Source: Elainellaceae cyanobacterium | Lineage (GTDB): Bacteria; Cyanobacteriota; Cyanobacteriia; CAKZMO01 | Direction: 5' to 3' | Length of the DNA stretch: 64,000 nucleotides | Assembly (NCBI GenBank): GCA_050330955.1 | Contig: JBHJHJ010000003.1 | Span: forward strand, 2,484 to 66,483 | Shown: positions 1 to 64,000 of the stretch, in pieces | How positions within the stretch are numbered: position 1 is the stretch's first letter | How the letters are laid out: the number at the start of each line of letters is the position of its first letter | Notes under the pieces: generated by a model | What the model saw: the letters and a program-made list of their open reading frames with translations, nothing else | Database searches by the model: none | Told to the model about the DNA's origin: nothing | Translations under genes and position numbers: made by a program

Positions 1-121
1 GCGGAGTCGCCGGTTTTATATCAAATGCAATTTAATTCGTAGGGGCCACATCTGTAGGGGCATACAGCCGTATGCTCTTCTAGCATCAAAGGCCATAGAA
101 CCCTGCCGAAATCAGACCCCA

Positions 122-811
122 TCACGACGACATCACCGGCACCGCAGCGACAGAATCAGCATCCTCACCCATCGAATCGCTCTTAGCCGCACGGGCAGCG
201 CGGTGCTCAATTTCAGCCAGCTTACCGTGGACATGACCGTTACCATTGCGGGGCTGCAGCAGGCCATAGCCACCGTGGTTGCGCTCATAGATCACGTTGA
301 TTTCGCCAGTGCTGGCGTTGCGAAACATATAAAAATCATGCCCCACAAGCTGGAGCTGTTCCAGCGCTTCTTCAACGGCCATCGGCGGCATGGCAAAATA
401 CTTGGTGCGCACCACCTCCTGAGGCAGTTCCGGGGCACGCTCTTTTAGCAGTGTGGGCTCGACAGGCGCTTTGGCGATCGCCTCAGCAGTTTTGACAGGA
501 GTATGGGCTTTATCCTGGCGCTTCTCCTTGAACCGGCGCATCTGCCGCGCAATCTTGTTGGCGACAAGGTCAATGCTGGCATACAGGTTCTCGCTGCACT
601 CCTCCGCCCGCACCACAGCGCCACTGGCATAGACAGTAACCTCGGCGGCGTGCTTTGCGCTGATGCGAGGATTCCGCGCCACCGAGAGGTGCACATCTAC
701 CTCCATTGCTGCAGTTTGAAAGCGACTAACGGCTTTGACGATTTTCTGCTGCACGTAATCGTGAATTGCAGGCGTGACGTCAATGTTCTTACCTTGGATA
801 ACAAGCTTCAT
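122..811 (-). CDS. hpf: Ribosome hibernation promoting factor, long form (LrtA/HPF)
   Basis: N-terminal YfiA/S30AE-type domain ([24 protein letters not shown]...) plus the C-terminal extension typical of long HPF (..[28 protein letters not shown]..). GGGAGG lies 7 nt upstream of the ATG at 811, so the ORF-track start at 847 is probably 12 codons too early. Confidence 0.85.
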
Positions 812-965
812 ACAAGCTGCCTCCCATACACATATTTGGATGTCCATAGGTTAGCCTGAGATGTGTTCTAGGCGACACTGCAGTTTAAACTGCGTTGCAT
901 CTCTTGAAGATTCTTGACATCCGCCCGCCTGTAGATTTACGGCCTGAGATTTACAGGTTGAGACC

Positions 966-1766
966 CTAATCGATGCTGATGCGCGTGGGGCTATCGCCCG
1001 CAGCCGGGGGCGTCTGGGTCATCATGGGGCCTGCCACGCGGTAGTCGGCATAGAGGCGATCGCGCCAGTCAAAGAAAGGGGCGTAGGCCGGGTTGTCGGC
1101 AATGCCGGGGACGCCGCGTCCCTGCAGCGAGGCCGGGATGTCGACATAGGCCGCAGCAGGGAACTTGACGTACATCGTTAGGGCAGCCACTGAGAAGTCC
1201 GCTAGGGTGGGCTCGTCCCCAATCAGGTAGGGGCGATCGCGCAGCAGGAGAGTCAGGGCCTCTAAACTGCGCTCCACATCTACCCGCGCCGCTTTGACCA
1301 CGTCCGGGCCCAGGCCAAGGCTGCTGCCCACAATATCCAAAGCTTCGCGGGGCACCGCACCCACCAAACCTTTGAGGAAGTCTGGGGTCTGGGGCGGCAG
1401 CAGCGCCGTGCGGAGGTCTGGGTTTTGCCCAAAGGCGCCCAGCATGACTTTGCGGGCGTTGAGGCCGATGGAGTCGTCCGCCCAGGCCTCAAGTGCCAAA
1501 CAGTAGCCCCGCTGAACGGGGTCAGTGGGGATGAGGGAGCGATCGGGATAGGCGCCCTCTAGGTAAAATGCAATCCCAGTAGAATCAGCGATCGCTTCAG
1601 CCCCATCCTGCAGCACCGGGACCTGTCGCTGTCCCGACAGGCGATAGACATCAAGCTGGCCGATGCCCGGCGTCACTTCTTTCTTCTGGTACGTTAGTCC
1701 TTTGTAGTCCAGCAGAAAGCGGACCTTCTCGCAGTAGTGCGACATCTCAAACTGATACAGTTCCAT
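966..1766 (-). CDS. Glutathione S-transferase family protein
   Basis: N-terminal thioredoxin-like GST fold (MELYQFEMSHYCEKVRFLLDYKGLTYQ.. PVLQDG) followed by an alpha-helical C-terminal domain. Confidence 0.65.
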   Translation of the reverse strand: MELYQFEMSHYCEKVRFLLDYKGLTYQKKEVTPGIGQLDVYRLSGQRQVPVLQDGAEAIADSTGIAFYLEGAYPDRSLIPTDPVQRGYCLALEAWADDSIGLNARKVMLGAFGQNPDLRTALLPPQTPDFLKGLVGAVPREALDIVGSSLGLGPDVVKAARVDVERSLEALTLLLRDRPYLIGDEPTLADFSVAALTMYVKFPAAAYVDIPASLQGRGVPGIADNPAYAPFFDWRDRLYADYRVAGPMMTQTPPAAGDSPTRISID

Positions 1767-1954
1767 AGCGTTTCCTCAGCCTTTCCTCGAATGATTGCGT
1801 GAGCCGCTCTTAGGCCCTTTTGAGTCTGCCATACTCCAGGCAGCGCTGCTGAGACCATAAGGCGTAACTCATTCCTCAAAGTTGATGTACTCAAGCGGGG
1901 TTCAAATCAATGGATTGGCTCAGTTTTATTGCTGACGTTTCGCTATGATGACTC

Positions 1955-2872
1955 ATGTTGTTCTCTAAGCGTGGTGTGTCCGTGACTGGAATCCTCCAAA
2001 CCGTTGAAGAGGCGCTGCTGAATATGGTTCGGGACGGTGTTGCAACACTTCCTGCACTCATAGCAGCGATCGCCATCATTATAATTACGTCGTTTGTCGT
2101 CAGACCCATTCGTAGGGTGGCTGGGGCAACTGCTGACCGACTCTTTAACAGTGACTCGCTGCGCTCTTTGGTCAATCAGATGACCACGGTAGCCGTTTGG
2201 GTACTCGGCATACTGATAGCCGGGGCGGTGCTGTTTCCGGGCCTAGAGCCAGGGGACTTGCTGGGCTTGCTGGGCTTGAGTTCCGTTGCCATTGGCTTCG
2301 CCTTTCAGGACATTTTTAAGAATTTTCTGGCGGGGATTTTGCTGCTGCTCAACCAGCCCTTTCAGCTCAACGATCAAATCGTTGTCTCAGACTACGAGGG
2401 AACGGTCGAGGAAATCACCATTCGCTCCACCCACATTCGCACCTACCAGGGAGAGCAAATCGTCATCCCTAACTCTATCGTATTCACCAGCCCGATTACG
2501 GTATTGACCCACCGGGACTTCCGCCGCACCGATTTAGCGATTGGTCTTGACTATAATACGCCGCTGCCCAGAGCGCGTCAGGTTCTCCTGATGGCCCTCG
2601 CAGATATCGATGGCGTGCTCTCCCAGCCCTCAACAGAAGTAGATTTGGTGGGTTTTGGGGATAGCGCCATCGATTTTATTGTGCGCTACTGGACCCGTCC
2701 GGAAAAAGTTCACGTCAGACAGACCCAGAGCAGGGTGATCTTAGCGCTGAAGCAGGCTTGTGACGACGCCGACTTCAACATTCCCTATCCCATTCGAACG
2801 GTCTATCACTTTGACCAGGAAAAGTTTAGCGACTACTTCGAGGTGGCTCGGTCAGACGCGAACGGAGGCTAA
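1955..2872 (+). CDS. Small-conductance mechanosensitive channel (MscS family)
   Basis: N-terminal TM helices, then the MscS beta-domain signature (LNDQIVVSDYEGTVEEITIRSTHIRTYQGEQIVIPNSIVFTSPITV). The exact start is uncertain. Confidence 0.75.
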   Translation: MLFSKRGVSVTGILQTVEEALLNMVRDGVATLPALIAAIAIIIITSFVVRPIRRVAGATADRLFNSDSLRSLVNQMTTVAVWVLGILIAGAVLFPGLEPGDLLGLLGLSSVAIGFAFQDIFKNFLAGILLLLNQPFQLNDQIVVSDYEGTVEEITIRSTHIRTYQGEQIVIPNSIVFTSPITVLTHRDFRRTDLAIGLDYNTPLPRARQVLLMALADIDGVLSQPSTEVDLVGFGDSAIDFIVRYWTRPEKVHVRQTQSRVILALKQACDDADFNIPYPIRTVYHFDQEKFSDYFEVARSDANGG

Positions 2873-3057
2873 GAACCCATGTCTCAGGTTCAGCTCAGCC
2901 ATGCTGGCTAAATTTTTGGTAAAGTCATGGCGGACTAATAGGATTTTCCTTGATATGAAGCGAAAAGCCTGGGAGTATATGTTTTGTTGAGCCCGTATAA
3001 GGTAGATGAACTACGACTTGGACGCAGCGCTGATGAAGCGGAGCATCTAGGTAAACC

Positions 3058-5802
3058 GTGAGGAGTGCAACTTTGGTCGACGTGCGTTCTATATTGAATT
3101 CTGCTAAATCCGTTGGCAGGCTGCGTCAACGGACCCTGCTGTCTGCGTTCGGCCTGGTTGTGACGACGGCAGGCCTATTAGGGTTAGCTGATTCAGCAGG
3201 GGTTACGCTCCCAACTGCGATCGCCCCAGCCCATGCACTCACGCCTCGCTCCGACGGGTCGGTGCTGGTTCTGCAGTCAGATTCTGGGGAGCCGCTGTCC
3301 GAGGCCTGGCTGGCTGAGCGCTTTGGCTCTGCTGGCGTTAACTATCATCTCATTCGTTGGTCAGACCTCGCTACTGGAGGTGATTTAGGCGACGCATCAT
3401 TCACCCCAGAGACTGCTGCTGGCAGCGAGCCTCCTATTCTATTTCTCCTCAACGCCGAGATGATGTCTCGGCAGCAGATAGGGCTGCTGCGCCGCTTCCT
3501 AGACAGAGGTGGACGGCTCGTGGTTGCGGGGCGTATCGGTTTGGCCTCTTCCGATGCTATTCAGCAGGAGCTGCGATCGCTGCTGGGGGCCTACTGGGCG
3601 TTTCCGCTGCTAGAGCCCGCCCGTGTGGCGCCCGCTGCAGAGAGCGTGCCTAGTAGTGAACACGCGTTGATGGGCGGGGTCGTCGTGCCCCATGGTACCA
3701 ATAGCCAAGTCCTAGCGACCTGGACAGATAGCGCCGGTTCTCAAGATTCGCCAGCCGTTGTCAGAACGGGTCAGGTGCTGTTTTTAGGGTGGGACTGGGG
3801 CGCAGAGACTGACCTACGAATGGACAGCGCTTGGCTTCAGGCATCGGTTCTGCAGTTTGACCATAGCTTTGCTGTCGGGGGACCTGTAGACGATTCCAGC
3901 GATGAGGCTCACGGTACTGAATCAGCGCTTCAGGCTGCTACATCTCAAAGGACAAGATCCGCTCTGTCTGCCCAGGCCCCAAGTGACCAGGCCGCAAATC
4001 AGGAGGTCGTGCAGGAATCAGCGCCTGCGGCTCTTCCTATTTGGCCCCGTGAAGCGAACCTCATGACCCAGGAGCTAGAGAGCCTGATGGGTCGATTCGA
4101 AAGCGCGCTCTTGCTGGCTGAATCAATGGCGCCCTCGCTCAATGCCCAAACCAATGACTCAGTGCTAGTGGCATCGGCGGATTCAATTCAAATTACTGAA
4201 CGCGATGAGCCATCGGCGCTTGACAGACAATATTCTCTTCTAGATCAAGTACAGCGCACGCTAGACGAATTTCCGACGCTGGTGGCCCAGCAAGAGTACG
4301 GCGCTGCGCGTCAGGCTTGGTTTGAGGCCAGGCGCCTCCTGTGGGACAACTTTCCCACCGATAGGCCCGTGGCCCAGCCCGAGATCCGCGCCATCTGGCT
4401 CGACCGGGGGACGATTGTGGCGGCTGAGTCCCATGAGGGTCTGGCCCGTATCTTTGACCAAATTGCCCAGGCCGGCATCAACACCGTCTTCTTTGAAACT
4501 CTTAACGCAGGCTATCCCATCTATCCCAGTGAAGTTGCGCCACAGCGAAACCCGCTGATCTCAGAAGATTGGGATCCGCTGGCGTCTGCAGTAGAGCTAG
4601 CTCACGATCGCGACATCGAAATCCATGCCTGGGTGTGGGTATTCGCAACAGGAAATCAGCGGCACAACACATTGGTAGGCCAGCCATGGGACTATCTCGG
4701 TCCTGTGCTAGAACAGCACCCCAACTGGGCCAACGTAGATCAGCAGGGCAACCCGATTCCGCAGGGACAGACGAAGCCATTTCTAGATCCAGCCAACTCT
4801 GGGGTTCGGCGCTATCTGCTACGGCTCTTTGGCGAGATCCTGACCGAGTACGAGGTGGACGGCCTCCAGCTCGACTACATTCGCTATCCGTTTCAGGACC
4901 CCAGCGCGGGGCGCTCCTACGGCTACGGCACTTCCTCTCGCCGGGCCTTCAAGGCTCAGACCGGCGTTGACCCGGCGACCCTATCCCCCAGCGATCGCGT
5001 CCTGTGGGAGCAGTGGACTGATTTTCGCGTTGAGCAAGTGGATTCCTTTGTCTCGGCGGTCTCTCGCTTAATCGATCGTCGTCGCCCGGAGGCGATTTTA
5101 TCCGCAGCGGTGTTTCCCATGCCGGAGCACGAGCGCCGCCACAAAATCCAGCAGGGTTGGGAGCGCTGGGCCCGCGAGGGCAAAGTGGACATCATTGCCA
5201 CCATGAGCTACGCCATCGACACTCCCCAGCTTCAAGCGCTAGTGGACCCCTGGCTCGATTCCAGTCTGTCTCCAGCGTTGATCCTGCCGGCCATTCGCCT
5301 GCTCAATTTGCCCAATTCGCTGGCGCTGGACCAGATTCAGGCCCTGCGAGATCTGCCCGCTGGCGGGTATGCCCTATTCGCTGCCGAAAACCTGAACCAG
5401 AACGAGGCGCTGCAGCAGGTGTTCCAGCGGACCCAAGGTAGCATTGACGCGCCGGCAATTCCCTATCGAGAGCCCTTTGTAGCGGCGGTTGAGCGGTATG
5501 GGGTGCTGCAGCGAGAGTGGGATGTAGCCCTAGGAAACGGCAGGCTGTATATCGGTTCCCAGCAGCGGGAAGAATTTATGGAGCGGGCGATCGCCCTTGC
5601 TGATGAGCTAGAGGAGCTGTCGGAAGACCCTTCATCTAAAACCATAAGCGGGGCAAGACAAGAGCTCCAGAGCTTCCGCGCTCAGTTTAGCCAGTGGATG
5701 GCGCTGCAGGCTATTAACGGTCGTTATCGTGTTCAGACTTGGGAAAATCGGCTCGCAGCCATTGACAGTCTTTTAGCCTATGGGGAAGACCGTCTTGAGT
5801 AG
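3058..5802 (+). CDS. Large exported protein with a GHL10/DUF187-type glycoside-hydrolase-like domain
   Basis: GTG start and a hydrophobic N-terminal segment. The central/C-terminal TIM-barrel-like region carries motifs of the YngK/GHL10 family (GINTVFFETLNAGYPIYPS..; DIEIHAWVWVFATGN; LQLDYIRYP). Confidence 0.55.
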   Translation: MRSATLVDVRSILNSAKSVGRLRQRTLLSAFGLVVTTAGLLGLADSAGVTLPTAIAPAHALTPRSDGSVLVLQSDSGEPLSEAWLAERFGSAGVNYHLIRWSDLATGGDLGDASFTPETAAGSEPPILFLLNAEMMSRQQIGLLRRFLDRGGRLVVAGRIGLASSDAIQQELRSLLGAYWAFPLLEPARVAPAAESVPSSEHALMGGVVVPHGTNSQVLATWTDSAGSQDSPAVVRTGQVLFLGWDWGAETDLRMDSAWLQASVLQFDHSFAVGGPVDDSSDEAHGTESALQAATSQRTRSALSAQAPSDQAANQEVVQESAPAALPIWPREANLMTQELESLMGRFESALLLAESMAPSLNAQTNDSVLVASADSIQITERDEPSALDRQYSLLDQVQRTLDEFPTLVAQQEYGAARQAWFEARRLLWDNFPTDRPVAQPEIRAIWLDRGTIVAAESHEGLARIFDQIAQAGINTVFFETLNAGYPIYPSEVAPQRNPLISEDWDPLASAVELAHDRDIEIHAWVWVFATGNQRHNTLVGQPWDYLGPVLEQHPNWANVDQQGNPIPQGQTKPFLDPANSGVRRYLLRLFGEILTEYEVDGLQLDYIRYPFQDPSAGRSYGYGTSSRRAFKAQTGVDPATLSPSDRVLWEQWTDFRVEQVDSFVSAVSRLIDRRRPEAILSAAVFPMPEHERRHKIQQGWERWAREGKVDIIATMSYAIDTPQLQALVDPWLDSSLSPALILPAIRLLNLPNSLALDQIQALRDLPAGGYALFAAENLNQNEALQQVFQRTQGSIDAPAIPYREPFVAAVERYGVLQREWDVALGNGRLYIGSQQREEFMERAIALADELEELSEDPSSKTISGARQELQSFRAQFSQWMALQAINGRYRVQTWENRLAAIDSLLAYGEDRLE

Positions 5803-5830
5803 TAGGGGCACATAGCTGTGCGCCCCTACT
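5802..5830 (+). terminator. Stem-loop just after the stop of the 3058-5802 gene
   Basis: Inverted repeat GTAGGGGCACA..TGTGCGCCCCTAC with no clear U-tract, which is common in cyanobacteria. Confidence 0.35.
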
Positions 5831-5862
5831 AGAAGCTAAATTGGCGATGCTAAACAATAAGC

Positions 5863-6021
5863 TTAAAGCGCCTGACGTCTTGCCCGGACGTTGGGGTAGG
5901 GCGTGCCCTCAAACGGCTGAAACCCAACCGCTGGGTAAACCCCGTCATCAGGGCTGAACAGACGCAGTACCCCTTCCCAAACAAACTGCAGTGCGCGCTG
6001 TAGGCTATCGACAATGTTCAT
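5863..6021 (-). CDS. Small hypothetical protein (52 aa), missed by the 60-aa ORF cutoff
   Basis: Hand translation of the minus strand gives ATG..TAA: MNIVDSLQRALQFVWEGVLRLFSPDDGVYPAVGFQPFEGTPYPNVRARRQAL. Codon usage is GC3-rich like the neighbouring genes and it sits in an otherwise empty 350-bp gap. Confidence 0.3.
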   Translation of the reverse strand: MNIVDSLQRALQFVWEGVLRLFSPDDGVYPAVGFQPFEGTPYPNVRARRQAL

Positions 6022-6156
6022 GACGTTTCTCCTATTTTGAGCCGCTGCGAGGTGCTCTCGCGTGAGCTGATTTATCTAATCTTTACTGACTTCACCGGAA
6101 TTTTCCTTTAATTTTTATGCATGGCCTTTACCGTACTTAATGAAGCTTGAACAGCC

Positions 6157-7227
6157 ATGTCGCCCATTGTCTATATCGCGATTACAGACCACGGCTTTGG
6201 CCATGCGACCCGAATGGCTGCTGTTGCAGCGGAGATCCAGCGCCTAAAGCCCGACGTCACCCTGATTTTGGCAACCACTGCCCCCCGATGGCTGCTGGAA
6301 TCTTATATCACCGGAGACTTCATCCATCGTCCTAGAGGGTTTGATGTGGGGGTGGTGCAGAGCGACAGCGTCACTATGGATAAGCCCGCCACCTTGGCTA
6401 AGCTCCAGCAGATTCGCGATCGCCAAGCGGCTGTAGTCGCCAGCGAGGCCGGATTTCTAAAGCAAAATCGCGTCAGCTTAGTTCTAGCCGACATTCCGCC
6501 CCTAGCTGCACCCATTGCTCAGCGGGCCGGGGTGCCCTGCTGGATGGTGAGCAACTTCGGCTGGGATTTCATCTACCGCGCTTGGGGCGGTGAGTTCACT
6601 GCGATCGCCGACTGGATTGCCGATTGCTTTGGCCAGTGCGATCGCCTCTTCCGCTTGCCGTTTCATGAGTCTATGTCCGCCTTTCCACTCATGGAAGATG
6701 TAGGCCTCACAGGAGGCACGCCCCGCTGGTCTGAACCTGAGCTTCGCCAGCGCTTTGACCTTAATCCCGCAGCGGAGAAGACCGTGCTGCTGACCTTTGG
6801 CGGACTGGGGCTGGCCCAAATTCCCTATGACGGCCTACAGCGCTTTGAGGGCTGGCAGTTCATTACTTTCGACCGCACCGCCCCAGACCTGCCCAACCTG
6901 CTCAAGGTCATAGACCGGGGATATCGCCCGGTGGACATGATGCCGCTGTGCGACTGCATCGTGGGCAAGCCCGGCTACAGCACTTTTTCGGAAGCCTGTT
7001 TAAACGATGTCCCAATTATTTCCATCACTCGGGATGGCTTTGCCGAGGCCCCCATTTTGATCGAGGGCATTAAGCAGGTGTCCTATCACCACATTATCTC
7101 TCCTGAGCATCTCATGGACGGAAGCTGGAGCTTTTTAGAGGAGTCGCTGATGCCGCCAGCAACGCAGATTGTTCTGCCCAAAACGGGGAACCAAGCGATC
7201 GCTCAGGCTGTCGTTGAAGCCTGCTAA
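6157..7227 (+). CDS. GT-B fold glycosyltransferase (MGT/GT1-GT28-like)
   Basis: N-terminal ITDHGFGHATR motif, and C-terminal GxPGYSTFSE / nucleotide-sugar-binding-like region. Confidence 0.55.
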   Translation: MSPIVYIAITDHGFGHATRMAAVAAEIQRLKPDVTLILATTAPRWLLESYITGDFIHRPRGFDVGVVQSDSVTMDKPATLAKLQQIRDRQAAVVASEAGFLKQNRVSLVLADIPPLAAPIAQRAGVPCWMVSNFGWDFIYRAWGGEFTAIADWIADCFGQCDRLFRLPFHESMSAFPLMEDVGLTGGTPRWSEPELRQRFDLNPAAEKTVLLTFGGLGLAQIPYDGLQRFEGWQFITFDRTAPDLPNLLKVIDRGYRPVDMMPLCDCIVGKPGYSTFSEACLNDVPIISITRDGFAEAPILIEGIKQVSYHHIISPEHLMDGSWSFLEESLMPPATQIVLPKTGNQAIAQAVVEAC

Positions 7228-7942
7228 TAAGTTGCTAAAGCAGGCGATCGCAAATCGCTTGAGTATCAAGAGCCGATGAAGATTGGCTAAACCGGAACGT
7301 AACTCAGGTCACTTCGGAGCACATGGTAGCTTTACATACTTGCAGCCATGCGTGAAATATGTAAGGGTGTGGGCAAGTACGAACAATCAATATTTTTTGA
7401 TTCAGCTTGATGGGGCTTGAGTTGAAAAGGGTCGTTTACCTGCACATTTAGTCGCCCTGTATCACTAGCCTCCCAAAGGAGCTTTAAAGAAAGAAGGCTT
7501 TCAGAGAAATTACACGCGAAATACATCCCTCTGGAAACATAATCTGAAACGCCGCGTCAATCAACTCGTTACAACATTCAAAATATTCCCGTCAAACGTT
7601 TATGAAGCCATGGAGCAGAGCTGTAGAACTGCGTAAGCCTGCATGCTGCACCTTTGCGCAATGAGCTATGTTGTTCGACGTATGGTGAATGACTTTACTC
7701 TTTAAAACGCCAATAGATGTCCATGGCTTGCCTATAAGTTTTCCGGGAAGAAAGTTTTGCGATACATCATCTAATTAGCGGTTCATTCTACGACCTCTCT
7801 AACAGACGAGTGCGAAAGGAGTAGATTGTACTATTTACAGAATGATGTTTTGTGGTGCCTACCTGACAGACGATTCCAACTTCTATCAGTCTATGAACGA
7901 CTGAATATTTGTCTGTGCACCAACTCATCAGGAATTTAATTC

Positions 7943-10900
7943 ATGCTAGAAACTACAAGTAATCTTCAGTCAACTGGAACAAATATGGCAATGCATAGCT
8001 CAGACATGAACGGTACTCAAACTGTGCTTTGGTCTGATGCTAGCGAGTGGCTGGGCTTTACACCCAAAGATGGAGACGACGTTACGATTCCAACGGGGCT
8101 AAAGGTAATCCTTGATCAAGACACACCAGAGCTTGGAACACTCGCAATAAATGGTATTTTAGAGTTTGATCAAAAAGACCTTAAATTGACGGCTGACAAC
8201 GTGCTCGTTTTTGGTGAAATGGCAGCGGGCAGTGAAGAAAACCCGCACACTCACAAAACAGAAATCGTTCTCACAGGTAAATCGACCGATCCAGACGTAG
8301 TACTGGCCGATTGGATGGGTGAAGGCCATGGCATGCACGACAGCATGGACGGTGGTGAACACGCTAACCACATGACCAGTCCCATCAATAACAAGGCAGT
8401 TATTGTTGCCCCTGGCGGTAAGCTAAATTTGCACGGCGCTGAGGTAGATAGCTGGACTCAGCTGGATTCTACTGCGAATGCTGGCGATACGTCGATTACT
8501 CTTGCCGAAATCCCCGCAGGTTGGAACGTGGGAGATGCGATCGCCATTGCCCCAACTGATTTCAGCGTCTTCGAAGTTGAAGAACGGACTATCGCAAAAA
8601 TTGAGGGCTCTACTGTATTCTTTGAAGAGCCTCTAGAGTATCGTCACTATGGTGAGCAACAAGATTTAGGAAACGGCAAAGTGCTTGACATGCGGGCAGA
8701 GGTAACAAACCTCACCCGAAACATCAGCATCACTGGCTCTGACGAAGGCGAAAGTCAAATTCTAGACACTCAAAGCGAGCATCCAGACTACTATGCCCGC
8801 GCTGGCTATGGCGGCCATACAGTGTATTTAACAGGCGCAGAGGTAAAGATTGATGGTGTTGAATTCAACGGTCTAGGAAATTCAGGGGAATTAGGCAATT
8901 ACCCTGTACACTTCCATCACACAGGCGATGCCAGTGGCTCCTATGTCAAAAACTCATCGGTTCACCATACATTCCAGCGTGGCTTAGTCGTTCATCGGGC
9001 AGACAACCTACTGATTGAAGGCAATACGATCTTCGAAACGATGAGCCACAGCTACTACATTGAAGACGGGGTAGAAACGGGCAATCGATTTGTCGATAAT
9101 TTAGCCATGATGCCGCGTATGACGGCTGAGGCTTTTCGGATTGACAGCGAAAAGAAATCCCCAGAGCGCCCGACGGGCTTTTGGATTACTAACCAAACTA
9201 ATGCTTTTGAGGGGAATCACGCCGTAGGCATTCGAGGGGGCCAAGGCTTCTGGTTTAACGATCCCGACAAAGTTTCGGGCACAGGATTAGCAAGGAAAAA
9301 AGATACGCCGCTGCTTCAGTTTGAGGGAAACACAGCTCATACAATCAATTTCGACCGAGTTGAAGGCTTGGGCTATCCTCCTAAGTGGACAGGAATTGCA
9401 CTTGATATCGGTAAATCGTTCGATAATCATCCAGATAGTGCACCCATCAAAGACTTCACTGCCTGGAAAATCGGAAACATGGGAATTACGATTGGCCACG
9501 GAGATGAAGTAGATATCGAGAATCCGATAATCGCAGAAACGAGGGTATTTCTTCACACCAAGGACGGCGATCCTCTAAAGATTGTCGAGCCAACTTTTGT
9601 CGCCGAAACAGAAAATACTGTTGAGGGACGTGACATTCGCAGTATATTTCCCAATCACCCTAAGCCGGTCATGGTGGAAGCTGCACGACCCACTGAATTG
9701 GTTGACGCTACCATCATCGGCGCAGATCAACTGGTTGAGTCTTCATCGAGACCCAAGCATGAGGGTAATCTAACTGTCACGCTTGCTGAGAGTAATGGCA
9801 CCTCAGAGGAAACCGTAGAAGAGAGCGATACGGCTGAGCCTGCTGACGATGCGGCTGAAAGTCCACAGGATGCCACTTCACTCGATCTCGATAACGAGGA
9901 TATGGCTGCGGACAATGGCGGCGAGATGCAACCCGAGGAGGATTTTGCGTCAGAGATACCCAATTTAGAAACATCAAGCCCCGAAATGCCGTCTTCAGAA
10001 TCCGATAATCCAACAGGAGAAAATGGTTTGATGAAATTTTATCTTATCAATGCTGAGACAAATCAACTCATTAAACCGCTAACTTCGGGCGAGAGTGTTG
10101 ACCCAAATGCGATCGCAGCAAAAGAATTTTCTATCGTTGCAGAGCCCGACGCCGGTGTCTTTAACCAAGTCGGGAGCATCAAATTTTTCCTTAACGGTAA
10201 GGCGGTCAAAACGGAAAATACGCCTCCATATGCCCTGTTCGGCGATAGGAGTGGAGACTTTCATGGAGAGGCGTTCGAAGATGGCGCTTTTACTCTTGAA
10301 GTAGAAGCCTACAGTGGTCCAGACGGGACTGGTGATAAGCTTGTTGCTGCTGAGTTAACTTACGATGTAGCTGTAGGCACACCAGATACTACCGCACCAG
10401 ATTCAGGTAACACGGCGGTAGACACTGACGGCAGTGACCAACCTACTGAAAATCCTGAGCCAGAGGCGCCCAACACTGACGGCGATGCGGTTACAGACGA
10501 AAGCGCTGAGCCGACAGAGGGCGATGTGGATGGCAGCGTGGATATGCCCACCCAGACTGACGGTGAAGCAGGTGGTGCAACCGACGGCGCTGACGATTCG
10601 CCTACTGATGGTTCGCCTACTTCCGAGGTACCTGCTGAACCAGATACCTCAGGGTCAGAATCTGGTGGCGGTTTGAAGCTTTACCTGGTAGATGCCGGCA
10701 CAGATGAAATCATTGAAGAGCTAACCTCTGGCAAGTCCATCGACGCCGATACCACTGGTGCAGACGAGTTTTCCATCATTGCCGTCCCAGACAGCAGCCA
10801 GGTTGAGAGCGTAAAATTCTTCCTCAATGGTCAGGAAGTTAGGACTGAGAATACCCCTCCCTATGCGCTTTTTGGAGATACCGACGGAAACTTCCGTGGG

Positions 10901-13360
10901 GAGCTACTCGAAGATGGCGCCTTTACCGTTGCGGCAGAGGCTTACAGCGGACAAAATGCCACAGGTGAGAAGCTAAGTGAAGTTGAGCTAAGTTATGAAG
11001 TGAGCGGAGCAGCAGCCCCAACCAGCTCTGCCCCGATCGCTGAAACGCCTACAGAAGGCGGCGGCACTCCGACCACTCCAGAAGATGGCATCGACACTGG
11101 GTCTGGCGATCTAGGCGCAGACCCCACCCCGCCCACGACAAACCCCGACGCGCTGGTCAGTCAGTTTGACCACATCGTCTCGCACTTTGATGGCAACAAT
11201 AGAGACACTGACGACATTGCTGCGCTGCCCATCGCGGCTGCCTTAACCAACGCCAGTGGGTTGCAGGATAAGTCAACCTTCTTCTACGGCAACAACATTG
11301 GTGAGCCGAATATCGAGAGACAGGTTGAGGACATGCGCGCCAGCGCGGCGTTTGCCGAGAAGCTGGGGATCAAAACCCACGACTACCAATCTGGATTGAA
11401 TCAAACCACCGATGAGCTGGTGAAAATCTTCAACTCCGGGCAGAAGGTCCTTGTTTTGGAAGGGGGCCGCATGGAAATGACCTATCGGGCCTTCGAGAAG
11501 ACCGATCCAGACAAGATTAAGAACATCACGCTGCTCTCCCACTCCACCAACAACGAAAACTACACCAGAAATGGCAGCCGGACCTGGAGCGATTTGAAGG
11601 CCGACTTCCCGGAGGCCACGTTCATCGATATCGAGAATCAGAATGGGACAAACGATAGAAATGGCTTTAACAGCTCCAAGTGGAACTGGTTGGACAGCAC
11701 CAGTGACCCACTGCTTCAAGAGCTACGAGAGCACATGCTGGAGGCAGGCCGTAAGTACAATGAAGACAAATTCAACGACCCCTCTGATGCGGGTATGCAC
11801 TTCTTCGCCATCACTGGCAATGAGAATGGCGATCCGCTTGACGCAAAAGCTTTCTTAGAGGCTAACCCACCGTCCTTCACTTCCTCCCCACAATCTACAC
11901 CTGTATCTACGCCCGAACCTAGCCCCGAACCCGTACCAGTGCCGACATCCACTGACACAAGCTCAGATTCACTCGTCTTCATGGCTGAAAATGGTCAAGT
12001 GGTTATCGAGGCTGAGAACACCGAGCTGCAGGGCCACTGGACACCCAGAATGGTCGACGGGGAAGACACGGTACTGTGGGATCCGGCTTACAGTAAGGCG
12101 GCACGGGGTGAAGCTGGAGAGACGCTCTCCTACTCGTTTGTCACTGACGAGGCAGGTGATTACAATCTTGCCATGCGCTTCGGACGAGTCAAAGACGCCA
12201 TGAGCGATCGCGACCTACTGGAAAACGGCCAAGAGCGTACTGACACGGGCAACGATTCGTACATCTCACTGATCAACGCAGAGACAGGGGAAGTGATTCA
12301 GGACCAGGTCAAGGCATCGACTTACCTAGGCAGGTCTGACGAGGAGCTCAAGTGGGGAACCACCATTTCTGTCAATCACCAGAAATCGCCAGCGACGTTC
12401 AAGCTGGATGCGAACACCGAGTATCGCCTAGAGGTTACTGGCCGCTCGGATGGCTATGCCCTAGACCGAATTACCCTCAGCACTGATGGATTCCTCACTG
12501 ATGCAAACGTCCCTCAGTCGAGTACTCAGGTTGGTGCGAACGACACTGCTGTGCTGTCGTCCGGCCCGGCTAGTGCATCACCTGCTTTGTCCACTGTTGA
12601 GTCAGTCTCTCCTGAGTTCTCTGATTCGAACAGCGATTTCGCTGCAAGCGAACTCTCGCAGGAGGTACTAGAGCTTACCAACGCGTTCCGGGCCAAGAAT
12701 GGTCTTGCTCCCCTATCGCTCAATCAAGACCTCACCGAAGCGGCCCAAGACCATGTGCAAGATATGGCCGAGGGAGATTTCTTCAGCCATACCGGCCTGG
12801 ATGAGTCCACCATCGTTGACCGGGTTCAGGAAGCCGGATACATGCCTCAAACTGTGGGTGAGAACATTGCTGCGGGACAAATCACGGCAGAAGAGGTTGT
12901 GCAGGCCTGGATTGACAGCCCTGGCCACCGGGCTAATCTACTCAACGACCAGTTCACTGAGATTGGCATTGGCTACGCGTTCCTAGAGAACGACACGGGC
13001 AGCGTCAACTACAACCACTACTGGGGACAGGCCTTTGGGCAGAGTAGCGAGGCGAGTGACTTTGGCGCAGTACCTCAGAGCAGCGGCGATTTTGTCCGCG
13101 CCATGGCTGAGGCTGGGTTCAGCGGCGGCATGGGCTCGATGGGTGATGCTACTGGTGGTGGACAGACCTCAACCTTTGAGAGCAGCTATGGTCTAGCAAA
13201 TCTTGAGAGTGCAAGCGAACTTCAGGGTGCTGAGCTGTTCAGCGTCTCTGAAGGCATCGGTAACCAGACCGAAACGCATCAAGATGAACTGACGGCAGCG
13301 CATATCTGTGGAACCATGGCGGCATTCCCCATGCCTGAGGTAGACAGCCTGGCTGCCTAA
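7943..13360 (+). CDS. Giant (1805 aa) multidomain extracellular-type protein: G8 domain, parallel beta-helix, acidic linkers, 2 tandem repeat domains, CBM-like domain, C-terminal CAP (SCP/PR-1, YkwD-like) domain
   Basis: Single uninterrupted ORF. N-terminal G8-like pattern (W..W..P..GDDVTIP..LKVILD..LGTL.INGILEF). PbH1-like repeats (NSSVHHTFQRGLVVHRADNLLIEGNTIFET). Two ~110-aa repeats (..KFFLNG..VKTENTPPYALFGD..). CAP signature at the C-terminus (GHRANLL..; YWGQAFG). No N-terminal signal peptide is seen. GC is visibly lower than in the flanking genes. Confidence 0.8.
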   Translation: MLETTSNLQSTGTNMAMHSSDMNGTQTVLWSDASEWLGFTPKDGDDVTIPTGLKVILDQDTPELGTLAINGILEFDQKDLKLTADNVLVFGEMAAGSEENPHTHKTEIVLTGKSTDPDVVLADWMGEGHGMHDSMDGGEHANHMTSPINNKAVIVAPGGKLNLHGAEVDSWTQLDSTANAGDTSITLAEIPAGWNVGDAIAIAPTDFSVFEVEERTIAKIEGSTVFFEEPLEYRHYGEQQDLGNGKVLDMRAEVTNLTRNISITGSDEGESQILDTQSEHPDYYARAGYGGHTVYLTGAEVKIDGVEFNGLGNSGELGNYPVHFHHTGDASGSYVKNSSVHHTFQRGLVVHRADNLLIEGNTIFETMSHSYYIEDGVETGNRFVDNLAMMPRMTAEAFRIDSEKKSPERPTGFWITNQTNAFEGNHAVGIRGGQGFWFNDPDKVSGTGLARKKDTPLLQFEGNTAHTINFDRVEGLGYPPKWTGIALDIGKSFDNHPDSAPIKDFTAWKIGNMGITIGHGDEVDIENPIIAETRVFLHTKDGDPLKIVEPTFVAETENTVEGRDIRSIFPNHPKPVMVEAARPTELVDATIIGADQLVESSSRPKHEGNLTVTLAESNGTSEETVEESDTAEPADDAAESPQDATSLDLDNEDMAADNGGEMQPEEDFASEIPNLETSSPEMPSSESDNPTGENGLMKFYLINAETNQLIKPLTSGESVDPNAIAAKEFSIVAEPDAGVFNQVGSIKFFLNGKAVKTENTPPYALFGDRSGDFHGEAFEDGAFTLEVEAYSGPDGTGDKLVAAELTYDVAVGTPDTTAPDSGNTAVDTDGSDQPTENPEPEAPNTDGDAVTDESAEPTEGDVDGSVDMPTQTDGEAGGATDGADDSPTDGSPTSEVPAEPDTSGSESGGGLKLYLVDAGTDEIIEELTSGKSIDADTTGADEFSIIAVPDSSQVESVKFFLNGQEVRTENTPPYALFGDTDGNFRGELLEDGAFTVAAEAYSGQNATGEKLSEVELSYEVSGAAAPTSSAPIAETPTEGGGTPTTPEDGIDTGSGDLGADPTPPTTNPDALVSQFDHIVSHFDGNNRDTDDIAALPIAAALTNASGLQDKSTFFYGNNIGEPNIERQVEDMRASAAFAEKLGIKTHDYQSGLNQTTDELVKIFNSGQKVLVLEGGRMEMTYRAFEKTDPDKIKNITLLSHSTNNENYTRNGSRTWSDLKADFPEATFIDIENQNGTNDRNGFNSSKWNWLDSTSDPLLQELREHMLEAGRKYNEDKFNDPSDAGMHFFAITGNENGDPLDAKAFLEANPPSFTSSPQSTPVSTPEPSPEPVPVPTSTDTSSDSLVFMAENGQVVIEAENTELQGHWTPRMVDGEDTVLWDPAYSKAARGEAGETLSYSFVTDEAGDYNLAMRFGRVKDAMSDRDLLENGQERTDTGNDSYISLINAETGEVIQDQVKASTYLGRSDEELKWGTTISVNHQKSPATFKLDANTEYRLEVTGRSDGYALDRITLSTDGFLTDANVPQSSTQVGANDTAVLSSGPASASPALSTVESVSPEFSDSNSDFAASELSQEVLELTNAFRAKNGLAPLSLNQDLTEAAQDHVQDMAEGDFFSHTGLDESTIVDRVQEAGYMPQTVGENIAAGQITAEEVVQAWIDSPGHRANLLNDQFTEIGIGYAFLENDTGSVNYNHYWGQAFGQSSEASDFGAVPQSSGDFVRAMAEAGFSGGMGSMGDATGGGQTSTFESSYGLANLESASELQGAELFSVSEGIGNQTETHQDELTAAHICGTMAAFPMPEVDSLAA

Positions 13361-13424
13361 TTCAAGAGCCTGAGGAAGGTGCTTCCTTGTACTAAAAGGC
13401 GATCGCCTTCTGATTTTTGACAGC

Positions 13425-13460
13425 GTGAGCCCCCCTCTAGCGGATTAGAGGGGGGCTCAC
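13425..13460. promoter_or_regulatory. Perfect 15-bp-stem hairpin between the giant gene and phnI
   Basis: GTGAGCCCCCCTCTA gcggat TAGAGGGGGGCTCAC. A TTGACA hexamer lies just upstream at about 13414. It could be a terminator for the giant gene and/or a regulatory structure for the phn-like operon. Confidence 0.4.
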
Positions 13461-13542
13461 GTCGTAAAGTAGTAGTCATCCCGTGACATCTCAAATGCGA
13501 TGACACAATAGACATACATCCCCAACACCCTCCCGCCAACCC

Positions 13543-14706
13543 ATGCCCTACGTAGCCGTCAAAGGTGGCGATCGCGCCATACAAAACGCTGAGGCTCTGC
13601 TCAAGGCCCGCCGCCGCGGGGATACTAGCGTACCCGAGCTATCCCTAAAACAAATTAAGCAGCAGATGCACCTGGCCATAAATCGGGTCATGGCCGAGGG
13701 CAGCCTCTACGACCCGGACTTAGCGGCCCTGGCTATCAAGCAATCCTGGGGCGATTTAGTGGAAGCCGCTTTCCTCCTGCGGGCCTACCGCACCACCCTG
13801 CCGCGCCTCTACTACAGCCAGTCGCTAGACACCAGCCAAATGCACCTACAGCGGCGCATCTCAGCAATATTTAAAGACGCCCCCGGCGGCCAGATGCTAG
13901 GCCCTACCTTCGACTATGTGCATCGCCTATTGGACTTCAAGCTAGCGGCGGAAGGAAATGCTGCTGTGCCGCCCAGAACAGGCACCGCCTCAAACGGGGC
14001 TACCCCCCGCGTCGCCGATATCCTGCGGCAAGAGGACCTGATTCAGCCCGCCGCAGCGCCGCAGGAGTCAACGCCCTTCGACCTCACCCGCCATTCTCTC
14101 ACCACCCCTACCCGCCGAGACGCGCGGCTGCAAAACCTAGCCCGAGCCGACGAGGGCTTCTTGCTGGGGCTGGCCTACTCCACCCAGCGGGGCTACGGCA
14201 AAAACCATCCCTTCGCTGGGGAGATTCGCGTAGGAGAAGTGGAGGTGGTGCTCTGCCCCGAGGAGCTGGGGTTTGAGGTGGCGATCGCCGACATCACAGT
14301 AACCGAGGTGCAGATGGTGAACCAATTTACGGGCAACAAGGATACCCCGCCCCAGTTCACCCAGGGCTACGGCCTCACCTTTGGCTACACCGCGCGCAAG
14401 GCCATGGCTATGGCGCTAGTGGACCGGGCGCTGCAGGCTAAAGACCTGGGAGAAGCGATAGATGGTCCCGCCCAGGACGAGGAGTTTGTGCTCTACCACT
14501 CCGACAATGTAGAGGCCCAAGGTTTTGTACAGCACCTGAAGCTGCCCCACTACATCGATTTTCAGGCGGAGCTGAACGTGGTGCGCAAGATGCGGGCGGA
14601 CCACAACACCCAAAGTACCGGTGCCGTTCCGAGTAACGGCGATGCCCAAAGCAACAACGAGCTGGCAAAAGCGGCTCCCTACGACGGCGTGGAGTTCTTC
14701 GTGTGA
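13543..14706 (+). CDS. phnI: Carbon-phosphorus lyase complex subunit PhnI
   Basis: Near-colinear match to E. coli PhnI (MPYVAVKGGDRAIQNAEALL..RRRGDTSVPELS..; ..GEIRVGEVEVVLCPEELGFEV..; MAMALVDRALQA..AQDEEFVLYHSDNVEAQGFVQHLKLPHYIDFQAEL). Confidence 0.9.
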   Translation: MPYVAVKGGDRAIQNAEALLKARRRGDTSVPELSLKQIKQQMHLAINRVMAEGSLYDPDLAALAIKQSWGDLVEAAFLLRAYRTTLPRLYYSQSLDTSQMHLQRRISAIFKDAPGGQMLGPTFDYVHRLLDFKLAAEGNAAVPPRTGTASNGATPRVADILRQEDLIQPAAAPQESTPFDLTRHSLTTPTRRDARLQNLARADEGFLLGLAYSTQRGYGKNHPFAGEIRVGEVEVVLCPEELGFEVAIADITVTEVQMVNQFTGNKDTPPQFTQGYGLTFGYTARKAMAMALVDRALQAKDLGEAIDGPAQDEEFVLYHSDNVEAQGFVQHLKLPHYIDFQAELNVVRKMRADHNTQSTGAVPSNGDAQSNNELAKAAPYDGVEFFV

Positions 14707-15608
14707 TGCCTGATCCAACCCCCAAAGTACGGGCGAATGGCCATTCGCCCCGACCGGCTACCGCTACTACTGAACCCGGCTTCAACTTCGCCTACCTCGA
14801 CGAGCAAACCAAGCGCTCCATCCGCCGCGCCTTGCTCAAAGCCATTGCCATTCCCGGCCACCAGATCCCCTTCGGCTCTCGGGAGATGCCCATGCCCTAC
14901 GGCTGGGGCACCGGCGGCATCCAGGTCACCGCCTCAGTGATTGGCCAGACCGACATCTTCAAAGTGATCGACCAGGGGGCTGACGACACCACCAACGCCG
15001 TCAACATCCGCCGCTTCTTCCAAAAGGTATGCGGCGTCGAGACCACCGAACGCACCGAAGAGGCCACGCTGCTCCAAACCCGCCACCGCATCCCCGAAAC
15101 GCCGCTACGGGAAGGTCAAACGGTGGTGTACCAGGTGCCCATGCCCGAGCCCCTGTTCTTCATCGAGCCCTCTCGCACCGAGGCCAGCAAGATGCACGCC
15201 CTAGAAGAATACGGCCCCGTCTACGTGCGGCTCTACGAAGACATCACCCAGTACGGCCACATCGCCATGGCCTACGACTATCCCGTGGTGGTGCACGATC
15301 GCTACCTGATGAAGCCCAGCCCCATTCCCCGCTTCGACAACCCCAAGATGCATATGAGTCCGGCACTGCAGCTGTTCGGAGCGGGGCGGGAAAAGCGCAT
15401 CTACGCGGTGCCGCCCTACACCTCAGTGAAGAGTCTGGATTTTGAGGACTACCCGTTCACGGTAGAGCGCTGGGATAAGCCCTGCGCCATTTGTGGCTCG
15501 ACGGAGAGCTACCTAGATGAAGTGGTGACCGACGACCAGGGCGGTCGCATGTGGATCTGCTCGGATACGGACTACTGCAGCCAGCGACAGTCGAACGCTC
15601 CAGATTAG
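14706..15608 (+). CDS. phnJ: C-P lyase PhnJ (alpha-D-ribose-1-methylphosphonate-5-phosphate C-P lyase, radical SAM-like 4-Cys)
   Basis: FNFAYLDEQTKRSIRRALLKAIAIPGHQIPFGSREMPMPYGWGTGGIQ.., and the C-terminal Cys cluster CAICGSTESYLDEVV..ICSDTDYC. The ATG overlaps the phnI stop (TGATG). Confidence 0.9.
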   Translation: MPDPTPKVRANGHSPRPATATTEPGFNFAYLDEQTKRSIRRALLKAIAIPGHQIPFGSREMPMPYGWGTGGIQVTASVIGQTDIFKVIDQGADDTTNAVNIRRFFQKVCGVETTERTEEATLLQTRHRIPETPLREGQTVVYQVPMPEPLFFIEPSRTEASKMHALEEYGPVYVRLYEDITQYGHIAMAYDYPVVVHDRYLMKPSPIPRFDNPKMHMSPALQLFGAGREKRIYAVPPYTSVKSLDFEDYPFTVERWDKPCAICGSTESYLDEVVTDDQGGRMWICSDTDYCSQRQSNAPD

Positions 15609-15663
15609 GCGATACTTGAGAGAGCTTATTTGGCTAGCCCCTCCTGTAAATTTGTCGGATGCA

Positions 15664-16344
15664 ATGAGTCCACTCCTGCGAGCCCATCGCCTCCACAAGC
15701 GATTTATTCTGCACAACCACGGTACCGAAATCCCGGTGCTGGCAGGTACCAGCCTCACCGTAGAGGCGGGAGAATGCATTGCGCTGCAGGGCCCCTCAGG
15801 CTCCGGTAAATCTACCTTTATGCGATCGCTCTACGGCAACTATCGCGTTGACAGCGGCTCAGTGTGGGTCAGGCATGAAGATAAGTGGGTTGACATTCCC
15901 CAATTGCCTCCCCACGAACTGATCGCGGTGCGGCGGAGATCTTTGGGCTACGTCAGTCAGTTTCTGCGGGTGATTCCTCGGGTGCCGGCGCTGGACGTGG
16001 CCGCTGAACCGCTTGTCGCTTGGGGCGCCCCGCTGGAGGAGGCCCGTGAGCGAGTCGCCTGCCTGTTCGCCCAGCTCAATCTGCCGCGGCGGCTGTGGAT
16101 GCTGTCCCCCACCACCTTTTCCGGTGGGGAGAAGCAGCGGGTCAACATTGCCCGAGCTCTCGCGGTGCCCTACCCGGTGCTGCTGCTAGATGAACCCACT
16201 TCCGCCCTAGATGACGCCAACCGAGAGGTGGTCATTCGCCTGATGGAAGCCCGCCGCGCCCAGGGCTCTGCCTTGGTGGGCATTTTTCACGATCAGGCGG
16301 TGCGCGATCGCGTCTGTAACCGAACCTTAACGTTTGAAGGTTAG
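15664..16344 (+). CDS. phnL: C-P lyase pathway ABC-type ATPase PhnL
   Basis: Walker A GPSGSGKST, then WVDIP, then VSQFLRVIPRV, then signature FSGGEKQRVNIARAL, then LLLDEPTSALD, then GIFHD. This is the PhnL pattern, not PhnK. Start taken at MSPLLRAHRLHKRF. Confidence 0.85.
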   Translation: MSPLLRAHRLHKRFILHNHGTEIPVLAGTSLTVEAGECIALQGPSGSGKSTFMRSLYGNYRVDSGSVWVRHEDKWVDIPQLPPHELIAVRRRSLGYVSQFLRVIPRVPALDVAAEPLVAWGAPLEEARERVACLFAQLNLPRRLWMLSPTTFSGGEKQRVNIARALAVPYPVLLLDEPTSALDDANREVVIRLMEARRAQGSALVGIFHDQAVRDRVCNRTLTFEG

Positions 16345-16351
16345 AGTGATC

Positions 16352-17509
16352 ATGATCACAGCTCCAGCGACTATGACAGAACAGGTTCTGACCAACTATC
16401 GTCTGCAGCTCCCCGACCAAGAGGTGTTGGGTAGCCTGGTGGTGCGCGATGGCCGCATCGCCGACATTCAGCCCGGCGCAGTTTCCCAGGGGCAAGACGG
16501 GGGCGGGGATTACCTGCTGCCAGGCTTTGTGGAGCTGCACACCGACAATCTAGAGCAGTGTATGTCGCCTCGGCCCAGCGTGATGTGGCCGATGGACATG
16601 GCTGTGGTGCACCACGACCGGGAGCTGGCGGGGGCAGGCATCACAACGGTGTGTGACGCGATCGCCATCGGGGACGTGCTGCCCAACTCGGTGCGTATGA
16701 CCCAGTTCGATCCTATGATCGACGCCCTCAGCGGGGCGCAGCAGGCCGGACGCTTGGCGGTGGATCACCGCCTGCACCTGCGGTGTGAGCTGGGCTATGA
16801 AAACACCCACGACATTGTTGAGCGCTACGCCACCCACCCCCTGCTGACCCTGATGTCCCTGATGGACCACACGCCGGGGCAGCGCCAGTTTGCCAAAGTG
16901 GAGAAATACAAGGCGTATTATGTGGGTAAACACGGGGTCAGCCCCGAAGAAATGGACGACTTTATCCAAAAGCGCATCGAAGATCAGCGGCTTCACGCCC
17001 AGACCAACCGGCAGAAGCTGGCGCGGCTTGCTCGCACCCACGACATTGCTCTTGCGAGCCACGACGACGCCACGGTGGACCACGTGCAAGAGGCCATCGA
17101 TGACGGCGCGGCGATCGCCGAGTTTCCGACGACGCTGGACGCAGCTAAATCCGCCCACCGCCACGGCCTACAGATTTTGATGGGGGCTCCCAACTTAGTG
17201 CTGGGGGGCTCCCAATCGGGGAACGTCTCAGCGATGACGCTGATCGAGCACGGGCTAGTGGACTTGATTTCCTCAGACTATGTGCCCCAGAGCCTGCTGC
17301 AGGCGGTTTTTGTCATTGCCCAGCGTGGGGTGCTGCCTCTGCATGACGCGGTGAAGCTGGTGACCCTCAACCCCGCGAAAGCGATTGAGCTGGATGGCGA
17401 TCGCGGCAGCCTCGCGGTTGGCAAGCGGGCAGATTTTATCACCGTGCACCACGACGGCACCGTGCCCAGACTCACTAGCGTCAGCCGACAGGGAAGGCGT
17501 ATTGCCTGA
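16352..17509 (+). CDS. phnM: PhnM (ribose-1-methylphosphonate-5-triphosphate diphosphatase, amidohydrolase fold)
   Basis: LLPGFVELHTDNLE, ITTVCDAIAIGDV, HRLHLRCE, LMDHTPGQRQF, ALASHDDAT, EFPTT, and MGAPNLVLGGSQSGNVSA all align with E. coli PhnM. It is translationally coupled to phnL. Confidence 0.85.
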   Translation: MITAPATMTEQVLTNYRLQLPDQEVLGSLVVRDGRIADIQPGAVSQGQDGGGDYLLPGFVELHTDNLEQCMSPRPSVMWPMDMAVVHHDRELAGAGITTVCDAIAIGDVLPNSVRMTQFDPMIDALSGAQQAGRLAVDHRLHLRCELGYENTHDIVERYATHPLLTLMSLMDHTPGQRQFAKVEKYKAYYVGKHGVSPEEMDDFIQKRIEDQRLHAQTNRQKLARLARTHDIALASHDDATVDHVQEAIDDGAAIAEFPTTLDAAKSAHRHGLQILMGAPNLVLGGSQSGNVSAMTLIEHGLVDLISSDYVPQSLLQAVFVIAQRGVLPLHDAVKLVTLNPAKAIELDGDRGSLAVGKRADFITVHHDGTVPRLTSVSRQGRRIA

Positions 17510-17522
17510 CTCTAAACCAGTT

Positions 17523-18116
17523 TTGAGCTCAGACCCATCTCCATCAGGCTTCTCTGGCGCCGACGGCGATACGCTAATACCGCTGATTCTTTACGCCTGC
17601 CCCACTGGCCCGCTGGCCCAGCAGCTTGAGGTGTACTTTGAGCGCAGTCGGGTCCGCTATGGCCCCAATAAGGCCCATGCCTATATGCCTCACTGCACCC
17701 TAACCGGCTTTTTCCACGACGGGGCAGTCACCATTTCGGCCTATCTGCGCGCGATCGATGCGGCTCTAAACCAGCTGGAGCCCCCGCCGCGCCCCGTAGC
17801 CCGCGTGAGCGCGATGGCCTTCCATGCAGATTGGCACGGGCTTGTGGTCGAAGCGCCCTGGCTCAAGCGGCTAACGGCTCAGTTTGCTGAACTGGCGCCC
17901 TCGCCGCCCAATGAGGCACTGCGGCTTAAAGACTGGCTTCACGTCAGCCTGGCCTACGGGTTTGACCCAGCCCAGAATAATGACCTGCGCGAGCTGGCTC
18001 AGGCCCTAGTTGACCCTGAGACCCCCGCCGGCTGGGAGCTTCGGTTCTACCAGCGTCAGTCCGCTTGGATATGCCAGCAGAGCTGGACCCTCGAAGATAC
18101 GTTTCAACAGCAGTAA
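17523..18116 (+). CDS. 2H-family (LigT/CPDase-like) cyclic phosphodiesterase
   Basis: Two H-x-T/S-x motifs at the expected spacing (MPHCTLTGFF ... LHVSLAYGF). The ORF-track start at 17385 overlaps phnM in another frame. The true start is probably the TTG at 17523 or a nearby alternative, so it remains uncertain. Confidence 0.5.
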   Translation: MSSDPSPSGFSGADGDTLIPLILYACPTGPLAQQLEVYFERSRVRYGPNKAHAYMPHCTLTGFFHDGAVTISAYLRAIDAALNQLEPPPRPVARVSAMAFHADWHGLVVEAPWLKRLTAQFAELAPSPPNEALRLKDWLHVSLAYGFDPAQNNDLRELAQALVDPETPAGWELRFYQRQSAWICQQSWTLEDTFQQQ

Positions 18117-18139
18117 ACCCTAAACCAGGATTTTTCGCA

Positions 18140-18718
18140 ATGATTACGATCGATACCCTCATGATCACCCTCCGCGACCGGGGCGGCAGCCAATACGGCA
18201 GTGAGTCGGTGACCTACCTGGAGCATGCGTTGCAATGTGCCGCCCTCGCTCAGCAGAACAGTGAGTCGGACGCTCTGGTCGCAGCTTGCCTGCTCCACGA
18301 CATTGGACATATGCTGCACGAGCTTGGGGAAGACGTCGCACAGCAGGGGATCAATGACCGCCACGAACATCTGGCGCCGCGCTATCTCGCTTCCCTGTTT
18401 GGCCCAGCGGTCACCGAGCCGATTCGGCTTCACGTTCAGGCCAAGCAATATCTGTGCGCCATCAACAAGCGGTATTGGGACTCCCTCTCGCCAGCATCAC
18501 AAACGAGCCTAGAGCTGCAGGGGGGCATATTCTCCAAGGCCGACGCGAAGCGATTTATCTATCAGCGCTACGCCCCCGACGCCGTGAAGCTCCGTCTTTG
18601 GGATGATCAGGCTAAGGTCAGCGGACACAAAACCCCTGGTTTGGATCACTTTTTACCTGTCTTGCAGGCCTGTTACCTGTGCGATCGCGCCCATCAAAGT
18701 GCTCCTCTGGCGCTCTAG
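18140..18718 (+). CDS. HD-domain protein of the phosphonate-operon-associated clade (PhnZ-like, Phn_HD)
   Basis: YLEHALQCAALAQ..ACLLHDIGH HD motif in a ~190-aa protein, and its placement directly after phn genes. Start taken at MITIDTLMITL rather than the overlapping upstream start. Confidence 0.6.
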   Translation: MITIDTLMITLRDRGGSQYGSESVTYLEHALQCAALAQQNSESDALVAACLLHDIGHMLHELGEDVAQQGINDRHEHLAPRYLASLFGPAVTEPIRLHVQAKQYLCAINKRYWDSLSPASQTSLELQGGIFSKADAKRFIYQRYAPDAVKLRLWDDQAKVSGHKTPGLDHFLPVLQACYLCDRAHQSAPLAL

Positions 18719-19147
18719 CTACCATAGACCAAGCTGGATACGTGCCCTTGCGTTTGAAATCTGCTTTAAGATTATTTCAAACACAAGACTTTTGTATTGC
18801 ATGTACTGCTGAAAAGTGCTACCTTAGCTGACGGTGTTTTTCTGTCGGTGGTCTTTGCGGTGACCTTTGCTGCGCTATGTCGCTGGGGTTATGTGTAGGG
18901 TAGCCGGTACCGGTAAGTTGAAAATGTTCGACAGTCTTGCCGCTGTATCAGTCGGGTGTATGGCGATGCTCAATCGCTCGTGAGGTTCAAGTGAGATGAG
19001 GGGCGGAGTCAGTCCACCGCTCTTTCCACAAATCATGCAGAATTGCTATAGATAGCCTTGTGGTGACCATAGCACTGGTTTTGCTGAGCGGTTGTGAACA
19101 ATTCGGTGAATTCTCAGGTTAGGATTTCTATCTATATCGATTGATTT

Positions 19148-19417
19148 GTGATGGTCAGAAATTTATTGCTCTTTCTTCGAAAAAAGCTGATTTACATCCC
19201 AGTATTTGATTCTCAAAATGTAAAATTCACGCGACCGTCTTTACACCTGGGGCAGAAGGTACGAACCCAAACCGGCTATGTCGGCTACATCGTGGGCATT
19301 GATTTTTATCCAGAAGATGAAACGTGGGTCTACGGCCTCCACCCCGGCAGGCGAGCTGACGACGAGCCCGTAGAGCGGGATTTTTGGCTCTCAGCAGAGG
19401 AGCTTGAGCCGTTCTAA
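19148..19417 (+). CDS. Small hypothetical protein (89 aa)
   Basis: ORF in an otherwise AT-richer 700-bp gap. No recognisable motifs. Confidence 0.25.
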   Translation: MMVRNLLLFLRKKLIYIPVFDSQNVKFTRPSLHLGQKVRTQTGYVGYIVGIDFYPEDETWVYGLHPGRRADDEPVERDFWLSAEELEPF

Positions 19418-19452
19418 AACTCAAGGTCGGACTCAATGCTGATCCCACAGGT

Positions 19453-20970
19453 CTAAGTCAACCGACGACTTAGAAAATAGGTCTCCACAAGCCCCACGCC
19501 TTGGATGGTGGCATCCCCCCGCTGCTCAAACTCAAATTGCTCCCGCAGGGCGTGATACACCTCAGCCGTGACTTGAATCTTGCCCGGTATGCTGGTTTCC
19601 TCCATCCGACTGGCAATATTGACCGTATGGCCCCAGAGATCGAAAGCATAGGTTTTTTTCCCAATGACGCCCGCCACGACCGGACCAGAATGAAAGCCAA
19701 TGCGGATTTTGAAGTTTTTCCCGCTGGGTCTAGAAAACTGGGATATGGCCCTCTGCATGTCTAGGGCGAGATCAGCGATCGCCTGTAGGTGATTTGGCTG
19801 ATGGGACGAGACGTTGGCGCCCACCATGTAGGCGTCTCCAATTGTTTTAATTTTCTCTAGGCTATACCGCTCTACCAGACCATCGAAGATAGAGAAAATT
19901 TCGTTTAGCACTGTGACGACCGCCTTTGGCTCTGTCTTGGCCGCAAAGTGGGTAAAGTTCACAATGTCTGCAAATAAGACGCTCGCAGATTCAATGCTGT
20001 CAGCGATCGCATCAGGCCGACGCTTTAGACGCTGAACGACGGAAAGCGGCAGCATGTTCTGAATCAGGTTCTCCGCTCGCTGGCGCTCTTGCTTCAGCAT
20101 CTGCTCAAACTCGATGCGCTCGGTAATGTCTTGGGTCGTCCCTTCGTAATACTGCAGGTGACCTGCTACATCTCGTACCTCTCGTACGTTCTCGCTAACC
20201 CAAATGCGAGAGCCGTCTTTGCGGTAAACCTGAGAGACAGCGTCCATTACCTTTCCAGTCTGCTGTAGGTATACTACTAGCTCTAGCCGCCGCTTGGGCT
20301 GGACATAAATCTGCCGCCCGATATCCTGGGTACATTGAATCAATTCTTCAGGCGAGTCGTAGCCGTAGATTTGAGCCAGGGCCGGGTTGACGGTGATAAA
20401 CTGACCGGAGGCCGTGGACTGAAAAATTCCCTCGCTGGCAGATTCAAAGATGTTACGGTACTTTGACTCTGCGAGCTGACGATTGCGAACTTCTTGCCTG
20501 AGCTGGATATTCTTCGCCTCCAATAGTCTCGCCTGATACTGGGTCTGCTGCTGGAGATGATAAATCTGTAAGTGGGTCTGAACCCGAGCCACCACTTCCG
20601 CTGCCTGAAACGGCTTACTGATATAGTCAATTCCCCCCAAGCTCAGGCCTTTGACCTTATCTTCCGTTGCGCTTAGGGCACTGACGAAGATAATCGGAAT
20701 CGCTTTGAGCGCTGAATCCAGCTTGAATCGGTGGCAGACGTCGTAGCCGCTCATTTCCGGCATATTCACGTCGAGCAGGACCAAATCTGGGGGAGATTCA
20801 GTGGCGCTGCGCAAAGCCGCGGCACCACTCAAAGCTTTACGGATTTGATAGCCCTCAGGCTTTAAAATCTTGGTCAATACCTGAATGTTGTCTACTACGT
20901 CATCCACAATCAGAATCGTGGCTGATGTGATAGCGTCATCAACGCCCATAGGTTCCAGGGAAGTGGTCAT
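19453..20970 (-). CDS. Response regulator receiver - PAS - class III adenylate/guanylate cyclase
   Basis: REC (ILIVDD..LVLLDVNMPEMSG..K), coiled coil, PAS (IFQSTASGQFITVNPA), and CYCc (FADIVNFT..GDAYMV..GFHSGPVVAGVIG..FDLWGHTVNIASRME). Confidence 0.8.
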   Translation of the reverse strand: MTTSLEPMGVDDAITSATILIVDDVVDNIQVLTKILKPEGYQIRKALSGAAALRSATESPPDLVLLDVNMPEMSGYDVCHRFKLDSALKAIPIIFVSALSATEDKVKGLSLGGIDYISKPFQAAEVVARVQTHLQIYHLQQQTQYQARLLEAKNIQLRQEVRNRQLAESKYRNIFESASEGIFQSTASGQFITVNPALAQIYGYDSPEELIQCTQDIGRQIYVQPKRRLELVVYLQQTGKVMDAVSQVYRKDGSRIWVSENVREVRDVAGHLQYYEGTTQDITERIEFEQMLKQERQRAENLIQNMLPLSVVQRLKRRPDAIADSIESASVLFADIVNFTHFAAKTEPKAVVTVLNEIFSIFDGLVERYSLEKIKTIGDAYMVGANVSSHQPNHLQAIADLALDMQRAISQFSRPSGKNFKIRIGFHSGPVVAGVIGKKTYAFDLWGHTVNIASRMEETSIPGKIQVTAEVYHALREQFEFEQRGDATIQGVGLVETYFLSRRLT

Positions 20971-21406
20971 CTATGCAATCGCCGTTTCTACAAAGTTTGG
21001 GAGTTTGCCTATCCATGTAGATGCGTAGGTCGCTACAAAGCAAACGCAAGCTCACTCAACGCCCATAGCTCAAGTCTGCAAGTTTGTAATTGCCGCGTCA
21101 ATACGGTCGCAAAATTGTACTTAAAGGCGTAAGGGCTGTCCAGAAATCTCGGCTCAGTTGTAAGGACTGTGAAGACTGGCCTAATCTAGATAGGTTATTT
21201 GTGCGAAGAAGGTAAAGATTTGGCCAACGGTCGACCCAGCAAGCAGCGCCCTGAGTCACCCTGTGGAGGTATCCTTGTCAGCGCTTGATATCAGCGCTCC
21301 GGCGTTATCTAAAAGATTCAGTCCTTCCACGTCATTGCCTATTGCAACCCAATAGGGTTACATGACATAAACGGGTACTACTTTAGACACCTACAGTAAT
21401 GTAATT

Positions 21407-22489
21407 ATGACAATTTCTAATAAAACGGCTATTCTCACTGGGATTACAGGTCAGGATGGGTCTTATCTCACGGAGCTGCTGCTCGACAAGGGCTATGAGG
21501 TCCATGGAATTATCCGCCGCACCTCCACGTTCAATACGGATCGGATTGATCACCTGTACCAAGATCCCCATAATCCAGAGGCTAAGCTCTTCCTGCACTA
21601 CGGCGACCTGACTGATGGCACCACGCTTCGCCGCATTTTGGAAGAGGTTGAGCCTTCAGAAATCTATAATCTTGGTGCTCAATCCCATGTGCGGGTCAGC
21701 TTTGATGCGCCAGAATACACCGTTGACAGCGTTGCTATGGGCAACCTGAGGCTATTGGAAGCCATCCGGGACTACCGCCGCCGCACCGGTAATAACGTCC
21801 GGTTCTACCAGGCAGGCTCCTCTGAGATGTATGGCAAGGTTCAAGAAGTCCCTCAGAAGGAAACTACGCCCTTTTACCCCCGCAGCCCTTATGCCTGCGC
21901 CAAAGTCTACGCCCACTGGCAGACCCTCAACTACCGCGAGTCCTACGATATGTTTGCCTGCAACGGCATTCTGTTTAACCACGAGTCACCGCGCCGGGGT
22001 GAGACGTTTGTCACCCGCAAAATTACCCGAGCCATTGCCCGCATCATTGCTGGGAAACAAAAGGAGCTGTATCTGGGCAACCTCGACTCAAAGCGCGATT
22101 GGGGCTATGCCAAAGACTATGTCCGGGCGATGTGGCTGATGCTGCAGCAAGAGCAGCCCGACGACTACGTGATTGCCACAGGCGAGACCTACTCGGTGCG
22201 CGAGTTCCTGGAGGTGGCCTTTGCCCACGTGAACCTCAACTGGCAGGATTACGTTAAGTTTGACGAGCGCTATCTACGGCCAGCAGAGGTAGAGCTGCTG
22301 ATTGGTGACCCCACCAAAGCTAAAGAAAAGCTGGGCTGGGAGCCGTCGGTAACCTTTGAGGAACTGGTAAAACTGATGGTGGAAGCAGATATGCGATCGC
22401 TGGGTCTAATCTCGGTTAATAGTGGTACTAGCGCTAGTGATGCGGAGAATGCCACGGTACGCGATCGCATTGGGACTACTGCATTCTAG
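21407..22489 (+). CDS. gmd: GDP-mannose 4,6-dehydratase
   Basis: [35 protein letters not shown]; SEMYGK; [19 protein letters not shown]. Confidence 0.9.
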
Positions 22490-22763
22490 ATTTACCCTTA
22501 ACTTATTGCCCACATCGCCTACTGTGTTAGCGCCATTGCGTTTGGCAGTGATATCACTTAAGGCGGTTGGGCAAGGGGGCCTTAGGTCGCGCTAGCCTAA
22601 GGTCTCCTGAAAGTTTGTGACCCAAAATTTCTACTATTCACGCCACTTAAAAAAGATTGCCGATTTTGCTCAGCTCGTGGGCTAGAACAGCTGGCTCAAT
22701 CTAGCTCAATTTGCCGCACCCCTTGAAGGGGATTAGCCAGTCTGGCAATGCTAAATCGCGGAT

Positions 22764-22804
22764 GAATTCTGAATCCCCCCCTTTCGGAAATCATTCAGAA
22801 TTTC
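22764..22804. promoter_or_regulatory. 10-bp-stem hairpin in the AT-rich intergenic region upstream of the 23104 operon
   Basis: AATTCTGAAT ..17-nt loop.. ATTCAGAATT. Confidence 0.3.
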
Positions 22805-23103
22805 CGTGCATTCATAAGGCATGTCCATAAACGATTACATGTTTTAAATGCACTCCCTAAAATGCTATCGTGATTGTGAGAATTAGTACAGTAAGGTGTA
22901 ATCCCCTTATCTAAGTGCAAAAGTTTCCCTTAGAATTAAGGCTGTTCAAAAATTCAATGAGCTACGACGACGGCTCTCGGCTTCGTCTCGTGAAGGCCTG
23001 ATTTCCAGTCTATGGCGATCGCGCTGGTAGCTTATTGGTCAGTCAGCCTCACTGTATTTTATCTAGCCGAATTAGTGGCTCGGTTTTTAGCGGAGATAGC
23101 CTA

Positions 23104-23901
23104 ATGCAACCACCCAGTGCTCAACCACCCGCCCTGAGCATTCGTCGACTCGGCCAGCTCGGATTTGTGGGCTGGTTCAGAGGGCTTAGCGATCGAACGC
23201 GGTTAATTGTAATAGCCGGTTTGCCAGCCTGCGGCCTGTTTTTATTCACCATCGCGGCGCTGCTATTGAAGCCGCCTCAGCAGGTGGAGCGGCGCGACCC
23301 AGCCTCTGAGCGCGACACAATTTTAGCGGTGGCTCCCACGACCTTGGCCCAGATTGCGCCTAGCATGGGCGCCATTGAAAAGGCACAGCGGCTAATGGGA
23401 GTCATGCCCGTTTACGAGTCAGCCTTAGCCGACAAATCTCAGCTTGTGCAGTCAGAGCTGATTTTGCATGAGTCTCAGCGATTGCTGAGAGAGGCGGAAG
23501 AAGAAGCCGGGGCGGGGGAGCCCGAAGACATTGACCAGTATGGATTTTCCATGCCGCGCTGCCGCCAAATGATGGACACCAAGCGCTGCATTCTGCTGCG
23601 CTACGTTGGCGACGGCGTCAAGCTGATGGAGCAGGGGGAAAAAAGCCACGACGTCTATAGCTATGTGCAGGGCTACGTTCAGGCTCAGGCAGCAGCGCTC
23701 GCCCTATTCCCTGTCCAGCCCATGGACGGTGGCCAGGTGCCGGTGAATAGCTGGCTCAACTACCGGGAAGGACTGGCCTCCGTCATCCCTTACCTCCCCA
23801 GCACTGCGGCGGTGGGTCGGGGCCTTGGGGCCGAGCGTCAGCCCCTCAGCCCAGCGGAGAACCTAATCCGCCAGAATCCGCTGCCGGAGGAGGGAGAGTA
23901 A
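23104..23901 (+). CDS. Hypothetical single-pass membrane protein (first gene of a 4-gene operon)
   Basis: Start taken at MQPPSAQ, with GGAG 10 nt upstream. One TM (LIVIAGLPACGLFLFTIAALLL). Its stop overlaps the next gene's ATG (TAATG). Confidence 0.5.
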   Translation: MQPPSAQPPALSIRRLGQLGFVGWFRGLSDRTRLIVIAGLPACGLFLFTIAALLLKPPQQVERRDPASERDTILAVAPTTLAQIAPSMGAIEKAQRLMGVMPVYESALADKSQLVQSELILHESQRLLREAEEEAGAGEPEDIDQYGFSMPRCRQMMDTKRCILLRYVGDGVKLMEQGEKSHDVYSYVQGYVQAQAAALALFPVQPMDGGQVPVNSWLNYREGLASVIPYLPSTAAVGRGLGAERQPLSPAENLIRQNPLPEEGE

Positions 23902-25385
23902 TGGGGAAGTTCCTATCCAGCCGCATGCAGAAGCTGCTCACCTACCCCTTAGCAGGCATTGGCCTGTTTATGGGGGTGTACGGACTGCACAGCGCCCTCA
24001 CCCCCGACTACACCGTAGATGAGCAGGTGATCGACAACCTCTACGACAAAGCCCGCAAGTGGGAATCATTCGCCCTGACTGAATCTATGTCCAAGCGGGT
24101 CGAGGGGCTGGCGATCGCCTCCATTGGCCTGATTGCCATCGGCAGCGCGATCGCCCTGAGCAACGCTGAGCCCAACCGCCTAGTCCCCGAAAACGACAAT
24201 AAAACGCCCCTCGTCCTGCCCTCCCCCCAGGAGACCCGCGAGACGCTGATCAACCGGCTCAAGGTGCTGCTCTCCAACGAACTGTGGCTAAAGCAGATGA
24301 TTGGCGCTCCGCTGGTTATTGTGACGGGCGGTATGGGGGGCGGCAAAAGCAGCATTGCCAACGCCATTGTTGTGCTGCGCCAGATTCTGATGGCCAACGA
24401 CGCCCTGATCTTCGACCCTGACGCTGACGAAGATTTGGCGGCGGGCACCTGGCTCACCGGTCAAGTGTTCGGCACCGCTAACCAAGGGGAGTTTGGCGAC
24501 ATTGCCCGGGCCTACTTGCCCCTAGCGCTGTCCGGACGAACAAAAGGGGAGCCCGCCATTAGCGTCATTTTTGACGAGGTGTCCAAGTGGGAGCGCCTCT
24601 ACAATCTGGGCAACGAACTCAATCAGCTGGTGCAGTTTGGGGCTCAAGACATCCGCAAAAAGCGGGTGCAGTATATCTTTGTGCTCCACGCCGACAGCCA
24701 GATCACATCAGATATGATCCACTCCCAGCTCCCACCGGGGCTGCTGACTTCCCTAACCACCCAGGCCGCTATTGTCCATGTCCCCGTTAAAGCAGACGAC
24801 TTCGGCAACCCCGAGCCCATGGGCTGGGTGCGCTTCAAACCCCCCAACCAGCCCGATGTCAAGGACAACTACCAGCGGTATGCGGTTCCGGCGCTGCTCA
24901 AGCCCCAAGGTCTGCGCAATGAGAGCCAAAAGATTTTAGAGCACCTCGGCATCAAGCCCGACGTCAACCCTGGCCGCCTCATCACCCCCGAAATTGAAGA
25001 GCTGATTGGGCGCCGACTCAACCTTAGAGATCCTGAAAATATCGACCGGCTCAACCGCCTGGTCGAAGGCCCCACCGCCCCCGGCATCGACGCCTCAGAA
25101 AACCGCCACACCAGCGTGGACTGGCAATACATTCCGCACAACAAGGTTGTGGTGGCCTTCTTCCGCTACATCTTCAGCTCCGCTAGCCCGCTGAAAGCCG
25201 GCGAGGACGACTTCGACGTCAGCGAGCTGGCGGTTTGGAGCAGCGATCGCGAGATCGCGGTTCAGGACTTCAACGCATTTCTGGATATGGTCAATTACTT
25301 CAATCTCGGGCGTTATACTACGGAAGACAAAAGCCGGTGGACCCCAGTGATCTCACCTGATTGCCTGCCGCCGGGTGACCTTTAA
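23901..25385 (+). CDS. Membrane-anchored P-loop NTPase (2 N-terminal TM helices + Walker A/B; T4 coupling-protein-like architecture)
   Basis: TM1 LLTYPLAGIGLFMGVYGL and TM2 LAIASIGLIAIGSAIAL; Walker A VTGGMGGGKSS; Walker-B-like VIFDEVSKWE. Family assignment is uncertain. Confidence 0.55.
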   Translation: MGKFLSSRMQKLLTYPLAGIGLFMGVYGLHSALTPDYTVDEQVIDNLYDKARKWESFALTESMSKRVEGLAIASIGLIAIGSAIALSNAEPNRLVPENDNKTPLVLPSPQETRETLINRLKVLLSNELWLKQMIGAPLVIVTGGMGGGKSSIANAIVVLRQILMANDALIFDPDADEDLAAGTWLTGQVFGTANQGEFGDIARAYLPLALSGRTKGEPAISVIFDEVSKWERLYNLGNELNQLVQFGAQDIRKKRVQYIFVLHADSQITSDMIHSQLPPGLLTSLTTQAAIVHVPVKADDFGNPEPMGWVRFKPPNQPDVKDNYQRYAVPALLKPQGLRNESQKILEHLGIKPDVNPGRLITPEIEELIGRRLNLRDPENIDRLNRLVEGPTAPGIDASENRHTSVDWQYIPHNKVVVAFFRYIFSSASPLKAGEDDFDVSELAVWSSDREIAVQDFNAFLDMVNYFNLGRYTTEDKSRWTPVISPDCLPPGDL

Positions 25386-25420
25386 TCTAGTGTCCATTAA
25401 GTCACCCTCAAGGAGACACC

Positions 25421-25828
25421 ATGACCAAGCATACCGATGATCACGTCGTAATTAACGTAGACGGCGACGATGGCCGTCGCGATAGAAGCGGACCCATCAA
25501 TGAAATTGGCCGCGGCATGGGCAGCATTTTCTGGGGAATGCGCAACCCTATCCGCACTGGGCTGCGGGGATTTGGTTTGTTCTGCTCCGTTATGGGGTTA
25601 ATTACCGTGGGTGCTGGGGTTGTTTACATGGTGCAGGGCGGTGGTGGGCCAACACGGTTGAGTTCCCACCCTGTAGAACTGGGGCGCTGGGGCGCAAGAA
25701 ATCTAGTCTCTCCCCTGTTTGAACCCTTACTCAATCGTCCCCGTGAGTCGGACAACGTGATTACCGGCCCCCCCGAGAAGCCCATCGAATCCCTTGAGGA
25801 TCTCTACCGACAGGACTCTGAAGAATAG
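25421..25828 (+). CDS. Small hypothetical membrane protein
   Basis: One predicted TM (GLRGFGLFCSVMGLITVGAGVVYMV). Same strand as the operon, with tight spacing. Confidence 0.4.
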   Translation: MTKHTDDHVVINVDGDDGRRDRSGPINEIGRGMGSIFWGMRNPIRTGLRGFGLFCSVMGLITVGAGVVYMVQGGGGPTRLSSHPVELGRWGARNLVSPLFEPLLNRPRESDNVITGPPEKPIESLEDLYRQDSEE

Positions 25829-25846
25829 GGATTCTGAGGGCGAAGG

Positions 25847-26947
25847 ATGGCTCGGATTACCATCATTAATCAGCGGCTGTTCTCATCCCCCAGAGCGAGA
25901 AGGCAGCAGCGGTTAAGGGGGCTGTTATCGGCCTTGGTTTTGACAGCTTTGGTGGCGCTCCTGTGGGTTTCTCCTTGGGGCACATCCCTTTGGCAAGGGG
26001 TTCGCCACATCTATGCTCAGCTCCGGCTGAGAAATATTGGGCGTGTCGTCCCTGGAATCTACGGCGGCTATACCTTAAATCAGCACCAAGCTGACGTGGC
26101 CAACACCATTATTCGCGCAGGAATTGAGGCGGGGGCAAGCGAATATGACATTAAGGTCGCGCTGATGACGGCGCTGGCAGAGAGCGACCTTCAGGCTTTA
26201 GACTATGGCGACTTAGATTCGAGGAATGCCTTTCAGCAGCGCCCGTCCCAAGACTGGCCCGACACCACCGATACATTCACGGCGGCGCGGGCTTTCTTCA
26301 ACGGCCACGGCACCAATATCGGGCTACTGGATATCCGCGATCGCATCCGCCGAGATGCGGGGTCGCTGGCCCAAGAGGTGCAGCGGTCGGCCTACCCAGA
26401 GCGCTACGGTGAGTTTGAGCACATCGCTGAGGCCATTGTATTCGCGGCGCGCAAGCCTGGGGAGGAGTCTCTGTCCCTCACCGACGTTGCTCTAGGGGCC
26501 CTCAACGCCAGTCCGGGGGAGCAGGTGTTTCCCCTCAAAGGCAAAACCATGGCCTCCGCTGAGGTGACCAGCGAGTTTGGCTGGCGCTATGGGGGTGGCA
26601 GGCGCGACACGAGCGAGCGCAACTTTCACCAGGGCATTGACCTCGCCTGCGCCTACGGGGAACCCGTGACTGCGGTGGAGTCGGGGGTGATAGAGCATGT
26701 GGATACGGACCCCGACGGCTATGGGGCTCAGGCGATCGCGCTAATTGCTCGGGACGGCACCGAGTTTCTCTATGGCCATGTGCAGAAGCGGCTGGTGGGA
26801 AACGGTGAGCTAGTGAATGCGGGGGCGATTGTGGCGGAGTGCGGCAGCGAAGGGAACAGCAGCGGCCCCCATCTGCACTTCGAGATGTGGTACGGCAGCC
26901 AGCCGAAGGATCCGCGGGGCTATTTGGAGACGCTGGGGCCGAGCTAA
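25847..26947 (+). CDS. Membrane-anchored cell-wall hydrolase: lytic-transglycosylase-like region + M23 (LytM) peptidase domain
   Basis: N-terminal TM (LLSALVLTALVALLWV). A central region has an SLT-like E-S motif (VALMTALAESDLQ ... RAFFNGHG). The C-terminal M23 signatures are FHQGIDLA and GPHLHFEMWY. Confidence 0.75.
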   Translation: MARITIINQRLFSSPRARRQQRLRGLLSALVLTALVALLWVSPWGTSLWQGVRHIYAQLRLRNIGRVVPGIYGGYTLNQHQADVANTIIRAGIEAGASEYDIKVALMTALAESDLQALDYGDLDSRNAFQQRPSQDWPDTTDTFTAARAFFNGHGTNIGLLDIRDRIRRDAGSLAQEVQRSAYPERYGEFEHIAEAIVFAARKPGEESLSLTDVALGALNASPGEQVFPLKGKTMASAEVTSEFGWRYGGGRRDTSERNFHQGIDLACAYGEPVTAVESGVIEHVDTDPDGYGAQAIALIARDGTEFLYGHVQKRLVGNGELVNAGAIVAECGSEGNSSGPHLHFEMWYGSQPKDPRGYLETLGPS

Positions 26948-27063
26948 AGCCCGTTCCCTTAGTGATAGGATGACGTTGGCATTCGGGGCGATCGCCTTGC
27001 AGTGGAGCAGGCATCGGCTCCTCGCCAAAGGCTTGACGCGGACATCGTTACAGACGTGGATTT

Positions 27064-27843
27064 GTGGCTCAGAAAGTTGCCATTTTCAATACCAAGGGCG
27101 GCGTTGGCAAATCGGCAACCGCCACGAACCTCGCATCGGGTCTGGCGATGTTCGAAAAAGAGCGGGTTTTGCTGGTGGATATCGATCCCCAGGGCAGCTC
27201 AGCAGCGTCCTTGGGAATTTCGGTATCGGAGCTTGAGGTGCAGCTTAAGGACGTGCTCAAAAGCGATTCTACCGAGGACTGCAGGGCACTGCTGGATCGG
27301 GCCATTTTGTCTACGCCGAATGGCGTGGACGTGCTGCCGTCAAATTTGCTGCTGGCCACCGAAGAGCTAGCCCTGTGCGACTTGCCCAATCGGGAACAGC
27401 GGCTGAAGCGATCGCTCGCCCTGATCGAAGACGACTACGACTGCATGTTCATCGACTGCCCCCCCAACATCGGCATTTTTGCCCTCAACGCCCTCAACGC
27501 CAGCGACGGCGTCGTGGTGCCGGTGGACATGAGCTACGTCGGGCTTTTGGGAATGACGGGGGTTGAATATGCCTTTGACATGGTGCAGAAAAGCTCTAGC
27601 CACCAAGTGGAGCTGATTGGCGTATTAGCCACCCGCTACGACAGCCGCAAGAACATTAGCCGCGACGTGCTTCATACCTTGAAGGAGCGCTTTGGGGAAA
27701 AGCTATTCAAAACGGTGGTCCCAGACACGGTCAAGGTTTCAGAGGCTCCCCACTACGGCGTCTCTATCTTTGAGCATGACCCCTACGGGGCGGGAGCTTT
27801 GGCTTACCGGGCCCTGATAGACGAAGTGATGACCCGCTGGTAG
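27064..27843 (+). CDS. ParA/MinD-family ATPase (orphan, no cognate ParB adjacent)
   Basis: GTG start. Deviant Walker A NTKGGVGKSATATNLA; LLVDIDPQGS; DCPPN. Confidence 0.8.
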   Translation: MAQKVAIFNTKGGVGKSATATNLASGLAMFEKERVLLVDIDPQGSSAASLGISVSELEVQLKDVLKSDSTEDCRALLDRAILSTPNGVDVLPSNLLLATEELALCDLPNREQRLKRSLALIEDDYDCMFIDCPPNIGIFALNALNASDGVVVPVDMSYVGLLGMTGVEYAFDMVQKSSSHQVELIGVLATRYDSRKNISRDVLHTLKERFGEKLFKTVVPDTVKVSEAPHYGVSIFEHDPYGAGALAYRALIDEVMTRW

Positions 27844-27999
27844 CGTCAAAAGGCTACTCGGGGTTGCCCTGCATACGCGGTGAGGTTCAAGGCTGACCCT
27901 GGGAAAGAGGGTGGCCCTAGAATAAAAGTATTAACATTTTATTGCAAGCTAGTTGACAAGTTGGTATTTGTTTAGCATTACGCTGGCCCTCACCCCCGG

Positions 28000-28060
28000 C
28001 TCCTCTCCCAATTTTGGGAGAGGGGAGTCTGGTTCCCTTCCCTCAAAATTGGGGGAAGGG
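28000..28060. repeat. Pair of adjacent palindromic hairpin elements
   Basis: CTCCTCTCCCAATTTTGGGAGAGGGGAG and CCCTTCCCTCAAAATTGGGGGAAGGG are each near-perfect palindromes with an AT loop. The ORF-track ORF 27953-28141 is just a read-through of these. Confidence 0.5.
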
Positions 28061-28219
28061 TTAGGGATGGGGGCTTTCCAGGACGCTCAACAGATACACA
28101 AGTTGACCAGCATGCAGACAAAAAGGATTCAATCTTGGTGAACGAGCCATTTCAAGCAACATGGCCGGCACGACTATCCCTGATTGCTTCCTGACTTTAC
28201 TCACCAGATCAACCTATTT

Positions 28220-29125
28220 ATGACCAGCGCGACCCGTTTGCCTCAAGCTGCGAATATTTCTGAATCAATAGACGATGCCCTGTTACGTATCGTAGTTAGA
28301 AACGGCATTTGGCTTGTTGGCATTCCCTCTTGGCTCTATGGTCTTGTCGATCGGGGGATTGCTGCTGCTGCCGATGGGTATGTCTCCATGGTTGAGCTTT
28401 TCTATATCCTCAGCATCTCCGCGCTGTTCACGGGCTGGCTGTGGATGAAGCCCAATCAGTACCGCCGCTCAGACAACGCCATTACGCTGCAGCGCCATCA
28501 GCTCCAGTGGGGGGAATGCCCCAACTACCTACAGGCGGCCCGCGTTCGCATGGTCGAGCTTTACGAGCAGCATGTGGTAGGGCAGGCCTACGAGCTGCCG
28601 CTGCCCTACTACTGTCAGATCTATCACCTGCTCAACTTGAAGCACCTGGAAAGCGTCCATAGCTTCAGCCTAGGAAACCTCAAAGTGCTGGGAGTGAACG
28701 ATTTTCAAACCACGCCCGCTGGCGGCATCATCCGATTTCGCACGGCGCTGTCGTCTTCAGCCCACGTTTTGCGGCTGTGGCGTCAACCTGAGGTCGAGGT
28801 TGAGCTCGTGCTGCACGACTCCTACACCGTGGAGCTGCGAATTCCGGTCTACGGCGACAGGCGGATTATCGTACTGTTCAACGTCCTGCCGATGGCGAAC
28901 GAGCACCACCAGTTATTTATCGATATTTATAGTGATCTAAATTGGCCCAAGCTGCTGCTTGAGCCACTATTAGACGTGGCATCGTCGTTGACCCTGCTAG
29001 AGGATCTGTCCTACCTGCGCCAGCTCAGCGAGCGCAGAGAGCAGTCCGCCGCTGCAAAGCGACAGCAGCCTACCCTTTTTCTGCTAAATCGCTTTGTTGA
29101 GCTGTATGGTTCGACCTGGAAATAA
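28220..29125 (+). CDS. Hypothetical protein (about 300 aa, one hydrophobic segment)
   Basis: ORF downstream of parA. ATG at 28220 preferred over the TTG at 28184. No recognisable motifs. Confidence 0.4.
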   Translation: MTSATRLPQAANISESIDDALLRIVVRNGIWLVGIPSWLYGLVDRGIAAAADGYVSMVELFYILSISALFTGWLWMKPNQYRRSDNAITLQRHQLQWGECPNYLQAARVRMVELYEQHVVGQAYELPLPYYCQIYHLLNLKHLESVHSFSLGNLKVLGVNDFQTTPAGGIIRFRTALSSSAHVLRLWRQPEVEVELVLHDSYTVELRIPVYGDRRIIVLFNVLPMANEHHQLFIDIYSDLNWPKLLLEPLLDVASSLTLLEDLSYLRQLSERREQSAAAKRQQPTLFLLNRFVELYGSTWK

Positions 29126-29143
29126 TTCTGTAACAGATGCCTG

Positions 29144-29692
29144 ATGGCCTTTATAACTCGGGCAGAGCTAGACGCGAATACCCATAGACTATTAGCCTCG
29201 CCTAAAGATAGCGTTTCCATCGAGGCAATCTGCGTTCGTCCCAACTTTTCGCAGCGGCGACCCGTCGAAGAAGTGTTTCTTTGCTGTCGTGAAGGCGTGG
29301 TGGGCGATCGCTGGCGTCGTTCCCCCTGGCTGCGGCTTGAGAACGGCGAGCCCGACCCGCGTATCCAGGTCTCCCTCGCGAATTCCCGTCTGCTGAGGCT
29401 TATTTCCAAGGCTGGGCAAGCCATTACCTTGCCGGGGGACAATTTTGTCGCCGATATTGACCTCAGCGAGGCCAATATACCGGTGGGGCAGCGCCTCCGG
29501 CTCGGGGAAGCCGTCATCGAAGTCTCAACCGTTTACAACGACGCCTGCAGCAAATTTGCGGCACGATACGGCAAAGACGTGGTCGCCTGGATCAGAGCGC
29601 CCCAAAACCGGCACCTGCGGTTGCGCGGTATCTTCGCACAGATCGTTCAGTCCGGGCGCGTGACGCTGCGTGACAAAATCCAAAAGTGCTGA
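29144..29692 (+). CDS. MOSC domain-containing protein
   Basis: About 180 aa, with the beta-barrel MOSC pattern (..PGDNFVADIDL..GQRLRLGEAVIEVS..CSKF..) and a conserved Cys near the C-terminal region. Confidence 0.6.
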   Translation: MAFITRAELDANTHRLLASPKDSVSIEAICVRPNFSQRRPVEEVFLCCREGVVGDRWRRSPWLRLENGEPDPRIQVSLANSRLLRLISKAGQAITLPGDNFVADIDLSEANIPVGQRLRLGEAVIEVSTVYNDACSKFAARYGKDVVAWIRAPQNRHLRLRGIFAQIVQSGRVTLRDKIQKC

Positions 29693-29957
29693 TGGCACTG
29701 TCAAGTACGTCTAGCTACAAAATTCTCTGATCCCCGGGCTATAAATCTAAGTTAATTTACAGATTATTGATTTATGCATTATTGAGAGCAATTTTGCAGA
29801 CAGACAGGTTTTACTGCTTCTAGCTGCCGGGCCAGCGGCTGATTACCAGGGTGTACAAGCCATGCAAATAGCTACACCAACACCAGTTCTCAATCTAGAC
29901 AGGGTTTACATTGATGGGTCCGGTCGCTCAACAAACCTAACTTATGAGGAGGCCACG

Positions 29958-32762
29958 ATGTCGCTTAACCGTCGCCAGTTTTTTGTCCTAGGAACAGGGC
30001 TTGGGCTTGGAAGCCTAAGATTTGGTGCTGCCGCCCGTGCCGAAGCCGCAGGTATAAACGCCATACCGCGATCGCTTCAAGATTTCCCCACGCTTCTGGC
30101 CCAGGCCACGGGCGGCACGGTGGTTCCCGGTCGCCATAGCGGCTTCATGGTGCAGAGCGACTACGGCGTAGCCAACAACTTCGAAGTGGTGATCCACAGC
30201 CTCTCCGACGGGCTGGCCCAGCTCTACCGAGACAACGCCCAGCCCGACTTTCCCTGGGTTGGCCCCCTGCCCCCGGAGTACGTGTTCACCTGCGGCCCTG
30301 CGGGGGAGTCGGGGAAAGCCCTGCACGGCAGCTTCTTTGGCGCCGGGGACGCTTCCGACGCATCGCTGATTCAGAGCAACTTCAAGGACTTCGGCGCCAA
30401 GAACGGCCACCTGGAGCTGGTGGTGCGCCACGGCGATCGCCTGGCCCTATACTGGCGGGCCAGCTCCGCCCCCCTGCTGTGGACCGGTCCCCTCTACGTG
30501 CCCTCAGACTCTGTTCACACCGGTAATCCCGCCTTCATTCAAGGCGACTTTGACACCCTCGGTAACTTTGAGCTGGTCACCCCCCACGCGGGGGCAGGCC
30601 TGCTGCACTACGTCCGTTTTAATGACGTGCCGGAAGTGCCCTGGGCTGGGCCTACTGCCTTCGGTCAGGATCTGGGGCCAGTGGATGCGGTGGCGCTGAT
30701 CCAGAGCGACTACGTGGACGCCGGGGAGAGCAACGGCCACCTAGAGGCGATCGCCCGAGTGGGCAGCGATTTGTTCCTGCTGACGCGAGAGTCGAAGCCC
30801 CCCTACGGCTGGACCATTCAGCCCCAGGAAATCACCGCTGCAGTAGGCGGCCTAGCGGTCACGGGCGTACCCGGCTTCATCCAGTCCCAAAATCGCGACT
30901 TCCACGTCGTGATTCCTGTGGTAGGCGGCGGTTTGGCCCATCTGCGACGGCAAAACGGCGTGGACGAGACCTGGGTGCTGCAGAGCACCTTTGACGCGGG
31001 CTTGGATGCGGAGGCGGCATCGCTGCTGCAAAACCAGTTTGGGAACGGCCTAGAGCTGCTGGTCAAGCAGGGCACGTCATCCCAGTTTAAGCACTTCTTT
31101 GCCGGTGCAGAAGACTTGAATTGGCAGGCGGGCGGCGGGTTCGAGGAGACCCAAACCGGCGCAGCCAGCAAAGGGGAATGGACCGTGCCCTACACCCTAG
31201 ACTTTGGCACCGTAGGCATCCATGCCGCCCTGCTCAACACCGGCAAGGTGCTAATGGTGGGCTACGAAGACATCGTGGAAAACGAGAACAGCGCCGTCTC
31301 CATCCTCGACCCCAAAACCGGCCAGCAGGTGAGCGCCCTGCCCGACCCCCAGCGCAATAAGTTCTGCTGCGGCCATGCCTTTTTGCCCGACGGCCGACTG
31401 GTGCTGGCCTCCGGTAACGTGGGGGAAGCCAGCGCTAAGTCCCTACACACCTTCACCCCCAGCGGCGACGGCGGCACCTGGACTGATTTTGGCAGCATGA
31501 GCGGCGGCGTACGGTGGTATCCCACCTGCACTACCCTGCCCGATGGGCGCGTGTTCATCCTGGCGGGAACGGCCCAGGTGTTCACCACGATTCAGCAGTC
31601 CACCTGCTCCCAGGACTTTATCGGGGGCACCGGCATTCCCCGCACCATCAACAAGACCTACGAAATTTTTGATGGCAATCAGCCTGGGGACTCGGTGCCG
31701 GTGCCAGAGCTATTCGAAGACTGCGAAGATAGCTTGGGGCTCTACGGCCTCTACCCCTTCGTATTCGTCATGCCGGACGGGCGGCTAATGATTCACGGCA
31801 ACACTCGCACCTATTTCCTGGACGTCAACACCAACGCCGTCGAGCCGCTGCCCAGCCGCACCAACATCAAAACCTCCCGCACCTACCCGTCTGAAGGGTC
31901 CGCCGTGCTGCTGCCGCTGCTGCCAGAAAAGGACTACCAGGCCCGGTTAATGCTGATTGGCGGCGGGGTCTCCTGCTCCTTTGTGCCCTCCAGCAACCCC
32001 AACTGCGGCCAGGGCACCCCCATCACCCCCGATGGCAACCCCATCCAAACCGCCTGCTTCGACAAGCGAGACGACTGGCCCACCACCAACACTTGCGAGG
32101 TGCTGGACCTGAATGCCCCACAGCAGGGCTGGAGCTTCACCGCGCCGATGAAAAACGGTCGAGTGATGCCCGATGCAGTGCTGCTGCCCGACGGTACCGT
32201 GTTTGTCTGCAGCGGCAGCAGCACGGGCACCGCCGACGTGGCCCGCACGCCGGTACTCGAAGCCGAGATCTACGACCCCGACCAGAACCAGTGGACAACC
32301 GTGGCCTCTATGCACGTCCCTCGGCTCTACCACGCGGCGGCAATTTTACTGCCTAGCGGCGAGGTGATGACCTCGGGCACCGACAAGTTCTATAACATTG
32401 AGCCGTTTGACCACGCAGAGAACCGGGTGGAGGTGTTCAAGCCCCCTTACCTATTCAAAGGAGCACGTCCGGCGATCGCCGCTGTCACAAGCCAAGTGTC
32501 CTACGGCGACCTGTTCAGCGTCAGCACCCCCGACGCCGGGTCGGTGAAGTCGGCCTGTTTCATCGCGCCGGGGGCCAGCACCCACTCGTTTAATATGCAG
32601 CAGCGGCTGGTGGGGCTAGAGATCAGCAACCAAGGCAGCGGCGAGCTGCTGCTGAAGGCACCGCCCGACGGCAACATTGCGCCTCCGGGGTTCTACATGC
32701 TGTTTTTGGTGAATCAGCAGGGCGTACCGTCGGAGGCGAAGTTTGTGAAGCTGACCTCATAG
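29958..32762 (+). CDS. Tat-exported copper radical oxidase (galactose/glyoxal oxidase family) with an N-terminal 6-repeat lectin-like domain and a C-terminal DUF1929/E-set domain
   Basis: Twin-arginine signal MSLNRRQFFVLGTGLGLGSL..AAARA, with GAGGAGG SD 8 nt upstream of the ATG at 29958. Six ~50-aa repeats (..LIQS.F..G..ELVV..G..L.HY.R..). Kelch-like blades (LPDGRLVLASG, LPDGRVFILAGT, LPDGTVFVCSGS). The catalytic Tyr-His sits in RLYHAAAILLPSGEV, and there is a Cys in KFCCGHAF. C-terminus APPGFYMLFLVNQQGVPSEAKFVKL. Confidence 0.75.
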   Translation: MSLNRRQFFVLGTGLGLGSLRFGAAARAEAAGINAIPRSLQDFPTLLAQATGGTVVPGRHSGFMVQSDYGVANNFEVVIHSLSDGLAQLYRDNAQPDFPWVGPLPPEYVFTCGPAGESGKALHGSFFGAGDASDASLIQSNFKDFGAKNGHLELVVRHGDRLALYWRASSAPLLWTGPLYVPSDSVHTGNPAFIQGDFDTLGNFELVTPHAGAGLLHYVRFNDVPEVPWAGPTAFGQDLGPVDAVALIQSDYVDAGESNGHLEAIARVGSDLFLLTRESKPPYGWTIQPQEITAAVGGLAVTGVPGFIQSQNRDFHVVIPVVGGGLAHLRRQNGVDETWVLQSTFDAGLDAEAASLLQNQFGNGLELLVKQGTSSQFKHFFAGAEDLNWQAGGGFEETQTGAASKGEWTVPYTLDFGTVGIHAALLNTGKVLMVGYEDIVENENSAVSILDPKTGQQVSALPDPQRNKFCCGHAFLPDGRLVLASGNVGEASAKSLHTFTPSGDGGTWTDFGSMSGGVRWYPTCTTLPDGRVFILAGTAQVFTTIQQSTCSQDFIGGTGIPRTINKTYEIFDGNQPGDSVPVPELFEDCEDSLGLYGLYPFVFVMPDGRLMIHGNTRTYFLDVNTNAVEPLPSRTNIKTSRTYPSEGSAVLLPLLPEKDYQARLMLIGGGVSCSFVPSSNPNCGQGTPITPDGNPIQTACFDKRDDWPTTNTCEVLDLNAPQQGWSFTAPMKNGRVMPDAVLLPDGTVFVCSGSSTGTADVARTPVLEAEIYDPDQNQWTTVASMHVPRLYHAAAILLPSGEVMTSGTDKFYNIEPFDHAENRVEVFKPPYLFKGARPAIAAVTSQVSYGDLFSVSTPDAGSVKSACFIAPGASTHSFNMQQRLVGLEISNQGSGELLLKAPPDGNIAPPGFYMLFLVNQQGVPSEAKFVKLTS

Positions 32763-32828
32763 GTTAAGCAAATAAAGAGGAGCGCTCCTTAGAAGGCGCT
32801 CCTCTTTGCGTGGGTTTTGACCACATAC

Positions 32829-34070
32829 TTAGTGATGGTGGTGGCCGTGGTCATGGCTGTGGTGGCTATGGCCGTGGCTATGCCCATGAGCACCATCGTG
32901 GCTGTGGCTGTGGCTGCCGTGCTGCTGCGCTTGATGCACCGCCAGCGCCCGATTCACCGACATCGACTGCTCAGAGAGCAGATCCTCGATGTGGCGATCG
33001 GCCCAGTCTGCCGCCATGCGCATGAACTCGGGGTGGTCGTTGGCGCAGTCCATCTGTACGTAGGTCACATGGGGGTGCTTCTTGCGCAGCCCTTCGATGA
33101 TGTGCTCCACGTCCAGCAGGGTCTCGTGGTTTTCGGTGGCAAAGCCGATGGGCATAAACACCAGCGACGTTGCGCCCAGGTCAATCAGGTTACGGGCCGC
33201 CAGATCCGCATTGGGCTGGGTCCACTTAATCATCGGGGTCTGGTGGTTGAGCCAGCCCACCGACACCAGCGGGTACTTGTAGATCAGCTGTTCCCGCACG
33301 CTCTCGTACAGCGCCTGGCTCTCGTCGATGCCGGAGGTGAAGCCCTTGGCCTCGTGGGGACAGCCGTGGTTCATCAGGACGATGCCGGTCTGAGACGGGA
33401 GATGGGCCACCGCCAAGTCGCGGTGGATCTTCTCCTCCACCATACGGGCCATCAGCGAGATGTAGGCAGGCTCGTTATAGAAGGAGGGAATGTAGCGGGT
33501 GCCTTTGAGCCAGTGCTCAGGGCCATCGGCTAGGTCGGACAGGGCGCTATTGACCTGCTCTACGGCGATGCCGCTGGTGAAGATGGAGTCCACCACCAGT
33601 AGGGGATAGATCAACAGCTTGTCAAAGCCCTGGTCGCGAATGGTCTCTAGCACCTGGTGGGGCAGGTGGGGAGCGCAAAAGTTGAACGCCTTAAAGACAG
33701 AGACGCGATCGCCCCAGCGCTGCTTTAGCTCTTGCTCAATGCCGGCCCGCTGGCGCTCAAAAATGGCGTTGTGAGGGGAAATAAAGTTGCCGTGCTGGTG
33801 GCTCCACTCGTGCAGATCAAACATCGCCAGCAGCTTAGCTAGGGGCGGATAGATCCAGGTGGGAACCGGGGCAAATTTGGCCGTCAGCAGATTGAGGGCC
33901 TGTTCGTTGTAGTTCGCAAAGTCTTCGTAGCTTTCGACTTCGCCGTAGCCCATCAGCAAAACCGCAACGCGGTCTTGGGTGTTGGAATCAGAAGCTACAG
34001 ATTGGGGAGACTCGGGAGAAACAACCACGCGGTAGAACCTCTTGGCAAATTGTCTTTCGTAGTCTATCAT
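32829..34070 (-). CDS. Class II chelatase-fold protein (CbiX/CbiK/HemH superfamily) with a poly-His C-terminal tail
   Basis: Two alpha/beta half-domains (VAVLLMGYGEVESYEDF.. and TGIVLMNHGCPHE..). The 40-residue tail is about 50% His (HGSHSHSHDGAHGHSHGHSHHSHDHGHHHH), reminiscent of CbiX-long metal-storage tails. Confidence 0.45.
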   Translation of the reverse strand: MIDYERQFAKRFYRVVVSPESPQSVASDSNTQDRVAVLLMGYGEVESYEDFANYNEQALNLLTAKFAPVPTWIYPPLAKLLAMFDLHEWSHQHGNFISPHNAIFERQRAGIEQELKQRWGDRVSVFKAFNFCAPHLPHQVLETIRDQGFDKLLIYPLLVVDSIFTSGIAVEQVNSALSDLADGPEHWLKGTRYIPSFYNEPAYISLMARMVEEKIHRDLAVAHLPSQTGIVLMNHGCPHEAKGFTSGIDESQALYESVREQLIYKYPLVSVGWLNHQTPMIKWTQPNADLAARNLIDLGATSLVFMPIGFATENHETLLDVEHIIEGLRKKHPHVTYVQMDCANDHPEFMRMAADWADRHIEDLLSEQSMSVNRALAVHQAQQHGSHSHSHDGAHGHSHGHSHHSHDHGHHHH

Positions 34071-34221
34071 CCCCCCTCTGGGGATGTGGCGGAACGTGGC
34101 GCTTAGTTGCGGTAATATTATGTTTCCTTTAGAAAGGCGCTCTCGCTGTAGCCTGCTGGGGTTAGTCGCTGCGATCGCCCCGTAACGTGGATCTTCAGGC
34201 CATCACCCCCCAGAACTTAAC

Positions 34222-34995
34222 CTAAGTCGCCTGAACCAAGCTGGTGGGATTGAGCGGCTCAGCGGTGAGGTACTGCTGCTTCACCCGCAGCAGCTTGCGG
34301 GCCGCCGCCATCAAATCGTCTTGGATAAACGTGGGCTGGAACCGCGCCAAATAGGCCCGACTGCGGATGCCGCAGGTGAGGGCAATAGTAGAGATGCCCA
34401 GGCGACGCCCCGCTAAAACATCCGCCTCCGTATCCCCCACCATCCAGGCGTGGTTGGGATGGCCGTAGTCTTGGCAATAGTCTTGCCAGCACAGCTTCAG
34501 CAGCTCGGTTTTGTAGTCGGCGCTGTTGCGGTAGGCGGCCCGGTCTTCTGGCGTTCCCAAAATTCGCGTAAACAGGTGGGCCAACCCATGCTCCTGCAGC
34601 AAAGACACTACCTGCTGCTGCGATCGCAGCGTGACCAGCATCAGGTCAATACCCCGCTCGTGCATCAGCGTCAGCCCCTTCCTGGCGTTGGGGTGGAGGC
34701 AGTCGTGGTGCAGCAGGTCGGGGTGGTTGACGATTTCCTCAACCAGATCGAAAAACTGCGCCATCTGGTGAGGTTTGACGCCGGACTGCTGAGCGATGTC
34801 TTTGTCTGGGATGCGGTGCTGCTTGAGATGCCAGAACCGGGCCTTGGTCAGCGGCTGAATGGAGGGCTTGTCGAGCTGCTCTAGGACGCGGCGATAGGTG
34901 CTGTAGTAGCGATCGGATACGTCGACGATAGGCCCGTCAAAATCGCAGAATACGGCAAATCTAGGGCATTGATTGGGTGTCACGTTCGCCCTCAA
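34222..34995 (-). CDS. HAD-superfamily hydrolase
   Basis: Motif I FAVFCDFDGPIVD near the N-terminus. Later motifs LVTLRSQQ and MVGDTEADVLAG are also present. Confidence 0.7.
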   Translation of the reverse strand: MRANVTPNQCPRFAVFCDFDGPIVDVSDRYYSTYRRVLEQLDKPSIQPLTKARFWHLKQHRIPDKDIAQQSGVKPHQMAQFFDLVEEIVNHPDLLHHDCLHPNARKGLTLMHERGIDLMLVTLRSQQQVVSLLQEHGLAHLFTRILGTPEDRAAYRNSADYKTELLKLCWQDYCQDYGHPNHAWMVGDTEADVLAGRRLGISTIALTCGIRSRAYLARFQPTFIQDDLMAAARKLLRVKQQYLTAEPLNPTSLVQAT

Positions 34996-35278
34996 ATTTC
35001 GATTGACTCAAGCGGTGCCGCTGGCAAAGGGGGACATCACTAGCGCGCAGTGGTATTACGGATCTCGGATAAATTCCGCTTTGTTAATACTGGCACAAAC
35101 TTATGGGCATCGGGGTGCGATCGCCCCAGTTACACCATGTCTTAATTTTTAGAGCCGCTGGCTTAAAGGTTGGGGATCGTGCGAGGGCACAGCCTGCCGT
35201 GCGGCTACCCCTCCTCGCGCTCCAGAATTAGAGTAACGGGGCCGTTGTTCTCAAGGCGATGCCCATTTATCGGCTGTG

Positions 35279-35563
35279 TCAGGTGAACCGCGATCTGCGA
35301 TTGGAACGCACTGCAGCAGGGCAGCTGATCATCATGCCGCCGACAGGGTGGGAAACTGGCAACCGCAACCTTGTCTTTGCATCCTGCTCATCCTGTAGAA
35401 GTGAATCTGCTGCAGCCAAAGGGTTTCTCAAGGCGTTATATACATTTCCTGGCGGCTGGTTAAGTTGAGCTACGTTCTCCGCCACTCTGCGTGTCGCTTT
35501 ATTTAGCTGGTTAGATTGAACATTATCCATAACCCTACGTGTAGGTTCACTCGACTCCATCAC
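35279..35563 (-). CDS. Small protein with internal ~12-aa repeats (low confidence)
   Basis: Three ~36-40-bp degenerate direct repeats at the DNA level (35480-35615) translate on the minus strand to RRVMDNVQSNQLN / RRVAENVAQLNQ / NVYNALRNPL. Confidence 0.25.
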   Translation of the reverse strand: MMESSEPTRRVMDNVQSNQLNKATRRVAENVAQLNQPPGNVYNALRNPLAAADSLLQDEQDAKTRLRLPVSHPVGGMMISCPAAVRSNRRSRFT

Positions 35564-35849
35564 TACCCTACGTATAGCTTCATTTGGCTGATTAAGCTGC
35601 TTTACACTCTCAATAGCTTCTAATATGAATTCGCTTTGCTGAATAAGATGTGGAAACCTCTGATAATTGGATTATCTAAATTCTCGTCAGCCAGCAGCTT
35701 CATCATAAAGCGTTACCCTAGTCCCACCAACTTGCGCTACCCCATCAGAGTTCAACGCCAAAGGCGCAAGTTCCGCCTTGATTGCAAGATTCATAAGCCT
35801 GTAGTGTTCACCGCATCATCGCCACGGCTCCATCTTAAAGGCGATCGCC

Positions 35850-36125
35850 CAGCACCGACATTTGAGGCGCCATCGACGACGCTTCAAGTGCCAGCCCCGA
35901 CACCTGAAGTCTCACCACCGACGCCTAGCCTGTCATCGGCGGCACTTGAAGCGACAGCACCGGCCCGTAAGGTCTCAGCCCCGACACTCCACATATCACC
36001 GACGACACTTGAAGTCTCACCACTGACAAAAAAAGTGAGAGCAACGGCACCTGAAGTCTCATTGGCGACATCTGAAGTGAGGGTCGCGACACCTGAAGTG
36101 AGGGCGATGGCATCCAAAGTCCCAT
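35850..36125. repeat. Degenerate short tandem repeats with alternating complementary cores
   Basis: Units such as gacacctgaagtctcacc / gacacttgaagtctcacc / acctgaagtgagggt recur about 6 times. CTCAC and GTGAG cores alternate, so hairpins are possible. All overlapping ORFs (35636-36127+, 35884-36117-, 35925-36149-) are low-complexity. Confidence 0.5.
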
Positions 36126-36161
36126 AGGCCCAGAGCGGCCTTCGGACAACCTAGCCCAGCT

Positions 36162-36602
36162 TTACGACGCGTCCTTCGCCCCGGCGCGGAAAAACTGCTT
36201 CAGAATCTCCGTTGGCTTGCGGTCCCACGTATCTTCATGGCGATAAATCAGCCCCCGCTCATTCAGGCTATAGGTGGACTGGCCATTAAAAAACACCTCC
36301 GCCCGCCAGGGCACCCTCAGCGTTCCTCGCACCGTCCAGTCTGCCAAAATTACGTCTGGCGAGTGAGAATAGACATCGTGCAGGTCAAAATGTAGGTCCG
36401 TGAAAAACAGCCCGCCGTGGAACCGCAGGGTCCAGAAGATGATGCGGTAGTTAAACTTGCCCTTGAAGGTGTTTACCGGGTCGGTGAAATAAATGTCTTG
36501 GGTGTAGATGTCGTAGGAGATATCCTCCTCAAACAGGGTGGGCAAATCCTGCTTGAGCACATCAATGGTTTGGGAGACCGGCATTGGCGTCGTCGCAGTC
36601 AC
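36162..36602 (-). CDS. Conserved hypothetical protein (146 aa)
   Basis: Clean ORF with host-like codon usage. No catalytic motifs recognised. Confidence 0.45.
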   Translation of the reverse strand: MTATTPMPVSQTIDVLKQDLPTLFEEDISYDIYTQDIYFTDPVNTFKGKFNYRIIFWTLRFHGGLFFTDLHFDLHDVYSHSPDVILADWTVRGTLRVPWRAEVFFNGQSTYSLNERGLIYRHEDTWDRKPTEILKQFFRAGAKDAS

Positions 36603-36640
36603 GGCGTGCCTCCTGATTTAACACCTTTAGTGTAGACAAA

Positions 36641-37492
36641 TTACACAAACACCGCTGTGCGATTGCCGTATACCAGCACCCGATTTTGCAGGTGGGCCCG
36701 CACCGCCCGCGCCAGCACCACCCGCTCTAGGTCTTTGCCCTTGCGAATCAAATCCGCCACCTCATCCCGATGGCTCACCCCCACCACATCCTGCTCAATA
36801 ATTGGCCCCTCGTCTAAATCCACCGTGGCGTAGTGGGCCGTTGCGCCAATGATCTTGACGCCGCGCTCGTGGGCCCGCTGATAGGGGTTGGCTCCCGCAA
36901 AGGCCGGCAAAAAAGAATGGTGAATGTTGATTACCCGGGGAAACTGGGCCAGGAGCGACGGGCTGAGCACCTGCATATATTTTGCCAGCACCACCAGGTC
37001 GATCTGGTACTGCTCTAGCAGGGCCAGCTGCGCCGCCTCCGCCTCCGCTTTCGTCTCTGGGGTGACCGGAACGTAGTGATAATCGATGCCAAACTGCTCG
37101 GCCACGGAGCGCAGCCGCTCGTGGTTGCTGATTACCAGGGGAACCTCCGCCGAAAATTCCTTGGCCTGCTGTCGCCATAGGAGGTCCAGCAGACAGTGGT
37201 CCTGCTTGGTCACCCAGATGGCCATCCGCGGCACCGCGTCGGAAAAGCAGATCTGCCAGCGGGCTTTGAGGGGCTGGGCGATCGCCTCGAAGGCCGGGGC
37301 AATTATGGGACGCGGCAGGTTGAATCCCGCTAGCTCCCACTCCATGCGGGTGAGGAATAGCCCCGCCGTCATGTCGGTGTGCTGCGCTGCGTGGATGATG
37401 TTGCCGCCGTTGGCGTAGATGAAGTTGGCGATTTTGGCGACAAGCCCCTGCTGGTCGGGGCAGGAGAAGAGGAGAACGGCGGTCGGGCTCAT
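36641..37492 (-). CDS. purU: Formyltetrahydrofolate deformylase
   Basis: N-terminal ACT-like region (AVLLFSCPDQQGLVAKIANFI), then the formyl-transferase core (NIHHSFLPAFAGANPYQRAHERGVKIIGATAHYATVDLDEGPIIEQDV). Start at MSPTAVLL removes the overlap with the upstream gene. Confidence 0.85.
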   Translation of the reverse strand: MSPTAVLLFSCPDQQGLVAKIANFIYANGGNIIHAAQHTDMTAGLFLTRMEWELAGFNLPRPIIAPAFEAIAQPLKARWQICFSDAVPRMAIWVTKQDHCLLDLLWRQQAKEFSAEVPLVISNHERLRSVAEQFGIDYHYVPVTPETKAEAEAAQLALLEQYQIDLVVLAKYMQVLSPSLLAQFPRVINIHHSFLPAFAGANPYQRAHERGVKIIGATAHYATVDLDEGPIIEQDVVGVSHRDEVADLIRKGKDLERVVLARAVRAHLQNRVLVYGNRTAVFV

Positions 37493-37502
37493 TGTTTGCA
37501 GC

Positions 37503-38009
37503 TTATGCGGCAGATTTTTGGAAGTAGTATTCCCAGGCTGCAACGCAGGCCGCCGCTTCAGGGGTCTCCTCTTCCGGGAAGCGGGCCATGAAGTCTTTAT
37601 CGGTCTGGGCGCAGTAGGGGCCTTCTTTGATCTCTAGCATAGCGGTGTTGGGGGCGAGGGCCACCAGGGTGTGGTAAGTTCCCTCGGGCAGCTCGATGGC
37701 GCGCACCGGGCCGCGATCGCTTATGCGGTGCTGCCGAATCACCTGGCCCGCGTCGTCAAAGACTAGAATGCCGATGGCGCCCTGCAGCACCAGAAAGAAC
37801 TCAAACCCGTTTACCTCGGGGGCGCGGTGGTGGCGGTGCGGCCTGACGTAGGTACCGGGCTGCATGACGTTGATGAAGCGCTGCACCCGCTCGTCAAGTT
37901 CGTGGAAGTTATGATTTTTCCGCAGGCGAGGGCTAGCGGCGGCCTGCTGCGCCGTTTCGTCAATTAGCGCTTGGGTCAGCAGCTTGTCGGTCAGCGATAC
38001 GTGGGTCAT
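37503..38009 (-). CDS. Cupin-fold protein (WbuC-like)
   Basis: Cupin motif region YVRPHRHHRAPEVNGFEFFLVLQGAIGILVFDD. Confidence 0.5.
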   Translation of the reverse strand: MTHVSLTDKLLTQALIDETAQQAAASPRLRKNHNFHELDERVQRFINVMQPGTYVRPHRHHRAPEVNGFEFFLVLQGAIGILVFDDAGQVIRQHRISDRGPVRAIELPEGTYHTLVALAPNTAMLEIKEGPYCAQTDKDFMARFPEEETPEAAACVAAWEYYFQKSAA

Positions 38010-38172
38010 GGCGTTTTCAGGAGTGTTGAGGCTTGAATTCCGTCCAGTATAACCGCGCGCTATTTTTGCCCTATGGGGTGATCTAAGCTACATATTCACC
38101 AAACCCGATGCCTGAAGCGATCGCAATGGATAGGTCCGGGCACAGCCTGCTGTTCCCCTAGCAAGGGGGCAG

Positions 38173-38796
38173 CTAAAATTCAATGCCGGGCTGCGCTTTT
38201 ACGCCCTGCTCCCGAAACGGGTGCTTCACCAGGGTCATTTCTGTTACTAGGTCAGCCTGCTCGATCAATTCTGGTGGAGCGCCGCGCCCCGTCAAAATCA
38301 CGTGGGAGTCTTCGGGCTTTTGCGCCAGGCCATCAGTCACCTGCGCCACCGAAAGGTAGCCCAGCTTCAGGGCAATGTTGACCTCATCCAGCAGAGTCAG
38401 CTTGACCTCGGGGTTGACAATAAAGCTTAAGGCTTTTCCCCAAGCGGCTTCCGCCTTGGCGATGTCGCGATCGCGGTCCTGAGTTTCCCAGGTGAACCCT
38501 TCCCCCAGGGCATGAAACTCAAGCTGGTCTTCCCACTGGCTGAGGACGGCTTTTTCTGCGGGCTCCCACGCCCCTTTGATGAACTGCACGATGGCGACCC
38601 GGTAGCCGTGCCCCAGCGATCGCACCACCATGCCCAGGGCGGCGGTGGTTTTGCCTTTGCCGTTTCCGGTGTGAACAATAATTAGCCCTTTCTCGCGGTT
38701 GCGCTCGGCCACGCGCTGCTCCTGCACTGCCTTGCGGCGCTGCATTTTGCGGCGGTATTGTTCTTGGTTGAGGTCGCTGGTGGTGGGTTCGGGCAT
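38173..38796 (-). CDS. cobO: Cob(I)yrinic acid a,c-diamide (corrinoid) adenosyltransferase
   Basis: P-loop HTGNGKGKTTAALG, then QFIKG, then LLDEVN, then the HVILTGRGAP pattern of BtuR/CobA/CobO. Confidence 0.85.
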   Translation of the reverse strand: MPEPTTSDLNQEQYRRKMQRRKAVQEQRVAERNREKGLIIVHTGNGKGKTTAALGMVVRSLGHGYRVAIVQFIKGAWEPAEKAVLSQWEDQLEFHALGEGFTWETQDRDRDIAKAEAAWGKALSFIVNPEVKLTLLDEVNIALKLGYLSVAQVTDGLAQKPEDSHVILTGRGAPPELIEQADLVTEMTLVKHPFREQGVKAQPGIEF

Positions 38797-38973
38797 GGCG
38801 TTGATGCGTAAATCCTGGGGGCTCTAGCCTACCGCAATTTGAACCATCTCAGATGAAGGGCAGAAGCAAGCCAGAAGCAAGCAGGCCGCTAAGGGAAATC
38901 TGACCTTTGATTTACCCTATTCTCAGCCGCGATCGCCATCATAGAGCTATGTAATGCTATCAGCACCAGACCC

Positions 38974-40059
38974 ATGCCCACTCGCCGCAAGCTGCTCAGA
39001 CGATTTGGGTTTCTAGGGGGCGCCGTCCTTCTGCCCTCTGCCCTGAAAGCCCTCGGAGATGCATCGTTCAAATCTTCGGGTTCGCCCGCGCCTACACCCA
39101 AACCAGCGGCACCAATGACATCCCCCATTGCGCTGGCTGCGCCTGCCGTAGCGGCGCCGAACCCCCACCGCGTCGTAGTCATCAGCACCACGGACCGAGC
39201 GGCAGGGGTGCGTCAGGCCATGGCGCTGCTCCAGCCCGCCAGCTTCAGCGGCAAGCGAGTGTTTATCAAACCCAACTACAACACCGGAGACCCCGCCCCC
39301 GCCGCCACCGACCCAGCCGTGCTAGAGGCCGTGGTGCAGGAAGTCCAAGGGGCAGGGGCCAGCCAAATCACCGTCGGCGATCGCTCTGGCATGGCCGACA
39401 CTCGCAGCGCTATGCAGCAGATGCAGGTGTTTACGCTGGCCAACCGCTATGGCTTCACCCCCCTGGTGTTCAACGAGCTGGGGCGGGGCGACTGGCAATA
39501 TTTTCCCAGCGAGGGAACCAACTGGTCCCGCGGATTTGCGATCGCTAGACCCGTGCTCAACGCCGACGCGATCGTCAACCTCTGCTGCCTCAAAACCCAC
39601 CGGTTTGGTGGCCACTTCACCCTGTCGCTGAAAAACACCATCGGCATGGTGGCCCGGTACGTCCCTGGCGACGGCCACGACTACATGCGCGAGCTGCACC
39701 GCTCCGCCAACCAACGGCTGATGATTGCTGAGGTGAACCGCGCCTACCGCCCCGCCATGGTGCTAATCGACGGGGTAGATGCCTTTGTGGGGGGCGGGCC
39801 AGAGCAGGGGCAGCGGGTGCGGGCCGGGGTGATGCTGGCGGGGACAGACCGCATCGCCGTGGACGCCGTGGGCATTGCGATTCTGCGGATGCTGGGGACG
39901 ACGCGGGACGTCTCTAGCGGCTCCATTTGGAGCCAGGCGCAAATTCGCCGCGCCGCTGACCTGGGCCTGGGGGCGGTTGGCCCTCAGCAGATTGAGTTTG
40001 TGACGGGGGATGAGGCGGGCGATCGCCTGGTGGGGCAGCTGCGACCTTTTCTCACTTAG
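38974..40059 (+). CDS. DUF362-family protein with N-terminal Tat-like signal
   Basis: MPTRRKLLRRFGFLGGAVLL.. followed by VFIKPNYN..., then the IVNLCCLKTH and IAVDAVG motifs of DUF362. Confidence 0.5.
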   Translation: MPTRRKLLRRFGFLGGAVLLPSALKALGDASFKSSGSPAPTPKPAAPMTSPIALAAPAVAAPNPHRVVVISTTDRAAGVRQAMALLQPASFSGKRVFIKPNYNTGDPAPAATDPAVLEAVVQEVQGAGASQITVGDRSGMADTRSAMQQMQVFTLANRYGFTPLVFNELGRGDWQYFPSEGTNWSRGFAIARPVLNADAIVNLCCLKTHRFGGHFTLSLKNTIGMVARYVPGDGHDYMRELHRSANQRLMIAEVNRAYRPAMVLIDGVDAFVGGGPEQGQRVRAGVMLAGTDRIAVDAVGIAILRMLGTTRDVSSGSIWSQAQIRRAADLGLGAVGPQQIEFVTGDEAGDRLVGQLRPFLT

Positions 40060-40157
40060 CAAAGCGGCCAGCGCTACAGATTCTCCGTCCTCCCGTTTCA
40101 TCACCTTAAACTGGAGGGTGTGGTCTATGGCCACAGCGCCCTCTACCTCATCGCGCC

Positions 40158-40631
40158 ATGACGATTGAACTACTTTTTAACGCCGCCAACCTTTTCGTGC
40201 TCCCCTTCTGGGCCCTCATGGTCATAGCGCCGAGCTGGCCGGTGACCCGCCGCGTCATGGCCTCCATGCTGCCCTTCGTCGCTCTCGCGGCGCTCTATGT
40301 CTACTTTTTTGTCCTCAGCATCACGCCGGAGTCGGCCCAGTCTTTCAGCAGCGCTGGCCTGTCGGACATCGCTGCTCTGTTTGCCGACGAGCGCGTTGCC
40401 GCCACGGGCTGGGTTCACTTTTTGGTGATGGATTTGCTCGCCGGGCGGTGGATCTATCAAGATGGGCAGGCCCACCAAATTTTTACCCGCCACTCCCTAG
40501 CGCTGTGTCTGTTTGCGGGGCCGATGGGGCTACTGTCCCATATCGTCACCCGCTGGATCGTCAATGCCCGGCGGCCTGCTTCCGAAGATGGCGCAGAGCC
40601 CACGGAAGCCGCGCCATCCACAGCAAATTAG
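40158..40631 (+). CDS. ABA4-like/DUF4281 small membrane protein
   Basis: NLFVLPFWALMVIAPSW and four predicted TM segments, about 150 aa. Confidence 0.5.
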   Translation: MTIELLFNAANLFVLPFWALMVIAPSWPVTRRVMASMLPFVALAALYVYFFVLSITPESAQSFSSAGLSDIAALFADERVAATGWVHFLVMDLLAGRWIYQDGQAHQIFTRHSLALCLFAGPMGLLSHIVTRWIVNARRPASEDGAEPTEAAPSTAN

Positions 40632-40749
40632 CTTTTCTGCAGGGCTTTGGCCCCGCAGTGCGGCAATTTGAAGTAGCTGCAGCAGTAGCCGTAAATGATG
40701 GGATTGTGTCACCATATGAGGGACGCGTCGCAACTCCACATCAAGACCT

Positions 40750-40959
40750 ATGAACGAGCTTTCACCTTTGCTGAGGGAACTTTCTGGCCATCCCGTAGCC
40801 TTTCTAGGTGGCTTTTTCTCCGGTGCCTTTCGCCTCAGCCTCAACGAAGATCCGGTTAAGAACTGGCTGATGCAGCATAACGTCAACGGCCCTGTGCAGC
40901 CGGTCTCCACCCAGCCTGGGGAGAACGGCAGCGGCCCCCAGTCTATCTCTATTGATTAA
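40750..40959 (+). CDS. Small hypothetical protein (69 aa)
   Basis: ORF immediately upstream of the 40977 gene on the same strand. No motifs. Confidence 0.25.
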   Translation: MNELSPLLRELSGHPVAFLGGFFSGAFRLSLNEDPVKNWLMQHNVNGPVQPVSTQPGENGSGPQSISID

Positions 40960-40976
40960 TTAGTTCTCTTGACTTT

Positions 40977-42398
40977 ATGAAAAACTGGCGGTTTCTGATT
41001 CAGCAGGAGGGCGATCGCGAGTGGTTGCCCCTTGAATCTCTTGAATCGGAAATTTTAGAGGGTCGCTATCGCCTCGTGGGTCAGTCCCAGCGGCAGCGGT
41101 ATCCAGTTCAAATTCATCTGGTTTACCGGGATTTGGAAGGGGCTGCACCCCGCCATCATCGCCGGGAGAGTCAAACCAATGATCAAGGCCTCGTGGGGAT
41201 CTTCCCGTTTACGCGGCTCCAGCCCGGCCTCTGGCAGGTGGTATGTCAAATAGATACCGGTTCTGTTGCGCTTCATTTACAGGTAGTTCCCCAAGAAGGC
41301 GTCTCAGATTTGGAGCCCGAGCTCGACCTGTCGAGCTTTCCCCAGCTCCGCACCGAGGTAAGCCAGGCCGGGCCGCTCCTTAAGTCCCCATTGACTGCAA
41401 CCTCATTAACTGCGGCCCCGTCTGCTGAGTCCTTGTCTGCTGAGCCCTTACCTGCTGAATCCCCGTCTCTTGAGAATGAGGGCCAGCCGGTTGAAGACAA
41501 CGTCGCAGAGGTGGCGCGCGAGATTGACGGGGCTATGGCTTCGGTGGCAGATCTGTTTCAGACCGTAGAAGACATGGCAGACCAGGTGATCAACGCCATG
41601 GCCGCTCGCCTGTCAGACGGCGGCTCCCTAGGCTCTACGCCGAACCCTGCCCCTGCTTCTTCGTCGGCGTCATCGCCGGCGTCATCGCCCACCGCCCAGG
41701 CGCCTGATCGCCAGGCACCTCATCCTCAGGGGACTGGCCCTCAGACGCCCAACCCCCAGCCGGTCCTGCCAGCCACCATCGAACTTCAGTCCTCCGCCTA
41801 TACCCTGCACCAAGGGCAGCCGCTGACGCTTCAAGGGACAATCTCAGGCGAGGGGGCCGCGCAGCTCCCCGCCACGCTCTCCCTGACGATAATAGAGCCC
41901 CACGCGGGAGAGGCGATCGCTAAGCAGACCTATCCCGAGGCGATCGCCCAAATTCCCCAAAGCTTTAGCTGGGCTGTTTCTGCCTCCATACCGGCTAAGG
42001 CACAGCTTGTGCTGGCGCGGCTGTCGCTGCGCTCAACTGCGACACCCCAGCCTTGGCCCTTGGCTGAGTGCTCCTTTGCCATCATGGTGCTGAGTGAAGA
42101 GGCCGACAATCCGTTTCTTCTCCTCCCTGCCGACCCAGCTAACCAGGACGGAGGCCGCCAGCTTGAACCCCAAAAAACTGCTCGGCGCTCCTCCCCTGTT
42201 GAGCTGCCGCCATTTCTTAAGGGCAAAGCGACCGTTCCTCCAGAAACGAGAGCTGCTGCCCTTGCAAAAGTAGCTGAGATGAAGGGTGTAGCCGTGCACC
42301 AGGAACCGCCTTCTGATTTAGACGAAGCTGCCGAAACCGCAAATCCGTTTCGGTATCCCAGCGGCGTTGAAGATTCGGACGATGCCACAGGGTCTTAA
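40977..42398 (+). CDS. Hypothetical protein with a long Pro/Ser/Ala-rich low-complexity middle
   Basis: 473-aa ORF with host-like composition. No recognisable domain. Confidence 0.5.
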   Translation: MKNWRFLIQQEGDREWLPLESLESEILEGRYRLVGQSQRQRYPVQIHLVYRDLEGAAPRHHRRESQTNDQGLVGIFPFTRLQPGLWQVVCQIDTGSVALHLQVVPQEGVSDLEPELDLSSFPQLRTEVSQAGPLLKSPLTATSLTAAPSAESLSAEPLPAESPSLENEGQPVEDNVAEVAREIDGAMASVADLFQTVEDMADQVINAMAARLSDGGSLGSTPNPAPASSSASSPASSPTAQAPDRQAPHPQGTGPQTPNPQPVLPATIELQSSAYTLHQGQPLTLQGTISGEGAAQLPATLSLTIIEPHAGEAIAKQTYPEAIAQIPQSFSWAVSASIPAKAQLVLARLSLRSTATPQPWPLAECSFAIMVLSEEADNPFLLLPADPANQDGGRQLEPQKTARRSSPVELPPFLKGKATVPPETRAAALAKVAEMKGVAVHQEPPSDLDEAAETANPFRYPSGVEDSDDATGS

Positions 42399-42632
42399 AC
42401 CCTTACAGCAATCCTGAATGGTTGGGGCGAGAGAGTAAGCGCCACTCATCCCTGCTCCCGCCTACATGTTGTGGGCGATTGAGTATCGCGATACGTTGGT
42501 TTAACAATGTTAAAAATTCTTAGCAGATAGGCTGTGGCTGCAGGATTCACAGTACAGTCGAATCTACGGATATCCGCCACTGCCTTGAGCGGGCGGTCTT
42601 TTATACCTTTGTTGCATTCTGTAGGAAATATT

Positions 42633-42749
42633 ATGGCAGCATCCTATTTACCTTCTATCCTAGTGCCCATCGTTGGGTTGGTGTTCCCCGCGGTTGCGAT
42701 GTCTCTTCTGTTTATCTACATCGAGCGCGAGGATGCGTCTGGCATCTAG
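42633..42749 (+). CDS. psaI: Photosystem I reaction centre subunit VIII
   Basis: [38 protein letters not shown] matches the PsaI consensus (..AAS.LP.I.IPVVG..P.V.M.LLF.YIE..) closely. Taken from an internal ATG of ORF 42534-42749. Confidence 0.8.
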
Positions 42750-42777
42750 AGCGAAGATGCATCTGGCATCTAAAGCG
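42732..42777 (+). repeat. 24-bp tandem duplication spanning the psaI stop
   Basis: gatgcgtctggcatctagagcg aa gatgcatctggcatctaaagcg. It duplicates the last codons and stop of psaI. Confidence 0.6.
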
Positions 42778-42820
42778 GCATTGGCCTCGATTAACACTAG
42801 TATTTGTGGAGAAAAATAAA

Positions 42821-43333
42821 ATGACGCAGATCCCTGAATTTGTTCCTAACCCTCCGAAGCTTGAGCAGGTTACCCCTCCAGATAGTCCTGAGGTGGGTAA
42901 TCTAGCGACCCCAATCAACTCATCGGCGTTCACGCGGGCCTTTATCAACAATTTGCCGGCCTACCGGGAAGGTCTATCTCCCCAGCGGCGTGGGCTGGAA
43001 ATTGGCATGGCTCACGGCTACTTGCTTTACGGCCCATTTGCTCTGCTCGGTCCGCTGCGCGGCTCCGATGTCTCTGGGTTTGCTGGGGCTGCTGCAGCGA
43101 TTCTACTGGTGCTGATTCTAACGGTTTGTCTGTCGCTCTATTCCAGTAACGGCGTCAAAAAACCCATTTCGACCTTAACGACCCCTAACCCTCCCGAAGC
43201 GTTGAGTACGGTCGAGGGCTGGAGTGAGTTTGCGGGTGGCTTCCTCGTAGGCGGTATCGGCGGCGTTATTTTCGCTTATCTCTTGGTTCAGGTGCTGGAT
43301 GCGGGCGTATTTGACGTCATCGGCATGGGATAG
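42821..43333 (+). CDS. psaL: Photosystem I reaction centre subunit XI
   Basis: PINSSAFTRAFINNLPAYREGLSPQRRGLEIGMAHGYLLYGPFALLGPLR, with C-terminal TM helices. Start at MTQIPEF (the ORF-track start 42806 is also possible). Confidence 0.9.
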   Translation: MTQIPEFVPNPPKLEQVTPPDSPEVGNLATPINSSAFTRAFINNLPAYREGLSPQRRGLEIGMAHGYLLYGPFALLGPLRGSDVSGFAGAAAAILLVLILTVCLSLYSSNGVKKPISTLTTPNPPEALSTVEGWSEFAGGFLVGGIGGVIFAYLLVQVLDAGVFDVIGMG

Positions 43334-43341
43334 GTTTCACC

Positions 43342-43378
43342 ACAGCGTCAGCGAGAACCCGGTTCTCGCTGACGCTGT
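43342..43378. terminator. Bidirectional terminator hairpin between psaL (+) and the convergent peptidase gene (-)
   Basis: Perfect 18-bp inverted repeat ACAGCGTCAGCGAGAACC c GGTTCTCGCTGACGCTGT, 9 nt after the psaL stop. Confidence 0.6.
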
Positions 43379-43442
43379 ATTGTTTAGATCAATATTATTT
43401 AGCTGGACTTAGACTCAAAGCACCGATCCAAGGCACTGCAGG

Positions 43443-44033
43443 TTATGAAGCCCGCTTCAACAGAGGTTGGCTCGGCGGGTACGGTCTGGGAATGGCGACG
43501 GGATGATTAGGCCGAAGATTGAACAGCAGGTCATTGAGACGATCTAGAACCTGCGTGAAATCGGCGGCGATCGCGCTGCAGTTTTGCGGCGTCAGTCTAG
43601 GGACGTGGATGAATAGGCCAAACGTGCCCGAATGGTTCTGCAGGTGGCTGAGAACGTCGTAGTAAAGGCGGTTGCAGACAAATCGACCTGCGTCGTGGCT
43701 GATTTCTGTGGTCGATAGGCCTTTCTGTAGCGCGGGCAGGGGTAGGGGTGAGTGTATTGCCCTGGTTTCCCCCACAGCCGTTGATTCTAGTCCTAGCTTG
43801 TGCCTTGGCTCGCCCATGCCGCAGCACACCACGGCAGCAGGCTTGTAAGCCTCTATCGCCTCAATCACCTGCTGAGGCGCCTGTTCAAAGTGGACCGGAA
43901 GTCGACGTAGAAAGCGCAAAGTTGAGAGCTGAGGATAGGTCGCGCCCACAATTTGCAATAGGTCATCAGACGCGTTGGAAGGCTGGTCAGCTCTCCAAAC
44001 CTGGAACGAGGTTAAAAGGATGTCTTGAAACAT
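43443..44033 (-). CDS. Pyroglutamyl-peptidase I (peptidase C15)-like protein
   Basis: ILLTSF..PSNAS N-terminus, then the DAGRFVCNRLYY catalytic-Cys motif, then HVP His motif. Confidence 0.6.
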   Translation of the reverse strand: MFQDILLTSFQVWRADQPSNASDDLLQIVGATYPQLSTLRFLRRLPVHFEQAPQQVIEAIEAYKPAAVVCCGMGEPRHKLGLESTAVGETRAIHSPLPLPALQKGLSTTEISHDAGRFVCNRLYYDVLSHLQNHSGTFGLFIHVPRLTPQNCSAIAADFTQVLDRLNDLLFNLRPNHPVAIPRPYPPSQPLLKRAS

Positions 44034-44467
44034 GGCACGGCCAGCCTAAAAATTCTTACGTCGGAAAAGAGGGCTTGTCAGTGAGGTGATGCTTCTCATG
44101 GGCGATTAGCTAATACAATTGCCGATGAACCTAGCAGGGAAATGGCCTGCGAGCAGCCATCTTGCGGGTCTATTCCTGCGCGGTCTGCTCATACATGGTT
44201 TACTGCTACGTGGTCTACAAACGATGACTACCGTAAATGCACTGCATAGATTCAGTCTATGGAGTTTATAGATATACCCTCAGCCAAATGCGTAAGCTTA
44301 ATGCTTATTTAATAAAGGGATCGTGACAACTTATCTAGACTTTAACCTTGGCTTATCACCTTACTACGTTTTTGCTGCATTACGCCCATGTCGCAGGTTA
44401 GCTGATATAAACGGAAACACCGTAAAATACAGGGCCAGCTAGCCAATTGAACCTGAGGGGCTTACGA

Positions 44468-45223
44468 ATGAAATCGATTTCTGGATTCACCGTTAAACAG
44501 TTAGAGAAAGTCGTACCGTATATCGAGAGAGCGGTGCCAGCCTACTCCAAAGTCGGAGAGTCTGTCTTTTTTTCTAAAGAGCAATTTCCTTGGGCCACGC
44601 ACTTAGAAGCGCACTGGACCACGATTCGTAAAGAGTTAGACAGTGTTCTAGAACGGGTTGACGAACTGCCAAACTTTCAAGATATTTCGAAACGACAGTA
44701 CCGGATTGCCAACGACAATCGTTGGAAGACCTATTTCTTCTGGGCCTTTGGCTTTCGCGCCGAAGGGAACTGCCAGCGCTGCCCTGAGACGACAGCGCTA
44801 CTAGAGAAAATTCCAGGGCTCAAGGTGGCTTTTTTTTCGATCCTAGCGCCCGGAAAACACATTCCTCGCCATCGGGGCAAGCACAAGGGATTGATCCGCT
44901 ACCATCTGGGGCTCAAGGTGCCAGAACCTGCTGACCAGTGCTATATCCAGGTCGATGATCAAGTCGCCCGCTGGCAAGAGGGCAAGAGCCTAATCTTTGA
45001 CGACACCTATTATCACGAGGTCTGGAACAACACAGAGGGCTACCGGGCCGTTCTGTTTTTAGATATTGTGCGTCCGATGCGGTTTCCCCTGTCCCTGGTC
45101 AACTGGCTGGTGTGTCGCTTGGTGGCTGCGTCGCCTATTGTGCAGGACGCCCGGAAGAGCCACGACGCCTGGGAAAAGAAGTTTGAGGCCACCGCACAGC
45201 GTGAGCGGGTTACAGAATCGTAG
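44468..45223 (+). CDS. Aspartyl/asparaginyl beta-hydroxylase family 2OG-Fe(II) oxygenase
   Basis: HIPRHRGKHKGLIRYHLGLKVP..; IFDDTYYHEVWNNT. ATG at 44468 preferred over the TTG at 44447. Confidence 0.75.
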   Translation: MKSISGFTVKQLEKVVPYIERAVPAYSKVGESVFFSKEQFPWATHLEAHWTTIRKELDSVLERVDELPNFQDISKRQYRIANDNRWKTYFFWAFGFRAEGNCQRCPETTALLEKIPGLKVAFFSILAPGKHIPRHRGKHKGLIRYHLGLKVPEPADQCYIQVDDQVARWQEGKSLIFDDTYYHEVWNNTEGYRAVLFLDIVRPMRFPLSLVNWLVCRLVAASPIVQDARKSHDAWEKKFEATAQRERVTES

Positions 45224-45232
45224 GCGACCCCG

Positions 45233-46429
45233 CTATTTACTAAGCTTCATGCCCGACGCAGCCGGGATTGACCAGCTAATGAGACCAACGCCCATTGCTA
45301 GAATGCCGGCCACGTAAAACACGGGCGGCAGGCCCGCGAACTTCCACACGGGGCCCAGCAGCAGCGGCGATAAGAACTGACCTAGGGAGTTAGTGCCTGT
45401 ACCGATCGCCAGCACGCTGGATCGAATCTCTGGCGGAGACAAGGCCGCAAGGCCGTCGTAGATGTTGGGAATCGTGATGCCGAACCCCATGCCAAACAGC
45501 ACTGCCGCTGGCACGATCGCCCAGAGCTGATCCAGCAATGGAATCGTGCAGAGCATGGCTCCCATGACGATGAACCCCAGCCCAACGGTTGGCCCGGTGC
45601 CAATGGCCTTGGCAACCCTGCTGGCGGCGATCGCCGAGACCACTGCAGCGCCCACAGCGCGAATCGCTAGCACAAAGCCATTTAGCGCTGGGCCGGCGTC
45701 AATGGCGGCCTTGAGGTATAGCGGCGTGTAGATGACCACCGCATAGACAACCGCTGCCGCCAGGGCAATGCCCGCATACAGCCGCAGAACAGCAGGCTGG
45801 CGAATCACGCGCAGCAGCGCTTTGGGGCTGGTGACTAGGCTACTTGCCCGGTAGTGCCCCTCCCGCAAAATCAGAAGAGACAGCAGGGCAACCGGGACGC
45901 CAAACCCATAGAGATAGAAGGCAAACGACCAGTGGACCGAGCCCACCCATCCCCCAACCAGGGGAATCAAAATGCTGGCCGTCGTCATGGCGCTTGTGGC
46001 GTAGCCCAGGATGCGGGTGCGCGCCTCACCCTCGTATAGCGTGCTCAAAAGCCCAATGCTGGAGGCCGCGATGCCGGCGCTGGCAATGCCGAGCAGGACG
46101 CGGCTAAGGAGGAGCGGCGCTAGCTGCGTCATGAATCCACCGGAAACGCCAAAAGCGCTGTAGCACAGCAGAGACGTGACCAGGACGCGGCGCTTGCCCA
46201 CGCGGTCTGCTACTAGCCCCCACAGTGGCGTGAACAGGGCGATCGCTAAGGCGTGAATGCTGACTAGGGTGCCCGCCCAACGGGGGTCAAGCTGGAGCTG
46301 CTGCACAATTTCTGGGAGTACGGGGGAGACCACGCCGCCTGTCATCGTGGTTAAACAACCCGCCCCGACTAAGACACATAGCTGCGTGAATCGTTGACGG
46401 AGGGGGGAAGTCAGGAGCTTCGGTGGCAT
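45233..46429 (-). CDS. MFS transporter
   Basis: 12 predicted TMs and the MFS loop motif (GLVADRVGKRRVL). Start at the ATG (MPPKLL); the TTG at 46459 is also possible. Confidence 0.8.
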   Translation of the reverse strand: MPPKLLTSPLRQRFTQLCVLVGAGCLTTMTGGVVSPVLPEIVQQLQLDPRWAGTLVSIHALAIALFTPLWGLVADRVGKRRVLVTSLLCYSAFGVSGGFMTQLAPLLLSRVLLGIASAGIAASSIGLLSTLYEGEARTRILGYATSAMTTASILIPLVGGWVGSVHWSFAFYLYGFGVPVALLSLLILREGHYRASSLVTSPKALLRVIRQPAVLRLYAGIALAAAVVYAVVIYTPLYLKAAIDAGPALNGFVLAIRAVGAAVVSAIAASRVAKAIGTGPTVGLGFIVMGAMLCTIPLLDQLWAIVPAAVLFGMGFGITIPNIYDGLAALSPPEIRSSVLAIGTGTNSLGQFLSPLLLGPVWKFAGLPPVFYVAGILAMGVGLISWSIPAASGMKLSK

Positions 46430-46487
46430 AACATCAGATTTTTTAAGGTGGCGCAGCAACCAGTACCATGGCCTGCGGCTGTGGCAA

Positions 46488-46541
46488 AGCCCAGTGAGAT
46501 CTAAAAGCCCAGTGAGACCTGAAAGCCCAGTGAGATCTAAA
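46488..46541. repeat. 3 x 18-bp perfect/near-perfect tandem repeat in the divergent promoter region
   Basis: agcccagtgagatctaaa / agcccagtgagacctgaa / agcccagtgagatctaaa, between the MFS gene (-) and the Rieske oxygenase gene (+). Confidence 0.65.
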
Positions 46542-46847
46542 ATCTACGGGCTTCTGAAGCAAGTGAGTAAGGGGTAGCAGAGGAATGCACTCGCGCAGGC
46601 TAGTATTCTTTAAAGAAACTTGTGATTACCCCGCATACTCGGATATGTCAATCATGCGTTACTGTTTATAACATACTTGCAGGGAGGTGACACTGGCTTA
46701 ACAGCCCACTCACCGCCGCTCCCACTCTCCTGGTGAGGTAGTATACATTACTGCGATTTTCAAGCGCCGCTCTCGGCGTCGCTTTGGCCCGCAGCGGTAC
46801 AGCGACACGCTGGCTTGCAGACCCATTCGAGAACAGAAGGCTTACCC

Positions 46848-48053
46848 ATGGACCTGGCACCAACGCTCAAAAGCGAGAGAGTTCAAACCGCCATACGAGA
46901 AATTGGGATTAATCCCAACTATTGGTATCCCCTGGGCTGGTCGAATCAGCTTAGGCGAAATCAGGCCGTTCAGGTTGTGGTCTGGCAACGCCCGCTGGCG
47001 GTCTACCGGGACGGGGCGGGGGCGCTGCATGCGCTGGACGATCGCTGTCCCCATCGCGGTGTCGAGCTGCATCGCGGCAAAGTCGATGGCGAGCATTTGG
47101 CCTGTGCTTACCACGGGTGGACGTTTGATGGGAACACAGGGGAATGTGTGGACATCCCCTACCTGTCGCCTGAGCAGAAGCGGCCCTGCGTCAGCGTCCG
47201 CAGCTATCCTGTCCAGGAAAAATATGGGCTCATGTGGGTGTTCCCAGGGGACGCCGACTTGGCAGAGACGCGATCGCTGCCTGAGGTGAGTGAGTGTGGT
47301 CAAGACGGATGGTTCATGGTGCCGATTACGGCCCACTTCAAGGCCCACTTCTCGGTGTGCAACGAAAACGCCATGGATGTGTTTCACGGCTTTTTGCACC
47401 AAGATCTGCAGGGTTGGTTTGACCCCGTTCTCCTCGACCTCAAGGCAACAGACAGCGCTGTCAGCGCCAAGTATCGCGTGTCCTACAAAGGCCTACTGGC
47501 GAAATTTCTGGGGCTAGCTGAGCGCGCCGATGAAGTCACCACCTTACCTATTTCCATTAACTATCGCTATCCCCACTATGCCAGCTCCCTCGAAGGCATA
47601 TCTTCGGTCTACTTGATGCGCTTGCCGGTTGGCCCAGCGGAGAGCCGTTCGTTTGCACTATTCTTCTTCAGACTCCGTCTGCCTCAGTGGCTCATCAAGC
47701 TCACTTACCCCATCCTCAGCCGAGTTGTCCGCCGGTTTATGCTGCGGCCCTTTCTAGCCCAGGATGTGGAGATGATGGAGAGCGAACAGCGCCAGTATAT
47801 GCGCTGTCCTGAGCGATATGTGGAGATTAATCCCGCGATAATTGCCCTCCAGCGCGTTATGGTGCGGCAGTATGAGCAGTCTGGCGCCCAGATCGGCGTC
47901 TGGTCCATGGTGAACGAAAGTAGTGGTCCACCCAAAGCGCAGCGTGCTGAGGTATCCTCAATGGCTATATCGCAGACGAGACGCGATGCTCAGACAGAGC
48001 TATCGGCATCCCGCAGCGAAGCGGTGCCAACTTGTGGTTCTATTCCAGAATAG
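46848..48053 (+). CDS. Rieske [2Fe-2S] non-heme iron oxygenase, PAO/Tic55-like
   Basis: Rieske CPHRGVELHRG..17..CAYHGWTF, then a mononuclear Fe region (..NENAMDVFHGFLHQD..), then a C-terminal TM-like tail. Confidence 0.75.
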   Translation: MDLAPTLKSERVQTAIREIGINPNYWYPLGWSNQLRRNQAVQVVVWQRPLAVYRDGAGALHALDDRCPHRGVELHRGKVDGEHLACAYHGWTFDGNTGECVDIPYLSPEQKRPCVSVRSYPVQEKYGLMWVFPGDADLAETRSLPEVSECGQDGWFMVPITAHFKAHFSVCNENAMDVFHGFLHQDLQGWFDPVLLDLKATDSAVSAKYRVSYKGLLAKFLGLAERADEVTTLPISINYRYPHYASSLEGISSVYLMRLPVGPAESRSFALFFFRLRLPQWLIKLTYPILSRVVRRFMLRPFLAQDVEMMESEQRQYMRCPERYVEINPAIIALQRVMVRQYEQSGAQIGVWSMVNESSGPPKAQRAEVSSMAISQTRRDAQTELSASRSEAVPTCGSIPE

Positions 48054-48383
48054 AACTGTCACAGCCGTCTGTGGGGAGTAAATCGATGTCTGGCAAAGTG
48101 AGGGGAGGTTTCGCAATGTAAATCTGCTGGAGTTGCCTGCACCAGTTATAGTCTCCAGCGTATGTACAGGAGTGAATGGGGTCAAATCGCATCATCCTGG
48201 CGGTTGGTCTCTCTAACCTACTAGGTGCTCAAGGGATAAGCATGTCAGGATGAAGAAATGCAACGCCGAAGGTTGACTGGTTCAGATTGCGGTATGGGAA
48301 ACCCATTCAAGGTCGAGACCACGCCTGGGCGACGATTTGCAAACGCTCGCGAGTTAAACAGTTAAGGTGAGGGGAGTTTTACT

Positions 48384-49682
48384 GTGGAAGTTGTTCAAGA
48401 ATACGTTCAGCGTTGGTACGAAAGCGGCCTCGAGCCTGACGAGTACATCTGTCTGGGTCGGCAAGGCAACCTTGTAGATATTGAAGACGCCGCGACAGGT
48501 AAGCGGCATCAGGTGACGACATTTTGTACAAATGACGTTCTGGGGCTGGTTCAAAACGAGTCTGTTCAGGACGCGGCCATCGAGGCTATACGACAGTACG
48601 GCACCTCGAATAGTTCCTGTGCAGTTCTGAGCGGTCGAATCGACCTGCACCGCCAGCTCGAACAGGAGATTTCGGAGTTCAAGCACCTGGGCCATACCCA
48701 GCTATTTCTCAACGCCTGGATGGCGCTACAGGCGCTAATGGACGCCTTCTGTCACTTGGCAATTCCCGTTCCCGGCTTTCAGCATACCCGGGAGACTTTA
48801 ATTCTCAGCGATGTCCTAAATCATGGCTGCATCATCTCTGCTATTACCAACGCCGGAACTCGTTCAGGGAAAATGTTTGGCCACAGCCCCCGGGTGCGGG
48901 TGCGGGCCTACCGCCACTGCAGCAGCGAAGACCTGGCCCGAAAACTAAAGCGCTATGCGCAGCCTGACGATCGCATTATGGTAATCTCTGACGCCGTGTT
49001 CTCCATGGATGGGGACTTGGCGCCGCTGCCCGAGATGATTGAAGTGATGTCAGCCTATCCAGGCAGCGTGCTGGTGATGGATGAGGCCCACGCCAGCGGG
49101 GCAATCGGCGCGACGGGGCGCGGCATCTATGAGTACTACGACATCACGCCCCAACATGCCCTAGACAAGGGAGTGGTTCCGCTAATCATGACCACCTTCT
49201 CTAAGTTCGCCGCCTCTGCAGGCGCCGCCATCAGCTCTCCTGTCCCAGAGCTGAAGCCCCTGCTGCACGTGTCGCCCACCTCCATTGGGACCATCTCGCT
49301 GCCGGCCCCAATTACGGCTGCCGCCCTCGAAAGCATTCGCCAGGTGCGGAAGCGCCCGGAGCTGGTGCGCCGTCTGCAGGAGAACACGGTCTATCTGCGA
49401 TCGCAGCTTGAAGAGCGGGGCTTTGAGTGCATCGGGGAGACCAACGTCATCCCGGTGATTTTGCCCGAAGACGTGGACCCAAAGCTGTTTGCCCGCACCC
49501 TGATGTACGACTACGGCATCTGGGTTTCCCCTATCTGGTTCATTGCCAAACCCCGCCTGCGGATCACGGCTAACGCGCTCCACACCCGCGAAGAGATGAA
49601 CCGACTTGTGGAGGCAATGAGCGCTATTCGGGACGCGATGCACAAGCCCGAGCTGGCCCAGCCCTCACCCTCAGTAGCTTAG
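48384..49682 (+). CDS. PLP-dependent alpha-oxoamine synthase family enzyme (AONS/KBL/SPT-like)
   Basis: GTG start with AAGGTGAGGGGAG SD. SDAVFSMDGD..; DEAHASG; PLP-lysine motif TFSKFAASAG. Confidence 0.7.
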   Translation: MEVVQEYVQRWYESGLEPDEYICLGRQGNLVDIEDAATGKRHQVTTFCTNDVLGLVQNESVQDAAIEAIRQYGTSNSSCAVLSGRIDLHRQLEQEISEFKHLGHTQLFLNAWMALQALMDAFCHLAIPVPGFQHTRETLILSDVLNHGCIISAITNAGTRSGKMFGHSPRVRVRAYRHCSSEDLARKLKRYAQPDDRIMVISDAVFSMDGDLAPLPEMIEVMSAYPGSVLVMDEAHASGAIGATGRGIYEYYDITPQHALDKGVVPLIMTTFSKFAASAGAAISSPVPELKPLLHVSPTSIGTISLPAPITAAALESIRQVRKRPELVRRLQENTVYLRSQLEERGFECIGETNVIPVILPEDVDPKLFARTLMYDYGIWVSPIWFIAKPRLRITANALHTREEMNRLVEAMSAIRDAMHKPELAQPSPSVA

Positions 49683-49736
49683 GGTTGTGGCAGTGTAAGT
49701 TGGCATGGCGGAGCCTTAGCCTTGCCTAAGGTCTCG

Positions 49737-50510
49737 TCATGCCAAGGCGGATGAGCCAAAGTCTGGGGGGATATCTTGAAGTCGTCCTGGCCCAACTGCC
49801 TTTAGAGCTTCCGACAGCTGCAAGCTGCCGCTATAGAGCGCCCGGCCTACGACTGCGCCGCTGACGCCCACGGGCTCAAGGGCCAGCAGGCTAAGCAGAT
49901 CTGAAACGGTGCTGATTCCGCCCGACGCAATCACGGGTACCGAAACGGCCTCAGCTAAAGCCCTGAGGGCTGGCTTGTTTGGGCCTGTGAGGGTGCCGTC
50001 TCGGTAGATGTCGGTGTAAATCAAGGCGGCAACGCCGCAGTTCGCCATCCGCTGCGCCAGCTCGATGGCGTCGACGCTAGAGGTTTCAACCCAGCCTCGC
50101 GTTGCCACCTTGCCCTCGCGGGCGTCAATGCCGACCACAATCTGCCCCGGAAACCTTTGGCACAGCGCCTCAACCAGACCTGGATCTTCTACTGCGGCGG
50201 TGCCCAAGATCACTTGCGCGACGCCGCGGGACAGGAGGTCTTCGGCTGTTCCTTGGGAGCGGATGCCTCCCCCGACTTGAACCGGTACGGGAGCTGACTG
50301 GGCGATCGCCTCAATCAGGCCGTAGTTGGTGGGCTGCCCTGTTTTAGCCCCGTCTAAATCCACTAAGTGAAGCCGATTGGCCCCCTGATGGATCCACTGC
50401 TGGGCAACGGCCAGCGGATCTTCGCTGAAGACTTCTGATTTTTGATAGTCCCCTTGGTAGAGGCGCACGCAGCGCCCCCCGAGCAAATCGATAGCAGGAA
50501 TGACGTCCAT
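49737..50510 (-). CDS. hisA: ProFAR isomerase (1-(5-phosphoribosyl)-5-[(5-phosphoribosylamino)methylideneamino]imidazole-4-carboxamide isomerase)
   Basis: [22 protein letters not shown]..; LHLVDLDGA; VQVGGGIRS; VILGTAAV. Confidence 0.9.
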
Positions 50511-50717
50511 AACAGGCTCACGTAGGTCAGGTGTTGAAGCGTGCCGCACGCCACAAGATTAAAGAATATCGTATTGAAAATATCGTAGCGGCTGACGCGG
50601 TTAGGCCCAGCGGAGGTGCGATCGCCCCCGCTCTAGCGCTAAGATCATCTTAGAGTCAAGCATCCGCTTAGACTTTGTCTTAAGTCAACCCTTACAGCGA
50701 TCGCTCGGATAAACCCA

Positions 50718-50930
50718 GTGTCAGCTATTCCTAACCAGCGACTACAGCGCTTACACCAGTGCGGCTATGCTTTTATCGGCGCTGGTACATTCATGCTGCT
50801 CTCCTGGGTCAATCCGCTGGGCGGCTCCCTTGATGGACTCCAAGGTGGCGCAGTCTTCCTGGCGCTCGTGGTCGGGTTAGGAGCCTATCGCCGGCTGAAG
50901 CAGGGCTCAAAGACGTCTGGATCCAAGTAA
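50718..50930 (+). CDS. Small hypothetical membrane protein (70 aa)
   Basis: Two hydrophobic segments. Low confidence. Confidence 0.25.
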   Translation: MSAIPNQRLQRLHQCGYAFIGAGTFMLLSWVNPLGGSLDGLQGGAVFLALVVGLGAYRRLKQGSKTSGSK

Positions 50931-51002
50931 GCCATAATGCAGCGCTCCACACTGCAGGGCTTGCTTCACTGACCTTAGCAGGGCTCCCTTACGCCGTATC
51001 TA

Positions 51003-53438
51003 ATGCAAACAACCCCCCCTTCAGATTCTATTCAACCTGCTGACATGCCACCCGCTGGATTATCTAAAGCTGGCGGCGATGTCCCCAAGACCCTAACCCT
51101 CAGCGTCAGCGGCATGAAGTGTGCCGGCTGCGTCCAGGTGGTTGAGCGCCGTCTAACCCAGCACGCCGGGATCAGCGCGGCGACGGTCAATCTTGTGACC
51201 GGGAAGGCCTGGGTGGAGCATGACGCTGAACTAGACAAAAGTGCCCTAGTTCAACAGCTGGCTGAGCAGCTCTCCGAGAGTGGGTTTCCGGCGCAGCCGG
51301 TACTGCCGGGGGAGTCAGCCGCACAGGCGGAGGATCACGCCGAAAAGCAGGCTCAGCTCAAGCGGCTGGCGATCGCCGCGCTGCTGCTCATTTTGTCGCT
51401 GGTGGGGCACGCCGGAGAGCTAGGCTGGTTTCGGCTGCCGGTTTTGAGCAATATCTGGTTTCACTTTGGTCTGGCCACGGTGGCACTCATCGGTCCGGGG
51501 CGCGAAATTCTAGTGGATGGGTGGCAGGGGTTTCGGCGACTGCTGCCCAACATGAACTCTCTGGTGGGGTTAGGCATGGTGACGGCCTACGGCGCAAGCG
51601 TCGTGGCGCTGCTGTATCCTCCCTTGGGCTGGGAGTGCTTCTTTGATGAGCCCGTGATGCTGGTGGGGTTCATTCTCCTGGGCCGGACGTTAGAGCATCG
51701 TGCCAGAGCCCGGGCGGCGGCGTCCTTTAAGGCGCTGCTGGCGCTGCAGCCCACGCAGGCACGACGGCTTCTTGCCAGCAAGGCGACGATCGCATCTGGG
51801 TCGGGGCGGTTCGATGTCTCTCAAAGCCAGATGATCCCCGCCGAGGCCCTCCAGGTAGGGCAGGTACTTGCGGTCTTGCCCGGAGAGAAAATTCCGGCAG
51901 ACGGCGTGATTCTCCAGGGCAAAACCACCGTCGATGAGTCGATGCTAACGGGGGAGTCCCTGCCGGTAACTAGAGGCGTCGGAGATAGCCTCAGCGCGGG
52001 CAGCGTCAACCAGACGGGGGCGATCGCTCTGGAGGTGACCCGCGCCGGTGATAGCACCACGCTGGCTCAAATTATTCAGCTGGTGGAAACGGCCCAGACC
52101 CGCAAAGCGCCGATTCAGCGGGTGGCAGACACCGTCGCGGGCTACTTCACCTATGCCGTATTAGCGGTGGCGGGATTAACCTTTTTGTTTTGGTACAGCG
52201 TCGGCACCGACCTCTTTCCTGAGGTGCTGCAGGCCGGTGCAGCCCACCTGCACCACGCCGCCCACCCCACCCATGGGGCCACCGCCTCTCCCCTAATCGT
52301 CAGCATCAAGCTAGCGATCGCGGTGCTAGTGGTGGCCTGCCCCTGTGCCCTTGGGTTGGCGACGCCCACCGCTATTTTAGTGGGGTCCAGCATCGGTGCC
52401 GAACGAGGCGTCTTGATTCGCGGTGGGGATGTGTTAGAAACGGTGCATCACCTAGACACCGTGGTGTTCGACAAAACGGGCACCCTAACTCAGGGGCAGC
52501 CGGCGCTCACTCGCTGCCTTGTGCTGCAAGATGTGGCGGCGAACCAGCCCCTAACCCAGGACAGGGCGCTACAGCTGGCCGCCGCTGCTGAACAGGGCAC
52601 GAACCACCCCATCGCGATGGCGATTCAAGCTGCTGCCGCTCAGCAAGGCCTGCCCTCACTGGAGGCGCAGGATTTTCAGACTTCTCCCGGTGGCGGTATA
52701 TCTGCTGTGGTCCAGGGCGCTCAAATCCACTTTGGATCTCCCGCGTGGCTGCGGGAGCTGGGCCTGAGAAGCGTCGATGGGCTGACGCACTGGGCCACCG
52801 CCAACGAAACCGTTGTGGTTCTGGCCGTTAACCATGAGGCGGTGGCCGCTTTTGCCCTGCAAGATCAAATCAGACCAGGCGCAGCCCAAACCCTACAGCG
52901 CCTACAGCAGATGGGTCTGCAGGTGTTGATGCTCACGGGCGATCGCCTAGAAACCGCACGGTCGGTTGCCGCTGACCTAGGACTCACTGAGGCACAGGTT
53001 TATGCCCAGGTGAAGCCCGAGCAGAAAGCGACCACCATTGCCCAATTCCAGGCTCAAGGGAAAGCGGTTGCTATGGTGGGCGATGGCATCAATGACGCTC
53101 CTGCACTAGCTCAGGCTGACGTCGGCATCTCCCTCAGCAGAGCCACCGATATTGCCGTTGAGACCGCTGACATTATCCTAACCACTAACCACCTGGTGGA
53201 CGTGGTTGAGTCTATCCACTTGAGTCAGCGCGTGTTTAACAAAATTCGACAGAATTTATTTTGGGCATTTGCCTACAACACCCTAGGGATTCCGGCGGCT
53301 GCAGGTCTTCTCTTTCCCCTATCGGGAGTATTGCTGACACCAGCAACGGCGGGGGCGCTGATGGCGCTGAGTTCGGTCAGCGTTGTGGGCAACTCACTTC
53401 TGCTGACCCGCCACGGGCCCTCTGAGGGCGATCGCTAA
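51003..53438 (+). CDS. Cu(I)-translocating P1B-type ATPase (CtaA/PacS/CopA-like)
   Basis: HMA domain LTLSVSGMKCAGCVQVVERRL; TM CPC motif VACPCALGLATP; DKTGTLT; GDGINDAP. Confidence 0.9.
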   Translation: MQTTPPSDSIQPADMPPAGLSKAGGDVPKTLTLSVSGMKCAGCVQVVERRLTQHAGISAATVNLVTGKAWVEHDAELDKSALVQQLAEQLSESGFPAQPVLPGESAAQAEDHAEKQAQLKRLAIAALLLILSLVGHAGELGWFRLPVLSNIWFHFGLATVALIGPGREILVDGWQGFRRLLPNMNSLVGLGMVTAYGASVVALLYPPLGWECFFDEPVMLVGFILLGRTLEHRARARAAASFKALLALQPTQARRLLASKATIASGSGRFDVSQSQMIPAEALQVGQVLAVLPGEKIPADGVILQGKTTVDESMLTGESLPVTRGVGDSLSAGSVNQTGAIALEVTRAGDSTTLAQIIQLVETAQTRKAPIQRVADTVAGYFTYAVLAVAGLTFLFWYSVGTDLFPEVLQAGAAHLHHAAHPTHGATASPLIVSIKLAIAVLVVACPCALGLATPTAILVGSSIGAERGVLIRGGDVLETVHHLDTVVFDKTGTLTQGQPALTRCLVLQDVAANQPLTQDRALQLAAAAEQGTNHPIAMAIQAAAAQQGLPSLEAQDFQTSPGGGISAVVQGAQIHFGSPAWLRELGLRSVDGLTHWATANETVVVLAVNHEAVAAFALQDQIRPGAAQTLQRLQQMGLQVLMLTGDRLETARSVAADLGLTEAQVYAQVKPEQKATTIAQFQAQGKAVAMVGDGINDAPALAQADVGISLSRATDIAVETADIILTTNHLVDVVESIHLSQRVFNKIRQNLFWAFAYNTLGIPAAAGLLFPLSGVLLTPATAGALMALSSVSVVGNSLLLTRHGPSEGDR

Positions 53439-53735
53439 CCGTCAGACTGGAAAGTTTATAGAATTGAGTTACTCTAGACTAGAGCAGCGGCCTTTGGTGG
53501 GTCGCCGCCTTATATCAGCTCTTTGTGCGCGTCAGTTTTTCGTAAGTGTTGGGTGTAGCGAGATTCTGAAAGATGTCGCAAAGGCTCTCATCGATGAGGG
53601 CATTTGTGCGCTCCGTCATCTGTGTAACGCAGTGCTTTAGGCCAAAAATGCCCTAGGGAATAGAGCCGACGTGATACATCTTAAAGCGCCACTTCTACAT
53701 GTGTTAATACGATAAATCGGTACTCTAAACTAGCA

Positions 53736-54191
53736 ATGCCCTCGGAAGCGCATCAAAATCATCTCTTAATTATCGAAGATAACAAAGGCCGCCGGGAGTT
53801 TATCCTCGACAGCCCTGTCTACTCGATTGGCCGAGACCCCAAGTGCGATATTCGCCTGGTTTCTCAGTTCGTTTCACGCCGTCATGCGACGCTTGTGCAG
53901 TTGCCCAACGAAGATGGCGGCCATTACTATCGCATTGTTGACGGTAACCTCAAGGGCAAGACAAGCGCCAATGGGTTGCTGATTAACGGACGCAAACTCC
54001 AAGCGCACGATTTAGAAGACAATGACAATATCGTCTTCGGCCCCCAAGTCTATGCCACCTACTACATGCTCAAGCGGGACGCCGTTGTTACCATCCCGCC
54101 TGTGGATAATGAATTCGATGATGTGACGCTGATCAGTCCAAACATGGTCGGTGATCCCGAAGACGATCAGGAAGACTCTGAGGATGAATAG
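53736..54191 (+). CDS. FHA domain-containing protein
   Basis: YSIGRDPKCDIRL..FVSRRHATL..NGLLINGRKL..NDNIVFG, followed by an acidic tail. Confidence 0.7.
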   Translation: MPSEAHQNHLLIIEDNKGRREFILDSPVYSIGRDPKCDIRLVSQFVSRRHATLVQLPNEDGGHYYRIVDGNLKGKTSANGLLINGRKLQAHDLEDNDNIVFGPQVYATYYMLKRDAVVTIPPVDNEFDDVTLISPNMVGDPEDDQEDSEDE

Positions 54192-54196
54192 CGCAA

Positions 54197-54556
54197 TCAC
54201 GCCATTTCATCGACGAGCTCTAGGTACTGATTTTCGGCGATCGCCTGATTAACCAAGTTAAATTTTCGGCGACAGTGGTTGTCCATGTGCAGCGGCAGTT
54301 CCTCATTTTTGATCACAAAACTCATTTCGAGGTTGCGCTCTACTTCAGTCTCTACCCGGTGCGGGTAATTGCCGATGACCACCTCAACCGTAACCAGCTT
54401 AGCGAAGTTGACGCCCCCAGGAGCCTCCTTCGCGACAAGGTAATCACCTTTCTCGTAGATAACATTAAAGTTGCAGGCCTGAAGGACATCTGTGAGCAGT
54501 CGTCGAAGATTGTTGAGCGATGTCATTGACCTACATGCACTGACGTAACGAGCCAT
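54197..54556 (-). CDS. Hypothetical protein, convergent with the FHA gene
   Basis: ORF 54197-54577. ATG candidates at 54556 or 54526; the track start is a TTG. No motifs recognised. Confidence 0.4.
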   Translation of the reverse strand: MARYVSACRSMTSLNNLRRLLTDVLQACNFNVIYEKGDYLVAKEAPGGVNFAKLVTVEVVIGNYPHRVETEVERNLEMSFVIKNEELPLHMDNHCRRKFNLVNQAIAENQYLELVDEMA

Positions 54557-55030
54557 GGTTGAAAATAGCAGAGTCAAGGTCTAAGTTAAACAGTTGTTAG
54601 TCAAACGTGTATAGCCAGATGCACATCGAAAGCTGTCCTCAAGCTGCCCCTTGATGGATGATAGAGCACCCTTGAAGGCGGTCCTCCCTTAAAGGCTAGA
54701 TCAAGAACTCCTCGTGGGTGAGGGGGGTAGCGGCTTAGAATATAATTGGTATGTTCGTACGCGTGACGTTTCGCTTGATTGGTAAACGAATACAGCGCTA
54801 TGAATCGGTGTTGCATCTAAGCGATCGAGGTCGAAACCCAAGCTTAAGGTAGGCTCTAACCCATACGTCTTGCCACAAGGCTAGTATATGCAGCTAGATT
54901 TTTCAAGTTGTTTAGCCGCGTCTTTGCCACAGGCTTAGGTGCGGACCAATCTCCTGTAGAGGATAAAACAGCAGCATGTTGAGAAGTGACGAGGTTTAAA
55001 CTGTGAATCTGTAGTTGAGAGCAAGCGAGT

Positions 55031-55732
55031 ATGCAGGGCAAGCTGATTGTATTCGAGGGGATAGAAGGGTGTGGAAAGACGACACAGCTTCAGCGCTTAC
55101 AGCAGTGGCTAACGCAGCTCATCCCAGAGTGCCGTGTTGTCATGACCCGCGAGCCCGGTGGAACTGCGCTGGGGCAATCCCTGCGCCATATCCTACTAGC
55201 GCCTGCTGGAAAAACCTCTCAAGCGCTTGACATCCATCCGTCTACGGAGCTGTTGCTGTACGCTGCCGACCGGGCCCAACATGTTGCAACCCAGCTCATC
55301 CCAGAGCTAAAGTCGGGCTCGATTGTGCTTTGCGATCGCTTCACCGATTCCACAGTGGCCTACCAAGGATTTGGGCGAGGCTTGGATCGATCCACTATCG
55401 ATAACCTGAATCAAATTGCCACAGGAGGGCTGCAGAGCGATCTGACGCTGTGGCTTGATTTGGCAGTCGAGCAAGGGCTGGCGCGGGCTAAAGGACGCGG
55501 CCAAGCTGACCGCATGGAGCGGAGCAGCGCCGTCTTTCATCAGCGCGTGCGCGAAGGCTTTGTGGCGCTAGCGGCTGAATACCCCGATCGTATTGTTCGC
55601 ATTGATGCCAGCAGCAGCGTAGACCAAGTGGCCTGCGCTATTCAAGCGGCCTTAAAGCCGTATATAGATCGGTGGCAGCTCAGCGCTCCAGCCCGTCGCC
55701 AATCCTACCGGCTCGAATCTAAGTCAACGTAA
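55031..55732 (+). CDS. tmk: Thymidylate kinase
   Basis: MQGKLIVFEGIEGCGKTTQ P-loop; DRF; LID region. Confidence 0.9.
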   Translation: MQGKLIVFEGIEGCGKTTQLQRLQQWLTQLIPECRVVMTREPGGTALGQSLRHILLAPAGKTSQALDIHPSTELLLYAADRAQHVATQLIPELKSGSIVLCDRFTDSTVAYQGFGRGLDRSTIDNLNQIATGGLQSDLTLWLDLAVEQGLARAKGRGQADRMERSSAVFHQRVREGFVALAAEYPDRIVRIDASSSVDQVACAIQAALKPYIDRWQLSAPARRQSYRLESKST

Positions 55733-55743
55733 CCTGAGTCAAA

Positions 55744-56751
55744 ATGGATCTTTTCTCCACCCTCGTCGGACAGCCTCAGGCAACGGCCTTGCTTACTCAA
55801 GTCCTCTCCCGTGAGCGCATTGCGCCGGCCTATCTATTTGTGGGACCAGCCGGGATCGGGAAGCGGCTCGCAGCACGCCAGTTCGCTGCCGCGCTGCTGG
55901 CGCCTAAGCGGGGCTCATCTGCCTTAGAGGCGACCAAACCAGACGCAGCAAACCCAGAAGGCGACGCAGAAACAGCCGAGCTAAAGTTCTATCCCGACCT
56001 CCTCTGCGTCGAGCCCACCTATTTGCATAAAGGACAGCGGCTGACCGCTGCTGAAGCAGAATTGGCTGGCTTAAAGCGGCGATCGCCCCCGCTAATTCGC
56101 CTAGAGCAAGTGCGGGAAATCACCCGATTTTTGAGCCGTCCCCCGCTGCAAGCCCCCCGGTCGGTGGTGGTGCTCGACGGCGCGGAGGCCATGGCCGAAG
56201 CTGCTGCCAATGCCTTGCTTAAAACCTTAGAAGAGCCTGGGAACGCAACGCTGCTGCTGATCTCCCACAACCGGGATTTACTGCTGCCGACCTTGATCTC
56301 TCGCTGCCAGAGTATTCCATTTCAGCGGCTTAGTTATGAGGCAATGACAACCGTGCTGGCGCAGCTTGGGGAAGACGCGCTGCTGCAGCGTCCCGATTTA
56401 TTAGCCTTGGCCCAGGGCAGCCCAGGACAGGCGATCGCCGCGCTGCAGCAGTGGAATAATTTGCCGGAAGAGCTGAGATTGGCCTTGGCCCATTTACCCA
56501 CAGATTTGCGGCAGGCGTTGACCCTGGCGCGTCGCGTTACCACGGTGCTCGACGTTGAGGCCCAGCTCTGGGTAATAGACTACCTCCAGCATCAGGACTA
56601 TTCGGCTCACCCCGCTTCGGGTGAAGGTTGGGCTACGGCTCAGCGTCGCCTGAAGATTCTAGAGCAGGCTCGTCAGCAGCTTCAGCGCTATGTGCAGCCG
56701 AGGCTCGTGTGGGAAGTTGCGTTTATGTCCCTCGCAGAGGCCCTGCCGTAG
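55744..56751 (+). CDS. holB: DNA polymerase III delta-prime subunit
   Basis: GQPQA..L......R.APAYLFVGPAGIGK; conserved tmk-holB adjacency. Confidence 0.85.
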   Translation: MDLFSTLVGQPQATALLTQVLSRERIAPAYLFVGPAGIGKRLAARQFAAALLAPKRGSSALEATKPDAANPEGDAETAELKFYPDLLCVEPTYLHKGQRLTAAEAELAGLKRRSPPLIRLEQVREITRFLSRPPLQAPRSVVVLDGAEAMAEAAANALLKTLEEPGNATLLLISHNRDLLLPTLISRCQSIPFQRLSYEAMTTVLAQLGEDALLQRPDLLALAQGSPGQAIAALQQWNNLPEELRLALAHLPTDLRQALTLARRVTTVLDVEAQLWVIDYLQHQDYSAHPASGEGWATAQRRLKILEQARQQLQRYVQPRLVWEVAFMSLAEALP

Positions 56752-56776
56752 GTTAGATTTTGCTAAAAGCGATACG

Positions 56777-58213
56777 TCAGAAGCGATACGTCAGCGCTAG
56801 CGCCCAGTCGTCCTCGGACTGCGTCAAGCTGATCTGCTGAATGAATTCTCGAAAGTAGAACCGACGCTCTGTTTCTGAGAGATCAAGCCAGAACTGGGGA
56901 AGTGAAACCGTCTGCGTGATAGACAGTAAGCTAGCGGGGGGAAGCTGCCCGACTTTGGCCTGTAGGGCCGCGATCTCGGTCTGCAGCCGGTAAGCCCGGA
57001 GGGTGCTCGTCTGCTCATCTAGGATACCTTGGTCTTTGAGCGGACCGAGCTGCGCTAAGATATGCTGCTTCTCAGCAATCTGATGGGTTAAGTTCATCTT
57101 GATGGCCTCCACGGGGGGTGGGGCAGATTGGCCAACCGTGTGGGCCAACTCGCTACAAATCCGCGCGATGGTTCGCTCTAAGACCTCAGCATAGGGTAGG
57201 GACACGCAGCGATTCCCCTCGTTAGATTGGGGGCCATAGGGGCAGTGACTTGGTCGCAGATAGAGATAAGTTTTAATCCGCTGACGGCCTCGCTTGCAGG
57301 TGGTCTGGCCCACGGTCATCGGGGTCTGGCAACGACCGCAGACCACTAGCCCCGCCAGCGATCGCGGCGCGGTGCTAGTCCGGGGCCTGAACTGCCGATT
57401 ACGACGCATAACCCGGTCAATTTGCGCGGCTTCGTCCCTCGAAAGGATGGGGGCATGGGTATTGGGAATAACATCGCCATTGTGATAGGCCAAATCACCG
57501 CGATAAACGGGGCTAGAGAGCCAGCGATTGCCGGTCGACACTGAAATTGTTTTGCGGTGTACTTCAGCGAGGTGACGTACCGCTCCCCGCAAGGAGCCGT
57601 ACAGTAAGAAGTGGTCAAAAAAGGCCCTGACGACTGTAGCAGCGCTGCGATCGAGGCTGTAGCGGTCGGGGCCGCGCCTGTAGCCATAAGGGGCTTTTCC
57701 CGGAGGGGGCTGTCCCTGGATGCGGGTTTTGGCGTGTCCCTGCTGAATGCGCTGCCGCCGCTGCTGCTGCTCTATCGCTTGGGCAAGCTGCAGCCCTGAG
57801 GAGAGTGCCTCAGCATCTACTGGACTGCCTAAAGCGGGAGTATCTAGAGCGGGAGGATTTAGAGCGGAAGGATTTAGAGCGGGAGGATTTAGAGCGGAAC
57901 TGTCCAGAGCGGAACTGTCCAGAGCGGAATCTACAACGGCTTCTGCGGCAACCCGGACTGGAATATTAAGCTGAGAGAATTCTGCTAGGCGATCGCTCAC
58001 CGCCTGTAGAGATTCACCCAAATCAGCAAGCTGGTAGACCAGGACAACGTCTACCGCTTGGGGATTTTGGCGACAGTCTTGGACCATTTGCTGGAGCTGA
58101 TGGCGGTCCTGAATGTCCTGATAGACCCGGTCAGCCGACTGCCGCCACTGGTTGAGCGGATCAGTACTCGACTCAACGGCGGCATAGGGGCGGTAGTGGT
58201 AGGCAAAGATCAT
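56777..58213 (-). CDS. Large serine-recombinase family homolog with apparently degenerate catalytic N-domain and a pentapeptide-repeat insertion
   Basis: Recombinase domain plus zinc beta-ribbon (GLVVCGRCQTPMTV..CKRGRQ..YLYLRPSHCPYGP) and a C-terminal coiled coil. The N-terminal YAAVESSTD / LADLGE sits where resolvases have YARVSTxxQ / LDRLGR. Confidence 0.6.
   Translation of the reverse strand: MIFAYHYRPYAAVESSTDPLNQWRQSADRVYQDIQDRHQLQQMVQDCRQNPQAVDVVLVYQLADLGESLQAVSDRLAEFSQLNIPVRVAAEAVVDSALDSSALDSSALNPPALNPSALNPPALDTPALGSPVDAEALSSGLQLAQAIEQQQRRQRIQQGHAKTRIQGQPPPGKAPYGYRRGPDRYSLDRSAATVVRAFFDHFLLYGSLRGAVRHLAEVHRKTISVSTGNRWLSSPVYRGDLAYHNGDVIPNTHAPILSRDEAAQIDRVMRRNRQFRPRTSTAPRSLAGLVVCGRCQTPMTVGQTTCKRGRQRIKTYLYLRPSHCPYGPQSNEGNRCVSLPYAEVLERTIARICSELAHTVGQSAPPPVEAIKMNLTHQIAEKQHILAQLGPLKDQGILDEQTSTLRAYRLQTEIAALQAKVGQLPPASLLSITQTVSLPQFWLDLSETERRFYFREFIQQISLTQSEDDWALALTYRF
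57832..57935. repeat. About 7 copies of a 15-bp tandem repeat (AGCGGRA-N8) inside the recombinase-like CDS
   Basis: agcgggaggatttag / agcggaaggatttag / agcggaactgtccag ..., encoding (S)ALDSS / ALNPP / ALNPS pentapeptide repeats in frame. Confidence 0.65.
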
Positions 58214-58225
58214 TACCGCTGGCCC

Positions 58226-59032
58226 TTAGTTCACTAGCTTGCCCTTCAAGATCGTCACCGCTTGTCCCCGCAGCCCGACGCGATCGCCCCGGCAGTAGAC
58301 CTGGATCTCTCCGCCGCGGGGGGACGCTTGGTAAGCCGACAGGACGTCTTTCCCAAGACGGTCCTGCCAAAACGGTCCCAAGGCGCAGTGGGCCGACCCG
58401 GTGACGGGATCTTCATCAATGCCCGACCCCGGTGCAAAGAAGCGGGAGATAAAGTCGTAGCCGGCATCAGCACTAGGTTCCAAGCTTGACTCGGTAAGGC
58501 TGGTGACGATTACGCCGCGTACAGGCAGCGATCGCAGTTTGACAAAGTCAGGCTGGAGCTGACGCACCGCCGCCTCAGACGGGAGTTCTATCAGGTAATC
58601 AAACCGGCTTTTTCCCGCAAAAATAATCTCTGCTCCCAAGGCTTCCGCTAGCCCCTCGGGAGCAGCGGTCTCAAATATCGGCGTGGCAGGGAAATCCAGT
58701 TCGATCCACCCGTCCACTTGACGAGCGGTGAGCAAGCCACTGCGAGTTTCAAACTGGGCAACTTCAGCAGGGGGCAGGTGTCCTTCGGTCCACAGCACGT
58801 GGGCACCGGCCAGAGTCGCGTGGCCGCAGAGGTCCACTTCAGTTTGGGGGGTAAACCATCGCAGGCTGAAGCGATCGCCCTGGCGGATTAGGAACGCCGT
58901 TTCAGACAAGTTCATCTCCTGGGCCACCTGCTGCATCCAGGCTTCAGGGCGTGGTGAGGTCAAAATACATACCGCAGCCGGGTTGCCAGCAAACGGACGG
59001 GCGGTGAAGGCATCAACCTGGCTGATTTGCAT
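58226..59032 (-). CDS. PhzF-family isomerase (DAP-epimerase fold)
   Basis: MQISQVDAFTARPFAGNPAAVCIL; GGAG SD upstream of the ATG at 59032. Confidence 0.8.
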   Translation of the reverse strand: MQISQVDAFTARPFAGNPAAVCILTSPRPEAWMQQVAQEMNLSETAFLIRQGDRFSLRWFTPQTEVDLCGHATLAGAHVLWTEGHLPPAEVAQFETRSGLLTARQVDGWIELDFPATPIFETAAPEGLAEALGAEIIFAGKSRFDYLIELPSEAAVRQLQPDFVKLRSLPVRGVIVTSLTESSLEPSADAGYDFISRFFAPGSGIDEDPVTGSAHCALGPFWQDRLGKDVLSAYQASPRGGEIQVYCRGDRVGLRGQAVTILKGKLVN

Positions 59033-59092
59033 AGCAAAGGACTCCATGGGTGGGGGTGAGAGATACCGCGATAGCAACAGGAGTAGCCCCCC

Positions 59093-59875
59093 TTACTCTA
59101 AACCAGGCAGGGTGGATTGGAGCGGGGGTGGAGCCAGTGGCGGTAGGGACTCCAGCGGTGGACCAGAGGCGAGCTTGTGGGCATGACGGGTAGTTTCAGG
59201 GAGGCGATAGCGGGTGGTGCAGCCCATCACGTAATCTACGGCGCTCTTTAAACTAATGCGATGCCCCGGTGAGATGTAAAGGGGCTTCGTCCCATGCCGC
59301 GTTCTTAGCACCGCGCCAATGACTTCGTCCCGGTGCCGTAGAGGAACCCATTCCCCTTTTGGTTCTGGCACCTCTTCGTGGGATCCTATCAGCCGCGACT
59401 TGGCTACGCCGATGGCCGGAATGTCGGTCAATAGCCCCAAATGACAGCCAATGCCAAATCGGCGGGGGTGGGCCAGCCCTTGCCCGTCGCACAGCAGTAA
59501 ATTGGGCAGCACGGCGAGCTGATTGAGGGCTTCTAGCACCGCAGGAATTTCGCGGAAGGACAGCAGCCCTGGAATGTAGGGAAACGTCGTCGGACGGCGG
59601 GCGATCGCCCGGTCTACGACCGTTAGGCTAGGGAAGGCCAGCACAGCAACCGCTGCCCGCGTCACGCTGCCCCCTGACTCAAAGCCCACATCAACGCCAG
59701 CCACGTGGGTCACCTCGTCAAGCTGATCCTCTAGAATGACTTGGCCCTGAAGCTGGTGCTGTAGGGCGATCGCCGCTTCCCGGGTTTCGGGCCATGGACC
59801 GAGGTCAAAGTGGTGCGTCACTGCCGGTGAATTCCCTACACGACAAAAGGCAGACCGAAATGGCCTGCCTCTCAT
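59093..59875 (-). CDS. nfi: Endonuclease V (deoxyinosine 3' endonuclease)
   Basis: [15 protein letters not shown]; [10 protein letters not shown]; [25 protein letters not shown]. The N-terminal start is uncertain. Confidence 0.85.
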
Positions 59876-59933
59876 CCTATCGTGCTTGCTGAAGAGCGAT
59901 CACCGGCAAGAGACGGCGATCGCTCAGAGCACT

Positions 59934-61316
59934 CTAGCGGCCAACGCCCACGTACGAGAATCCAGCAGCCTCAACCGCCTTGCGGTCTAGGAAGTTGCGG
60001 CCATCGATCATGATGGGTGAATTCATCACCTTGGCGAGGTCTTCGAAGTCGATGTCCTTGAACTGTTTCCAGTCGGTTACCAGCACCAGAGCGTCGCAGC
60101 TATCCGCCAACAGCCTGATATCTGTTTCAACGCTGACGTTGGATAGACCATGGCGCATCCCCGTTTGGGAAACCAGCGGGTCATAGGCCTTGACCTTTGC
60201 GCCGAGGCGAGTGAGCTGCTCCACCAGCGTTAGAGCCGGTGCGTCGCGCATGTCGTCGGTATCGGGCTTAAAGGTCAAACCTAGAAGACCAACGGTCTTA
60301 CCCTTCAAGATTTTGAGCACCTGCTGCAGCTTTTCAACCACAATTAGCCGCTGCCGCTTGTTTACGTCCACGGCGGCCTTCAGCAGTTGGGCGTCGTAGC
60401 CATAGTCGTCAGCGGTATGGATTAGGGCCGCTACATCTTTCGGGAAGCAGGAACCGCCCCAGCCCAGACCGGCCTGCAGGAACTTCTTACCGATGCGGGA
60501 ATCAAGGCCGATGCCCTGAGCCACTTGGGTCACGTCGGCGCCGACGCGATCGCAGATATTGGCGACTTCGTTGATAAAGCTGATCTTGGTCGCCAAGAAC
60601 GTGTTGGCGGCGTACTTGACCATCTCAGCCGAGCTGAGGTCAGTCGTGACCACAGGCACCGTGGGCATGGAGGAGTCTTCAGCAAACTGGCGGGACACGA
60701 TGGGCGCGTAGAGGTCTTTCATCATGGCAATGGCGCGATCGCTGTTGCCGCCTAGCACGATCCGATCGGGGTTAAACGTGTCGTAGATTGCAGACCCTTC
60801 CCGCAGAAACTCGGGGTTACTGACCACGTCAAAATCGACCTCGGGGAGAGCGGGCTCGCCGCCACCGCCGGCAGGAACCAGCTCCTTCTGACGTTCAGCG
60901 ACGCCGTCCATCACAATCATGCGGACCCAGTCGCCTGAACCGATAGGAACGGTCGACTTGTTAACAATGACCTTGTAGCCGCCGTTTAGGTGAGACCCGA
61001 TACCGCGGGCTACCGCCTCAACGTAGCGCGTGTCGCTCTCGCCCGTAGGTAGCGGTGGAGTTCCTACTGCAATAAATAAAATCTCACCGTGACCGACGCC
61101 AGCACCCAAGTCAGTGGTGAACTGAATACGCCCGCCCTCAATAGCCTCATGCATCAGCTCTGATAAACCAGGCTCAAAAATGGGCGATTGTCCAGACTGC
61201 ATCAGCCGAACTTTTTCTTCGTTGTTATCAACGCAAATGACGTCGTGGCCGATTCGAGCAAGGCAGACGCCCGTTACAAGACCAACGTATCCAGTACCAA
61301 TAACACAAACTCGCAT
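59934..61316 (-). CDS. ugd: UDP-glucose 6-dehydrogenase (nucleotide-sugar dehydrogenase family)
   Basis: MRVCVIGTGYVGLVTGVCLA..GHDVICVD; catalytic Cys region GWGGSCFPKD. Confidence 0.85.
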   Translation of the reverse strand: MRVCVIGTGYVGLVTGVCLARIGHDVICVDNNEEKVRLMQSGQSPIFEPGLSELMHEAIEGGRIQFTTDLGAGVGHGEILFIAVGTPPLPTGESDTRYVEAVARGIGSHLNGGYKVIVNKSTVPIGSGDWVRMIVMDGVAERQKELVPAGGGGEPALPEVDFDVVSNPEFLREGSAIYDTFNPDRIVLGGNSDRAIAMMKDLYAPIVSRQFAEDSSMPTVPVVTTDLSSAEMVKYAANTFLATKISFINEVANICDRVGADVTQVAQGIGLDSRIGKKFLQAGLGWGGSCFPKDVAALIHTADDYGYDAQLLKAAVDVNKRQRLIVVEKLQQVLKILKGKTVGLLGLTFKPDTDDMRDAPALTLVEQLTRLGAKVKAYDPLVSQTGMRHGLSNVSVETDIRLLADSCDALVLVTDWKQFKDIDFEDLAKVMNSPIMIDGRNFLDRKAVEAAGFSYVGVGR

Positions 61317-61458
61317 AGACTTACTCCTTATATATCCTAGAGGTAGAAAAAATGATACATGCGCACCGAATCAAACTTGATAATGAAGCCATAGCCCCAA
61401 GCAACTCTTCGTTATGCCCTCAAGGCCCTGGATTTTGGCATTATCCCAACGAAGACAG

Positions 61459-62412
61459 CTAAACCTTAACCTGTTCGCAATGGGTCGAATCAATGCGATC
61501 GCGGAAATCGTTGATGGTGTACTTCAATCCCTCAGCCAAAGGGACTGTAGGTGACCAGTTGAGGAACTTTCTCGCTTTGGTGATATCGGGCTGACGACGA
61601 CGAGGATCGTCTTGAGGCAGTGGCTTGTATTGAAGCTCTGCGTCGGGATTTATCATGCCCTGAATCGCCTGGGCGAGTTCTAGAATGGTGTACTCGTCTG
61701 GATTGCCCAAGTTGATTGGACCGATATGGTCGCCATTCATCAGCTTCATCAGACCTTCGACTAGATCTGATACATAGCAGAAGCTGCGGGTTTGAGAGCC
61801 GTCTCCATACACCGTTAAGGGCTGCCCCCTAAGGGCTTGAACCACGAAGTTGCTGACGACTCGGCCATCGTTTTCCAACATGCGCGGTCCATAAGTATTA
61901 AAGATGCGTGCAACCCGAACCTCAACGTCATTCTGACGGTGATAGTCAAATGCCAGGGTCTCAGCAACCCGCTTGCCTTCGTCATAACAGCTCCGTATAC
62001 CGATAGTATTGACGTTGCCCCGATATTCTTCAGGCTGCGGATGAACATCTGGGTCCCCGTAAACCTCAGACGTCGAAGCCAGGAGTAGCCGAGCTTTGAT
62101 GCGCTTGGCCAAGCCCAACATGTTGAGGGTGCCCATCACGTTGGTTTTGATGGTTTTTACAGGGTTGTACTGGTAGTGAACTGGAGACGCTGGGCAGGCC
62201 AGGTGATAGATCTGATCAACCTCTAAGCGAATGGGCTCAGTAATATCGTGGCGGATGAGCTCAAAGAAGGGACTGTCTAGCCATTTGAGAACGTTGGTTT
62301 TGCGGCCAGTGTAAAAGTTGTCAAGGCAAATCACCTCTTCTCCAGCTTCCATAAGCCGGTCAATGAGATGAGAGCCGATGAAACCGGCGCCTCCAGTCAC
62401 AAGGATTCTCAT
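61459..62412 (-). CDS. UDP-glucuronate decarboxylase (UDP-xylose synthase), SDR family
   Basis: [16 protein letters not shown]..; DNFYTGRK.N; YHLACPASP; STSEVYGDP. Adjacent to ugd. Confidence 0.85.
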
Positions 62413-62993
62413 ATTCTTCTCAATTTCCTATAAATAAATTTGTATATTGCAAGCCCGCACCTGCTAAGGAGTCCAACATAACAACTAACGCAGATTTCGC
62501 AAAAAGCAGGCGTGCGTGAGACGAGGACGCGATAGTAGGACCTACTCCCGCAGCTATGACTCAGACTAGAATCTGTAAGCCTGAGCTTGGGCGGCTTAGC
62601 ACGAGTAAACAGCTCAGAAACACCACACAGTTAAAGATACATCCACAACAATGCATGTTAAGTGAGCCGTTTGAAGCAGCGAGAGCCCACAACGATGACT
62701 TTGCAAGATCTTTGAACTTCTGCTGCCCTTGCCTAAGATTCGAAGAAGATTTTATTGTCGACCACCTTACATCAGACATTGGCGCTGGCGGTGGCCGATG
62801 GTAGATCTCAAGCCGAAGATAGACATTGCTGAGTATTGCCGAGGGCGCGATCGCATAAGGGGCTAGGTACTGGTAAAATTAAGTTAGTTGAAGAGACTAC
62901 CCTTCTAAACAATGGAAGGTTTACATGCACGGCGCTGGTGTGGCTCCATACACGCGACAGGTGGTGCATACGGAACTAGAGTACGGAGAAAAT

Positions 62994-63395
62994 ATGCAAT
63001 TTAGAACATCATTTCAAAGACTGGGAATCCTGGTGTCTGTTCTCTTGGTAGCGATCGCTACTATTCTTGTCCCGGCATCTCCGGCGGCAGCAGAGACCTA
63101 CGAAGTTAAGATGGGTGCTGACTCTGGCCAGCTCAGATTCGTTCCTAACGATCTGACCATTAGCCCTGGCGATACGGTCAACTTTGTGATGAACAAGCTT
63201 GCACCTCACAACGTTGTCTTTGACAAGACGCCTGGCGGCATCAGTGCAGATTCGCTCTCTGCAAAGAACCTCATGTTCGCTCCGGGTGAAACGGCCACGG
63301 TTTCCTTCCCTGGCGATGCTCCCACAGGTGAGTACTCATTTTATTGCACCCCTCACCGTGGTGCTGGTATGAACGGTAAGATCACCGTCCAGTAG
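62994..63395 (+). CDS. petE: Plastocyanin
   Basis: Signal peptide, then type-I Cu ligands (..PHNVVFD..; YSFYCTPHRGAGMNGKITVQ). Confidence 0.9.
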   Translation: MQFRTSFQRLGILVSVLLVAIATILVPASPAAAETYEVKMGADSGQLRFVPNDLTISPGDTVNFVMNKLAPHNVVFDKTPGGISADSLSAKNLMFAPGETATVSFPGDAPTGEYSFYCTPHRGAGMNGKITVQ

Positions 63396-63543
63396 GGCAT
63401 TTTAGCCATCGCCAGAAGTCTTTGTGCGATGGCTCGCCGCTTCGCTCCAGGATTGTTCGGTTTAGCACCAAAAATGTCCTAAGCGAAGTGGCCAGCGATA
63501 TAGTATGACGACTCGCGTTGTCTAAGCGCTGGTCTTATCGAGG

Positions 63544-63584
63544 GCGGCAAGGCTCAAGCCTTGCCGCTCTTAATGCTTTTTATT
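63544..63584 (+). terminator. Rho-independent terminator after petE
   Basis: GCGGCAAGGC tcaa GCCTTGCCGC followed by TCTTAATGCTTTTTATT. Confidence 0.6.
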
Positions 63585-63620
63585 AGAGCATGGGATTTCG
63601 GCGAAAAAACCTCCACCGAG

Positions 63621-64000
63621 CTACTCCGTATCGGAGCTGCTGTTTAAATAAGTGTACCTATCCAGGGACTGGGCATAGTTTTTCAGCAGCTTGCGCGATT
63701 CCTTCAGCGTAATAGCACCCTCTTGAAGGGCCGTTTCGGCTCGTAGTCGAATTTTCTCTAGCATATCTTCCGCGTTGTATTGCACATAGGCCAAAACATC
63801 AGCAGTGGCGTCGCCTTTAACCAGGTGGGTGACGCTGTAGCCGCTGGGGGCTAGATTGACATGGACGGTGTTGGTGTCTCCAAACAAATTGTGTAGACTT
63901 CCCATAATCTCCTGATACGCGCCGCCCAAGAACAGGCTTAAGTAGTAGGGTTGGTACCTGAGAGGGGGGGAATTCCCATGATCCGGACTTTGGCAGTTGG
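63621..64000 (-). CDS. speA: Biosynthetic arginine decarboxylase, C-terminal part (gene continues beyond the window)
   Basis: ..YYLSLFLGGAYQEIMGSLHNLFGDTNTVHV.. is characteristic of the SpeA C-terminus. The reading frame stays open to position 64000, so the ORF-track start at 63929 is an in-window artefact. Confidence 0.7.
   Translation of the reverse strand, partial: NCQSPDHGNSPPLRYQPYYLSLFLGGAYQEIMGSLHNLFGDTNTVHVNLAPSGYSVTHLVKGDATADVLAYVQYNAEDMLEKIRLRAETALQEGAITLKESRKLLKNYAQSLDRYTYLNSSSDTE

Follow-up and report, generated by a model that had tools for sequence, protein, structure and literature searches.

A 5.4-kb gene in the 64-kb stretch of DNA analysed here (the window), which comes from a metagenome-assembled genome (MAG) of a filamentous, Leptolyngbya-like cyanobacterium of the Elainellaceae, encodes an acidic protein of modular build whose export is almost certain. 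It represents a unique domain combination inside a known, uncharacterised family of probably extracellular, polysaccharide-active proteins. Its parts are individually common, and the combination is a one-off. The explanation favoured here, with moderate confidence, is that of an exported, modular glycan-processing protein that leaves the cell by a type I-like route, is encoded by a chimeric gene and owes its junction with the phn genes to a rearrangement. The β-helix and the nucleoside-hydrolase-like domain would be two glycan-processing modules that cleave or modify one extracellular polysaccharide, most likely the cyanobacterial sheath or an exopolysaccharide, and the β-sandwich and Ig-like modules would target and space them.

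Gene and domain architecture

The gene is a single ORF that cannot be extended upstream (Table 1), and it lies, as an earlier note on this DNA had read from the letters, behind a 715-bp ORF-free leader, in which no ORF of more than 64 aa was found on either strand. A 100% identical NCBI protein (P0001) starts at Met22 and is named [quoted passage not shown]. From the N-terminus, the order is G8/β-helix, two Ig-like modules with acidic linkers, a nucleoside-hydrolase-like domain, a GH115_C-like module, CAP and a 105-aa tail. Only P0001 itself exceeds 72% coverage of this architecture among database sequences, and no orthologue was found in a metagenome scan. The earlier note had listed G8, a β-helix, two duplicated modules, a CBM-like module and CAP, all of which were recovered, with G8, CEMIP_beta-hel and CAP each matched by Pfam, but it had overlooked the roughly 240-aa domain of nucleoside hydrolase fold, and the CAP domain that it called C-terminal is followed by the tail. 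Its view that this domain mix is uncharacterised in bacteria agrees with the literature searched, in which neither a characterised bacterial or cyanobacterial G8 protein nor an enzymatic activity of any bacterial G8 protein was found.

Table 1. Features of the gene and its surroundings (positions in the window).
Feature	Position	Strand	Remarks
AT-rich intergenic leader	7228..7942	+	715 bp, GC 0.428; presumed promoter and 5′ UTR of the large gene
Intact large gene	7943..13360	+	1805 aa, 193 kDa, pI 4.17, one Cys; ORF and database match
G8 and right-handed parallel β-helix	8021..9793	+	aa 27-617; CEMIP/TMEM2-type core without lectin (GG) insertions
Acidic disordered linker 1	9794..10027	+	aa 618-695; pLDDT <50 from aa 619
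Ig-like repeat module 1	10028..10378	+	aa 696-812; internal repeat
Acidic linker 2	10379..10672	+	aa 813-910
Ig-like repeat module 2	10673..11008	+	aa 911-1022; Pfam Big_7 and internal repeat
Pro/Thr/Gly-rich linker 3	11009..11152	+	GC3 and codon usage change here, at codon 1048 (about nt 11087)
α/β domain, nucleoside-hydrolase-like fold	11153..11878	+	aa 1071-1312, roughly 240 aa; uncharacterised
β-sandwich, GH115_C-like (CBM-like)	11969..12490	+	aa 1343-1516
CAP/SCP (YkwD-like) domain	12644..13042	+	aa 1568-1700
Acidic Gly/Ser/Thr-rich C-terminal tail	13043..13357	+	105 aa; candidate uncleaved export signal
GC-rich hairpin, 17-bp	13423..13462	+	inverted repeat I1, between stop codon and phnI, no U tract

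The G8/β-helix core

In the full protein, Pfam matches G8 at aa 39-174 (80.8 bits; cutoff, 22.9) and CEMIP_beta-hel at aa 289-468 (154 bits), and the AF2 model of the β-helix part (pLDDT 87, pTM 0.88) is nearly all β. The proposed kinship with CEMIP/TMEM2 was evident both by sequence (PDB 8c6i, 5e-28) and by fold, where the best Foldseek match is again the TMEM2 ectodomain 8c6i (E 3e-24, TMq 0.67). The next matches are capsule depolymerases, GH110, GH87, GH141, PL6 and AlgG, and the other significant ones are nearly all polysaccharide lyases, hydrolases, epimerases and phage capsule depolymerases. Residues Y320, H323, H325, H351, E374, E378, N386, N420 and N425 are the same in all 36 sequences compared, vertebrate CEMIP/CEMIP2 among them.

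As in vertebrate CEMIP (KIAA1199/HYBID) and CEMIP2 (TMEM2; PDB 8c6i), G8 lies within one continuous right-handed β-helix, and the motifs GxYPVHFH, RGxxxH, GHxxFxEDGVExxN and FWIxNxxN are held in common. In contrast to the vertebrate proteins, the cyanobacterial one lacks GG/PANDER-like lectin insertions (no PF15711 match) as well as a signal peptide and a transmembrane anchor, and it adds nucleoside-hydrolase-like, CBM-like and CAP modules. Hyaluronan is not expected as a substrate in a cyanobacterial mat, and catalysis by TMEM2 is itself disputed (PMC10206443). The core is 45-63% identical to that of bacterial G8/CEMIP_beta-hel RTX proteins (e.g. P0005-P0013; uncharacterised), which share the long upstream intergenic region. 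At their C-termini these have HemolysinCabind repeats and a type I tail, whereas the present protein has neither and carries the three additional modules and a private tail. The bacterial G8 relatives P0002-P0004, like it, lack a signal peptide. In the Azotobacter AlgE mannuronan C5-epimerases, a β-helix catalytic module acts on the bacterium's own exopolysaccharide, and export is of type I without a Sec signal. AlgG (PDB 4nk6) is among the fold matches, but homology to AlgE/AlgG does not extend beyond the fold, and RTX R-modules are lacking here.

Linkers, Ig-like modules and a putative second catalytic domain

The two acidic linkers seen by the earlier reader contain 29% Asp+Glu with 1% Lys+Arg (linker 1, aa 632-700) and 28% Asp+Glu (linker 2, aa 826-938), and the duplicated β-sandwich-like modules, put there at about 110 aa, are two copies of roughly 105 aa with 56% identity, the second of which gives a Pfam match weaker than those of G8, CEMIP_beta-hel and CAP (Big_7, 25.9 bits; cutoff, 24.1). 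Repeat modules of P0002 and P0059 align to the first copy, and similar modules occur in P0003 and P0128.

For the domain that follows linker 3, no Pfam match at E<0.1 and no PDB relative by sequence profile was found; it has 44 homologues, some of them fused to CBM_2 or Malectin. With its AF2 model (pLDDT 88.9), the best Foldseek matches were nucleoside hydrolases of the inosine-uridine-preferring/IAG type (PDB 4i71, 4kpn, 3b9g; probability about 1.0), at a TM of only about 0.45, 12-14% identity and no HMM-level relationship. Its invariant residues (D14, G15, N16, D21, D22, H131, N135, Q164, N165, S212 and D213 in domain numbering) include an acidic cluster, located in the loop that follows strand 1 and where helix 1 begins. 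Topologically this is the site of the nucleoside hydrolase DxDxxxDD calcium/ribose motif, although the spacing of the motif here, D-G-N-N-x-D-x-D-D, is unlike it. The domain is a probable second catalytic module. Distant homologues have clear N-terminal signal peptides, and the secretion of family members, together with their fusion to CBMs, suggests a glycan rather than a nucleoside as substrate. The G8 β-helix is fused to this domain in three other proteins. The fusion occurs in two different orders in the independent proteins P0003, P0002 and the present one, which argues for a functional link between the two modules. The domain also adjoins a GH115_C-like module, in either order, in P0128, P0132 and L090.

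CBM-like and CAP modules, and the question of catalysis

The CBM-like assignment held: Pfam GH115_C matches aa 1345-1517 with 27.8 bits when the module is scanned alone (cutoff, 24.1) and with only 19.2 bits in the full protein. CAP is matched at aa 1576-1696 (94.8 bits, 8e-27) and by PDB 4ifa (3e-17), and the domain is 50-70% identical to hundreds of cyanobacterial CAP proteins; its 97 bits against TIGR02909 are under the cutoff of 171. Cyanobacterial "SCP-like extracellular"/YkwD-type CAP proteins (P0110, P0113, P0145) have no signal peptide and often acidic low-complexity or RTX C-termini, and P0110 has the CBM-like and CAP arrangement in common with the present protein (58% identity). However, these proteins are 260-600 aa long and none has a G8 β-helix; all modules are combined only here.

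The same modules could instead belong to a non-enzymatic surface adhesin or matrix scaffold that only binds glycans or cells, in sheath organisation, filament adhesion or attachment to gliding slime, without cleavage. Adhesins typically have long acidic linkers and Ig-like spacers, and to our knowledge no catalytic role is established for bacterial CAP domains, for which the NCBIfam matches here are sub-threshold only. The β-helix could be a mere binding scaffold, because bacterial G8 proteins have no established activity and because, in the TMEM2 ectodomain whose structure is solved, hyaluronidase activity could not be measured and an active site could not be assigned (PMC10206443). On the other hand, the His/Glu/Asn constellation on the β-helix is invariant from cyanobacteria to vertebrates, the invariant Asp/Asn/His cluster of the second domain sits in the predicted model at the metal/active site position of nucleoside hydrolases, and both sets of residues resemble a catalytic or metal site more than a binding surface. 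Moreover, nearly every structural neighbour of the β-helix is an enzyme. We judge the adhesin quite improbable and retain the glycan-processing protein.

A composition step inside the gene

An AT-rich island among neighbours of roughly 60% GC had been claimed for this region. At a GC of 0.509, compared with 0.570 in the rest of the window, positions 7228-13360 are indeed the lowest 6.1-kb stretch there, whereas the neighbouring GC spans 0.55-0.62 and is not uniformly near 0.60. The low GC is, however, restricted to the leader and codons 1-1048, the first 58% of the gene (GC3 0.453); codons 1049-1805 are near typical (GC3 0.629, against 0.68 ± 0.06 in 40 other genes). By maximum likelihood, the composition changes at codon 1048 (LR 54.8; highest value in permutations, 13.8). 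This step is also visible in sliding GC3 and falls between domains, inside a linker. No other GC3 step in the window is as large, although smaller ones (LR 10-35) occur in other long genes as well. Codon log-likelihood is -1.285 in the 5′ block, below all 39 other genes, and a typical -1.161 in the 3′ block; tetranucleotide usage of the 3′ block, a short low-complexity segment, is atypical too (r = 0.49). For the part that starts with the CBM-like module, the closest relative is P0110, which comes from another Elainellaceae MAG and has a gene GC3 of 0.635.

The gene thus looks like a compositional chimera and not like a single imported cassette, and the horizontal acquisition suggested in the earlier note is narrowed accordingly, since only the front 58% looks recently imported. 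The HIP1 octamers in the low-GC block (8537 and 10109), and nearest homologues that are cyanobacterial, speak for a donor among the cyanobacteria and not a distant one. The leader and codons 1-1048, with the β-helix and both Ig-like modules, would have come recently from a lower-GC cyanobacterium and been joined, within the low-complexity linker, to a near-typical block that runs from the nucleoside-hydrolase-like domain through the β-sandwich to CAP.

A whole gene that is native and old, with a low GC3 in codons 1-1048 through local mutational or selective heterogeneity (expression-linked codon choice, repeat-driven evolution), seems rather doubtful. It would suit the two HIP1 octamers, the internal steps in other long genes and the borders, at which no mobility gene such as an integrase, no tRNA and no flanking direct repeat marking an insertion was found; P0003, whose domain order is identical up to the nucleoside-hydrolase-like domain, also shows that this junction has an architectural precedent. 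But the step is sharp and falls exactly in the linker, the adjoining leader is even more AT-rich, and every other gene of the window has a higher codon-usage likelihood than the 5′ block. The homologous β-helix region of a 56%-GC cyanobacterium has a GC3 of about 0.6, typical for such a genome, which shows that the domain does not by itself impose a low GC3, and the locus is clearly rearranged, with phnG and phnH lost.

An assembly artefact, in which the linker connects reads from two cyanobacterial populations and the 1805-aa protein is not real, is highly improbable. In its favour, the sequence belongs to a MAG, the composition changes within a low-complexity Pro/Thr/Gly/Asp-rich linker, and neither a second database sequence with the full architecture nor a metagenome orthologue was found. 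Yet two junctions would be needed, since the DNA that precedes the leader looks like the host's (GC 0.57-0.59, HIP1 at 7195 and 7244), the frame is intact across 5.4 kb, and P0003, a Logan assembly from an independent sample, has β-helix, Ig, Ig and nucleoside-hydrolase-like domains in the same order.

Export

As had been noted, the protein has no N-terminal signal peptide; by hydropathy, neither a signal peptide nor a transmembrane segment was found, with a maximum Kyte-Doolittle(15) value of 0.84 in the N-terminal 80 aa and a maximum 19-residue value of 1.08 anywhere. The C-terminus is acidic and Gly-rich, again in line with the earlier reading (14% Gly, 14% Asp+Glu, 1% Lys+Arg), and has no Pfam match. 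It is related solely to the C-terminus of P0004 (42% over 85 aa), the only match among 1.84 billion representatives. The idea that this tail is a type I secretion (T1SS)-like signal draws on homologues with RTX repeats, the low pI and the single Cys, but the protein contains no RTX repeat (GGxGxD), and a search for T1SS genes found none within the 64-kb window. Homologues of the β-helix part carry RTX, Por_Secre_tail or CW_binding_2 modules; RTX repeats occur in many of them and in many cyanobacterial CAP relatives, and P0002 and P0113 end in RTX and a typical type I C-terminal region. Such modules, like the signal peptides on distant homologues of the nucleoside-hydrolase-like domain, support an extracytoplasmic location. 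With no signal peptide, RTX repeat or T1SS in the window, and a tail that matches one protein, type I-like export is therefore proposed by analogy with these relatives. The most plausible way out of the cell for the whole chain, which has no Sec signal, would be a type I (ABC/MFP/TolC-like) system that reads the C-terminal region.

Another route (type IV-pilus-associated, or vesicle- or lysis-dependent release), or anchoring instead of release by the tail, is possible, if somewhat unlikely. It would account for the missing RTX repeats and T1SS genes and for a tail without a family-wide motif, and the related cyanobacterial proteins P0110, P0111 and P0132 also have neither signal peptide nor RTX repeats. 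Against it stand the type I C-termini of the close β-helix and CAP relatives P0002 and P0113, and the acidic pI and near absence of Cys, which fit type I substrates. T1SS genes are, in addition, usually unlinked to their substrates.

Transcription unit and phn junction

The AT-rich stretch ttttttgattcagcttgatgggg, quoted in the earlier note, lies within the leader. No Rfam match at E<=1 and no sigma-70 consensus site was found in the leader, and it is not unusually structured (folding z = -0.85). Homologous genes have leaders that do not resemble it, although those genes likewise follow long upstream gaps (404-1221 bp). Downstream, the hairpin has a predicted dG of -42.8 kcal/mol (z = -6.5; no shuffle out of 200 was as stable) and is likely a terminator or 3′-end stabiliser. 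The position of this strong hairpin between its stop codon and phnI supports the gene as a separate, monocistronic transcription unit.

The position upstream of the phn genes is real, with phnI starting 183 bp downstream, but no functional link is indicated: the gene or its upstream neighbours are found at none of 80 other cyanobacterial phnI loci. Directly 5′ of phnI, phnG-phnH were present in 14 of 14 relatives inspected, and phnG, phnH and phnK are absent from the window. From this absence and the 80 loci, the junction appears to be a rearrangement scar, a breakpoint that removed phnG and phnH. The place of the gene beside phnI would be a by-product of that event, and the linkage, judged from these loci, would be incidental and say nothing about function. 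In keeping with a role in polysaccharide metabolism, upstream of the gene lie a GHL10 protein and a glycosyltransferase-looking gene (by sequence motif only, with no Pfam match). The gene neighbourhoods of homologues are mostly unrelated; however, the P0002 locus is a glycosyltransferase/sulfotransferase cluster that adjoins other Pect-lyase-fold genes, and P0003 adjoins a CBM6/CBM35/Pect-lyase-fold protein.

Modular architecture of the G8/CAP protein

The gene is an uninterrupted ORF for a single large protein, as read in the earlier note (Table), and it opens with the earliest start codon that an upstream in-frame stop allows, so that no extension in that direction is possible. The N-terminal module is assigned by Pfam to G8 (PF10162, aa 39-174, 80.8 bits against a cutoff of 22.9) and to CEMIP_beta-hel (PF24606, aa 289-468, 154.1 bits against a cutoff of 27.3), in agreement with the G8 and beta-helix domains that had been recognized from the sequence. 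An AF2 model of aa 1-640 (pLDDT 87, pTM 0.88) likewise consists almost entirely of beta structure with disordered ends, and its top Foldseek match is the TMEM2 ectodomain (8c6i_A, E 3e-24, TMq 0.67), followed by phage capsule depolymerases, K1 capsule lyase, GH110, GH87, GH141, PL6 alginate lyases, AlgG, and fucoidan lyase. In an alignment of the protein with 35 homologues, two amphibian CEMIP/CEMIP2-like sequences among them, the invariant columns include G96, W194, L257, G290, and G312 as well as the polar residues Y320, H323, H325, H351, E374, E378, N386, N420, and N425, which fall in the motifs GxYPVHFH, RGxxxH, GHxxFxEDGVExxN, and FWIxNxxN. These sequence features identify the protein as a bona fide member of the G8/CEMIP_beta-hel superfamily. 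Among the matches listed, at least 65 beta-helix relatives are found in cyanobacteria, Proteobacteria, and eukaryotes, and include proteins carrying Por_Secre_tail (Bacteroidota-type) or CW_binding_2 (Gram-positive-type) modules for secretion or wall anchoring.

In contrast to vertebrate CEMIP/TMEM2 (database proteins P0051-P0055), which possess GG/PANDER-like lectin domains (PF15711, PF24605), the present protein lacks these domains by Pfam, and it has neither the signal peptide nor the type II membrane anchor of CEMIP/TMEM2 proper; it is therefore not a CEMIP/TMEM2 orthologue. Because the His/Glu/Asn constellation is invariant from cyanobacteria to human-type CEMIP/CEMIP2, lectin-free bacterial proteins could nevertheless serve as models for CEMIP/TMEM2. 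A compact bacterial protein sharing these residues would be easy to express, and could help with the disputed questions of whether the beta-helix of CEMIP/TMEM2 has enzymatic activity of its own and which part of it forms the active site.

The other modules anticipated in the earlier note were also recovered. The CAP domain (PF00188) occupies aa 1576-1696 (94.8 bits against a cutoff of 21.1; PDB 4ifa, 3e-17), and the protein is classed by this match as a bona fide CAP superfamily member; its scores for the YkwD spore subfamily (TIGR02909, 97.2 bits) and DalA (NF052539, 73.3 bits) are below the curated NCBIfam cutoffs of 171 and 200, respectively. The duplicated sandwich-like modules correspond to two Ig-like domains (aa 696-812 and 911-1022) with 56% identity to each other and a weak Pfam match to Big_7, the CBM-like module corresponds to a GH115_C-like beta-sandwich (aa 1345-1517) that is above the Pfam threshold when scanned alone, and the acidic linkers contain 28-29% Asp+Glu.

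An undescribed domain family with a nucleoside hydrolase-like fold

Absent from that earlier list of domains is the segment aa 1071-1312, which has no Pfam match, IU_nuc_hydro (PF01156) included. The model of this segment is confident (pLDDT 88.9), and its best PDB fold matches by Foldseek are nucleoside hydrolases, with a probability of ~1.0 and TM scores of only 0.43-0.48. Among its 44 homologues, the closest are proteins of 244-450 aa, three of which carry CBM_2 or Malectin. Fifteen columns are invariant, including D14, G15, N16, D21, D22, H131, N135, Q164, N165, S212, and D213 (domain numbering), and D14, N16, D21, and D22 (D1084, N1086, D1091, and D1092 in the full protein) are placed by the model within the loop that follows strand 1 and at the beginning of helix 1. 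The DxDxxxDD calcium/ribose site of nucleoside hydrolases has the same topological position as this acidic cluster. A sequence profile built from 34 homologues retrieved no nucleoside hydrolase and no other solved relative from the PDB, and the resemblance is therefore one of fold level only. No report on this family was found in a literature search. The segment represents an undescribed domain family, and its repeated fusion to carbohydrate-binding modules and G8 beta-helices makes it a candidate new family of carbohydrate-active enzymes.

Domain combinations and proposed function

The beta-helix and the nucleoside hydrolase-like domain are fused in three proteins and in two orders: beta-helix, Ig, Ig, and nucleoside hydrolase-like domain in the present protein and its homologue P0003, and nucleoside hydrolase-like domain, Ig, beta-helix, and RTX in the homologue P0002. 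Furthermore, the nucleoside hydrolase-like domain is paired with a GH115_C-like sandwich in P0132 and P0128, and the order is reversed at a further homologue locus (L090). P0128 had been considered as a stand-alone Ig-Ig/nucleoside hydrolase-like/CBM protein, which was rejected because its reading frame exits the contig end. The recurrence of such fusions in varying domain order is good evidence for a substrate shared by the beta-helix, the nucleoside hydrolase-like domain, and the sandwich, and the CBM fusions and fold neighbours point to a polysaccharide as this substrate. P0110, from another Elainellaceae MAG (GCA_050331615.1; locus L087, 6432-7991), is 58% identical to the present protein and retains only the first ~30 residues of the nucleoside hydrolase-like domain (FDGNHNDKDD), which run straight into a CBM-like sandwich, a CAP domain, and a long acidic repeat tail of the DAGTDGGMD type. 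Its gene has a GC3 of 0.635, and P0110 appears to derive from a nucleoside hydrolase-like/CBM/CAP gene by internal deletion.

All modules together were found in no other database protein, and the only entry exceeding 72% query coverage is P0001, the same protein in NCBI. In the JGI metagenomes, no orthologue of the same architecture was retrieved, the sole match being a CBM-like plus nucleoside hydrolase-like protein. The gene itself had already been called and named in NCBI, from Met22 and from a MAG source, as 'CAP domain-containing protein [Elainellaceae cyanobacterium]'; what is new is the unique architecture, the undescribed domain family, and the intragenic composition break described below. 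The protein is a singleton with a single MAG occurrence and a predicted function, and its practical impact is modest.

The evidence best supports a secreted or surface-exposed protein with two predicted polysaccharide-processing modules, which would act in a sheath- or EPS-producing filamentous cyanobacterium. It is possible that the protein is purely adhesive, a reading favoured by TMEM2, whose hyaluronan depolymerisation is disputed and for which neither activity nor an assignable active site was found (PMC10206443). Within the polysaccharide-processing reading, a more specific and rather unlikely proposal is that the G8/beta-helix and the Pfam-less domain of nucleoside hydrolase fold could be the catalytic halves of an unrecognised bacterial system that cuts or remodels a (possibly sulfated) exopolysaccharide. 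No characterised G8 protein from bacteria, cyanobacteria included, emerged from the literature search, and the earlier note likewise knew of no characterised bacterial protein with this domain mix; none of the numerous bacterial CEMIP/TMEM2-like beta-helix proteins is known to have been characterised, and catalysis by the vertebrate fold is still argued.

Export

Since all modules belong to extracytoplasmic families, export of the protein is a strong inference: distant homologues of the nucleoside hydrolase-like domain have obvious signal peptides, and RTX repeats, Por_Secre_tail, or CW_binding_2 modules form the ends of beta-helix homologues. The lack of a signal peptide proposed in the earlier note was borne out, no hydrophobic segment being present anywhere in the protein (maximum Kyte-Doolittle(19) value, 1.08). 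With a pI of 4.17 and 1 Cys in 1805 residues, the protein is similar to RTX-class type I substrates in its acidity, its few Cys residues, and the absence of a Sec/Tat signal. However, those substrates contain GGxGxDxUx nonapeptide (HemolysinCabind) repeats ahead of the C-terminal signal, whereas no GGxGxD/GxGxD or PF00353 match is present here, and these searches indicate that it is not an RTX protein. RTX repeats are found in many cyanobacterial CAP proteins, and typical type I tails end the homologues P0113 and P0002.

With regard to type I secretion by a C-terminal signal, as suggested in the earlier note, no HlyB-, HlyD-, or TolC-like gene of the window was detected by Pfam on 26 ORFs, among them all those of 360 aa or more apart from two inside or overlapping longer assigned ORFs. 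Cognate genes for the ABC transporter, membrane-fusion protein, and TolC-like protein are often unlinked to the type I substrate. The 105-aa tail belongs to no recognisable family, and its composition suits a candidate type I secretion signal. Its sole match among 1.84 billion representatives (HMMER) is the C-terminus of the homologue P0004 (42% over 85 aa); a family-wide sorting signal was rejected on this ground. The tail resembles the final strands, now degenerate, of a beta-sandwich domain that is found in P0004 and, judged by eye, apparently also in P0003. Type I secretion is the most likely export route, a preference that we hold at slightly less than even confidence. The rival is export by a non-type-I route.

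Intragenic composition break and origin of the gene

The AT-rich island that had been described for the leader and the whole gene holds for the leader and codons 1-1048, and not for codons 1049-1805, in which GC3 and codon usage are near-typical. The GC content of 7228-13360 is 0.509 against 0.570 in the remaining window, and this is the lowest 6.1-kb stretch in the 64 kb. Sliding GC3 is 0.38-0.54 until approximately codon 1050 and 0.53-0.75 thereafter, compared with 0.68 +/- 0.06 in the window's 40 other long ORFs. A single change point in GC3 fitted by maximum likelihood falls at codon 1048 (~nt 11087), with values of 0.453 before it and 0.629 after it and a likelihood-ratio (LR) statistic of 54.8 against a maximum of 13.8 among 300 permutations. 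Codon usage, scored against that of the window, follows the same division: the first 1050 codons are atypical (-1.285 per codon) and score below all 39 other genes (minimum -1.244, mean -1.116, sd 0.086), and the rest are near-typical (-1.161). The change point sits in the Pro/Thr/Gly-rich linker separating the second Ig-like module from the nucleoside hydrolase-like domain.

The gene seems to be a product of domain shuffling, in which a 5' block (leader, beta-helix, and Ig-Ig) appears to have been imported recently and joined within the linker to a 3' block (nucleoside hydrolase-like domain, sandwich, and CAP) that, with its near-typical codon usage, is probably resident. Native heterogeneity is the rival explanation of the step, and smaller internal GC3 steps occur in three other long genes of the window (LR 10-35). 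Tetranucleotide usage is atypical across the whole gene, 3' block included (r = 0.49), with the caveat that low-complexity linkers abound in it. Low GC3 is not a trait of the beta-helix domain, because the homologous region of P0004, from a cyanobacterium of 56% GC, has a GC3 of ~0.6. An assembly chimera is unlikely, since it would require two junctions and the same domain order is found independently in P0003. The 90 HIP1 octamers (GCGATCGC) in the window indicate that the host is a cyanobacterium, and since HIP1 sites are also found within the low-GC block, any donor of that block was probably cyanobacterial too. The coincidence of the composition step with a linker makes the locus an apparently clean case of exon-like domain shuffling in cyanobacterial exoproteins, and it cautions that the boundary of an 'island' can fall inside a gene.

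Two further regions of uneven composition were observed in the window (Table), namely a second low-GC stretch followed by two ORFs without Pfam matches, and a glyoxal-oxidase/galactose-oxidase-like gene. The latter has a mosaic 5' end, and its product is likewise large and probably exported.

Leader, 3' end, and flanking genes

The leader is free of ORFs, as had been noted, its longest ORF on either strand being at most 64 aa and the upstream gene ending at 7227; the T-rich string quoted from it is present. Searches of the leader gave no Rfam match at E<=1, no sigma-70 consensus site, and no resemblance to the sequences that precede homologous genes, and its folding energy is at the level of shuffled sequence (z = -0.85). 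A regulatory RNA was therefore rejected, as was a pseudogene remnant, tblastn for phnG/phnH remnants being empty. Long upstream gaps (404-1221 bp) also precede six homologous genes in other organisms. The hairpin beyond the stop codon (Table) lacks a U tract and probably serves either as a terminator or as an element at the RNA 3' end; as it probably ends the transcript, the gene looks monocistronic.

Table. Features of the window flanking or accompanying the G8/CAP gene.
Feature	Coordinates	Position	Remarks
Palindrome	5800-5831	Exactly at the GHL10 stop codon	16-nt arms, no spacer (TAGTAGGGGCACATAG/CTGTGCGCCCCTACTA)
356-aa protein	6157-7227	Upstream of the G8/CAP gene	N-terminal 'GFGHATR' motif reminiscent of GT1/GT28 glycosyltransferases
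Leader	7228-7942	5' of the G8/CAP gene	715 bp
G8/CAP gene	7943-13360 (+)		1805 aa
GC-rich hairpin	13423-13462	Between the stop codon of the G8/CAP gene and phnI	17-bp perfect arms; dG -42.8 kcal/mol, z = -6.5
C-P lyase (phn) cluster	13543-18718		phnI, phnJ, one ABC ATPase, phnM, 243-aa ORF, HD protein
Second low-GC stretch	18500-23000		GC 0.46-0.55; response-regulator/PAS adenylate cyclase and GDP-mannose 4,6-dehydratase
Two ORFs	23035-23901 and 23901-25385	After the second low-GC stretch	No Pfam match
Glyoxal-oxidase/galactose-oxidase-like protein	29862-32762		966 aa; Kelch, GO-like E-set; GC3 step at ~codon 103, 0.52 to 0.80
Large serine recombinase	56777-58213 (-)		Resolvase + Recombinase + zinc ribbon

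The upstream neighbours of the gene encode a GHL10-family protein and the 356-aa protein. The former begins with a hydrophobic segment resembling a signal peptide, and a palindrome is located at the stop codon of its gene; for the latter, neither a Pfam match (E<=1e-3) nor a counterpart in the fetched loci was found.

On the downstream side, the single phn ABC ATPase most resembles the second member of the ATPase pair of relatives, i.e., it is phnL-like. The order in relatives is phnG-H-(extra ORF)-I-J-K-L-M: phnG-phnH are directly 5' of phnI in all 14 loci inspected, sometimes with an extra ORF of ~130-190 aa in between (acetyltransferase-like in both translated cases), and both phnK and phnL follow phnJ in the four loci mapped in detail. 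In the 64 kb of the present window, phnG, phnH, and phnK are all missing, and the cluster may be split or decaying. Since phnG-phnH precede phnI in relatives and are absent here, the 13360-13543 junction is a rearrangement breakpoint. The gene and its upstream neighbours are found in none of 80 other cyanobacterial phnI loci, a comparison in which even the nearest relatives have only 67-80% PhnI identity, below sister-genome level. The position beside phn, taken in the earlier note as a hint to the nature of the protein, is thus incidental, and a functional link to phosphonate metabolism was rejected.

For the horizontal acquisition proposed in the same note, absence from these phnI loci and the atypical 5' composition speak in favour, and the lack of mobility hallmarks and the near-typical 3' GC3 speak against: the window contains no tRNA and no integrase near the gene, flanking repeats are short and at chance level only, and a distance of 43 kb separates the gene from the nearest recombinase. 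The serine recombinase in the window could mark a mobile or developmentally excised element.

Among nine homologue loci, no neighbour is common with the window, and the neighbourhoods are mostly unrelated, polysaccharide genes being near two of the homologues. The P0002 locus (L003, 8237-18001) contains Pect-lyase-fold genes, three GT4 glycosyltransferases, one GT2, and a sulfotransferase, and is by its gene content a candidate sulfated-EPS cluster that may hint at the substrate class. P0003 adjoins a CBM6/CBM35/Pect-lyase-fold protein. In Cyanothece sp. SIO1E1 (L086, 4611-12355), two tandem G8/beta-helix/RTX paralogues, one of 1509 aa and the other of 1044 aa up to the contig end, are located behind a 1.2-kb upstream gap.

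Follow-up and report, generated by a model that had tools for sequence, protein, structure and literature searches.

Closest described phosphonate operons

The systems closest to the locus described here are the E. coli phnGHIJKLM(NOP) operon, cyanobacterial clusters of the Leptolyngbya/Elainellales type, in which a divergent phnF precedes phnGH(O)IJKLM(M2)-2H-HD (L041, L050, L084, L087), and cyanobacterial clusters that are split or leave phnK standing alone (L093-L095). For the ribosyl-phosphonate triphosphate to form in vitro, PhnI must be joined by PhnG, PhnH and PhnL (PMC9947105; PMC3840354); E. coli PhnL is observed on top of PhnK, not on the core, and substitution E149A or Y158A in E. 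coli PhnJ abolishes growth on phosphonate (PMC9947105). Replacement of PhnP by a 2H phosphoesterase, 'RcsF', in phn clusters lacking phnP has already been described (Martinez et al. 2013, PMC3840354, citing Huang et al. 2005).

We analyzed a 64-kb stretch of DNA (the window) from the 76-kb contig of an Elainellaceae cyanobacterium MAG. Positions 13543-18718 hold intact, tightly packed phnI, phnJ, phnL and phnM, a 2H phosphoesterase gene and an HD protein gene. PhnI, PhnJ, PhnL and PhnM are clear orthologues of the E. coli proteins (46-74% identity) and share their Zn-site histidines, glycyl-radical glycine, four cysteines, docking residues and PhnL Walker-B glutamate, whereas phnG, phnH, phnK, phnCDE, phnF, phnN, phnO and phnP are missing from the 64 kb, a 2H phosphoesterase stands in for PhnP, and there is an HD protein in addition. 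In the Leptolyngbya/Elainellales-type clusters I, J, L, M, 2H and HD have the same order and orientation (63-84% identity for core proteins, 43-61% for accessories), but G, H, (O), K and the second PhnM paralogue are missing from the window, as is the promoter region with divergent phnF and Pho box. Split cyanobacterial clusters and stand-alone phnK likewise show C–P lyase genes that are often non-contiguous yet intact and conserved; those clusters, however, keep the 5' part (G, H and promoter), whereas the window keeps the internal and 3' part and has also lost the internal gene K. Like the 'RcsF' substitute, the window's 2H protein has two H-x-T/S-x motifs, and its gene lies toward the 3' end of a cluster without phnP; it differs in that its Pfam match is below threshold and in that activity of its subfamily on 5-phosphoribosyl 1,2-cyclic phosphate is only predicted.

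The locus is most likely a fragment of a C–P lyase gene set scattered over the genome, not a new minimal enzyme; to the specific reading of a dispersed (split) set whose G, H and K are provided in trans we assign a probability of about one half. On this reading the six genes encode orthodox proteins: PhnI would be the ribosyl-transfer/nucleosidase subunit with a Zn site, PhnJ the enzyme of C–P bond cleavage (radical-SAM, glycyl-radical), PhnL an ABC ATPase and PhnM the triphosphate diphosphatase; the 2H phosphoesterase would open the cyclic phosphate product in place of PhnP, and the HD protein would be an accessory. The products of the six genes would assemble with PhnG and PhnH into the core complex, with PhnK docking on PhnJ and carrying PhnL, and G, H and K would be encoded elsewhere, either as individual genes that have moved or within another phn locus. 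The presence of all three in this genome, and expression of the locus, are inferred.

Core and accessory genes of the locus

The original prediction had recognized phnI, phnJ, phnL and phnM and aligned them end-to-end with their E. coli counterparts, and profile scores and tblastn comparison with the K-12 proteins bear this out. phnI (13543..14706, + strand) encodes an intact 387-aa protein that matches Pfam PF05861 at 530.8 bits and E. coli PhnI at 58% identity over residues 2-352; it is 100% identical to NCBI MGF1534873.1, keeps Zn-site histidines H328 and H333 (E. coli numbering), and carries four substitutions in near-invariant columns (E9D, I234L, N280T, E281A). phnJ (14706..15608, +; about 300 aa; PF06007, 492.5 bits; 74% identity, end-to-end) conserves the glycyl-radical glycine G32 and cysteines C241, C244, C266 and C272, and its C-terminus is typical of relatives. 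Its PhnK-docking residues E149, Y158, D226, D/E228 and D229 (residue list from PMC9947105) are all kept, as in K-containing clusters.

phnL (15616..16344, +) encodes 242 aa from TTG 15616, with an alternative ATG at 15664, and matches NCBIfam TIGR02324 at 322.4 bits (cut-off 256.3) and E. coli PhnL at 51% identity, end-to-end. Catalytic E175, the Walker-B glutamate, is kept. This PhnL is nonetheless the most divergent of 56 sequences, with 16 consensus deviations against a median of 4, among them Q16 to H at an otherwise invariant position; a 1-residue deletion affects the turn directly after the N-terminal beta-hairpin extension, and the altered turn adjoins the hairpin that contacts PhnK in E. 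coli. A K/L chimera was considered and rejected, as the protein covers the whole PhnL profile (model positions 2-222 of 224). phnM (16352..17509, +; ORF opening at TTG 16334), whose product we take to be alpha-D-ribose 1-methylphosphonate 5-triphosphate diphosphatase, scores 502.8 bits against TIGR02318 (cut-off 390.55) and shows 46% identity to its E. coli counterpart over residues 2-377. By conserved-column deviations PhnI ranks 14 of 81, PhnJ 12 of 74 and PhnM 16 of 49, no greater than many sequences from complete clusters.

The genes had also been called translationally coupled. This stands for phnI and phnJ, whose stop TGA and start ATG overlap (TGATG) at 14706, whereas J/L and L/M coupling depends on the choice of start codon: phnL begins 7 nt (TTG 15616) or 55 nt (ATG 15664) after the phnJ stop, with no phnK between, and the phnM ATG at 16352 lies 7 nt after the phnL stop. 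Frameshifts had been proposed as a sign of a decaying remnant; across the six ORFs (about 5.2 kb) there are 0 frameshifts and 0 internal stops. HIP1 density and GC3 of the phn genes agree with those of the host window, which marks the cluster as a long-term resident; its nearest relative is only about 80% identical.

The 2H phosphoesterase gene (17523..18116, +) has an uncertain TTG start at 17523, with no ATG or GTG near the homology onset (about 17583). Its translation reads two H-x-T/S-x motifs, HCTL and HVSL, and gives a weak match to Pfam 2_5_RNA_ligase2 (E 7.9e-4, below cut-off), and in 10 related loci ORFs that follow phnM are 43-52% identical to it; it is likely a PhnP substitute. The HD-domain protein (18140..18718, +; starting at ATG 18140), PhnZ-like and of a phosphonate-operon-associated family, reaches 214.1 bits against TIGR03276 (cut-off 214.6), matches Pfam HD as well, and shows 51-61% identity to ORFs that end phn clusters in 42 related loci, being the most divergent of 42 sequences. 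For both genes these starts are likelier than the points where the ORFs open (17385 and 18065). The pair had been presented as a substitute module for processing that goes with the reduction, which puts the emphasis wrongly: among 80 genome loci with canonical core genes, homologues lie downstream of phnM in 10 (2H) and 42 (HD), and the two genes are ordinary accessories of complete cyanobacterial clusters. Two observations here speak against a dispersed set: PhnL and the HD protein each rank as most divergent in their alignment, and PhnL is changed at an otherwise invariant position in the turn beside its PhnK-contacting hairpin.

Missing genes and the 5' junction

The reported lack of phnG and phnH upstream and of phnK between phnJ and phnL holds throughout the 64 kb. 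E. coli PhnG, PhnH, PhnK, PhnF, PhnO, PhnC, PhnD, PhnN and PhnP found no match there by tblastn, and lineage-specific HMMs built from 126 PhnG, 132 PhnH and 101 PhnK sequences, mostly cyanobacterial, found none of the three proteins in any six-frame segment (hmmsearch --max). The sole HMM matches were PhnL, with the PhnK model, and a weak one to PhnJ, a known PhnH homologue, with the PhnH model. Sensitivity is adequate, since the same E. coli queries recover cyanobacterial PhnG and PhnH at 1e-20 to 1e-32. The window likewise yielded no transporter (phnCDE) or regulator and, in the HMM search, no pseudogene debris of the lost genes. Protein searches with PhnH and PhnK returned nothing attributable to the window's MAG. 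Because the source is a MAG, genome-wide absence of phnG, phnH and phnK is not demonstrable and a test by absence is weak in principle. The failure to find G, H and K for this genome speaks against a dispersed set.

The arrangement is unique among 166 related loci. Where upstream context is available, phnH is present in 124 of 125 loci, the window being the exception, and phnG in 123 of 125; phnK lies between phnJ and a downstream phnL in 101 of 102. Given this near-universal presence, the state of the window is derived, by loss or rearrangement, and does not represent an architecture that recurs. Split clusters (GHI, GHIJ or GHIJK) are common in relatives, with at least 11 related loci divided after phnJ (L033, L039, L042, L044, L068, L104, L107), phnK (L089/L090, L123) or phnI (L086).

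The 5' breakpoint is marked, as predicted, by an unrelated gene shortly upstream (7943..13360, +), encoding a 1805-aa G8 / CEMIP beta-helix / CAP-domain protein by Pfam; it has 3 HIP1 sites in 5.4 kb, against 1.4 per kb in the window, and a GC3 of 0.53. Between its end and phnI lie 182 nt, holding a terminator-like, GC-rich hairpin without a T run (13417..13468, +; inverted repeat I2 with 23-nt arms, 6-nt loop, 87% complementary). The spacer shows no sigma-70 consensus or recognizable promoter, no Pho-box-like tri-repeat and no similarity to phnI upstream regions of relatives, to which homology starts at the phnI start codon; a Pho-box-like repeat occurs in the phnF-phnG spacer of 7 of 12 relatives. 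A spacer with neither such a repeat nor a promoter is a further point against the dispersed set.

A stand-alone phnK has been conserved in the same family. This gene (P0262, NCBI MGF1499418.1, 'Elainellaceae cyanobacterium', on MAG contigs L093-L095) is flanked by a patatin gene on one side and an ABC-2 permease gene on the other, and the surrounding 8-10 kb contain no further phn gene; in its product every catalytic and docking residue is conserved, and deviations from the consensus are fewer than in the median PhnK. By tetranucleotide signature its contigs are the closest to the window, taking ranks 1-3 among 98 loci (r 0.72); once phn regions are masked, r is 0.70, the next locus reaching 0.53, and the window's own 19-kb pieces correlate at 0.60-0.84. 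Two facts weigh against the dispersed set here: the protein's accession is about 35,000 away from that of the window's PhnI, so that another MAG is its probable source, and JGI metagenomes carrying it contain no PhnI more than 81% identical to the window's.

Origins of the arrangement

The original prediction left open whether the missing subunits act in trans or the pathway is reduced; the evidence favors supply in trans and offers no positive support for a reduced variant. The gene losses are clean, with the phnJ stop and a PhnL-like N-terminus preserved across a 7-nt gap, a pattern to be expected had selection still acted on J, L and I at the time K and GH departed.

The main rival, tentative and clearly less probable than the dispersed set, is a remnant, truncated and without function: a once canonical phnGH(O)IJKLM that lost phnK and its 5' end, including the Pho-regulated promoter, and whose ORFs are not yet disabled. 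A unique arrangement is what a recent accident would leave; the Pho-box-bearing phnF-phnG region is gone with nothing similar before phnI, the 64 kb hold no transporter or regulator, PhnL and HD rank first in consensus divergence with I, J and M in the upper quartile, the neighboring 1805-aa gene looks compositionally younger, and in E. coli the need for G, H and K is established both genetically and biochemically (PMC3840354; PMC9947105). Yet the six ORFs are undisrupted, all catalytic and PhnK-docking residues checked are intact, and phnK was removed so precisely, J and L being whole 7 nt apart, that random deletion in a dead locus is improbable; the raised divergence also fits an isolated, poorly sampled lineage.

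An extra partial copy beside a complete phnGHIJKLM, a sub-case of supply in trans in which I, J, L and M borrow G, H and K, perhaps for a different substrate range, is doubtful. Two phn loci do occur in some related cyanobacteria: from Leptolyngbya sp. FACHB-711 come two distinct partial PhnH proteins that fall into separate 90% clusters, and Nodularia has an extra truncated phnH-phnM locus (PMC3610870); against this, none of the 120 best PhnI matches is a second PhnI attributable to this MAG, and the window shows no sign of duplication. Still less probable, possible but unlikely, is a genuinely reduced C–P lyase working without PhnG, PhnH and PhnK. Retention matches exactly the genes to which a catalytic or ATPase activity has been assigned (I, J, L, M), along with a PhnP analogue; the ORFs are intact and tightly packed, and PhnL is uniquely altered beside its PhnK-contacting hairpin; however, the 166 loci hold no second example, the PhnK-docking residues of PhnJ are unchanged, and both the in vitro need for G, H and L with PhnI and the docking of E. 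coli PhnL on PhnK tell against it. Least probable, and very improbable, is an artefact of assembly or binning, such as a chimeric contig or collapse of phnK: the source is a MAG, and independent confirmation covers the upstream junction of phnI but not the J-L junction. Yet that upstream junction recurs in an independent Logan assembly of run SRR6462985 (1904 nt, 99.95% identical), no repeats flank the junctions, PhnL fits its full model with no K/L hybrid, and in HIP1 density and GC3 the locus is like its host contig.

Composition of the phn unit

All six genes of the phn unit lie on the forward strand of the window, at 13543-18718: phnI at 13543-14706 (Pfam PF05861, 530.8 bits), phnJ at 14706-15608 (Pfam PF06007, 492.5 bits), phnL at 15616-16344 (TIGR02324, 322.4 bits against a cut-off of 256.3), phnM at 16352-17509 (TIGR02318, 502.8 bits against 390.55), a 2H phosphoesterase gene at about 17523-18116, and an HD-protein gene at 18140-18718 (TIGR03276, 214.1 bits against 214.6). 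As originally predicted, the four core genes can be aligned end to end with their E. coli K-12 counterparts, at identities of 58% (PhnI), 74% (PhnJ), 51% (PhnL), and 46% (PhnM). The phnJ ATG overlaps the phnI stop codon, the gap from the phnJ stop to phnL is 7 nt with a TTG start or 55 nt with an ATG start, and the phnM ATG follows the phnL stop by 7 nt. The window is cyanobacterial, with 90 occurrences of the HIP1 octamer GCGATCGC (1.4 per kb), and its source is a metagenome-assembled genome (MAG), because NCBI MGF1534873.1, from an Elainellaceae cyanobacterium MAG (75,999-bp contig), has the same sequence as its PhnI (100% identity).

The core complex of C-P lyase is PhnG2H2I2J2. In the window, PhnG and PhnH are absent beside PhnI, and the 7-nt gap between phnJ and phnL leaves PhnK absent as well. 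A tblastn search of the 64 kb with the E. coli proteins gave no match for PhnG, PhnH, PhnK, PhnF, PhnO, PhnN, PhnP, PhnC, or PhnD; the same queries pick up cyanobacterial PhnG and PhnH at 1e-20 to 1e-32, and the search was therefore sensitive enough. Lineage HMMs were also built from the fetched loci, mostly cyanobacterial (126 PhnG, 132 PhnH, 101 PhnK, 42 PhnO, and 74 PhnF sequences), and run with all filters off (--max) on all six-frame segments of at least 20 aa. The only matches in the window were those of the PhnK model to PhnL and, weakly, of the PhnH model to its homologue PhnJ, with no pseudogene remnants of phnG, phnH, or phnK in the spacers or other frames of the 64 kb. Both searches thus uphold, for the whole 64 kb, the predicted absence of phnG, phnH, and phnK near the four core genes, and the tblastn search does the same for phnN and phnP.

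The prediction that phnI stands close behind an unrelated gene also proved correct: a 182-nt spacer, containing a GC-rich hairpin (13417-13468), separates it from a forward-strand gene (7943-13360) for a G8/CEMIP beta-helix/Big_7/CAP protein of 1805 aa. Among relatives, 7 of 12 spacers between divergent phnF and phnG (L087, L016, L025, L010, L076, L036, and L040) carry a Pho-box-like tri-repeat, defined as three YTTAAYYW units in 11-nt phase with at least 19 of 24 matches (for example CTTAACCAAGGGTTAACCGCCTCTTAAATT), against a background of 3 of 702 windows within the present sequence. The 182-nt spacer contains neither such a repeat nor a sigma-70 consensus, and shows no likeness to the relatives' upstream regions, homology beginning at the phnI start codon; the usual control region is gone from the locus. 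The 1805-aa gene shows a strong AT skew, its GC3 is 0.53, and its 5.4 kb contain only 3 HIP1 sites; compositionally unlike its neighbours, it may be a recent arrival beside the 5' breakpoint of the cluster. At the other end of the unit, some 730 nt of apparently non-coding DNA follow the HD gene, up to a reverse-strand gene (19453-20970, response-regulator receiver/PAS/class III adenylate-guanylate cyclase) that converges on it.

Related loci, split clusters, and an orphan phnK

Our comparison drew on 166 phnI loci (80 from species-representative genomes, 80 from metagenomes, and a few via protein look-ups). Where at least 1.5 kb was available 5' of phnI, PhnH was present in 124 of 125 loci and PhnG in 123, and the window is the only locus without both. 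It is likewise the sole exception among the 102 loci with a phnL downstream of phnJ, phnK lying between the two genes in the other 101. Two apparent further cases of phnJ and phnL without phnK, L163 and L164, were discarded as ORF-calling artefacts. The closest relatives of the window's PhnI in a database of 5.8 billion proteins reach only 81% identity, and their genes belong to G-H-(O)-I-J-K-L-M clusters (L085, L087) or to a G-H-I fragment (L086). In the genome collection, no copy exceeds 80% identity, and a scan of metagenomes found no second phnIJLM locus. Because it is unique among the compared loci, the state of the window is derived, a lineage-specific loss or rearrangement rather than a recurrent architecture. 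Apart from the window, just one locus lacks either PhnG or PhnH: L067, from a Trichodesmium sp. MAG with about 6 kb 5' of phnI, in which PhnH is present and PhnG was not detected by phmmer or the lineage HMM.

In filamentous cyanobacteria, the C-P lyase cluster is often broken up, at varying points, and its remaining genes are encoded elsewhere. Seven end after phnJ (L033, L039, L042, L044, L068, L104, and L107), each then continuing into 4-9 kb of unrelated genes; others end after phnK (L089/L090 and L123) or after phnI (L086). In L086, a gene of the major-royal-jelly/yellow family (MRJP) overlaps the phnI stop codon, in the normal place of phnJ. We note also a fusion of PhnI to a C-terminal MOSC domain (PF03473) at L039:10001-11656 (P0105, 551 aa), with similarly long PhnI ORFs in L042, L051, L052, and L057; some such clusters end after phnJ. 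Two different partial PhnH proteins from Leptolyngbya sp. FACHB-711 (P0244 and P0252, in separate 90% clusters) suggest that one cyanobacterial genome carries two phn loci.

A search with PhnK revealed a stand-alone phnK in Elainellaceae, encoding a 261-aa protein (P0262, NCBI MGF1499418.1) and occurring also in GCA_050331615.1 and two JGI metagenomes. On its contigs (L093:8236-9021; L094 and L095, 7937-8722), it follows a patatin-like phospholipase gene after 32 nt and points towards a convergent ABC-2 permease gene; other phn genes are absent from the surrounding 8-10 kb. Its product is 83% identical by BLASTP (81% by alignment) to the cluster-encoded PhnK of L035, keeps all catalytic residues as well as the PhnJ-docking arginines and tyrosine, and departs from consensus at fewer positions than the median PhnK. 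In tetranucleotide signature, these contigs are the nearest to the window among 98 loci (r = 0.72); with the phn regions masked they correlate at r = 0.70, compared with 0.53 for the next locus and with 0.60-0.84 among the window's own 19-kb pieces. The accession of the orphan PhnK is about 35,000 away from that of the window's PhnI, a distance from which we infer that the two belong to different MAGs. The JGI samples containing it have no PhnI closer than 81% to that of the window, and the metagenome scan found no loci from these metagenomes. A lone, selected phnK therefore exists in Elainellaceae, not proven to be of the same organism as the window; it is exactly the partner that a phnIJLM locus without phnK would need.

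Retained proteins and the possible readings

The retained core proteins keep their functional residues: the zinc-site histidines of PhnI (His328 and His333, E. coli numbering), Gly32, the glycyl-radical residue, and Cys241, Cys244, Cys266, and Cys272 in PhnJ, and the catalytic Glu175 of PhnL. The PhnK-docking residues of PhnJ (Glu149, Tyr158, Asp226, Asp/Glu228, and Asp229) are likewise kept, in the same state as in cyanobacterial clusters that contain phnK; E. coli with E149A or Y158A can no longer grow on phosphonate (PMC9947105). Counting departures from columns at least 80% conserved, we found 9 in PhnI (rank 14 of 81), 8 in PhnJ (rank 12 of 74), and 12 in PhnM (rank 16 of 49). To judge by these alignments, the core is well conserved and free of decay. 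PhnL, with 16 departures against a median of 4 for the alignment, is the most divergent of 56 sequences, and the HD protein, with 11, ranks first of 42. In PhnL, the turn after the N-terminal beta-hairpin extension (window 15700-15740, residues about 31-40) reads FILHNHGTEIPVL where the consensus is F(V/I)LHxQGGxxxPVL; Gln16, invariant in the other 55 sequences, is replaced by His, and one residue is absent from the same turn. The corresponding hairpin of E. coli PhnL (residues 7-14) touches PhnK in the cryo-EM structure (PMC9947105). The divergence of PhnL and the HD protein could reflect an isolated lineage or some relaxed constraint.

The likeliest reading, to which we assign a probability of roughly 0.5, is a dispersed C-P lyase gene set: the locus would be one fragment of that set, and PhnG, PhnH, and PhnK would come from elsewhere in the genome. 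Indirect searches for PhnH and PhnK by protein name and accession matched only assemblies or samples other than the window's MAG. The main rival, itself rather doubtful, is a truncated remnant, deprived of its promoter and partners, in which decay has not yet set in. Against it, the loss of phnK is clean and respects gene boundaries, and the surface of PhnJ on which PhnK docks is intact. A complete second cluster in the same genome, a special case of supply from elsewhere, seems quite unlikely.

The original prediction also offered a functionally distinct, reduced C-P lyase, in which PhnI, PhnJ, PhnL, and PhnM would work alone, without the PhnG/PhnH scaffold and PhnK. This reading found no positive support and contradicts both E. 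coli genetics and in vitro biochemistry (PMC3840354; PMC9947105), and we regard it as very improbable. The altered turn by the beta-hairpin gives it a possible form, with PhnL re-adapted to act directly on PhnI/PhnJ, to which we attach an equally slight chance; E. coli PhnL has been seen on top of PhnK and not on the core complex (PMC9947105).

An assembly artefact is very unlikely, given that an independently assembled 1904-nt Logan contig from SRR6462985 matches window 13009-14912 at 99.95% identity, running from the end of the upstream gene across the spacer and phnI, and that no repeats flank the 5' or the phnJ-phnL junction. A chimera of phnK and phnL was excluded, since the window's PhnL fits the PhnL model over its full length and begins with a PhnL-type N-terminus. 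In HIP1 frequency (1.55 per kb) and GC3 (0.69-0.79), the phn genes agree with the host window; with this composition, and with no flanking repeats, tRNA genes, or Rfam matches, a mobile element or island was likewise ruled out.

Bacteria draw phosphorus from phosphonates chiefly through C-P lyase, which in oxic waters also frees methane when it acts on methylphosphonate. In environmental surveys, the criterion for the pathway is often the occurrence of phnJ or of a contiguous phnG-M cluster. In filamentous cyanobacteria, the phn genes take several scattered forms (clusters ending after phnI, phnJ, or phnK, the phnIJLM unit, and the lone phnK); since such scattering is frequent, calls based on clusters will overlook systems that work and include fragments that do not. 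Were the present fragment active alone, the minimal enzyme would be redefined and phnG-M overturned as the minimal catalytic unit. More probably, it offers a useful natural setting in which to study whether supply of PhnG, PhnH, and PhnK in trans is possible and how genes so scattered are co-regulated in the absence of the usual Pho box. The proteins are orthodox, and gene scattering is the most probable explanation; the case is nonetheless a clean example, and it cautions against surveys in which phnJ alone, or a contiguous cluster, is taken to imply C-P lyase activity.

Genes 3' of phnM

The two genes downstream of phnM had been proposed as a substitute processing module tied to the reduction of the cluster, but comparison shows them to be ordinary: across the 80 genome loci, a homologue of the 2H gene lies 3' of phnM at 10 and one of the HD gene at 42, and these loci hold the canonical core genes. 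The HD protein falls just short of the cut-off for TIGR03276, the phosphonate-operon HD-domain oxygenase family; it carries the HD motif, and its homologues occupy the same position in the 42 loci. In L084, a relative locus with the order G-H-I-J-K-L-M-M2, an ORF of 180 aa with no Pfam match takes the position of the window's 2H gene and is followed by the HD gene.

The 2H protein has two H-x-T/S-x motifs (HCTL and HVSL), a Pfam match of only E = 7.9e-4, and a place at the 3' end of a phn cluster without phnP. PhnPP is a different, PHP-family enzyme. We rejected that name for the 2H protein, since in PMC8774927 phnPP stands for another route by which the cyclic phosphate product is processed. 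A 2H phosphoesterase has been described as taking the place of PhnP in clusters without phnP (PMC3840354, citing Huang et al. 2005).

Cyanobacterial clusters commonly encode a second, PhnM-like amidohydrolase paralogue, either after phnM (e.g., L014, L016-L018, L021-L025, and L084) or, in Nostocales, between phnI and phnJ (L055, L060, L070, L072, L073, L080, and L081); the window has the true PhnM only.

Follow-up and report, generated by a model that had tools for sequence, protein, structure and literature searches.

Introduction

Some cyanobacteria, Trichodesmium and Nodularia among them, release methane when they degrade methylphosphonate. The only cyclic phosphodiester of the C-P lyase pathway is 5-phospho-alpha-D-ribose 1,2-cyclic phosphate (PRcP; PMC3840354, PMC10574752), and cyanobacterial phn clusters have been described as lacking PhnN, PhnO and PhnP (PMC10574752). 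The phn operon analyzed here, located in a 64-kb stretch of DNA from an Elainellaceae cyanobacterium (referred to as the window), raises the question of which enzyme opens this ring when PhnP is missing. An earlier note on the sequence had pointed to a protein of the 2H superfamily encoded directly behind phnM, and we analyzed this gene, its family and its genomic surroundings with this question in mind.

The phn operon of the window

Six genes on the plus strand, in the order phnI, phnJ, phnL, phnM, 2H gene and Phn-HD, form a tight operon with intergenic overlaps or gaps of at most 23 nt (Table 1); the start of phnJ, for example, overlaps phnI by 4 nt. A gene caller has placed the starts of phnL and phnM elsewhere, about 48 nt downstream of 15616 and at 16373, respectively. 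The PhnJ protein is 72% identical to PhnJ of E. coli and retains G32, C241, C244, C266 and C272, and PhnM is 70% identical to the product of the first of two PhnM-like genes in Phormidium tenue. Downstream of Phn-HD follows a convergent gene encoding a response-regulator/PAS/adenylate cyclase protein.

Table 1. Genes of the phn operon and motifs of the 2H protein in the 64-kb window.
Feature	Position	Strand	Evidence
phnI, C-P lyase core subunit	13543..14706	+	Pfam PhnI, 530.8 bits, full length
phnJ, radical-SAM C-P lyase, makes PRcP	14703..15608	+	Pfam PhnJ, 492.5 bits
phnL, ABC ATPase	15616..16344	+	TIGR02324, 322.4 bits (cut-off 256.3)
phnM, RPnTP diphosphatase	16334..17509	+	TIGR02318, 502.8 bits (cut-off 390.55)
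2H-superfamily phosphodiesterase gene, candidate PRcP phosphodiesterase	17502..18116	+	motifs, homologues, AF2/Foldseek
2H motif 1, H-C-T-L (His57)	17691..17702	+	read from sequence
2H motif 2, H-V-S-L (His140)	17940..17951	+	read from sequence
Phn-HD, PhnZ-like HD protein of C-P lyase clusters	18140..18718	+	TIGR03276, 214.7 bits (cut-off 214.6); Pfam HD

To survey the window, tblastn was run for the genes named below and every ORF of at least 150 aa was compared with Pfam. No phnK is found between phnJ and phnL; a cyanobacterial PhnK matched phnL alone with 26% identity, and tblastn detected no phnG, phnH, phnK, second PhnM-like gene or phnCDE in the entire 64 kb. In the same way, tblastn and Pfam found no phnP, phnN, DUF1045 gene, HAD gene of the phn type or transporter in the window. 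These searches brought up phnI, phnJ, phnL, phnM and the HD gene and no others, and the HAD gene at 34222-34995 is unrelated. The description of the operon as phnP-less was borne out, since no PhnP, metallo-beta-lactamase or PHP gene was seen across the 64 kb and E. coli PhnP showed no similarity to the window by tblastn or Pfam. The 2H gene is thus accompanied by phnI, phnJ, phnL and phnM and not by the complete catalytic core phnGHIJKLM. The local cluster is truncated, though these four genes look intact, and the lack of phnG, phnH and phnK makes the function of the pathway in this organism uncertain. A Pho-box pattern had no match upstream of phnI.

Translation start and conserved residues of the 2H gene

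The 2H ORF is intact, ends with TAA at 18114-18116 and lies immediately behind phnM (stop codon TGA at 17507-17509) and ahead of Phn-HD, in agreement with the position in a C-P lyase operon assigned to it earlier. The encoded protein is 100% identical to ACFB4J_00135 of NCBI, which is annotated as "hypothetical protein". Downstream of the phnM stop there is no ATG, and two TTG codons are candidate starts. TTG 17523 leaves a 13-nt spacer after the phnM stop, yields a protein of 197 aa and is the start that other gene callers chose for the identical protein, and the residue numbering used here is counted from this codon. TTG 17502 gives an 8-nt overlap with the phnM stop and a protein of 204 aa, and a purine-rich AGGGAAGG lies 5 nt upstream. 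As the two closest orthologues were called from the TTG equivalent to 17502, with proteins beginning MPD, and in view of the upstream AGGGAAGG, we favor TTG 17502, from which the 2H gene would be translationally coupled to phnM. The absence of an ATG, the overlap with the end of phnM and the suggested coupling therefore agree with the earlier reading, whereas its start coordinate would have to be moved.

Both H-x-T/S-x motifs that had been ascribed to the protein are present and their histidines are invariant (Table 1). In an alignment of 41 family members H57, H140 and S142 are invariant and T59 is nearly so; 30 columns of this alignment are invariant, including H52, R134, K136 and R174. With 81 sequences, H57, H140 and S142 are still 100% conserved, C58, T59 and L60 reach at least 90%, and 42 positions in total are conserved to at least 90%. 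L143, A144 and Y145 beside H140 and S142 are invariant in the family alignments as well, and the window protein retains every family-invariant residue.

Fold and family membership

A search at E<=1e-3 yielded 588 homologues; with few exceptions these come from filamentous cyanobacteria and are standalone proteins of about 180 aa. The AlphaFold2 (AF2) model of the window protein (pLDDT 92.2, pTM 0.85) has the pseudo-twofold, two-lobed alpha+beta fold of 2H enzymes, and the significant Foldseek matches in the PDB are all 2H enzymes, so that the fold postulated in the earlier note is recovered by structure prediction. The best match is the ADP-ribose 1'',2''-cyclic phosphate phosphodiesterase (CPDase) of A. 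thaliana (1fsi/1jh6, E-value 7.6e-6, TM 0.55-0.61), followed by YjcG, LigT, Usb1, a poxvirus cGAMP PDE and AKAP18. Together, the 588 homologues, the model and the 2H matches go far beyond what a chance pair of motifs would produce.

Profile matches are weaker. With 21.1 bits, the window protein stays below the gathering score (27) of the 2H-clan model PF13563, and 40 of 41 relatives match this model at E<=1 (best 6.1e-7); further weak Pfam matches of the family are 2_5_RNA_ligase2 and LigT_PEase. NCBIfam gave no match for the window protein, and a search of PDB sequences with the family profile returned a spurious dynactin match alone (E 0.047). Motifs, weak Pfam clan matches and predicted fold support the assignment of the protein to the 2H superfamily, with an enzymatic activity that is predicted.

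A profile search of 1.84 billion representative sequences identified 650 relatives, and the non-bacterial ones are animal UBASH3/Sts proteins. The family HMM matches these UBA-2H-SH3-His_Phos proteins of 540-890 aa with E-values between 1e-21 and 1e-28 in an alignment that spans the whole domain (profile positions 3-167), and some bacterial members have been named after UBASH3 by JGI. A plasmid collection contained no homologue of the 2H protein. One relative (P0341, 651 aa) carries an N-terminal HD_4 domain of the RelA/SpoT type fused to a 2H domain at residues 467-639; the fusion is reminiscent of the neighboring 2H and HD genes of phn clusters, but the HD subtype differs.

Linkage to phn genes in cyanobacteria and Chloroflexota

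A scan with one genome per species found 209 relatives, and 80 of these loci were examined. A PhnM-like gene lies within 10 kb of the 2H homologue at 29 of the 80 loci, which belong to cyanobacteria and Chloroflexota; if the count is confined to loci with 5 kb or more on each side, the proportion is 15 of 38. For a cluster of 12 kb and a genome of 6 Mb, less than 1% would be expected by chance. At 18 loci the PhnM-like gene is on the same strand and ends at most 280 nt before the 2H gene, and Phn-HD follows the 2H gene at 11 linked loci. Two further loci outside the 29 have a PhnM relic (L010) and a cut-off HD gene (L016). The relic is a 54-aa piece matching the C-terminus of PhnM with 70% identity (L010, 9747-9908); it immediately precedes a 2H gene that has no other link to phn genes, and it probably represents what is left of a lost phn cluster.

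A complete arrangement is found in Phormidium tenue FACHB-886 (L015), where a full cluster comprises phnG, phnH, a GNAT gene, phnI, phnJ, phnK, phnL, phnM, a second PhnM-like gene and the 2H gene, followed by Phn-HD, an HAD gene, a methyltransferase gene and the divergent phnE, phnD, phnC and a GntR regulator gene. The order phnM, 2H, HD and cyclase gene of the window is kept in a relative whose 2H protein is 67% identical. Two other Elainellaceae MAGs have less: one retains a phnM and 2H pair and no other phn gene, beside FUR and the adenylate cyclase of the window (L087, 4998-6740), and the other carries an orphan phnJ flanked by genes for a glycosyltransferase and a ROK kinase (L169, 10001-10906). 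These two loci suggest that the phn cluster is fragmenting or eroding within the Elainellaceae.

Linked loci from Chloroflexota number seven (L013, L026, L030, L034, L044, L047, L069). Compared with the window, identity is only 35-40% for PhnI and PhnM of these loci but about 50% for the 2H proteins, which are as near as the cyanobacterial copies; this indicates that the 2H gene was transferred between the phyla without the core genes. This points to a separate recruitment of the 2H gene next to phn genes in cyanobacteria and in Chloroflexota. One Chloroflexales MAG possesses two 2H copies, of which one is linked to phn (L026) and one is not (L075).

About 60% of the family loci are found in unrelated, lineage-specific housekeeping contexts with neighbors such as UDP-glucose dehydrogenase, LepA, leuB, prepilin peptidase and HSP20. 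We considered whether linked and unlinked members form separate clades and rejected this, as both are intermixed in a neighbor-joining tree. Residues that set linked apart from unlinked members were not found either, as both have the identical 42 conserved positions in the 81 sequences. The high proportion of unlinked loci together with the lack of group-specific residues implies that the family may have a broader substrate range.

Genes for a UDP-glucose dehydrogenase and a UDP-glucuronate decarboxylase-like epimerase are also present in the window on the minus strand (59934-62412), 42 kb from the 2H gene. These two genes lie immediately upstream of an unlinked 2H gene in six other cyanobacterial genomes (among them L017, L027, L050, L055 and L078), and the site beside them is possibly the ancestral position of the 2H gene.

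Distribution relative to PhnP, DUF1045 and PhnN

PhnP, PhnN and DUF1045 were not detectable in the window or at any of the 80 family loci. For a reverse survey, PhnJ served as bait to collect 47 phn clusters, each 12 kb or longer, from metagenomes; these are mostly non-cyanobacterial. PhnP is present in 24 of the 47 clusters and DUF1045 in 15, but never both, and PhnN is present in 39. The 2H family occurs in one of the 47 (L093), which has a cyanobacterial-type PhnJ and contains no PhnP, DUF1045 or PhnN. Phn-HD was found alongside DUF1045 in four proteobacterial clusters, which argues that HD is not a PhnP analogue there.

About ten cyanobacterial phn clusters were retrieved via PhnJ or from a plasmid database. 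None of these has PhnP, DUF1045 or PhnN, Phn-HD is present in seven and a second amidohydrolase in most, and a 2H gene was found within 10 kb only in L093 and L176. With two of about ten clusters the 2H gene is dispensable in cis, and it clearly does not belong to the obligate components of the phn pathway. The co-occurrence survey proposed in the earlier note consequently gave a divided answer: the linkage at 29 of 80 loci and the strict absence of PhnP and DUF1045 from them agree with a replacement of PhnP, whereas the large unlinked fraction and the low frequency in cyanobacterial clusters do not.

The second PhnM-like amidohydrolase is about 30% identical to PhnM (L015, 8833-9996; also L170, L172-L174, L176 and L083) and is often encoded just ahead of the 2H or HD gene. 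This amidohydrolase is another candidate for the processing of PRcP or of a different ribosyl phosphonate. Clusters of Nostocales (L083, L172) are reordered to phnI, a FosA-like glyoxalase gene, a PhnM-like gene, HD, phnJ, phnK, phnL and phnM and do not contain a 2H gene; the glyoxalase is a homologue of fosfomycin-resistance-type glutathione transferases (L083, 9731-10153; L172, 7565-7966).

Predicted role in PRcP opening

On balance we think that the 2H protein is probably the enzyme that opens PRcP and thereby a functional analogue of PhnP and of RcsF/DUF1045. This role is suggested by the nearest relative in fold, the coupling to phnM, the linkage in two phyla and the mutual exclusion with known or proposed PRcP phosphodiesterases. 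In the proposed mechanism, a standalone 2H cyclic phosphodiesterase that is co-translated with phnM would hydrolyze the PhnJ product PRcP, yielding a ribose bisphosphate. By analogy with the superfamily, the two histidines of the HxT/S motifs would provide general acid-base catalysis at the cyclic phosphodiester, and the invariant basic residues H52, R134, K136 and R174 may bind the second phosphate; substrate and regiochemistry are predicted on the same grounds. Because phnN never occurs in these clusters and an HAD phosphatase and Phn-HD are often present, we infer that dephosphorylation of the bisphosphate, giving ribose 5-phosphate and Pi, is more probable than its conversion to PRPP.

A different explanation, which we regard as unlikely but worth weighing, is that the protein is a general phosphodiesterase of the ThpR/LigT or Sts type for 2',3'-cyclic nucleotides or RNA 2',3'-cyclic phosphates, which came to lie beside phn genes because both are used under phosphate stress. 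It would then act in the metabolism of nucleotides or RNA ends or in the scavenging of phosphorus and leave PRcP to the second PhnM-like amidohydrolase or to Phn-HD, and either of these two, being usual in clusters without a 2H gene, could indeed handle PRcP instead. The weak matches to 2_5_RNA_ligase2 and LigT_PEase, LigT and YjcG among the fold matches, and the nearest non-bacterial relatives, the 2H domains of UBASH3/Sts, which hydrolyze 2',3'-cyclic NADP and RNA>p (PMC10253181), fit such a general activity, as does the fact that most family loci are unlinked to phn and that most cyanobacterial phn clusters do without a 2H gene yet have Phn-HD and a second amidohydrolase. However, a general enzyme does not readily account for a 2H gene immediately beside and apparently translationally coupled to a PhnM-like gene at 18 loci, for the recurrence of the linkage in two phyla or for the strict exclusivity with PhnP and DUF1045. 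Moreover, the coexistence of Phn-HD and DUF1045 in four proteobacterial clusters speaks against HD as the PhnP analogue there, and the top structural match acts on ribose 1,2-cyclic phosphates and not on RNA ends.

That the 2H gene is merely part of a decaying, non-functional phn remnant in this organism and has no current role is very improbable: although phnG, phnH, phnK, the second amidohydrolase gene and phnCDE are missing from the 64 kb, related Elainellaceae MAGs are reduced to phnM plus 2H or to an orphan phnJ, and a 54-aa PhnM relic precedes a 2H gene in L010, the six genes of the window are all intact and tightly packed, the catalytic Cys and Gly residues of PhnJ and the invariant residues of the 2H protein are all kept, the absent phn genes may be located on other contigs of the MAG, and the synteny from phnM to the cyclase gene is preserved in the relative with the 67% identical 2H protein.

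Returning to PRcP opening as the preferred role, we extend it to the whole family only tentatively. It is conceivable, if somewhat doubtful, that in the cyanobacterial and Chloroflexota pathways in general the missing enzyme for PRcP opening belongs to the UBASH3-type 2H family, acting in cis or in trans, and that HAD and HD proteins together with it define an exit to ribose 5-phosphate and Pi that is independent of PhnP and PhnN; by extension, ribose 1,2-cyclic phosphates would become a candidate class of natural substrates for the phosphodiesterase domain of animal Sts/UBASH3 proteins.

Comparison with known phosphodiesterases

That PhnP may be replaced by a 2H protein has been suggested before. 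According to the account given in PMC10574752, Huang 2005 and Podzelinska 2009 regarded the 2H protein RcsF/DUF1045 as a PhnP analogue in phn operons without phnP, and hydrolysis of PRcP by RcsF/DUF1045 has been proposed (Martinez 2013, PMC3840354). It is encoded in 78 of 223 operons, almost all of them from alpha- and beta-proteobacteria (Villarreal-Chiu 2012, PMC3266647). The family described here resembles RcsF/DUF1045 (PF06299, TIGR03223) in being a 2H protein with two HxT/S motifs, in its occurrence in C-P lyase clusters without phnP, in the predicted opening of PRcP and in the mutual exclusion with PhnP, which for DUF1045 is seen in our survey of 47 clusters. In contrast to DUF1045, which adjoins phnN in 86% of cases (PMC3266647), it is found without phnN in the window and at all 80 loci, and in cyanobacteria and Chloroflexota instead of proteobacteria. 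Membership in DUF1045 itself was considered and rejected, as neither Pfam nor NCBIfam gave a match for the window protein, no DUF1045 match was found among the 41 relatives, the hhalign comparison with Paracoccus WP_011750995 reached a probability of 0.2% (E 0.25) and BLASTP was non-significant. In the earlier note the gene had been presented as a further non-orthologous replacement of PhnP; this holds insofar as the 2H family is a different one, but the principle of a 2H protein in place of PhnP had been put forward between 2005 and 2013. What appears to be new is therefore a second 2H lineage, with no detectable sequence relationship to DUF1045, in the candidate role of PhnP.

With PhnP of E. 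coli the protein would share the hydrolysis of PRcP and the position downstream of phnM, whereas PhnP has a metallo-beta-lactamase instead of a 2H fold, uses metal-dependent chemistry and pairs with PhnN for PRPP formation. A further solution is PhnPP, the cyclic phosphate dihydrolase of Eggerthella lenta from the PHP family, which was reportedly described by Ghodge et al. in 2013 as converting PRcP to ribose 5-phosphate and Pi without PhnP and PhnN. It is said to have a PHP fold with a trinuclear metal site and to carry out both hydrolyses in one enzyme. The route suggested here is likewise a non-orthologous disposal of PRcP without PhnP and PhnN, but with a 2H in place of a PHP fold.

The closest structural relatives are the plant and yeast CPDases (1fsi, 1jh6), whose substrate carries the ribose 1,2-cyclic phosphate group of PRcP. 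They differ from the window protein in sequence (11-14% identity, TM about 0.55-0.6) and in context, which is tRNA splicing for CPDase, and the CPDase-specific Pfam model is not among the 16 families reported for the relatives. In sequence, the nearest relative outside bacteria is the 2H domain of animal UBASH3A/B (Sts-2/Sts-1, TULA). The bacterial protein is a single-domain one (197-204 aa in the window, about 180 aa in the family) and does not have the UBA-2H-SH3-histidine phosphatase architecture, and the UBASH3/Sts domain has no phosphonate link, unlike the bacterial family. For the 2H domain of Sts-1 an activity on 2',3'-cyclic nucleotides has been described, and its natural substrate is not known (PMC10218301). 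Judged by its profile matches, the family represents the bacterial counterpart of the Sts/UBASH3 2H domain.

In the literature that we covered, which is incomplete, no publication tied this 2H family to phosphonate catabolism; genes behind phnM in Nodularia are referred to as "hypothetical proteins in phn cluster" (PMC3610870). A conserved and easily expressed protein of about 180 aa offers a directly testable candidate for the PRcP step in clusters without PhnN, PhnO and PhnP, and the annotation of hundreds of "hypothetical" proteins would improve. If the prediction is correct, the 2H fold has been recruited to this pathway at least twice, by this family and by RcsF/DUF1045, both predicted PRcP openers, and the Sts/UBASH3 2H domain would be linked to a bacterial metabolic context.

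Further features of the window

In the region 7943-17509, phnI begins 183 nt past the gene of an unrelated secreted-type protein of 1805 aa with G8, CEMIP beta-helix and CAP domains. The stretch between both genes contains a perfect inverted repeat, with arms of 15 bp around a 6-nt loop, at 13425-13460, GTGAGCCCCCCTCTA GCGGAT TAGAGGGGGGCTCAC, which is not followed by a T-run; a separate terminator-like hairpin is located at 13396-13409. A large serine recombinase gene with Resolvase, Recombinase and Zn_ribbon_recom domains (56777-58213, minus strand) adjoins PhzF-like and endonuclease V genes and may lie at the border of an integrated element. The gap from Phn-HD to the convergent cyclase gene holds a small ORF of 89 aa without a Pfam match (19148-19417), which is also called as a gene in Logan contig L001 and has a counterpart of similar size at the equivalent place in L087.

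Follow-up and report, generated by a model that had tools for sequence, protein, structure and literature searches.

The locus described here lies within a 64,000-nucleotide stretch of the genome of an Elainellaceae cyanobacterium (the window) and comprises four co-directional genes on the + strand between positions 23104 and 26947. These encode a bitopic membrane protein (orf1, 23104..23901, 265 aa), a P-loop ATPase with two transmembrane (TM) helices (orf2, 23901..25385, 494 aa), a small bitopic protein (orf3, 25421..25828, 135 aa) and a TM-anchored enzyme that combines a muramidase with an M23 hydrolase (orf4, 25847..26947, 366 aa). The original prediction had described a four-gene membrane-embedded unit, and this proves to be real, all four ORFs being present at the coordinates just given; hydropathy and charge bear out that every product is membrane-anchored, with one TM segment each in orf1, orf3 and orf4 and two in orf2. 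The genes are tightly spaced, although the overlap or abutment through TAATG that had been ascribed to them applies to orf1 and orf2 only, the remaining two gaps measuring 35 and 18 nt. The length of 288 aa first given for the orf1 protein was counted from a TTG at 23035 and has to be revised to 265 aa from an ATG: the TTG start is unsupported, given the SD sequence (GGAG) before the ATG and the 265 aa called by gene callers in the related loci L001 and L003. The N-in topologies of the proteins place the domains of orf1 and orf4 in the periplasm and the ATPase domain of orf2 in the cytoplasm. The orphan ParA gene that follows does not belong to the unit: synteny with sister genomes ends exactly at the stop codon of orf4.

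Upstream of orf1 lies a conserved non-coding block (22855..22965, + strand), a putative promoter/operator or leader. Its conservation among the window, L001 and L003 is visibly above that of coding DNA (~79% identity); it is partially conserved in L019 and L020 and has no match in Rfam. At the 5′ edge of this block, where similarity to the sister genomes sets in again, a consensus scan alone picks out a promoter-like site (ATTACA-18-TAAAAT, 22834..22863, + strand). A putative terminator-like match, consisting of a hairpin and then a T-run, is found on the + strand just before the orf1 SD/ATG (23065..23080), its stem (CCGA..TCGG) being retained in the window, L001 and L003.

The most readily characterised product is that of orf4, a bifunctional peptidoglycan hydrolase with an N-terminal TM anchor (aa 26-41). 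The N-terminal catalytic domain (aa ~70-200, 26054..26446, + strand) is a GH184 muramidase with Glu112 in an invariant ES motif. A profile built from 18 such N-domains matches the solved GH184 muramidases 8b2h (5.4e-30) and 8b2e (4e-29), and the ES, DS..FQQR and VQxSAYP motifs (VQRSAYP in the window) align with these structures, the catalytic Glu being kept. These fungal enzymes (PDB 8B2E and 8B2H) are thus homologous to the orf4 N-domain and share its catalytic Glu; the family and the assignment of that residue have been described, and bacterial members exist, yet they lay outside the experiments of that study (PMC10394673). The second domain (aa 260-356, 26624..26914, + strand) is an M23 (LytM-type) metallopeptidase that matches Pfam PF01551 at 9.1e-23 (80.7 bits against a gathering cutoff of 28.7) and M23 chains in the PDB down to 1.9e-14, with the zinc ligands HxxxD (HQGID, 261-265) and HxH (HLH, 342-344) intact. 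An SLT-type E-S motif combined with LytM had been foreseen for this protein; its bifunctional, TM-anchored and M23 character all hold, but the glycosidase is a GH184 muramidase. An SLT/VirB1 lytic transglycosylase (GH23) identity of the N-domain is rejected, the only such match being to SLT_3 below threshold (E 0.045-0.05; gathering score 27 bits). In orthologous blocks the glycosidase is replaced by GH108, GH24 or Phage_lysozyme2 domains and the peptidase by NlpC/P60, and the plan of glycosidase, peptidase and TM anchor is retained despite these swaps; this plan is typical of the hydrolases of monoderm conjugation systems. One Streptomyces GH184+M23 homologue adjoins a cluster encoding a VirD4-type coupling protein.

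The orf2 protein is an FtsK/TcpA-like membrane-anchored ATPase of a rare, unnamed family. Both of its TM helices are N-terminal (TM1, aa 12-33; TM2, aa 70-86) and are followed by a Walker A motif (GGMGGGKSS, aa 143-151), a DPDAD motif (172-176) and a Walker B motif (VIFDE, 222-226), the Walker pair being of the type seen in the FtsK-HerA superfamily, with a Walker B of the form hhhhDE. Across 32 members of the family, G146, K149 and E226 are invariant, as are R252 and H263, whilst D225 and D172 are nearly so; D172-P173 is invariant in a 10-member subset. In sequence, R252, H263 and D172-P173 lie where the arginine finger, polar sensor and DP motif of FtsK-HerA enzymes would be expected. The fold of the structural model, a monomer only, is nearest to FtsK/HerA/VirB4/VirD4-type motors, and belongs with those of translocases that move a substrate (TcpA, FtsK, EccC), not with those of ABC-type regulators. 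The secondary structure predicted in the model for the C-terminal domain (aa 414-482) follows the order H-(S)-H-H-S-S and is winged-helix-like; hhalign finds no likeness to FtsK gamma sequences, and a conserved NWGK motif of this domain is degenerate in the window copy.

The two-helix anchor had been likened to that of VirD4/TraG-type proteins. Two N-terminal helices are indeed present, but the likeness of the ATPase is to FtsK/TcpA and not to VirD4/TraG: no match is obtained with the T4SS-DNA_transf, TrwB_AAD_bind or TraG-D_C models. In its architecture, two TM helices and one motor domain within ~500 aa, orf2 is similar to TcpA-type coupling proteins. The window protein has no match to FtsK_SpoIIIE/TcpA (PF01580) or to the NCBIfam conjugation models, PF01580 is touched by only two of 32 relatives (E 0.006 or worse), and a family profile run against PDB sequences aligns with P-loop stretches only. 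The protein had been left outside any named family, with homology to a housekeeping FtsK or Zot family as the point to check; no such match was found and the placement stands. The family has 41 representatives among 1.84 billion proteins, with a patchy distribution.

Neither bitopic partner matches a named family. The orf1 protein has a TM segment at aa 34-55 and a periplasmic domain, probably disulfide-bonded, with two invariant cysteines (C153, C162) and an RYxGDG motif; its AF2 model is unreliable (pLDDT 48). It is encoded directly upstream of the ATPase gene in all related loci and evolves under tight constraint (dN/dS 0.014-0.028). The orf3 protein, with its single TM segment at aa 50-71, is found by BLAST in most related loci (dN/dS 0.06-0.075).

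Conservation of gene order, counted for related loci whose contig reaches far enough, is strong: the four families occur in unchanged order at 13 related cyanobacterial places, with ATPase identity falling to ~25%, so the synteny across relatives that had been put forward as a check is kept wherever the contig suffices. One genome carries two copies of the block. Many of the related blocks adjoin plasmid or integrative-element backbone genes, including those for Prim-Pol/PriCT, DUF3987, AAA_25, VapE, RepA (RPA), a ParM-like ALP, ParA/ParB and the XisAC integrase. No VirB4 is matched in the flanks of related loci, where some ORFs have no family match of any kind, and no relaxase domain is found either there or among the window ORFs scanned.

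The surroundings in the window lineage are different. The window and two sister genomes carry the block on the chromosome, syntenic beside gmd and apart from any recognisable mobile-element backbone. Purifying selection acts strongly on each of the four genes (dN/dS 0.014-0.098, dS being above 1), the constraint on the block being equal to that on gmd. The predicted absence of relaxase, VirB4 and integrase holds for the window ORFs scanned, no phage genes were found in the window and the composition is host-like, as anticipated, the density of HIP1 being 1.30/kb within the module and 1.41/kb elsewhere. HIP1 (GCGATCGC) is also the sole recurring short word in a search for clt-type repeats: neither inside the module nor next to it were 7- or 8-mers found in clusters, whether in the window or in L001, L003 and L005, and no oriT came to light. 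The view that this is not an obvious mobile element is correct for the window but not elsewhere, where the same block sits amid plasmid and integrative-element backbone genes. In this genome and its sisters, the block is an operon of the chromosome that is inherited stably and kept by selection; its chromosomal position, lack of a mobile backbone and strong conservation suggest a function at the level of the host that need not be DNA transfer.

What might such a block do? The reading we favour, tentatively and at a little under an even chance, is that the products of the four genes work together as a single inner-membrane machine of an as yet unnamed type: a minimal FtsK/TcpA-type module for DNA translocation, equipped with a wall-breaching enzyme of its own, by analogy with actinomycete TraB or Thermus TdtA. 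In most cyanobacterial relatives the neighbours are replication and partition genes of plasmid-like or integrative elements in which neither a relaxase nor VirB4 is matched, which makes the block most likely the transfer function of those elements. The two-TM ATPase would form a ring on the cytoplasmic side of the inner membrane that uses ATP to pump DNA outwards, whilst the anchored GH184 muramidase and M23 endopeptidase would open the peptidoglycan locally by cleaving its glycan strands as well as its peptide cross-links, with orf1 and orf3 serving as a periplasmic scaffold or gate of the complex. The proposal of DNA as substrate comes from the fold relatives of orf2, and analogy with FtsK and TraB suggests that it would be double-stranded.

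Known systems share parts of this design. The MPF_FA systems, such as those of TcpA and TcpG in pCW3 of Clostridium perfringens and of CwlT in ICEBs1, have a TM-anchored bifunctional hydrolase like that of orf4. However, their VirB4 (TcpF/ConE), VirB6-like protein (TcpH/ConG) and relaxase are unmatched in the window and at related loci, their hosts are monoderm whereas cyanobacteria are diderm, and the hydrolase here is of GH184 + M23 type. TraB of Streptomyces plasmids and AICEs offers a closer parallel, a functional analogy only: there too a membrane-anchored FtsK-superfamily protein is the sole recognisable transfer ATPase, with no relaxase or VirB4, the elements are small with replication, partition or integration genes as their other recognisable content, small membrane proteins (compare Spd) lie alongside and the hosts are multicellular and filamentous. 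Differences are that sequence establishes no homology between the two, that no clt-type 8-bp repeat cluster is found here, that the winged helix is inferred from predicted secondary-structure order only, that the host phylum is another and that the operon described here includes a dedicated two-domain hydrolase. TdtA, from the small integrative element ICEth1 of Thermus thermophilus, is like orf2 a membrane-associated ATPase of the FtsK/HerA superfamily. It supports DNA donation (‘transjugation’) that involves neither a T4SS nor a relaxase, in a host that has an outer envelope layer, and can mobilise chromosomal DNA (PMC5365140). Unlike the block, HerA-like TdtA is encoded in an operon with the NurA nuclease, a restriction enzyme and a methylase, and no TM helices or wall hydrolase are described in the main text of that report (PMC5365140).

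The chromosomal, gmd-syntenic and host-like setting of the window block, under constraint equal to that of gmd, is what would be expected if the ATPase instead toggled the anchored muramidase/M23 enzyme through its bitopic partners, with the logic of FtsEX-EnvC, to remodel the host cell wall, for instance at filament septa, an alternative that the original prediction had also named. The hydrolase is the only component of an established biochemical activity class, and all the named hosts belong to genera of thin filamentous cyanobacteria. We nevertheless consider host remodelling improbable: most other members sit amid plasmid or integrative-element genes, and a patchy block with 41 representatives, linked to elements and in one genome duplicated, is unlike a housekeeping system, whilst the ATPase has the fold of a translocase rather than that of an ABC-type regulator. 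Even less probable is a prophage or mobile-element cassette for lysis or release, in which orf4 would be a tethered endolysin and orf3 and orf1 its holin- or spanin-like partners. It is true that orf4 is similar to enzymes of phage tails and of phage lysis (phrog_10030 at 2.5e-51 and several endolysin PHROGs) and that, like phi29 gp13, it has a lysozyme-like domain ahead of a LytM/M23 domain; the hydrolase is moreover flanked by small single-TM proteins, and at L015, the only phage-adjacent relative, baseplate and tail-fibre genes lie a few genes downstream of the block. Unlike gp13, however, orf4 has an N-terminal membrane anchor and belongs to an operon with an ATPase rather than to a phage tail, and the strong hydrophobicity of that anchor, with a charge of +7 ahead of it, suggests stable anchoring rather than a SAR-type signal. 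No lysis cassette is known to include a conserved FtsK-like ATPase of 500 aa, no relatives of the ATPase appear in INPHARED phages, IMG/VR (two queries) or BFVD structures, and strong purifying selection in a chromosomal context free of phage genes also argues against lysis.

Type VII systems combine FtsK-like ATPases with small bitopic membrane proteins, and the block could on that pattern be an EssC/EccC-like protein exporter with a single-domain ATPase, possibly secreting the hydrolase as an antibacterial effector. This we regard as highly improbable, with one ATPase domain only, no FHA domain and no WXG100- or LXG-like small soluble substrates in the conserved block, in which only four families recur; the hydrolase, having an N-terminal anchor of its own, would be expected to be inserted by Sec. 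The frequent proximity of defence-type genes (PLD+MZB, type I R-M, TIR, Fic and Trypco1) might point to a role in defence or exclusion on mobile elements, the membrane ATPase expelling or blocking incoming DNA or triggering wall damage as abortive infection. Such genes are common cargo of these same elements, however, so their adjacency carries little weight; none of the four proteins is matched by a PADLOC model, and no defence system is known to employ a muramidase+M23 enzyme. Defence is, in our estimate, the least probable of these readings.

Returning to the translocation module, the block encodes no outer-membrane component although cyanobacteria are diderm, and this counts against it. 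A bolder version of the proposal, which we think unlikely though well short of fanciful, is that the four proteins, a DNA pump and a wall-cutter acting between neighbouring filament cells, represent the first FtsK/TraB-style conjugation outside the Actinobacteria, independent of relaxase and VirB4. Its cargo would be plasmids and integrative elements, perhaps also chromosomal DNA. If adjoining cells of a filament have a single periplasm and outer membrane in common, this would explain why an outer-membrane component can be dispensed with. In the Elainellaceae lineage the chromosome would have taken over the module and retained it for the benefit of the host.

When T4SS classes were surveyed in 2014, very few reports dealt with conjugation mechanisms in cyanobacteria and the sole recognised class was MPF_C, which is VirB4-based. 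A compact module found repeatedly next to genes for replication and partition, on elements where neither a relaxase nor VirB4 is matched, would be a concrete and testable candidate for the movement of those elements and, if the assignment is right, would bring FtsK-type transfer as known from TraB and TdtA into a phylum that is diderm and multicellular; should it turn out to be a wall-remodelling or lysis device, it would still be a new ATPase-coupled hydrolase system. Three unannotated protein families gain their first context and a bacterial GH184 muramidase now has a defined genetic one, in a set of four genes small enough for direct genetics in culturable strains of Nodosilinea, Leptolyngbya or Halomicronema.

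Four ORFs on the plus strand make up the unit at 23104–26947: orf1 (23104–23901, 265 amino acids), orf2 (23901–25385, 494 amino acids), orf3 (25421–25828, 135 amino acids) and orf4 (25847–26947, 366 amino acids). The four-gene unit that had been read from the DNA sequence is confirmed, with all four ORFs present and their order kept in related loci. The orf1 and orf2 genes meet in a TAATG overlap, whereas 35 nt separate orf2 from orf3 and 18 nt separate orf3 from orf4. The length of 288 amino acids first given for orf1 was counted from a TTG farther upstream; the ATG at 23104, with a GGAG before it, is the start taken by gene callers in the sister genomes and yields a protein of 265 amino acids. 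Hydropathy, charge distribution and AlphaFold modelling indicate a single N-in transmembrane helix in each of orf1, orf3 and orf4 and two N-terminal transmembrane helices in orf2. This topology places the large domain of orf1 and both catalytic domains of orf4 on the periplasmic side, and on the same evidence the ATPase domain of orf2 is predicted to be cytoplasmic.

Two sister genomes, a 905-kb MAG contig (L001) and an Elainellaceae MAG (L003), carry the four genes, and share with the window the upstream genes for an HD protein, a response-regulator cyclase and a GDP-mannose dehydratase. Values of dN/dS between 0.014 and 0.098, with dS > 1 across the four genes, point to strong purifying selection, similar to that on the adjacent gmd gene (0.03–0.04). 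HIP1 density and GC3 in the module are host-like, and the rest of the scanned window ORFs are ordinary chromosomal genes (phnI/J, ferrochelatase, formyltransferase, P-type ATPase). Coding DNA is ~79% identical among the three genomes, and a non-coding block 5′ of orf1 (22855–22965) visibly exceeds it in conservation. A promoter-like site (22834–22863) comes before this block, and farther downstream, directly ahead of the orf1 start, lies a conserved hairpin with a T-run (23065–23080). No Rfam family matches the conserved block; possible roles are those of an operator, of a leader or attenuator, or of a DNA site acting in cis.

Scans of orf1, orf2 and orf3 against Pfam, NCBIfam, PHROG and PADLOC returned nothing beyond P-loop noise. 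Exhaustive phmmer searching of 1.84 billion representatives, which goes further than a word-indexed homologue search that reaches only near-identical ATPases, found only 41 proteins related to orf2 at E < 1e-3, most of them of ~500 amino acids; the named ones come from cyanobacteria and are labelled ‘hypothetical’ or ‘AAA family’. No match to the ATPase was seen in PLSDB plasmids or INPHARED phages (tblastn), two IMG/VR queries returned no relatives and the BFVD structures yielded only generic P-loop folds. Invariant positions of the family alignment are the Walker A residues G146 and K149, the Walker B residue E226, and R252 and H263; D172, part of a DPxxD motif, and D225, also in Walker B, are almost invariant. 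The AlphaFold2 model (pLDDT 82.7) comprises two long transmembrane helices, a disordered linker, an ASCE core (amino acids ~109–350) and a C-terminal domain (amino acids 414–482) with a winged-helix-like order of helices and strands. KaiC/RecA-type folds top the list when the model is searched with Foldseek, which is less sensitive here. The domain layout of orf2 resembles that of TcpA, the ATPase of the pCW3 conjugation pair TcpA/TcpG. At the sequence level orf2 is outside the FtsK_SpoIIIE, TcpA and VirD4 families, and we conclude that it founds an unnamed family inside the FtsK–HerA superfamily. Identification as a Zot-like protein or a housekeeping FtsK was rejected, there being no such matches in the family scans.

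The two bitopic proteins also belong to families without annotation. Two cysteines are invariant in the periplasmic domain of orf1, where an RYxGDG motif is also present, and a structure prediction from four sequences (pLDDT 48) is unreliable and too poor to interpret; orf3 is short and weakly conserved.

The hydrolase can be placed more exactly. At the C-terminal end lies an M23 peptidase domain (Pfam 9.1e-23) that is intact and carries the HQGID and HLH motifs. The N-terminal domain had been described as SLT-like on the strength of an E-S motif; the motif is real, with the catalytic glutamate lying within an invariant ‘ES’, but the domain matches solved GH184 muramidases at profile level (8B2H, 5e-30; 8B2E, 4e-29), whereas SLT_3 reaches only E 0.05, so the family is GH184 rather than SLT. 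The closest fold to GH184 is the N-terminal domain of phi29 gp13, the C-terminal domain of which is LytM-like, and bacterial GH184 members exist outside the set studied in that work (PMC10394673). In orthologous blocks the glycosidase has been swapped for GH108 (L008), GH24 Phage_lysozyme (L014, L015) or Phage_lysozyme2 (L009), and in L009 the peptidase is NlpC/P60 instead. The conserved feature is the design, in which a membrane anchor is joined to a glycan cutter and a peptide cutter; hydrolases from the conjugation systems of monoderms have been described with this design. The closest full-length homologues of orf4 beyond cyanobacteria are actinobacterial. At a Streptomyces zhihengii locus (L013, 2025–11074), a GH184+M23 homologue lies next to the gene for a VirD4-type coupling protein and six genes without annotation, which suggests that such hydrolases belong to actinobacterial T4SS-type conjugative elements.

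In all, 13 related places outside the window were found, the sister genomes included; the searches comprised one with the orf1 alignment. The order orf1 family, ATPase, orf3 family, hydrolase is kept even in far more divergent copies with ATPase identities of 25 to 40%, from metagenomes, Nodosilinea spp., Halomicronema sp. CCY15110 and a cluster containing Leptolyngbya ohadii; the host genera are known as thin, filamentous cyanobacteria. The record ends inside the block in L010, L011 and some short contigs, and in L016 BLAST did not pick up the orf3-sized gene. Only the four module families recur between loci. Beside the copies that lie outside the chromosomal ones of Elainellaceae are found Prim-Pol/PriCT replicases with ParM-like ALP proteins (L005, L021), an XisAC-type integrase with a DUF3987 protein (L011), RepA (RPA), ParA and ParB on a 56-kb contig of Nodosilinea sp. 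LEGE 07298 (L016), a Prim-Pol protein with type I R-M genes (L022), ParA (L023) and a VapE-like protein with a transposase (L024). These neighbours are plasmid or integrative-element backbones, and no VirB4, VirB6, relaxase or T4CP domain was detected in any of these flanks. The cultured Nodosilinea sp. LEGE 07298 has two divergent whole blocks on separate contigs (L016 and L022).

We rate the module as a predicted FtsK-superfamily translocase module with a dedicated bifunctional hydrolase, so far found only in cyanobacteria of genera known as thin and filamentous. The original prediction of a conjugation/T4SS-like or wall-remodelling operon is partly supported and sharpened, with the hydrolase moved to GH184 and a following ParA gene excluded. 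The analysis establishes how the block is built and oriented in the membrane, which catalytic motifs it carries, to which fold class the ATPase and to which enzyme classes the hydrolase belong, how well the block is conserved and which genes lie beside it. In the mechanism we propose, orf2 would form a ring that pumps DNA, orf4 would open the wall next to it and orf1 and orf3 would scaffold the periplasmic part. The block would then represent the transfer function of elements in which the other recognisable genes serve replication, partition or integration alone. Such a mechanism has parallels in the actinomycete TraB elements and the ‘pushing’ ATPase TdtA of Thermus ICEth1, which move DNA without a T4SS or relaxase (PMC5365140 for TdtA). 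The module is predicted to work most like the TcpA/TcpG pair or TraB, but could not be assigned to those families or to any T4SS class. Both domains of the hydrolase fall into known families, GH184 and M23, and literature searches found no paper describing the four-gene module.

Several observations count against DNA transfer: the C-terminal domain of orf2 has no detectable similarity to FtsK gamma, there is no outer-membrane component, a search for clt-like repeats of the TraB type found only HIP1, and the chromosomal copy here is strongly selected without an element to transfer. The same membrane-anchored ATPase and hydrolase could instead form an ATP-regulated device for wall remodelling, which we consider unlikely, or a lysis or release cassette, which is less likely again. 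An EssC-like protein exporter is improbable, and a function in defence or exclusion is the least probable of these. Transfer of DNA remains our preferred reading, with the backbone genes beside the divergent copies and the anchored two-cutter design of the hydrolase in its favour.

Other genes are seen near some copies. In L015 (8888–15698), a few genes downstream of the module, genes for baseplate-J, tail-fibre and DUF4376 proteins run convergently with it, so at least one copy lies within or next to a cluster of the myovirus-like prophage or tailocin kind. In L005 (12354–17892) and L021 (14233–16175) the module is followed by PLDc_2 and MZB (DUF1998) genes, with a large gene beyond them in L005; these putatively make up a DISARM-type defence set.

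DNA homology to the sister genomes starts ~290 nt upstream of orf1 and ends exactly at the orf4 stop codon, and the genes downstream are different in all three genomes; the ParA gene at 27064–27843, not syntenic in L001 or L003, therefore lies outside the unit and was rejected as part of it. The module's 3′ edge, where synteny with both sister genomes breaks off (26947/26948), is a hotspot of recombination or insertion. The orphan ParA (259 amino acids, GTG start) is only 31% identical to a plasmid ParA in L016 and is followed by a 313-amino-acid protein for which no family was found and whose only match is to a Calothrix plasmid at 20% coverage. The pair (27064–29125) is missing at the corresponding position of the sister genomes and may be a remnant of another element. 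Between the two genes lies an imperfect 41-nt inverted repeat (27986–28074; 73% complementary, 7-nt spacer), which may act as a terminator or represent a small repeat element. Elsewhere in the window, the gene at 7943–13360 encodes an 1805-amino-acid protein with G8, CEMIP beta-helix and CAP domains; it lies in the lowest-GC stretch (0.45–0.51 vs ~0.57 overall) and may have been horizontally acquired.
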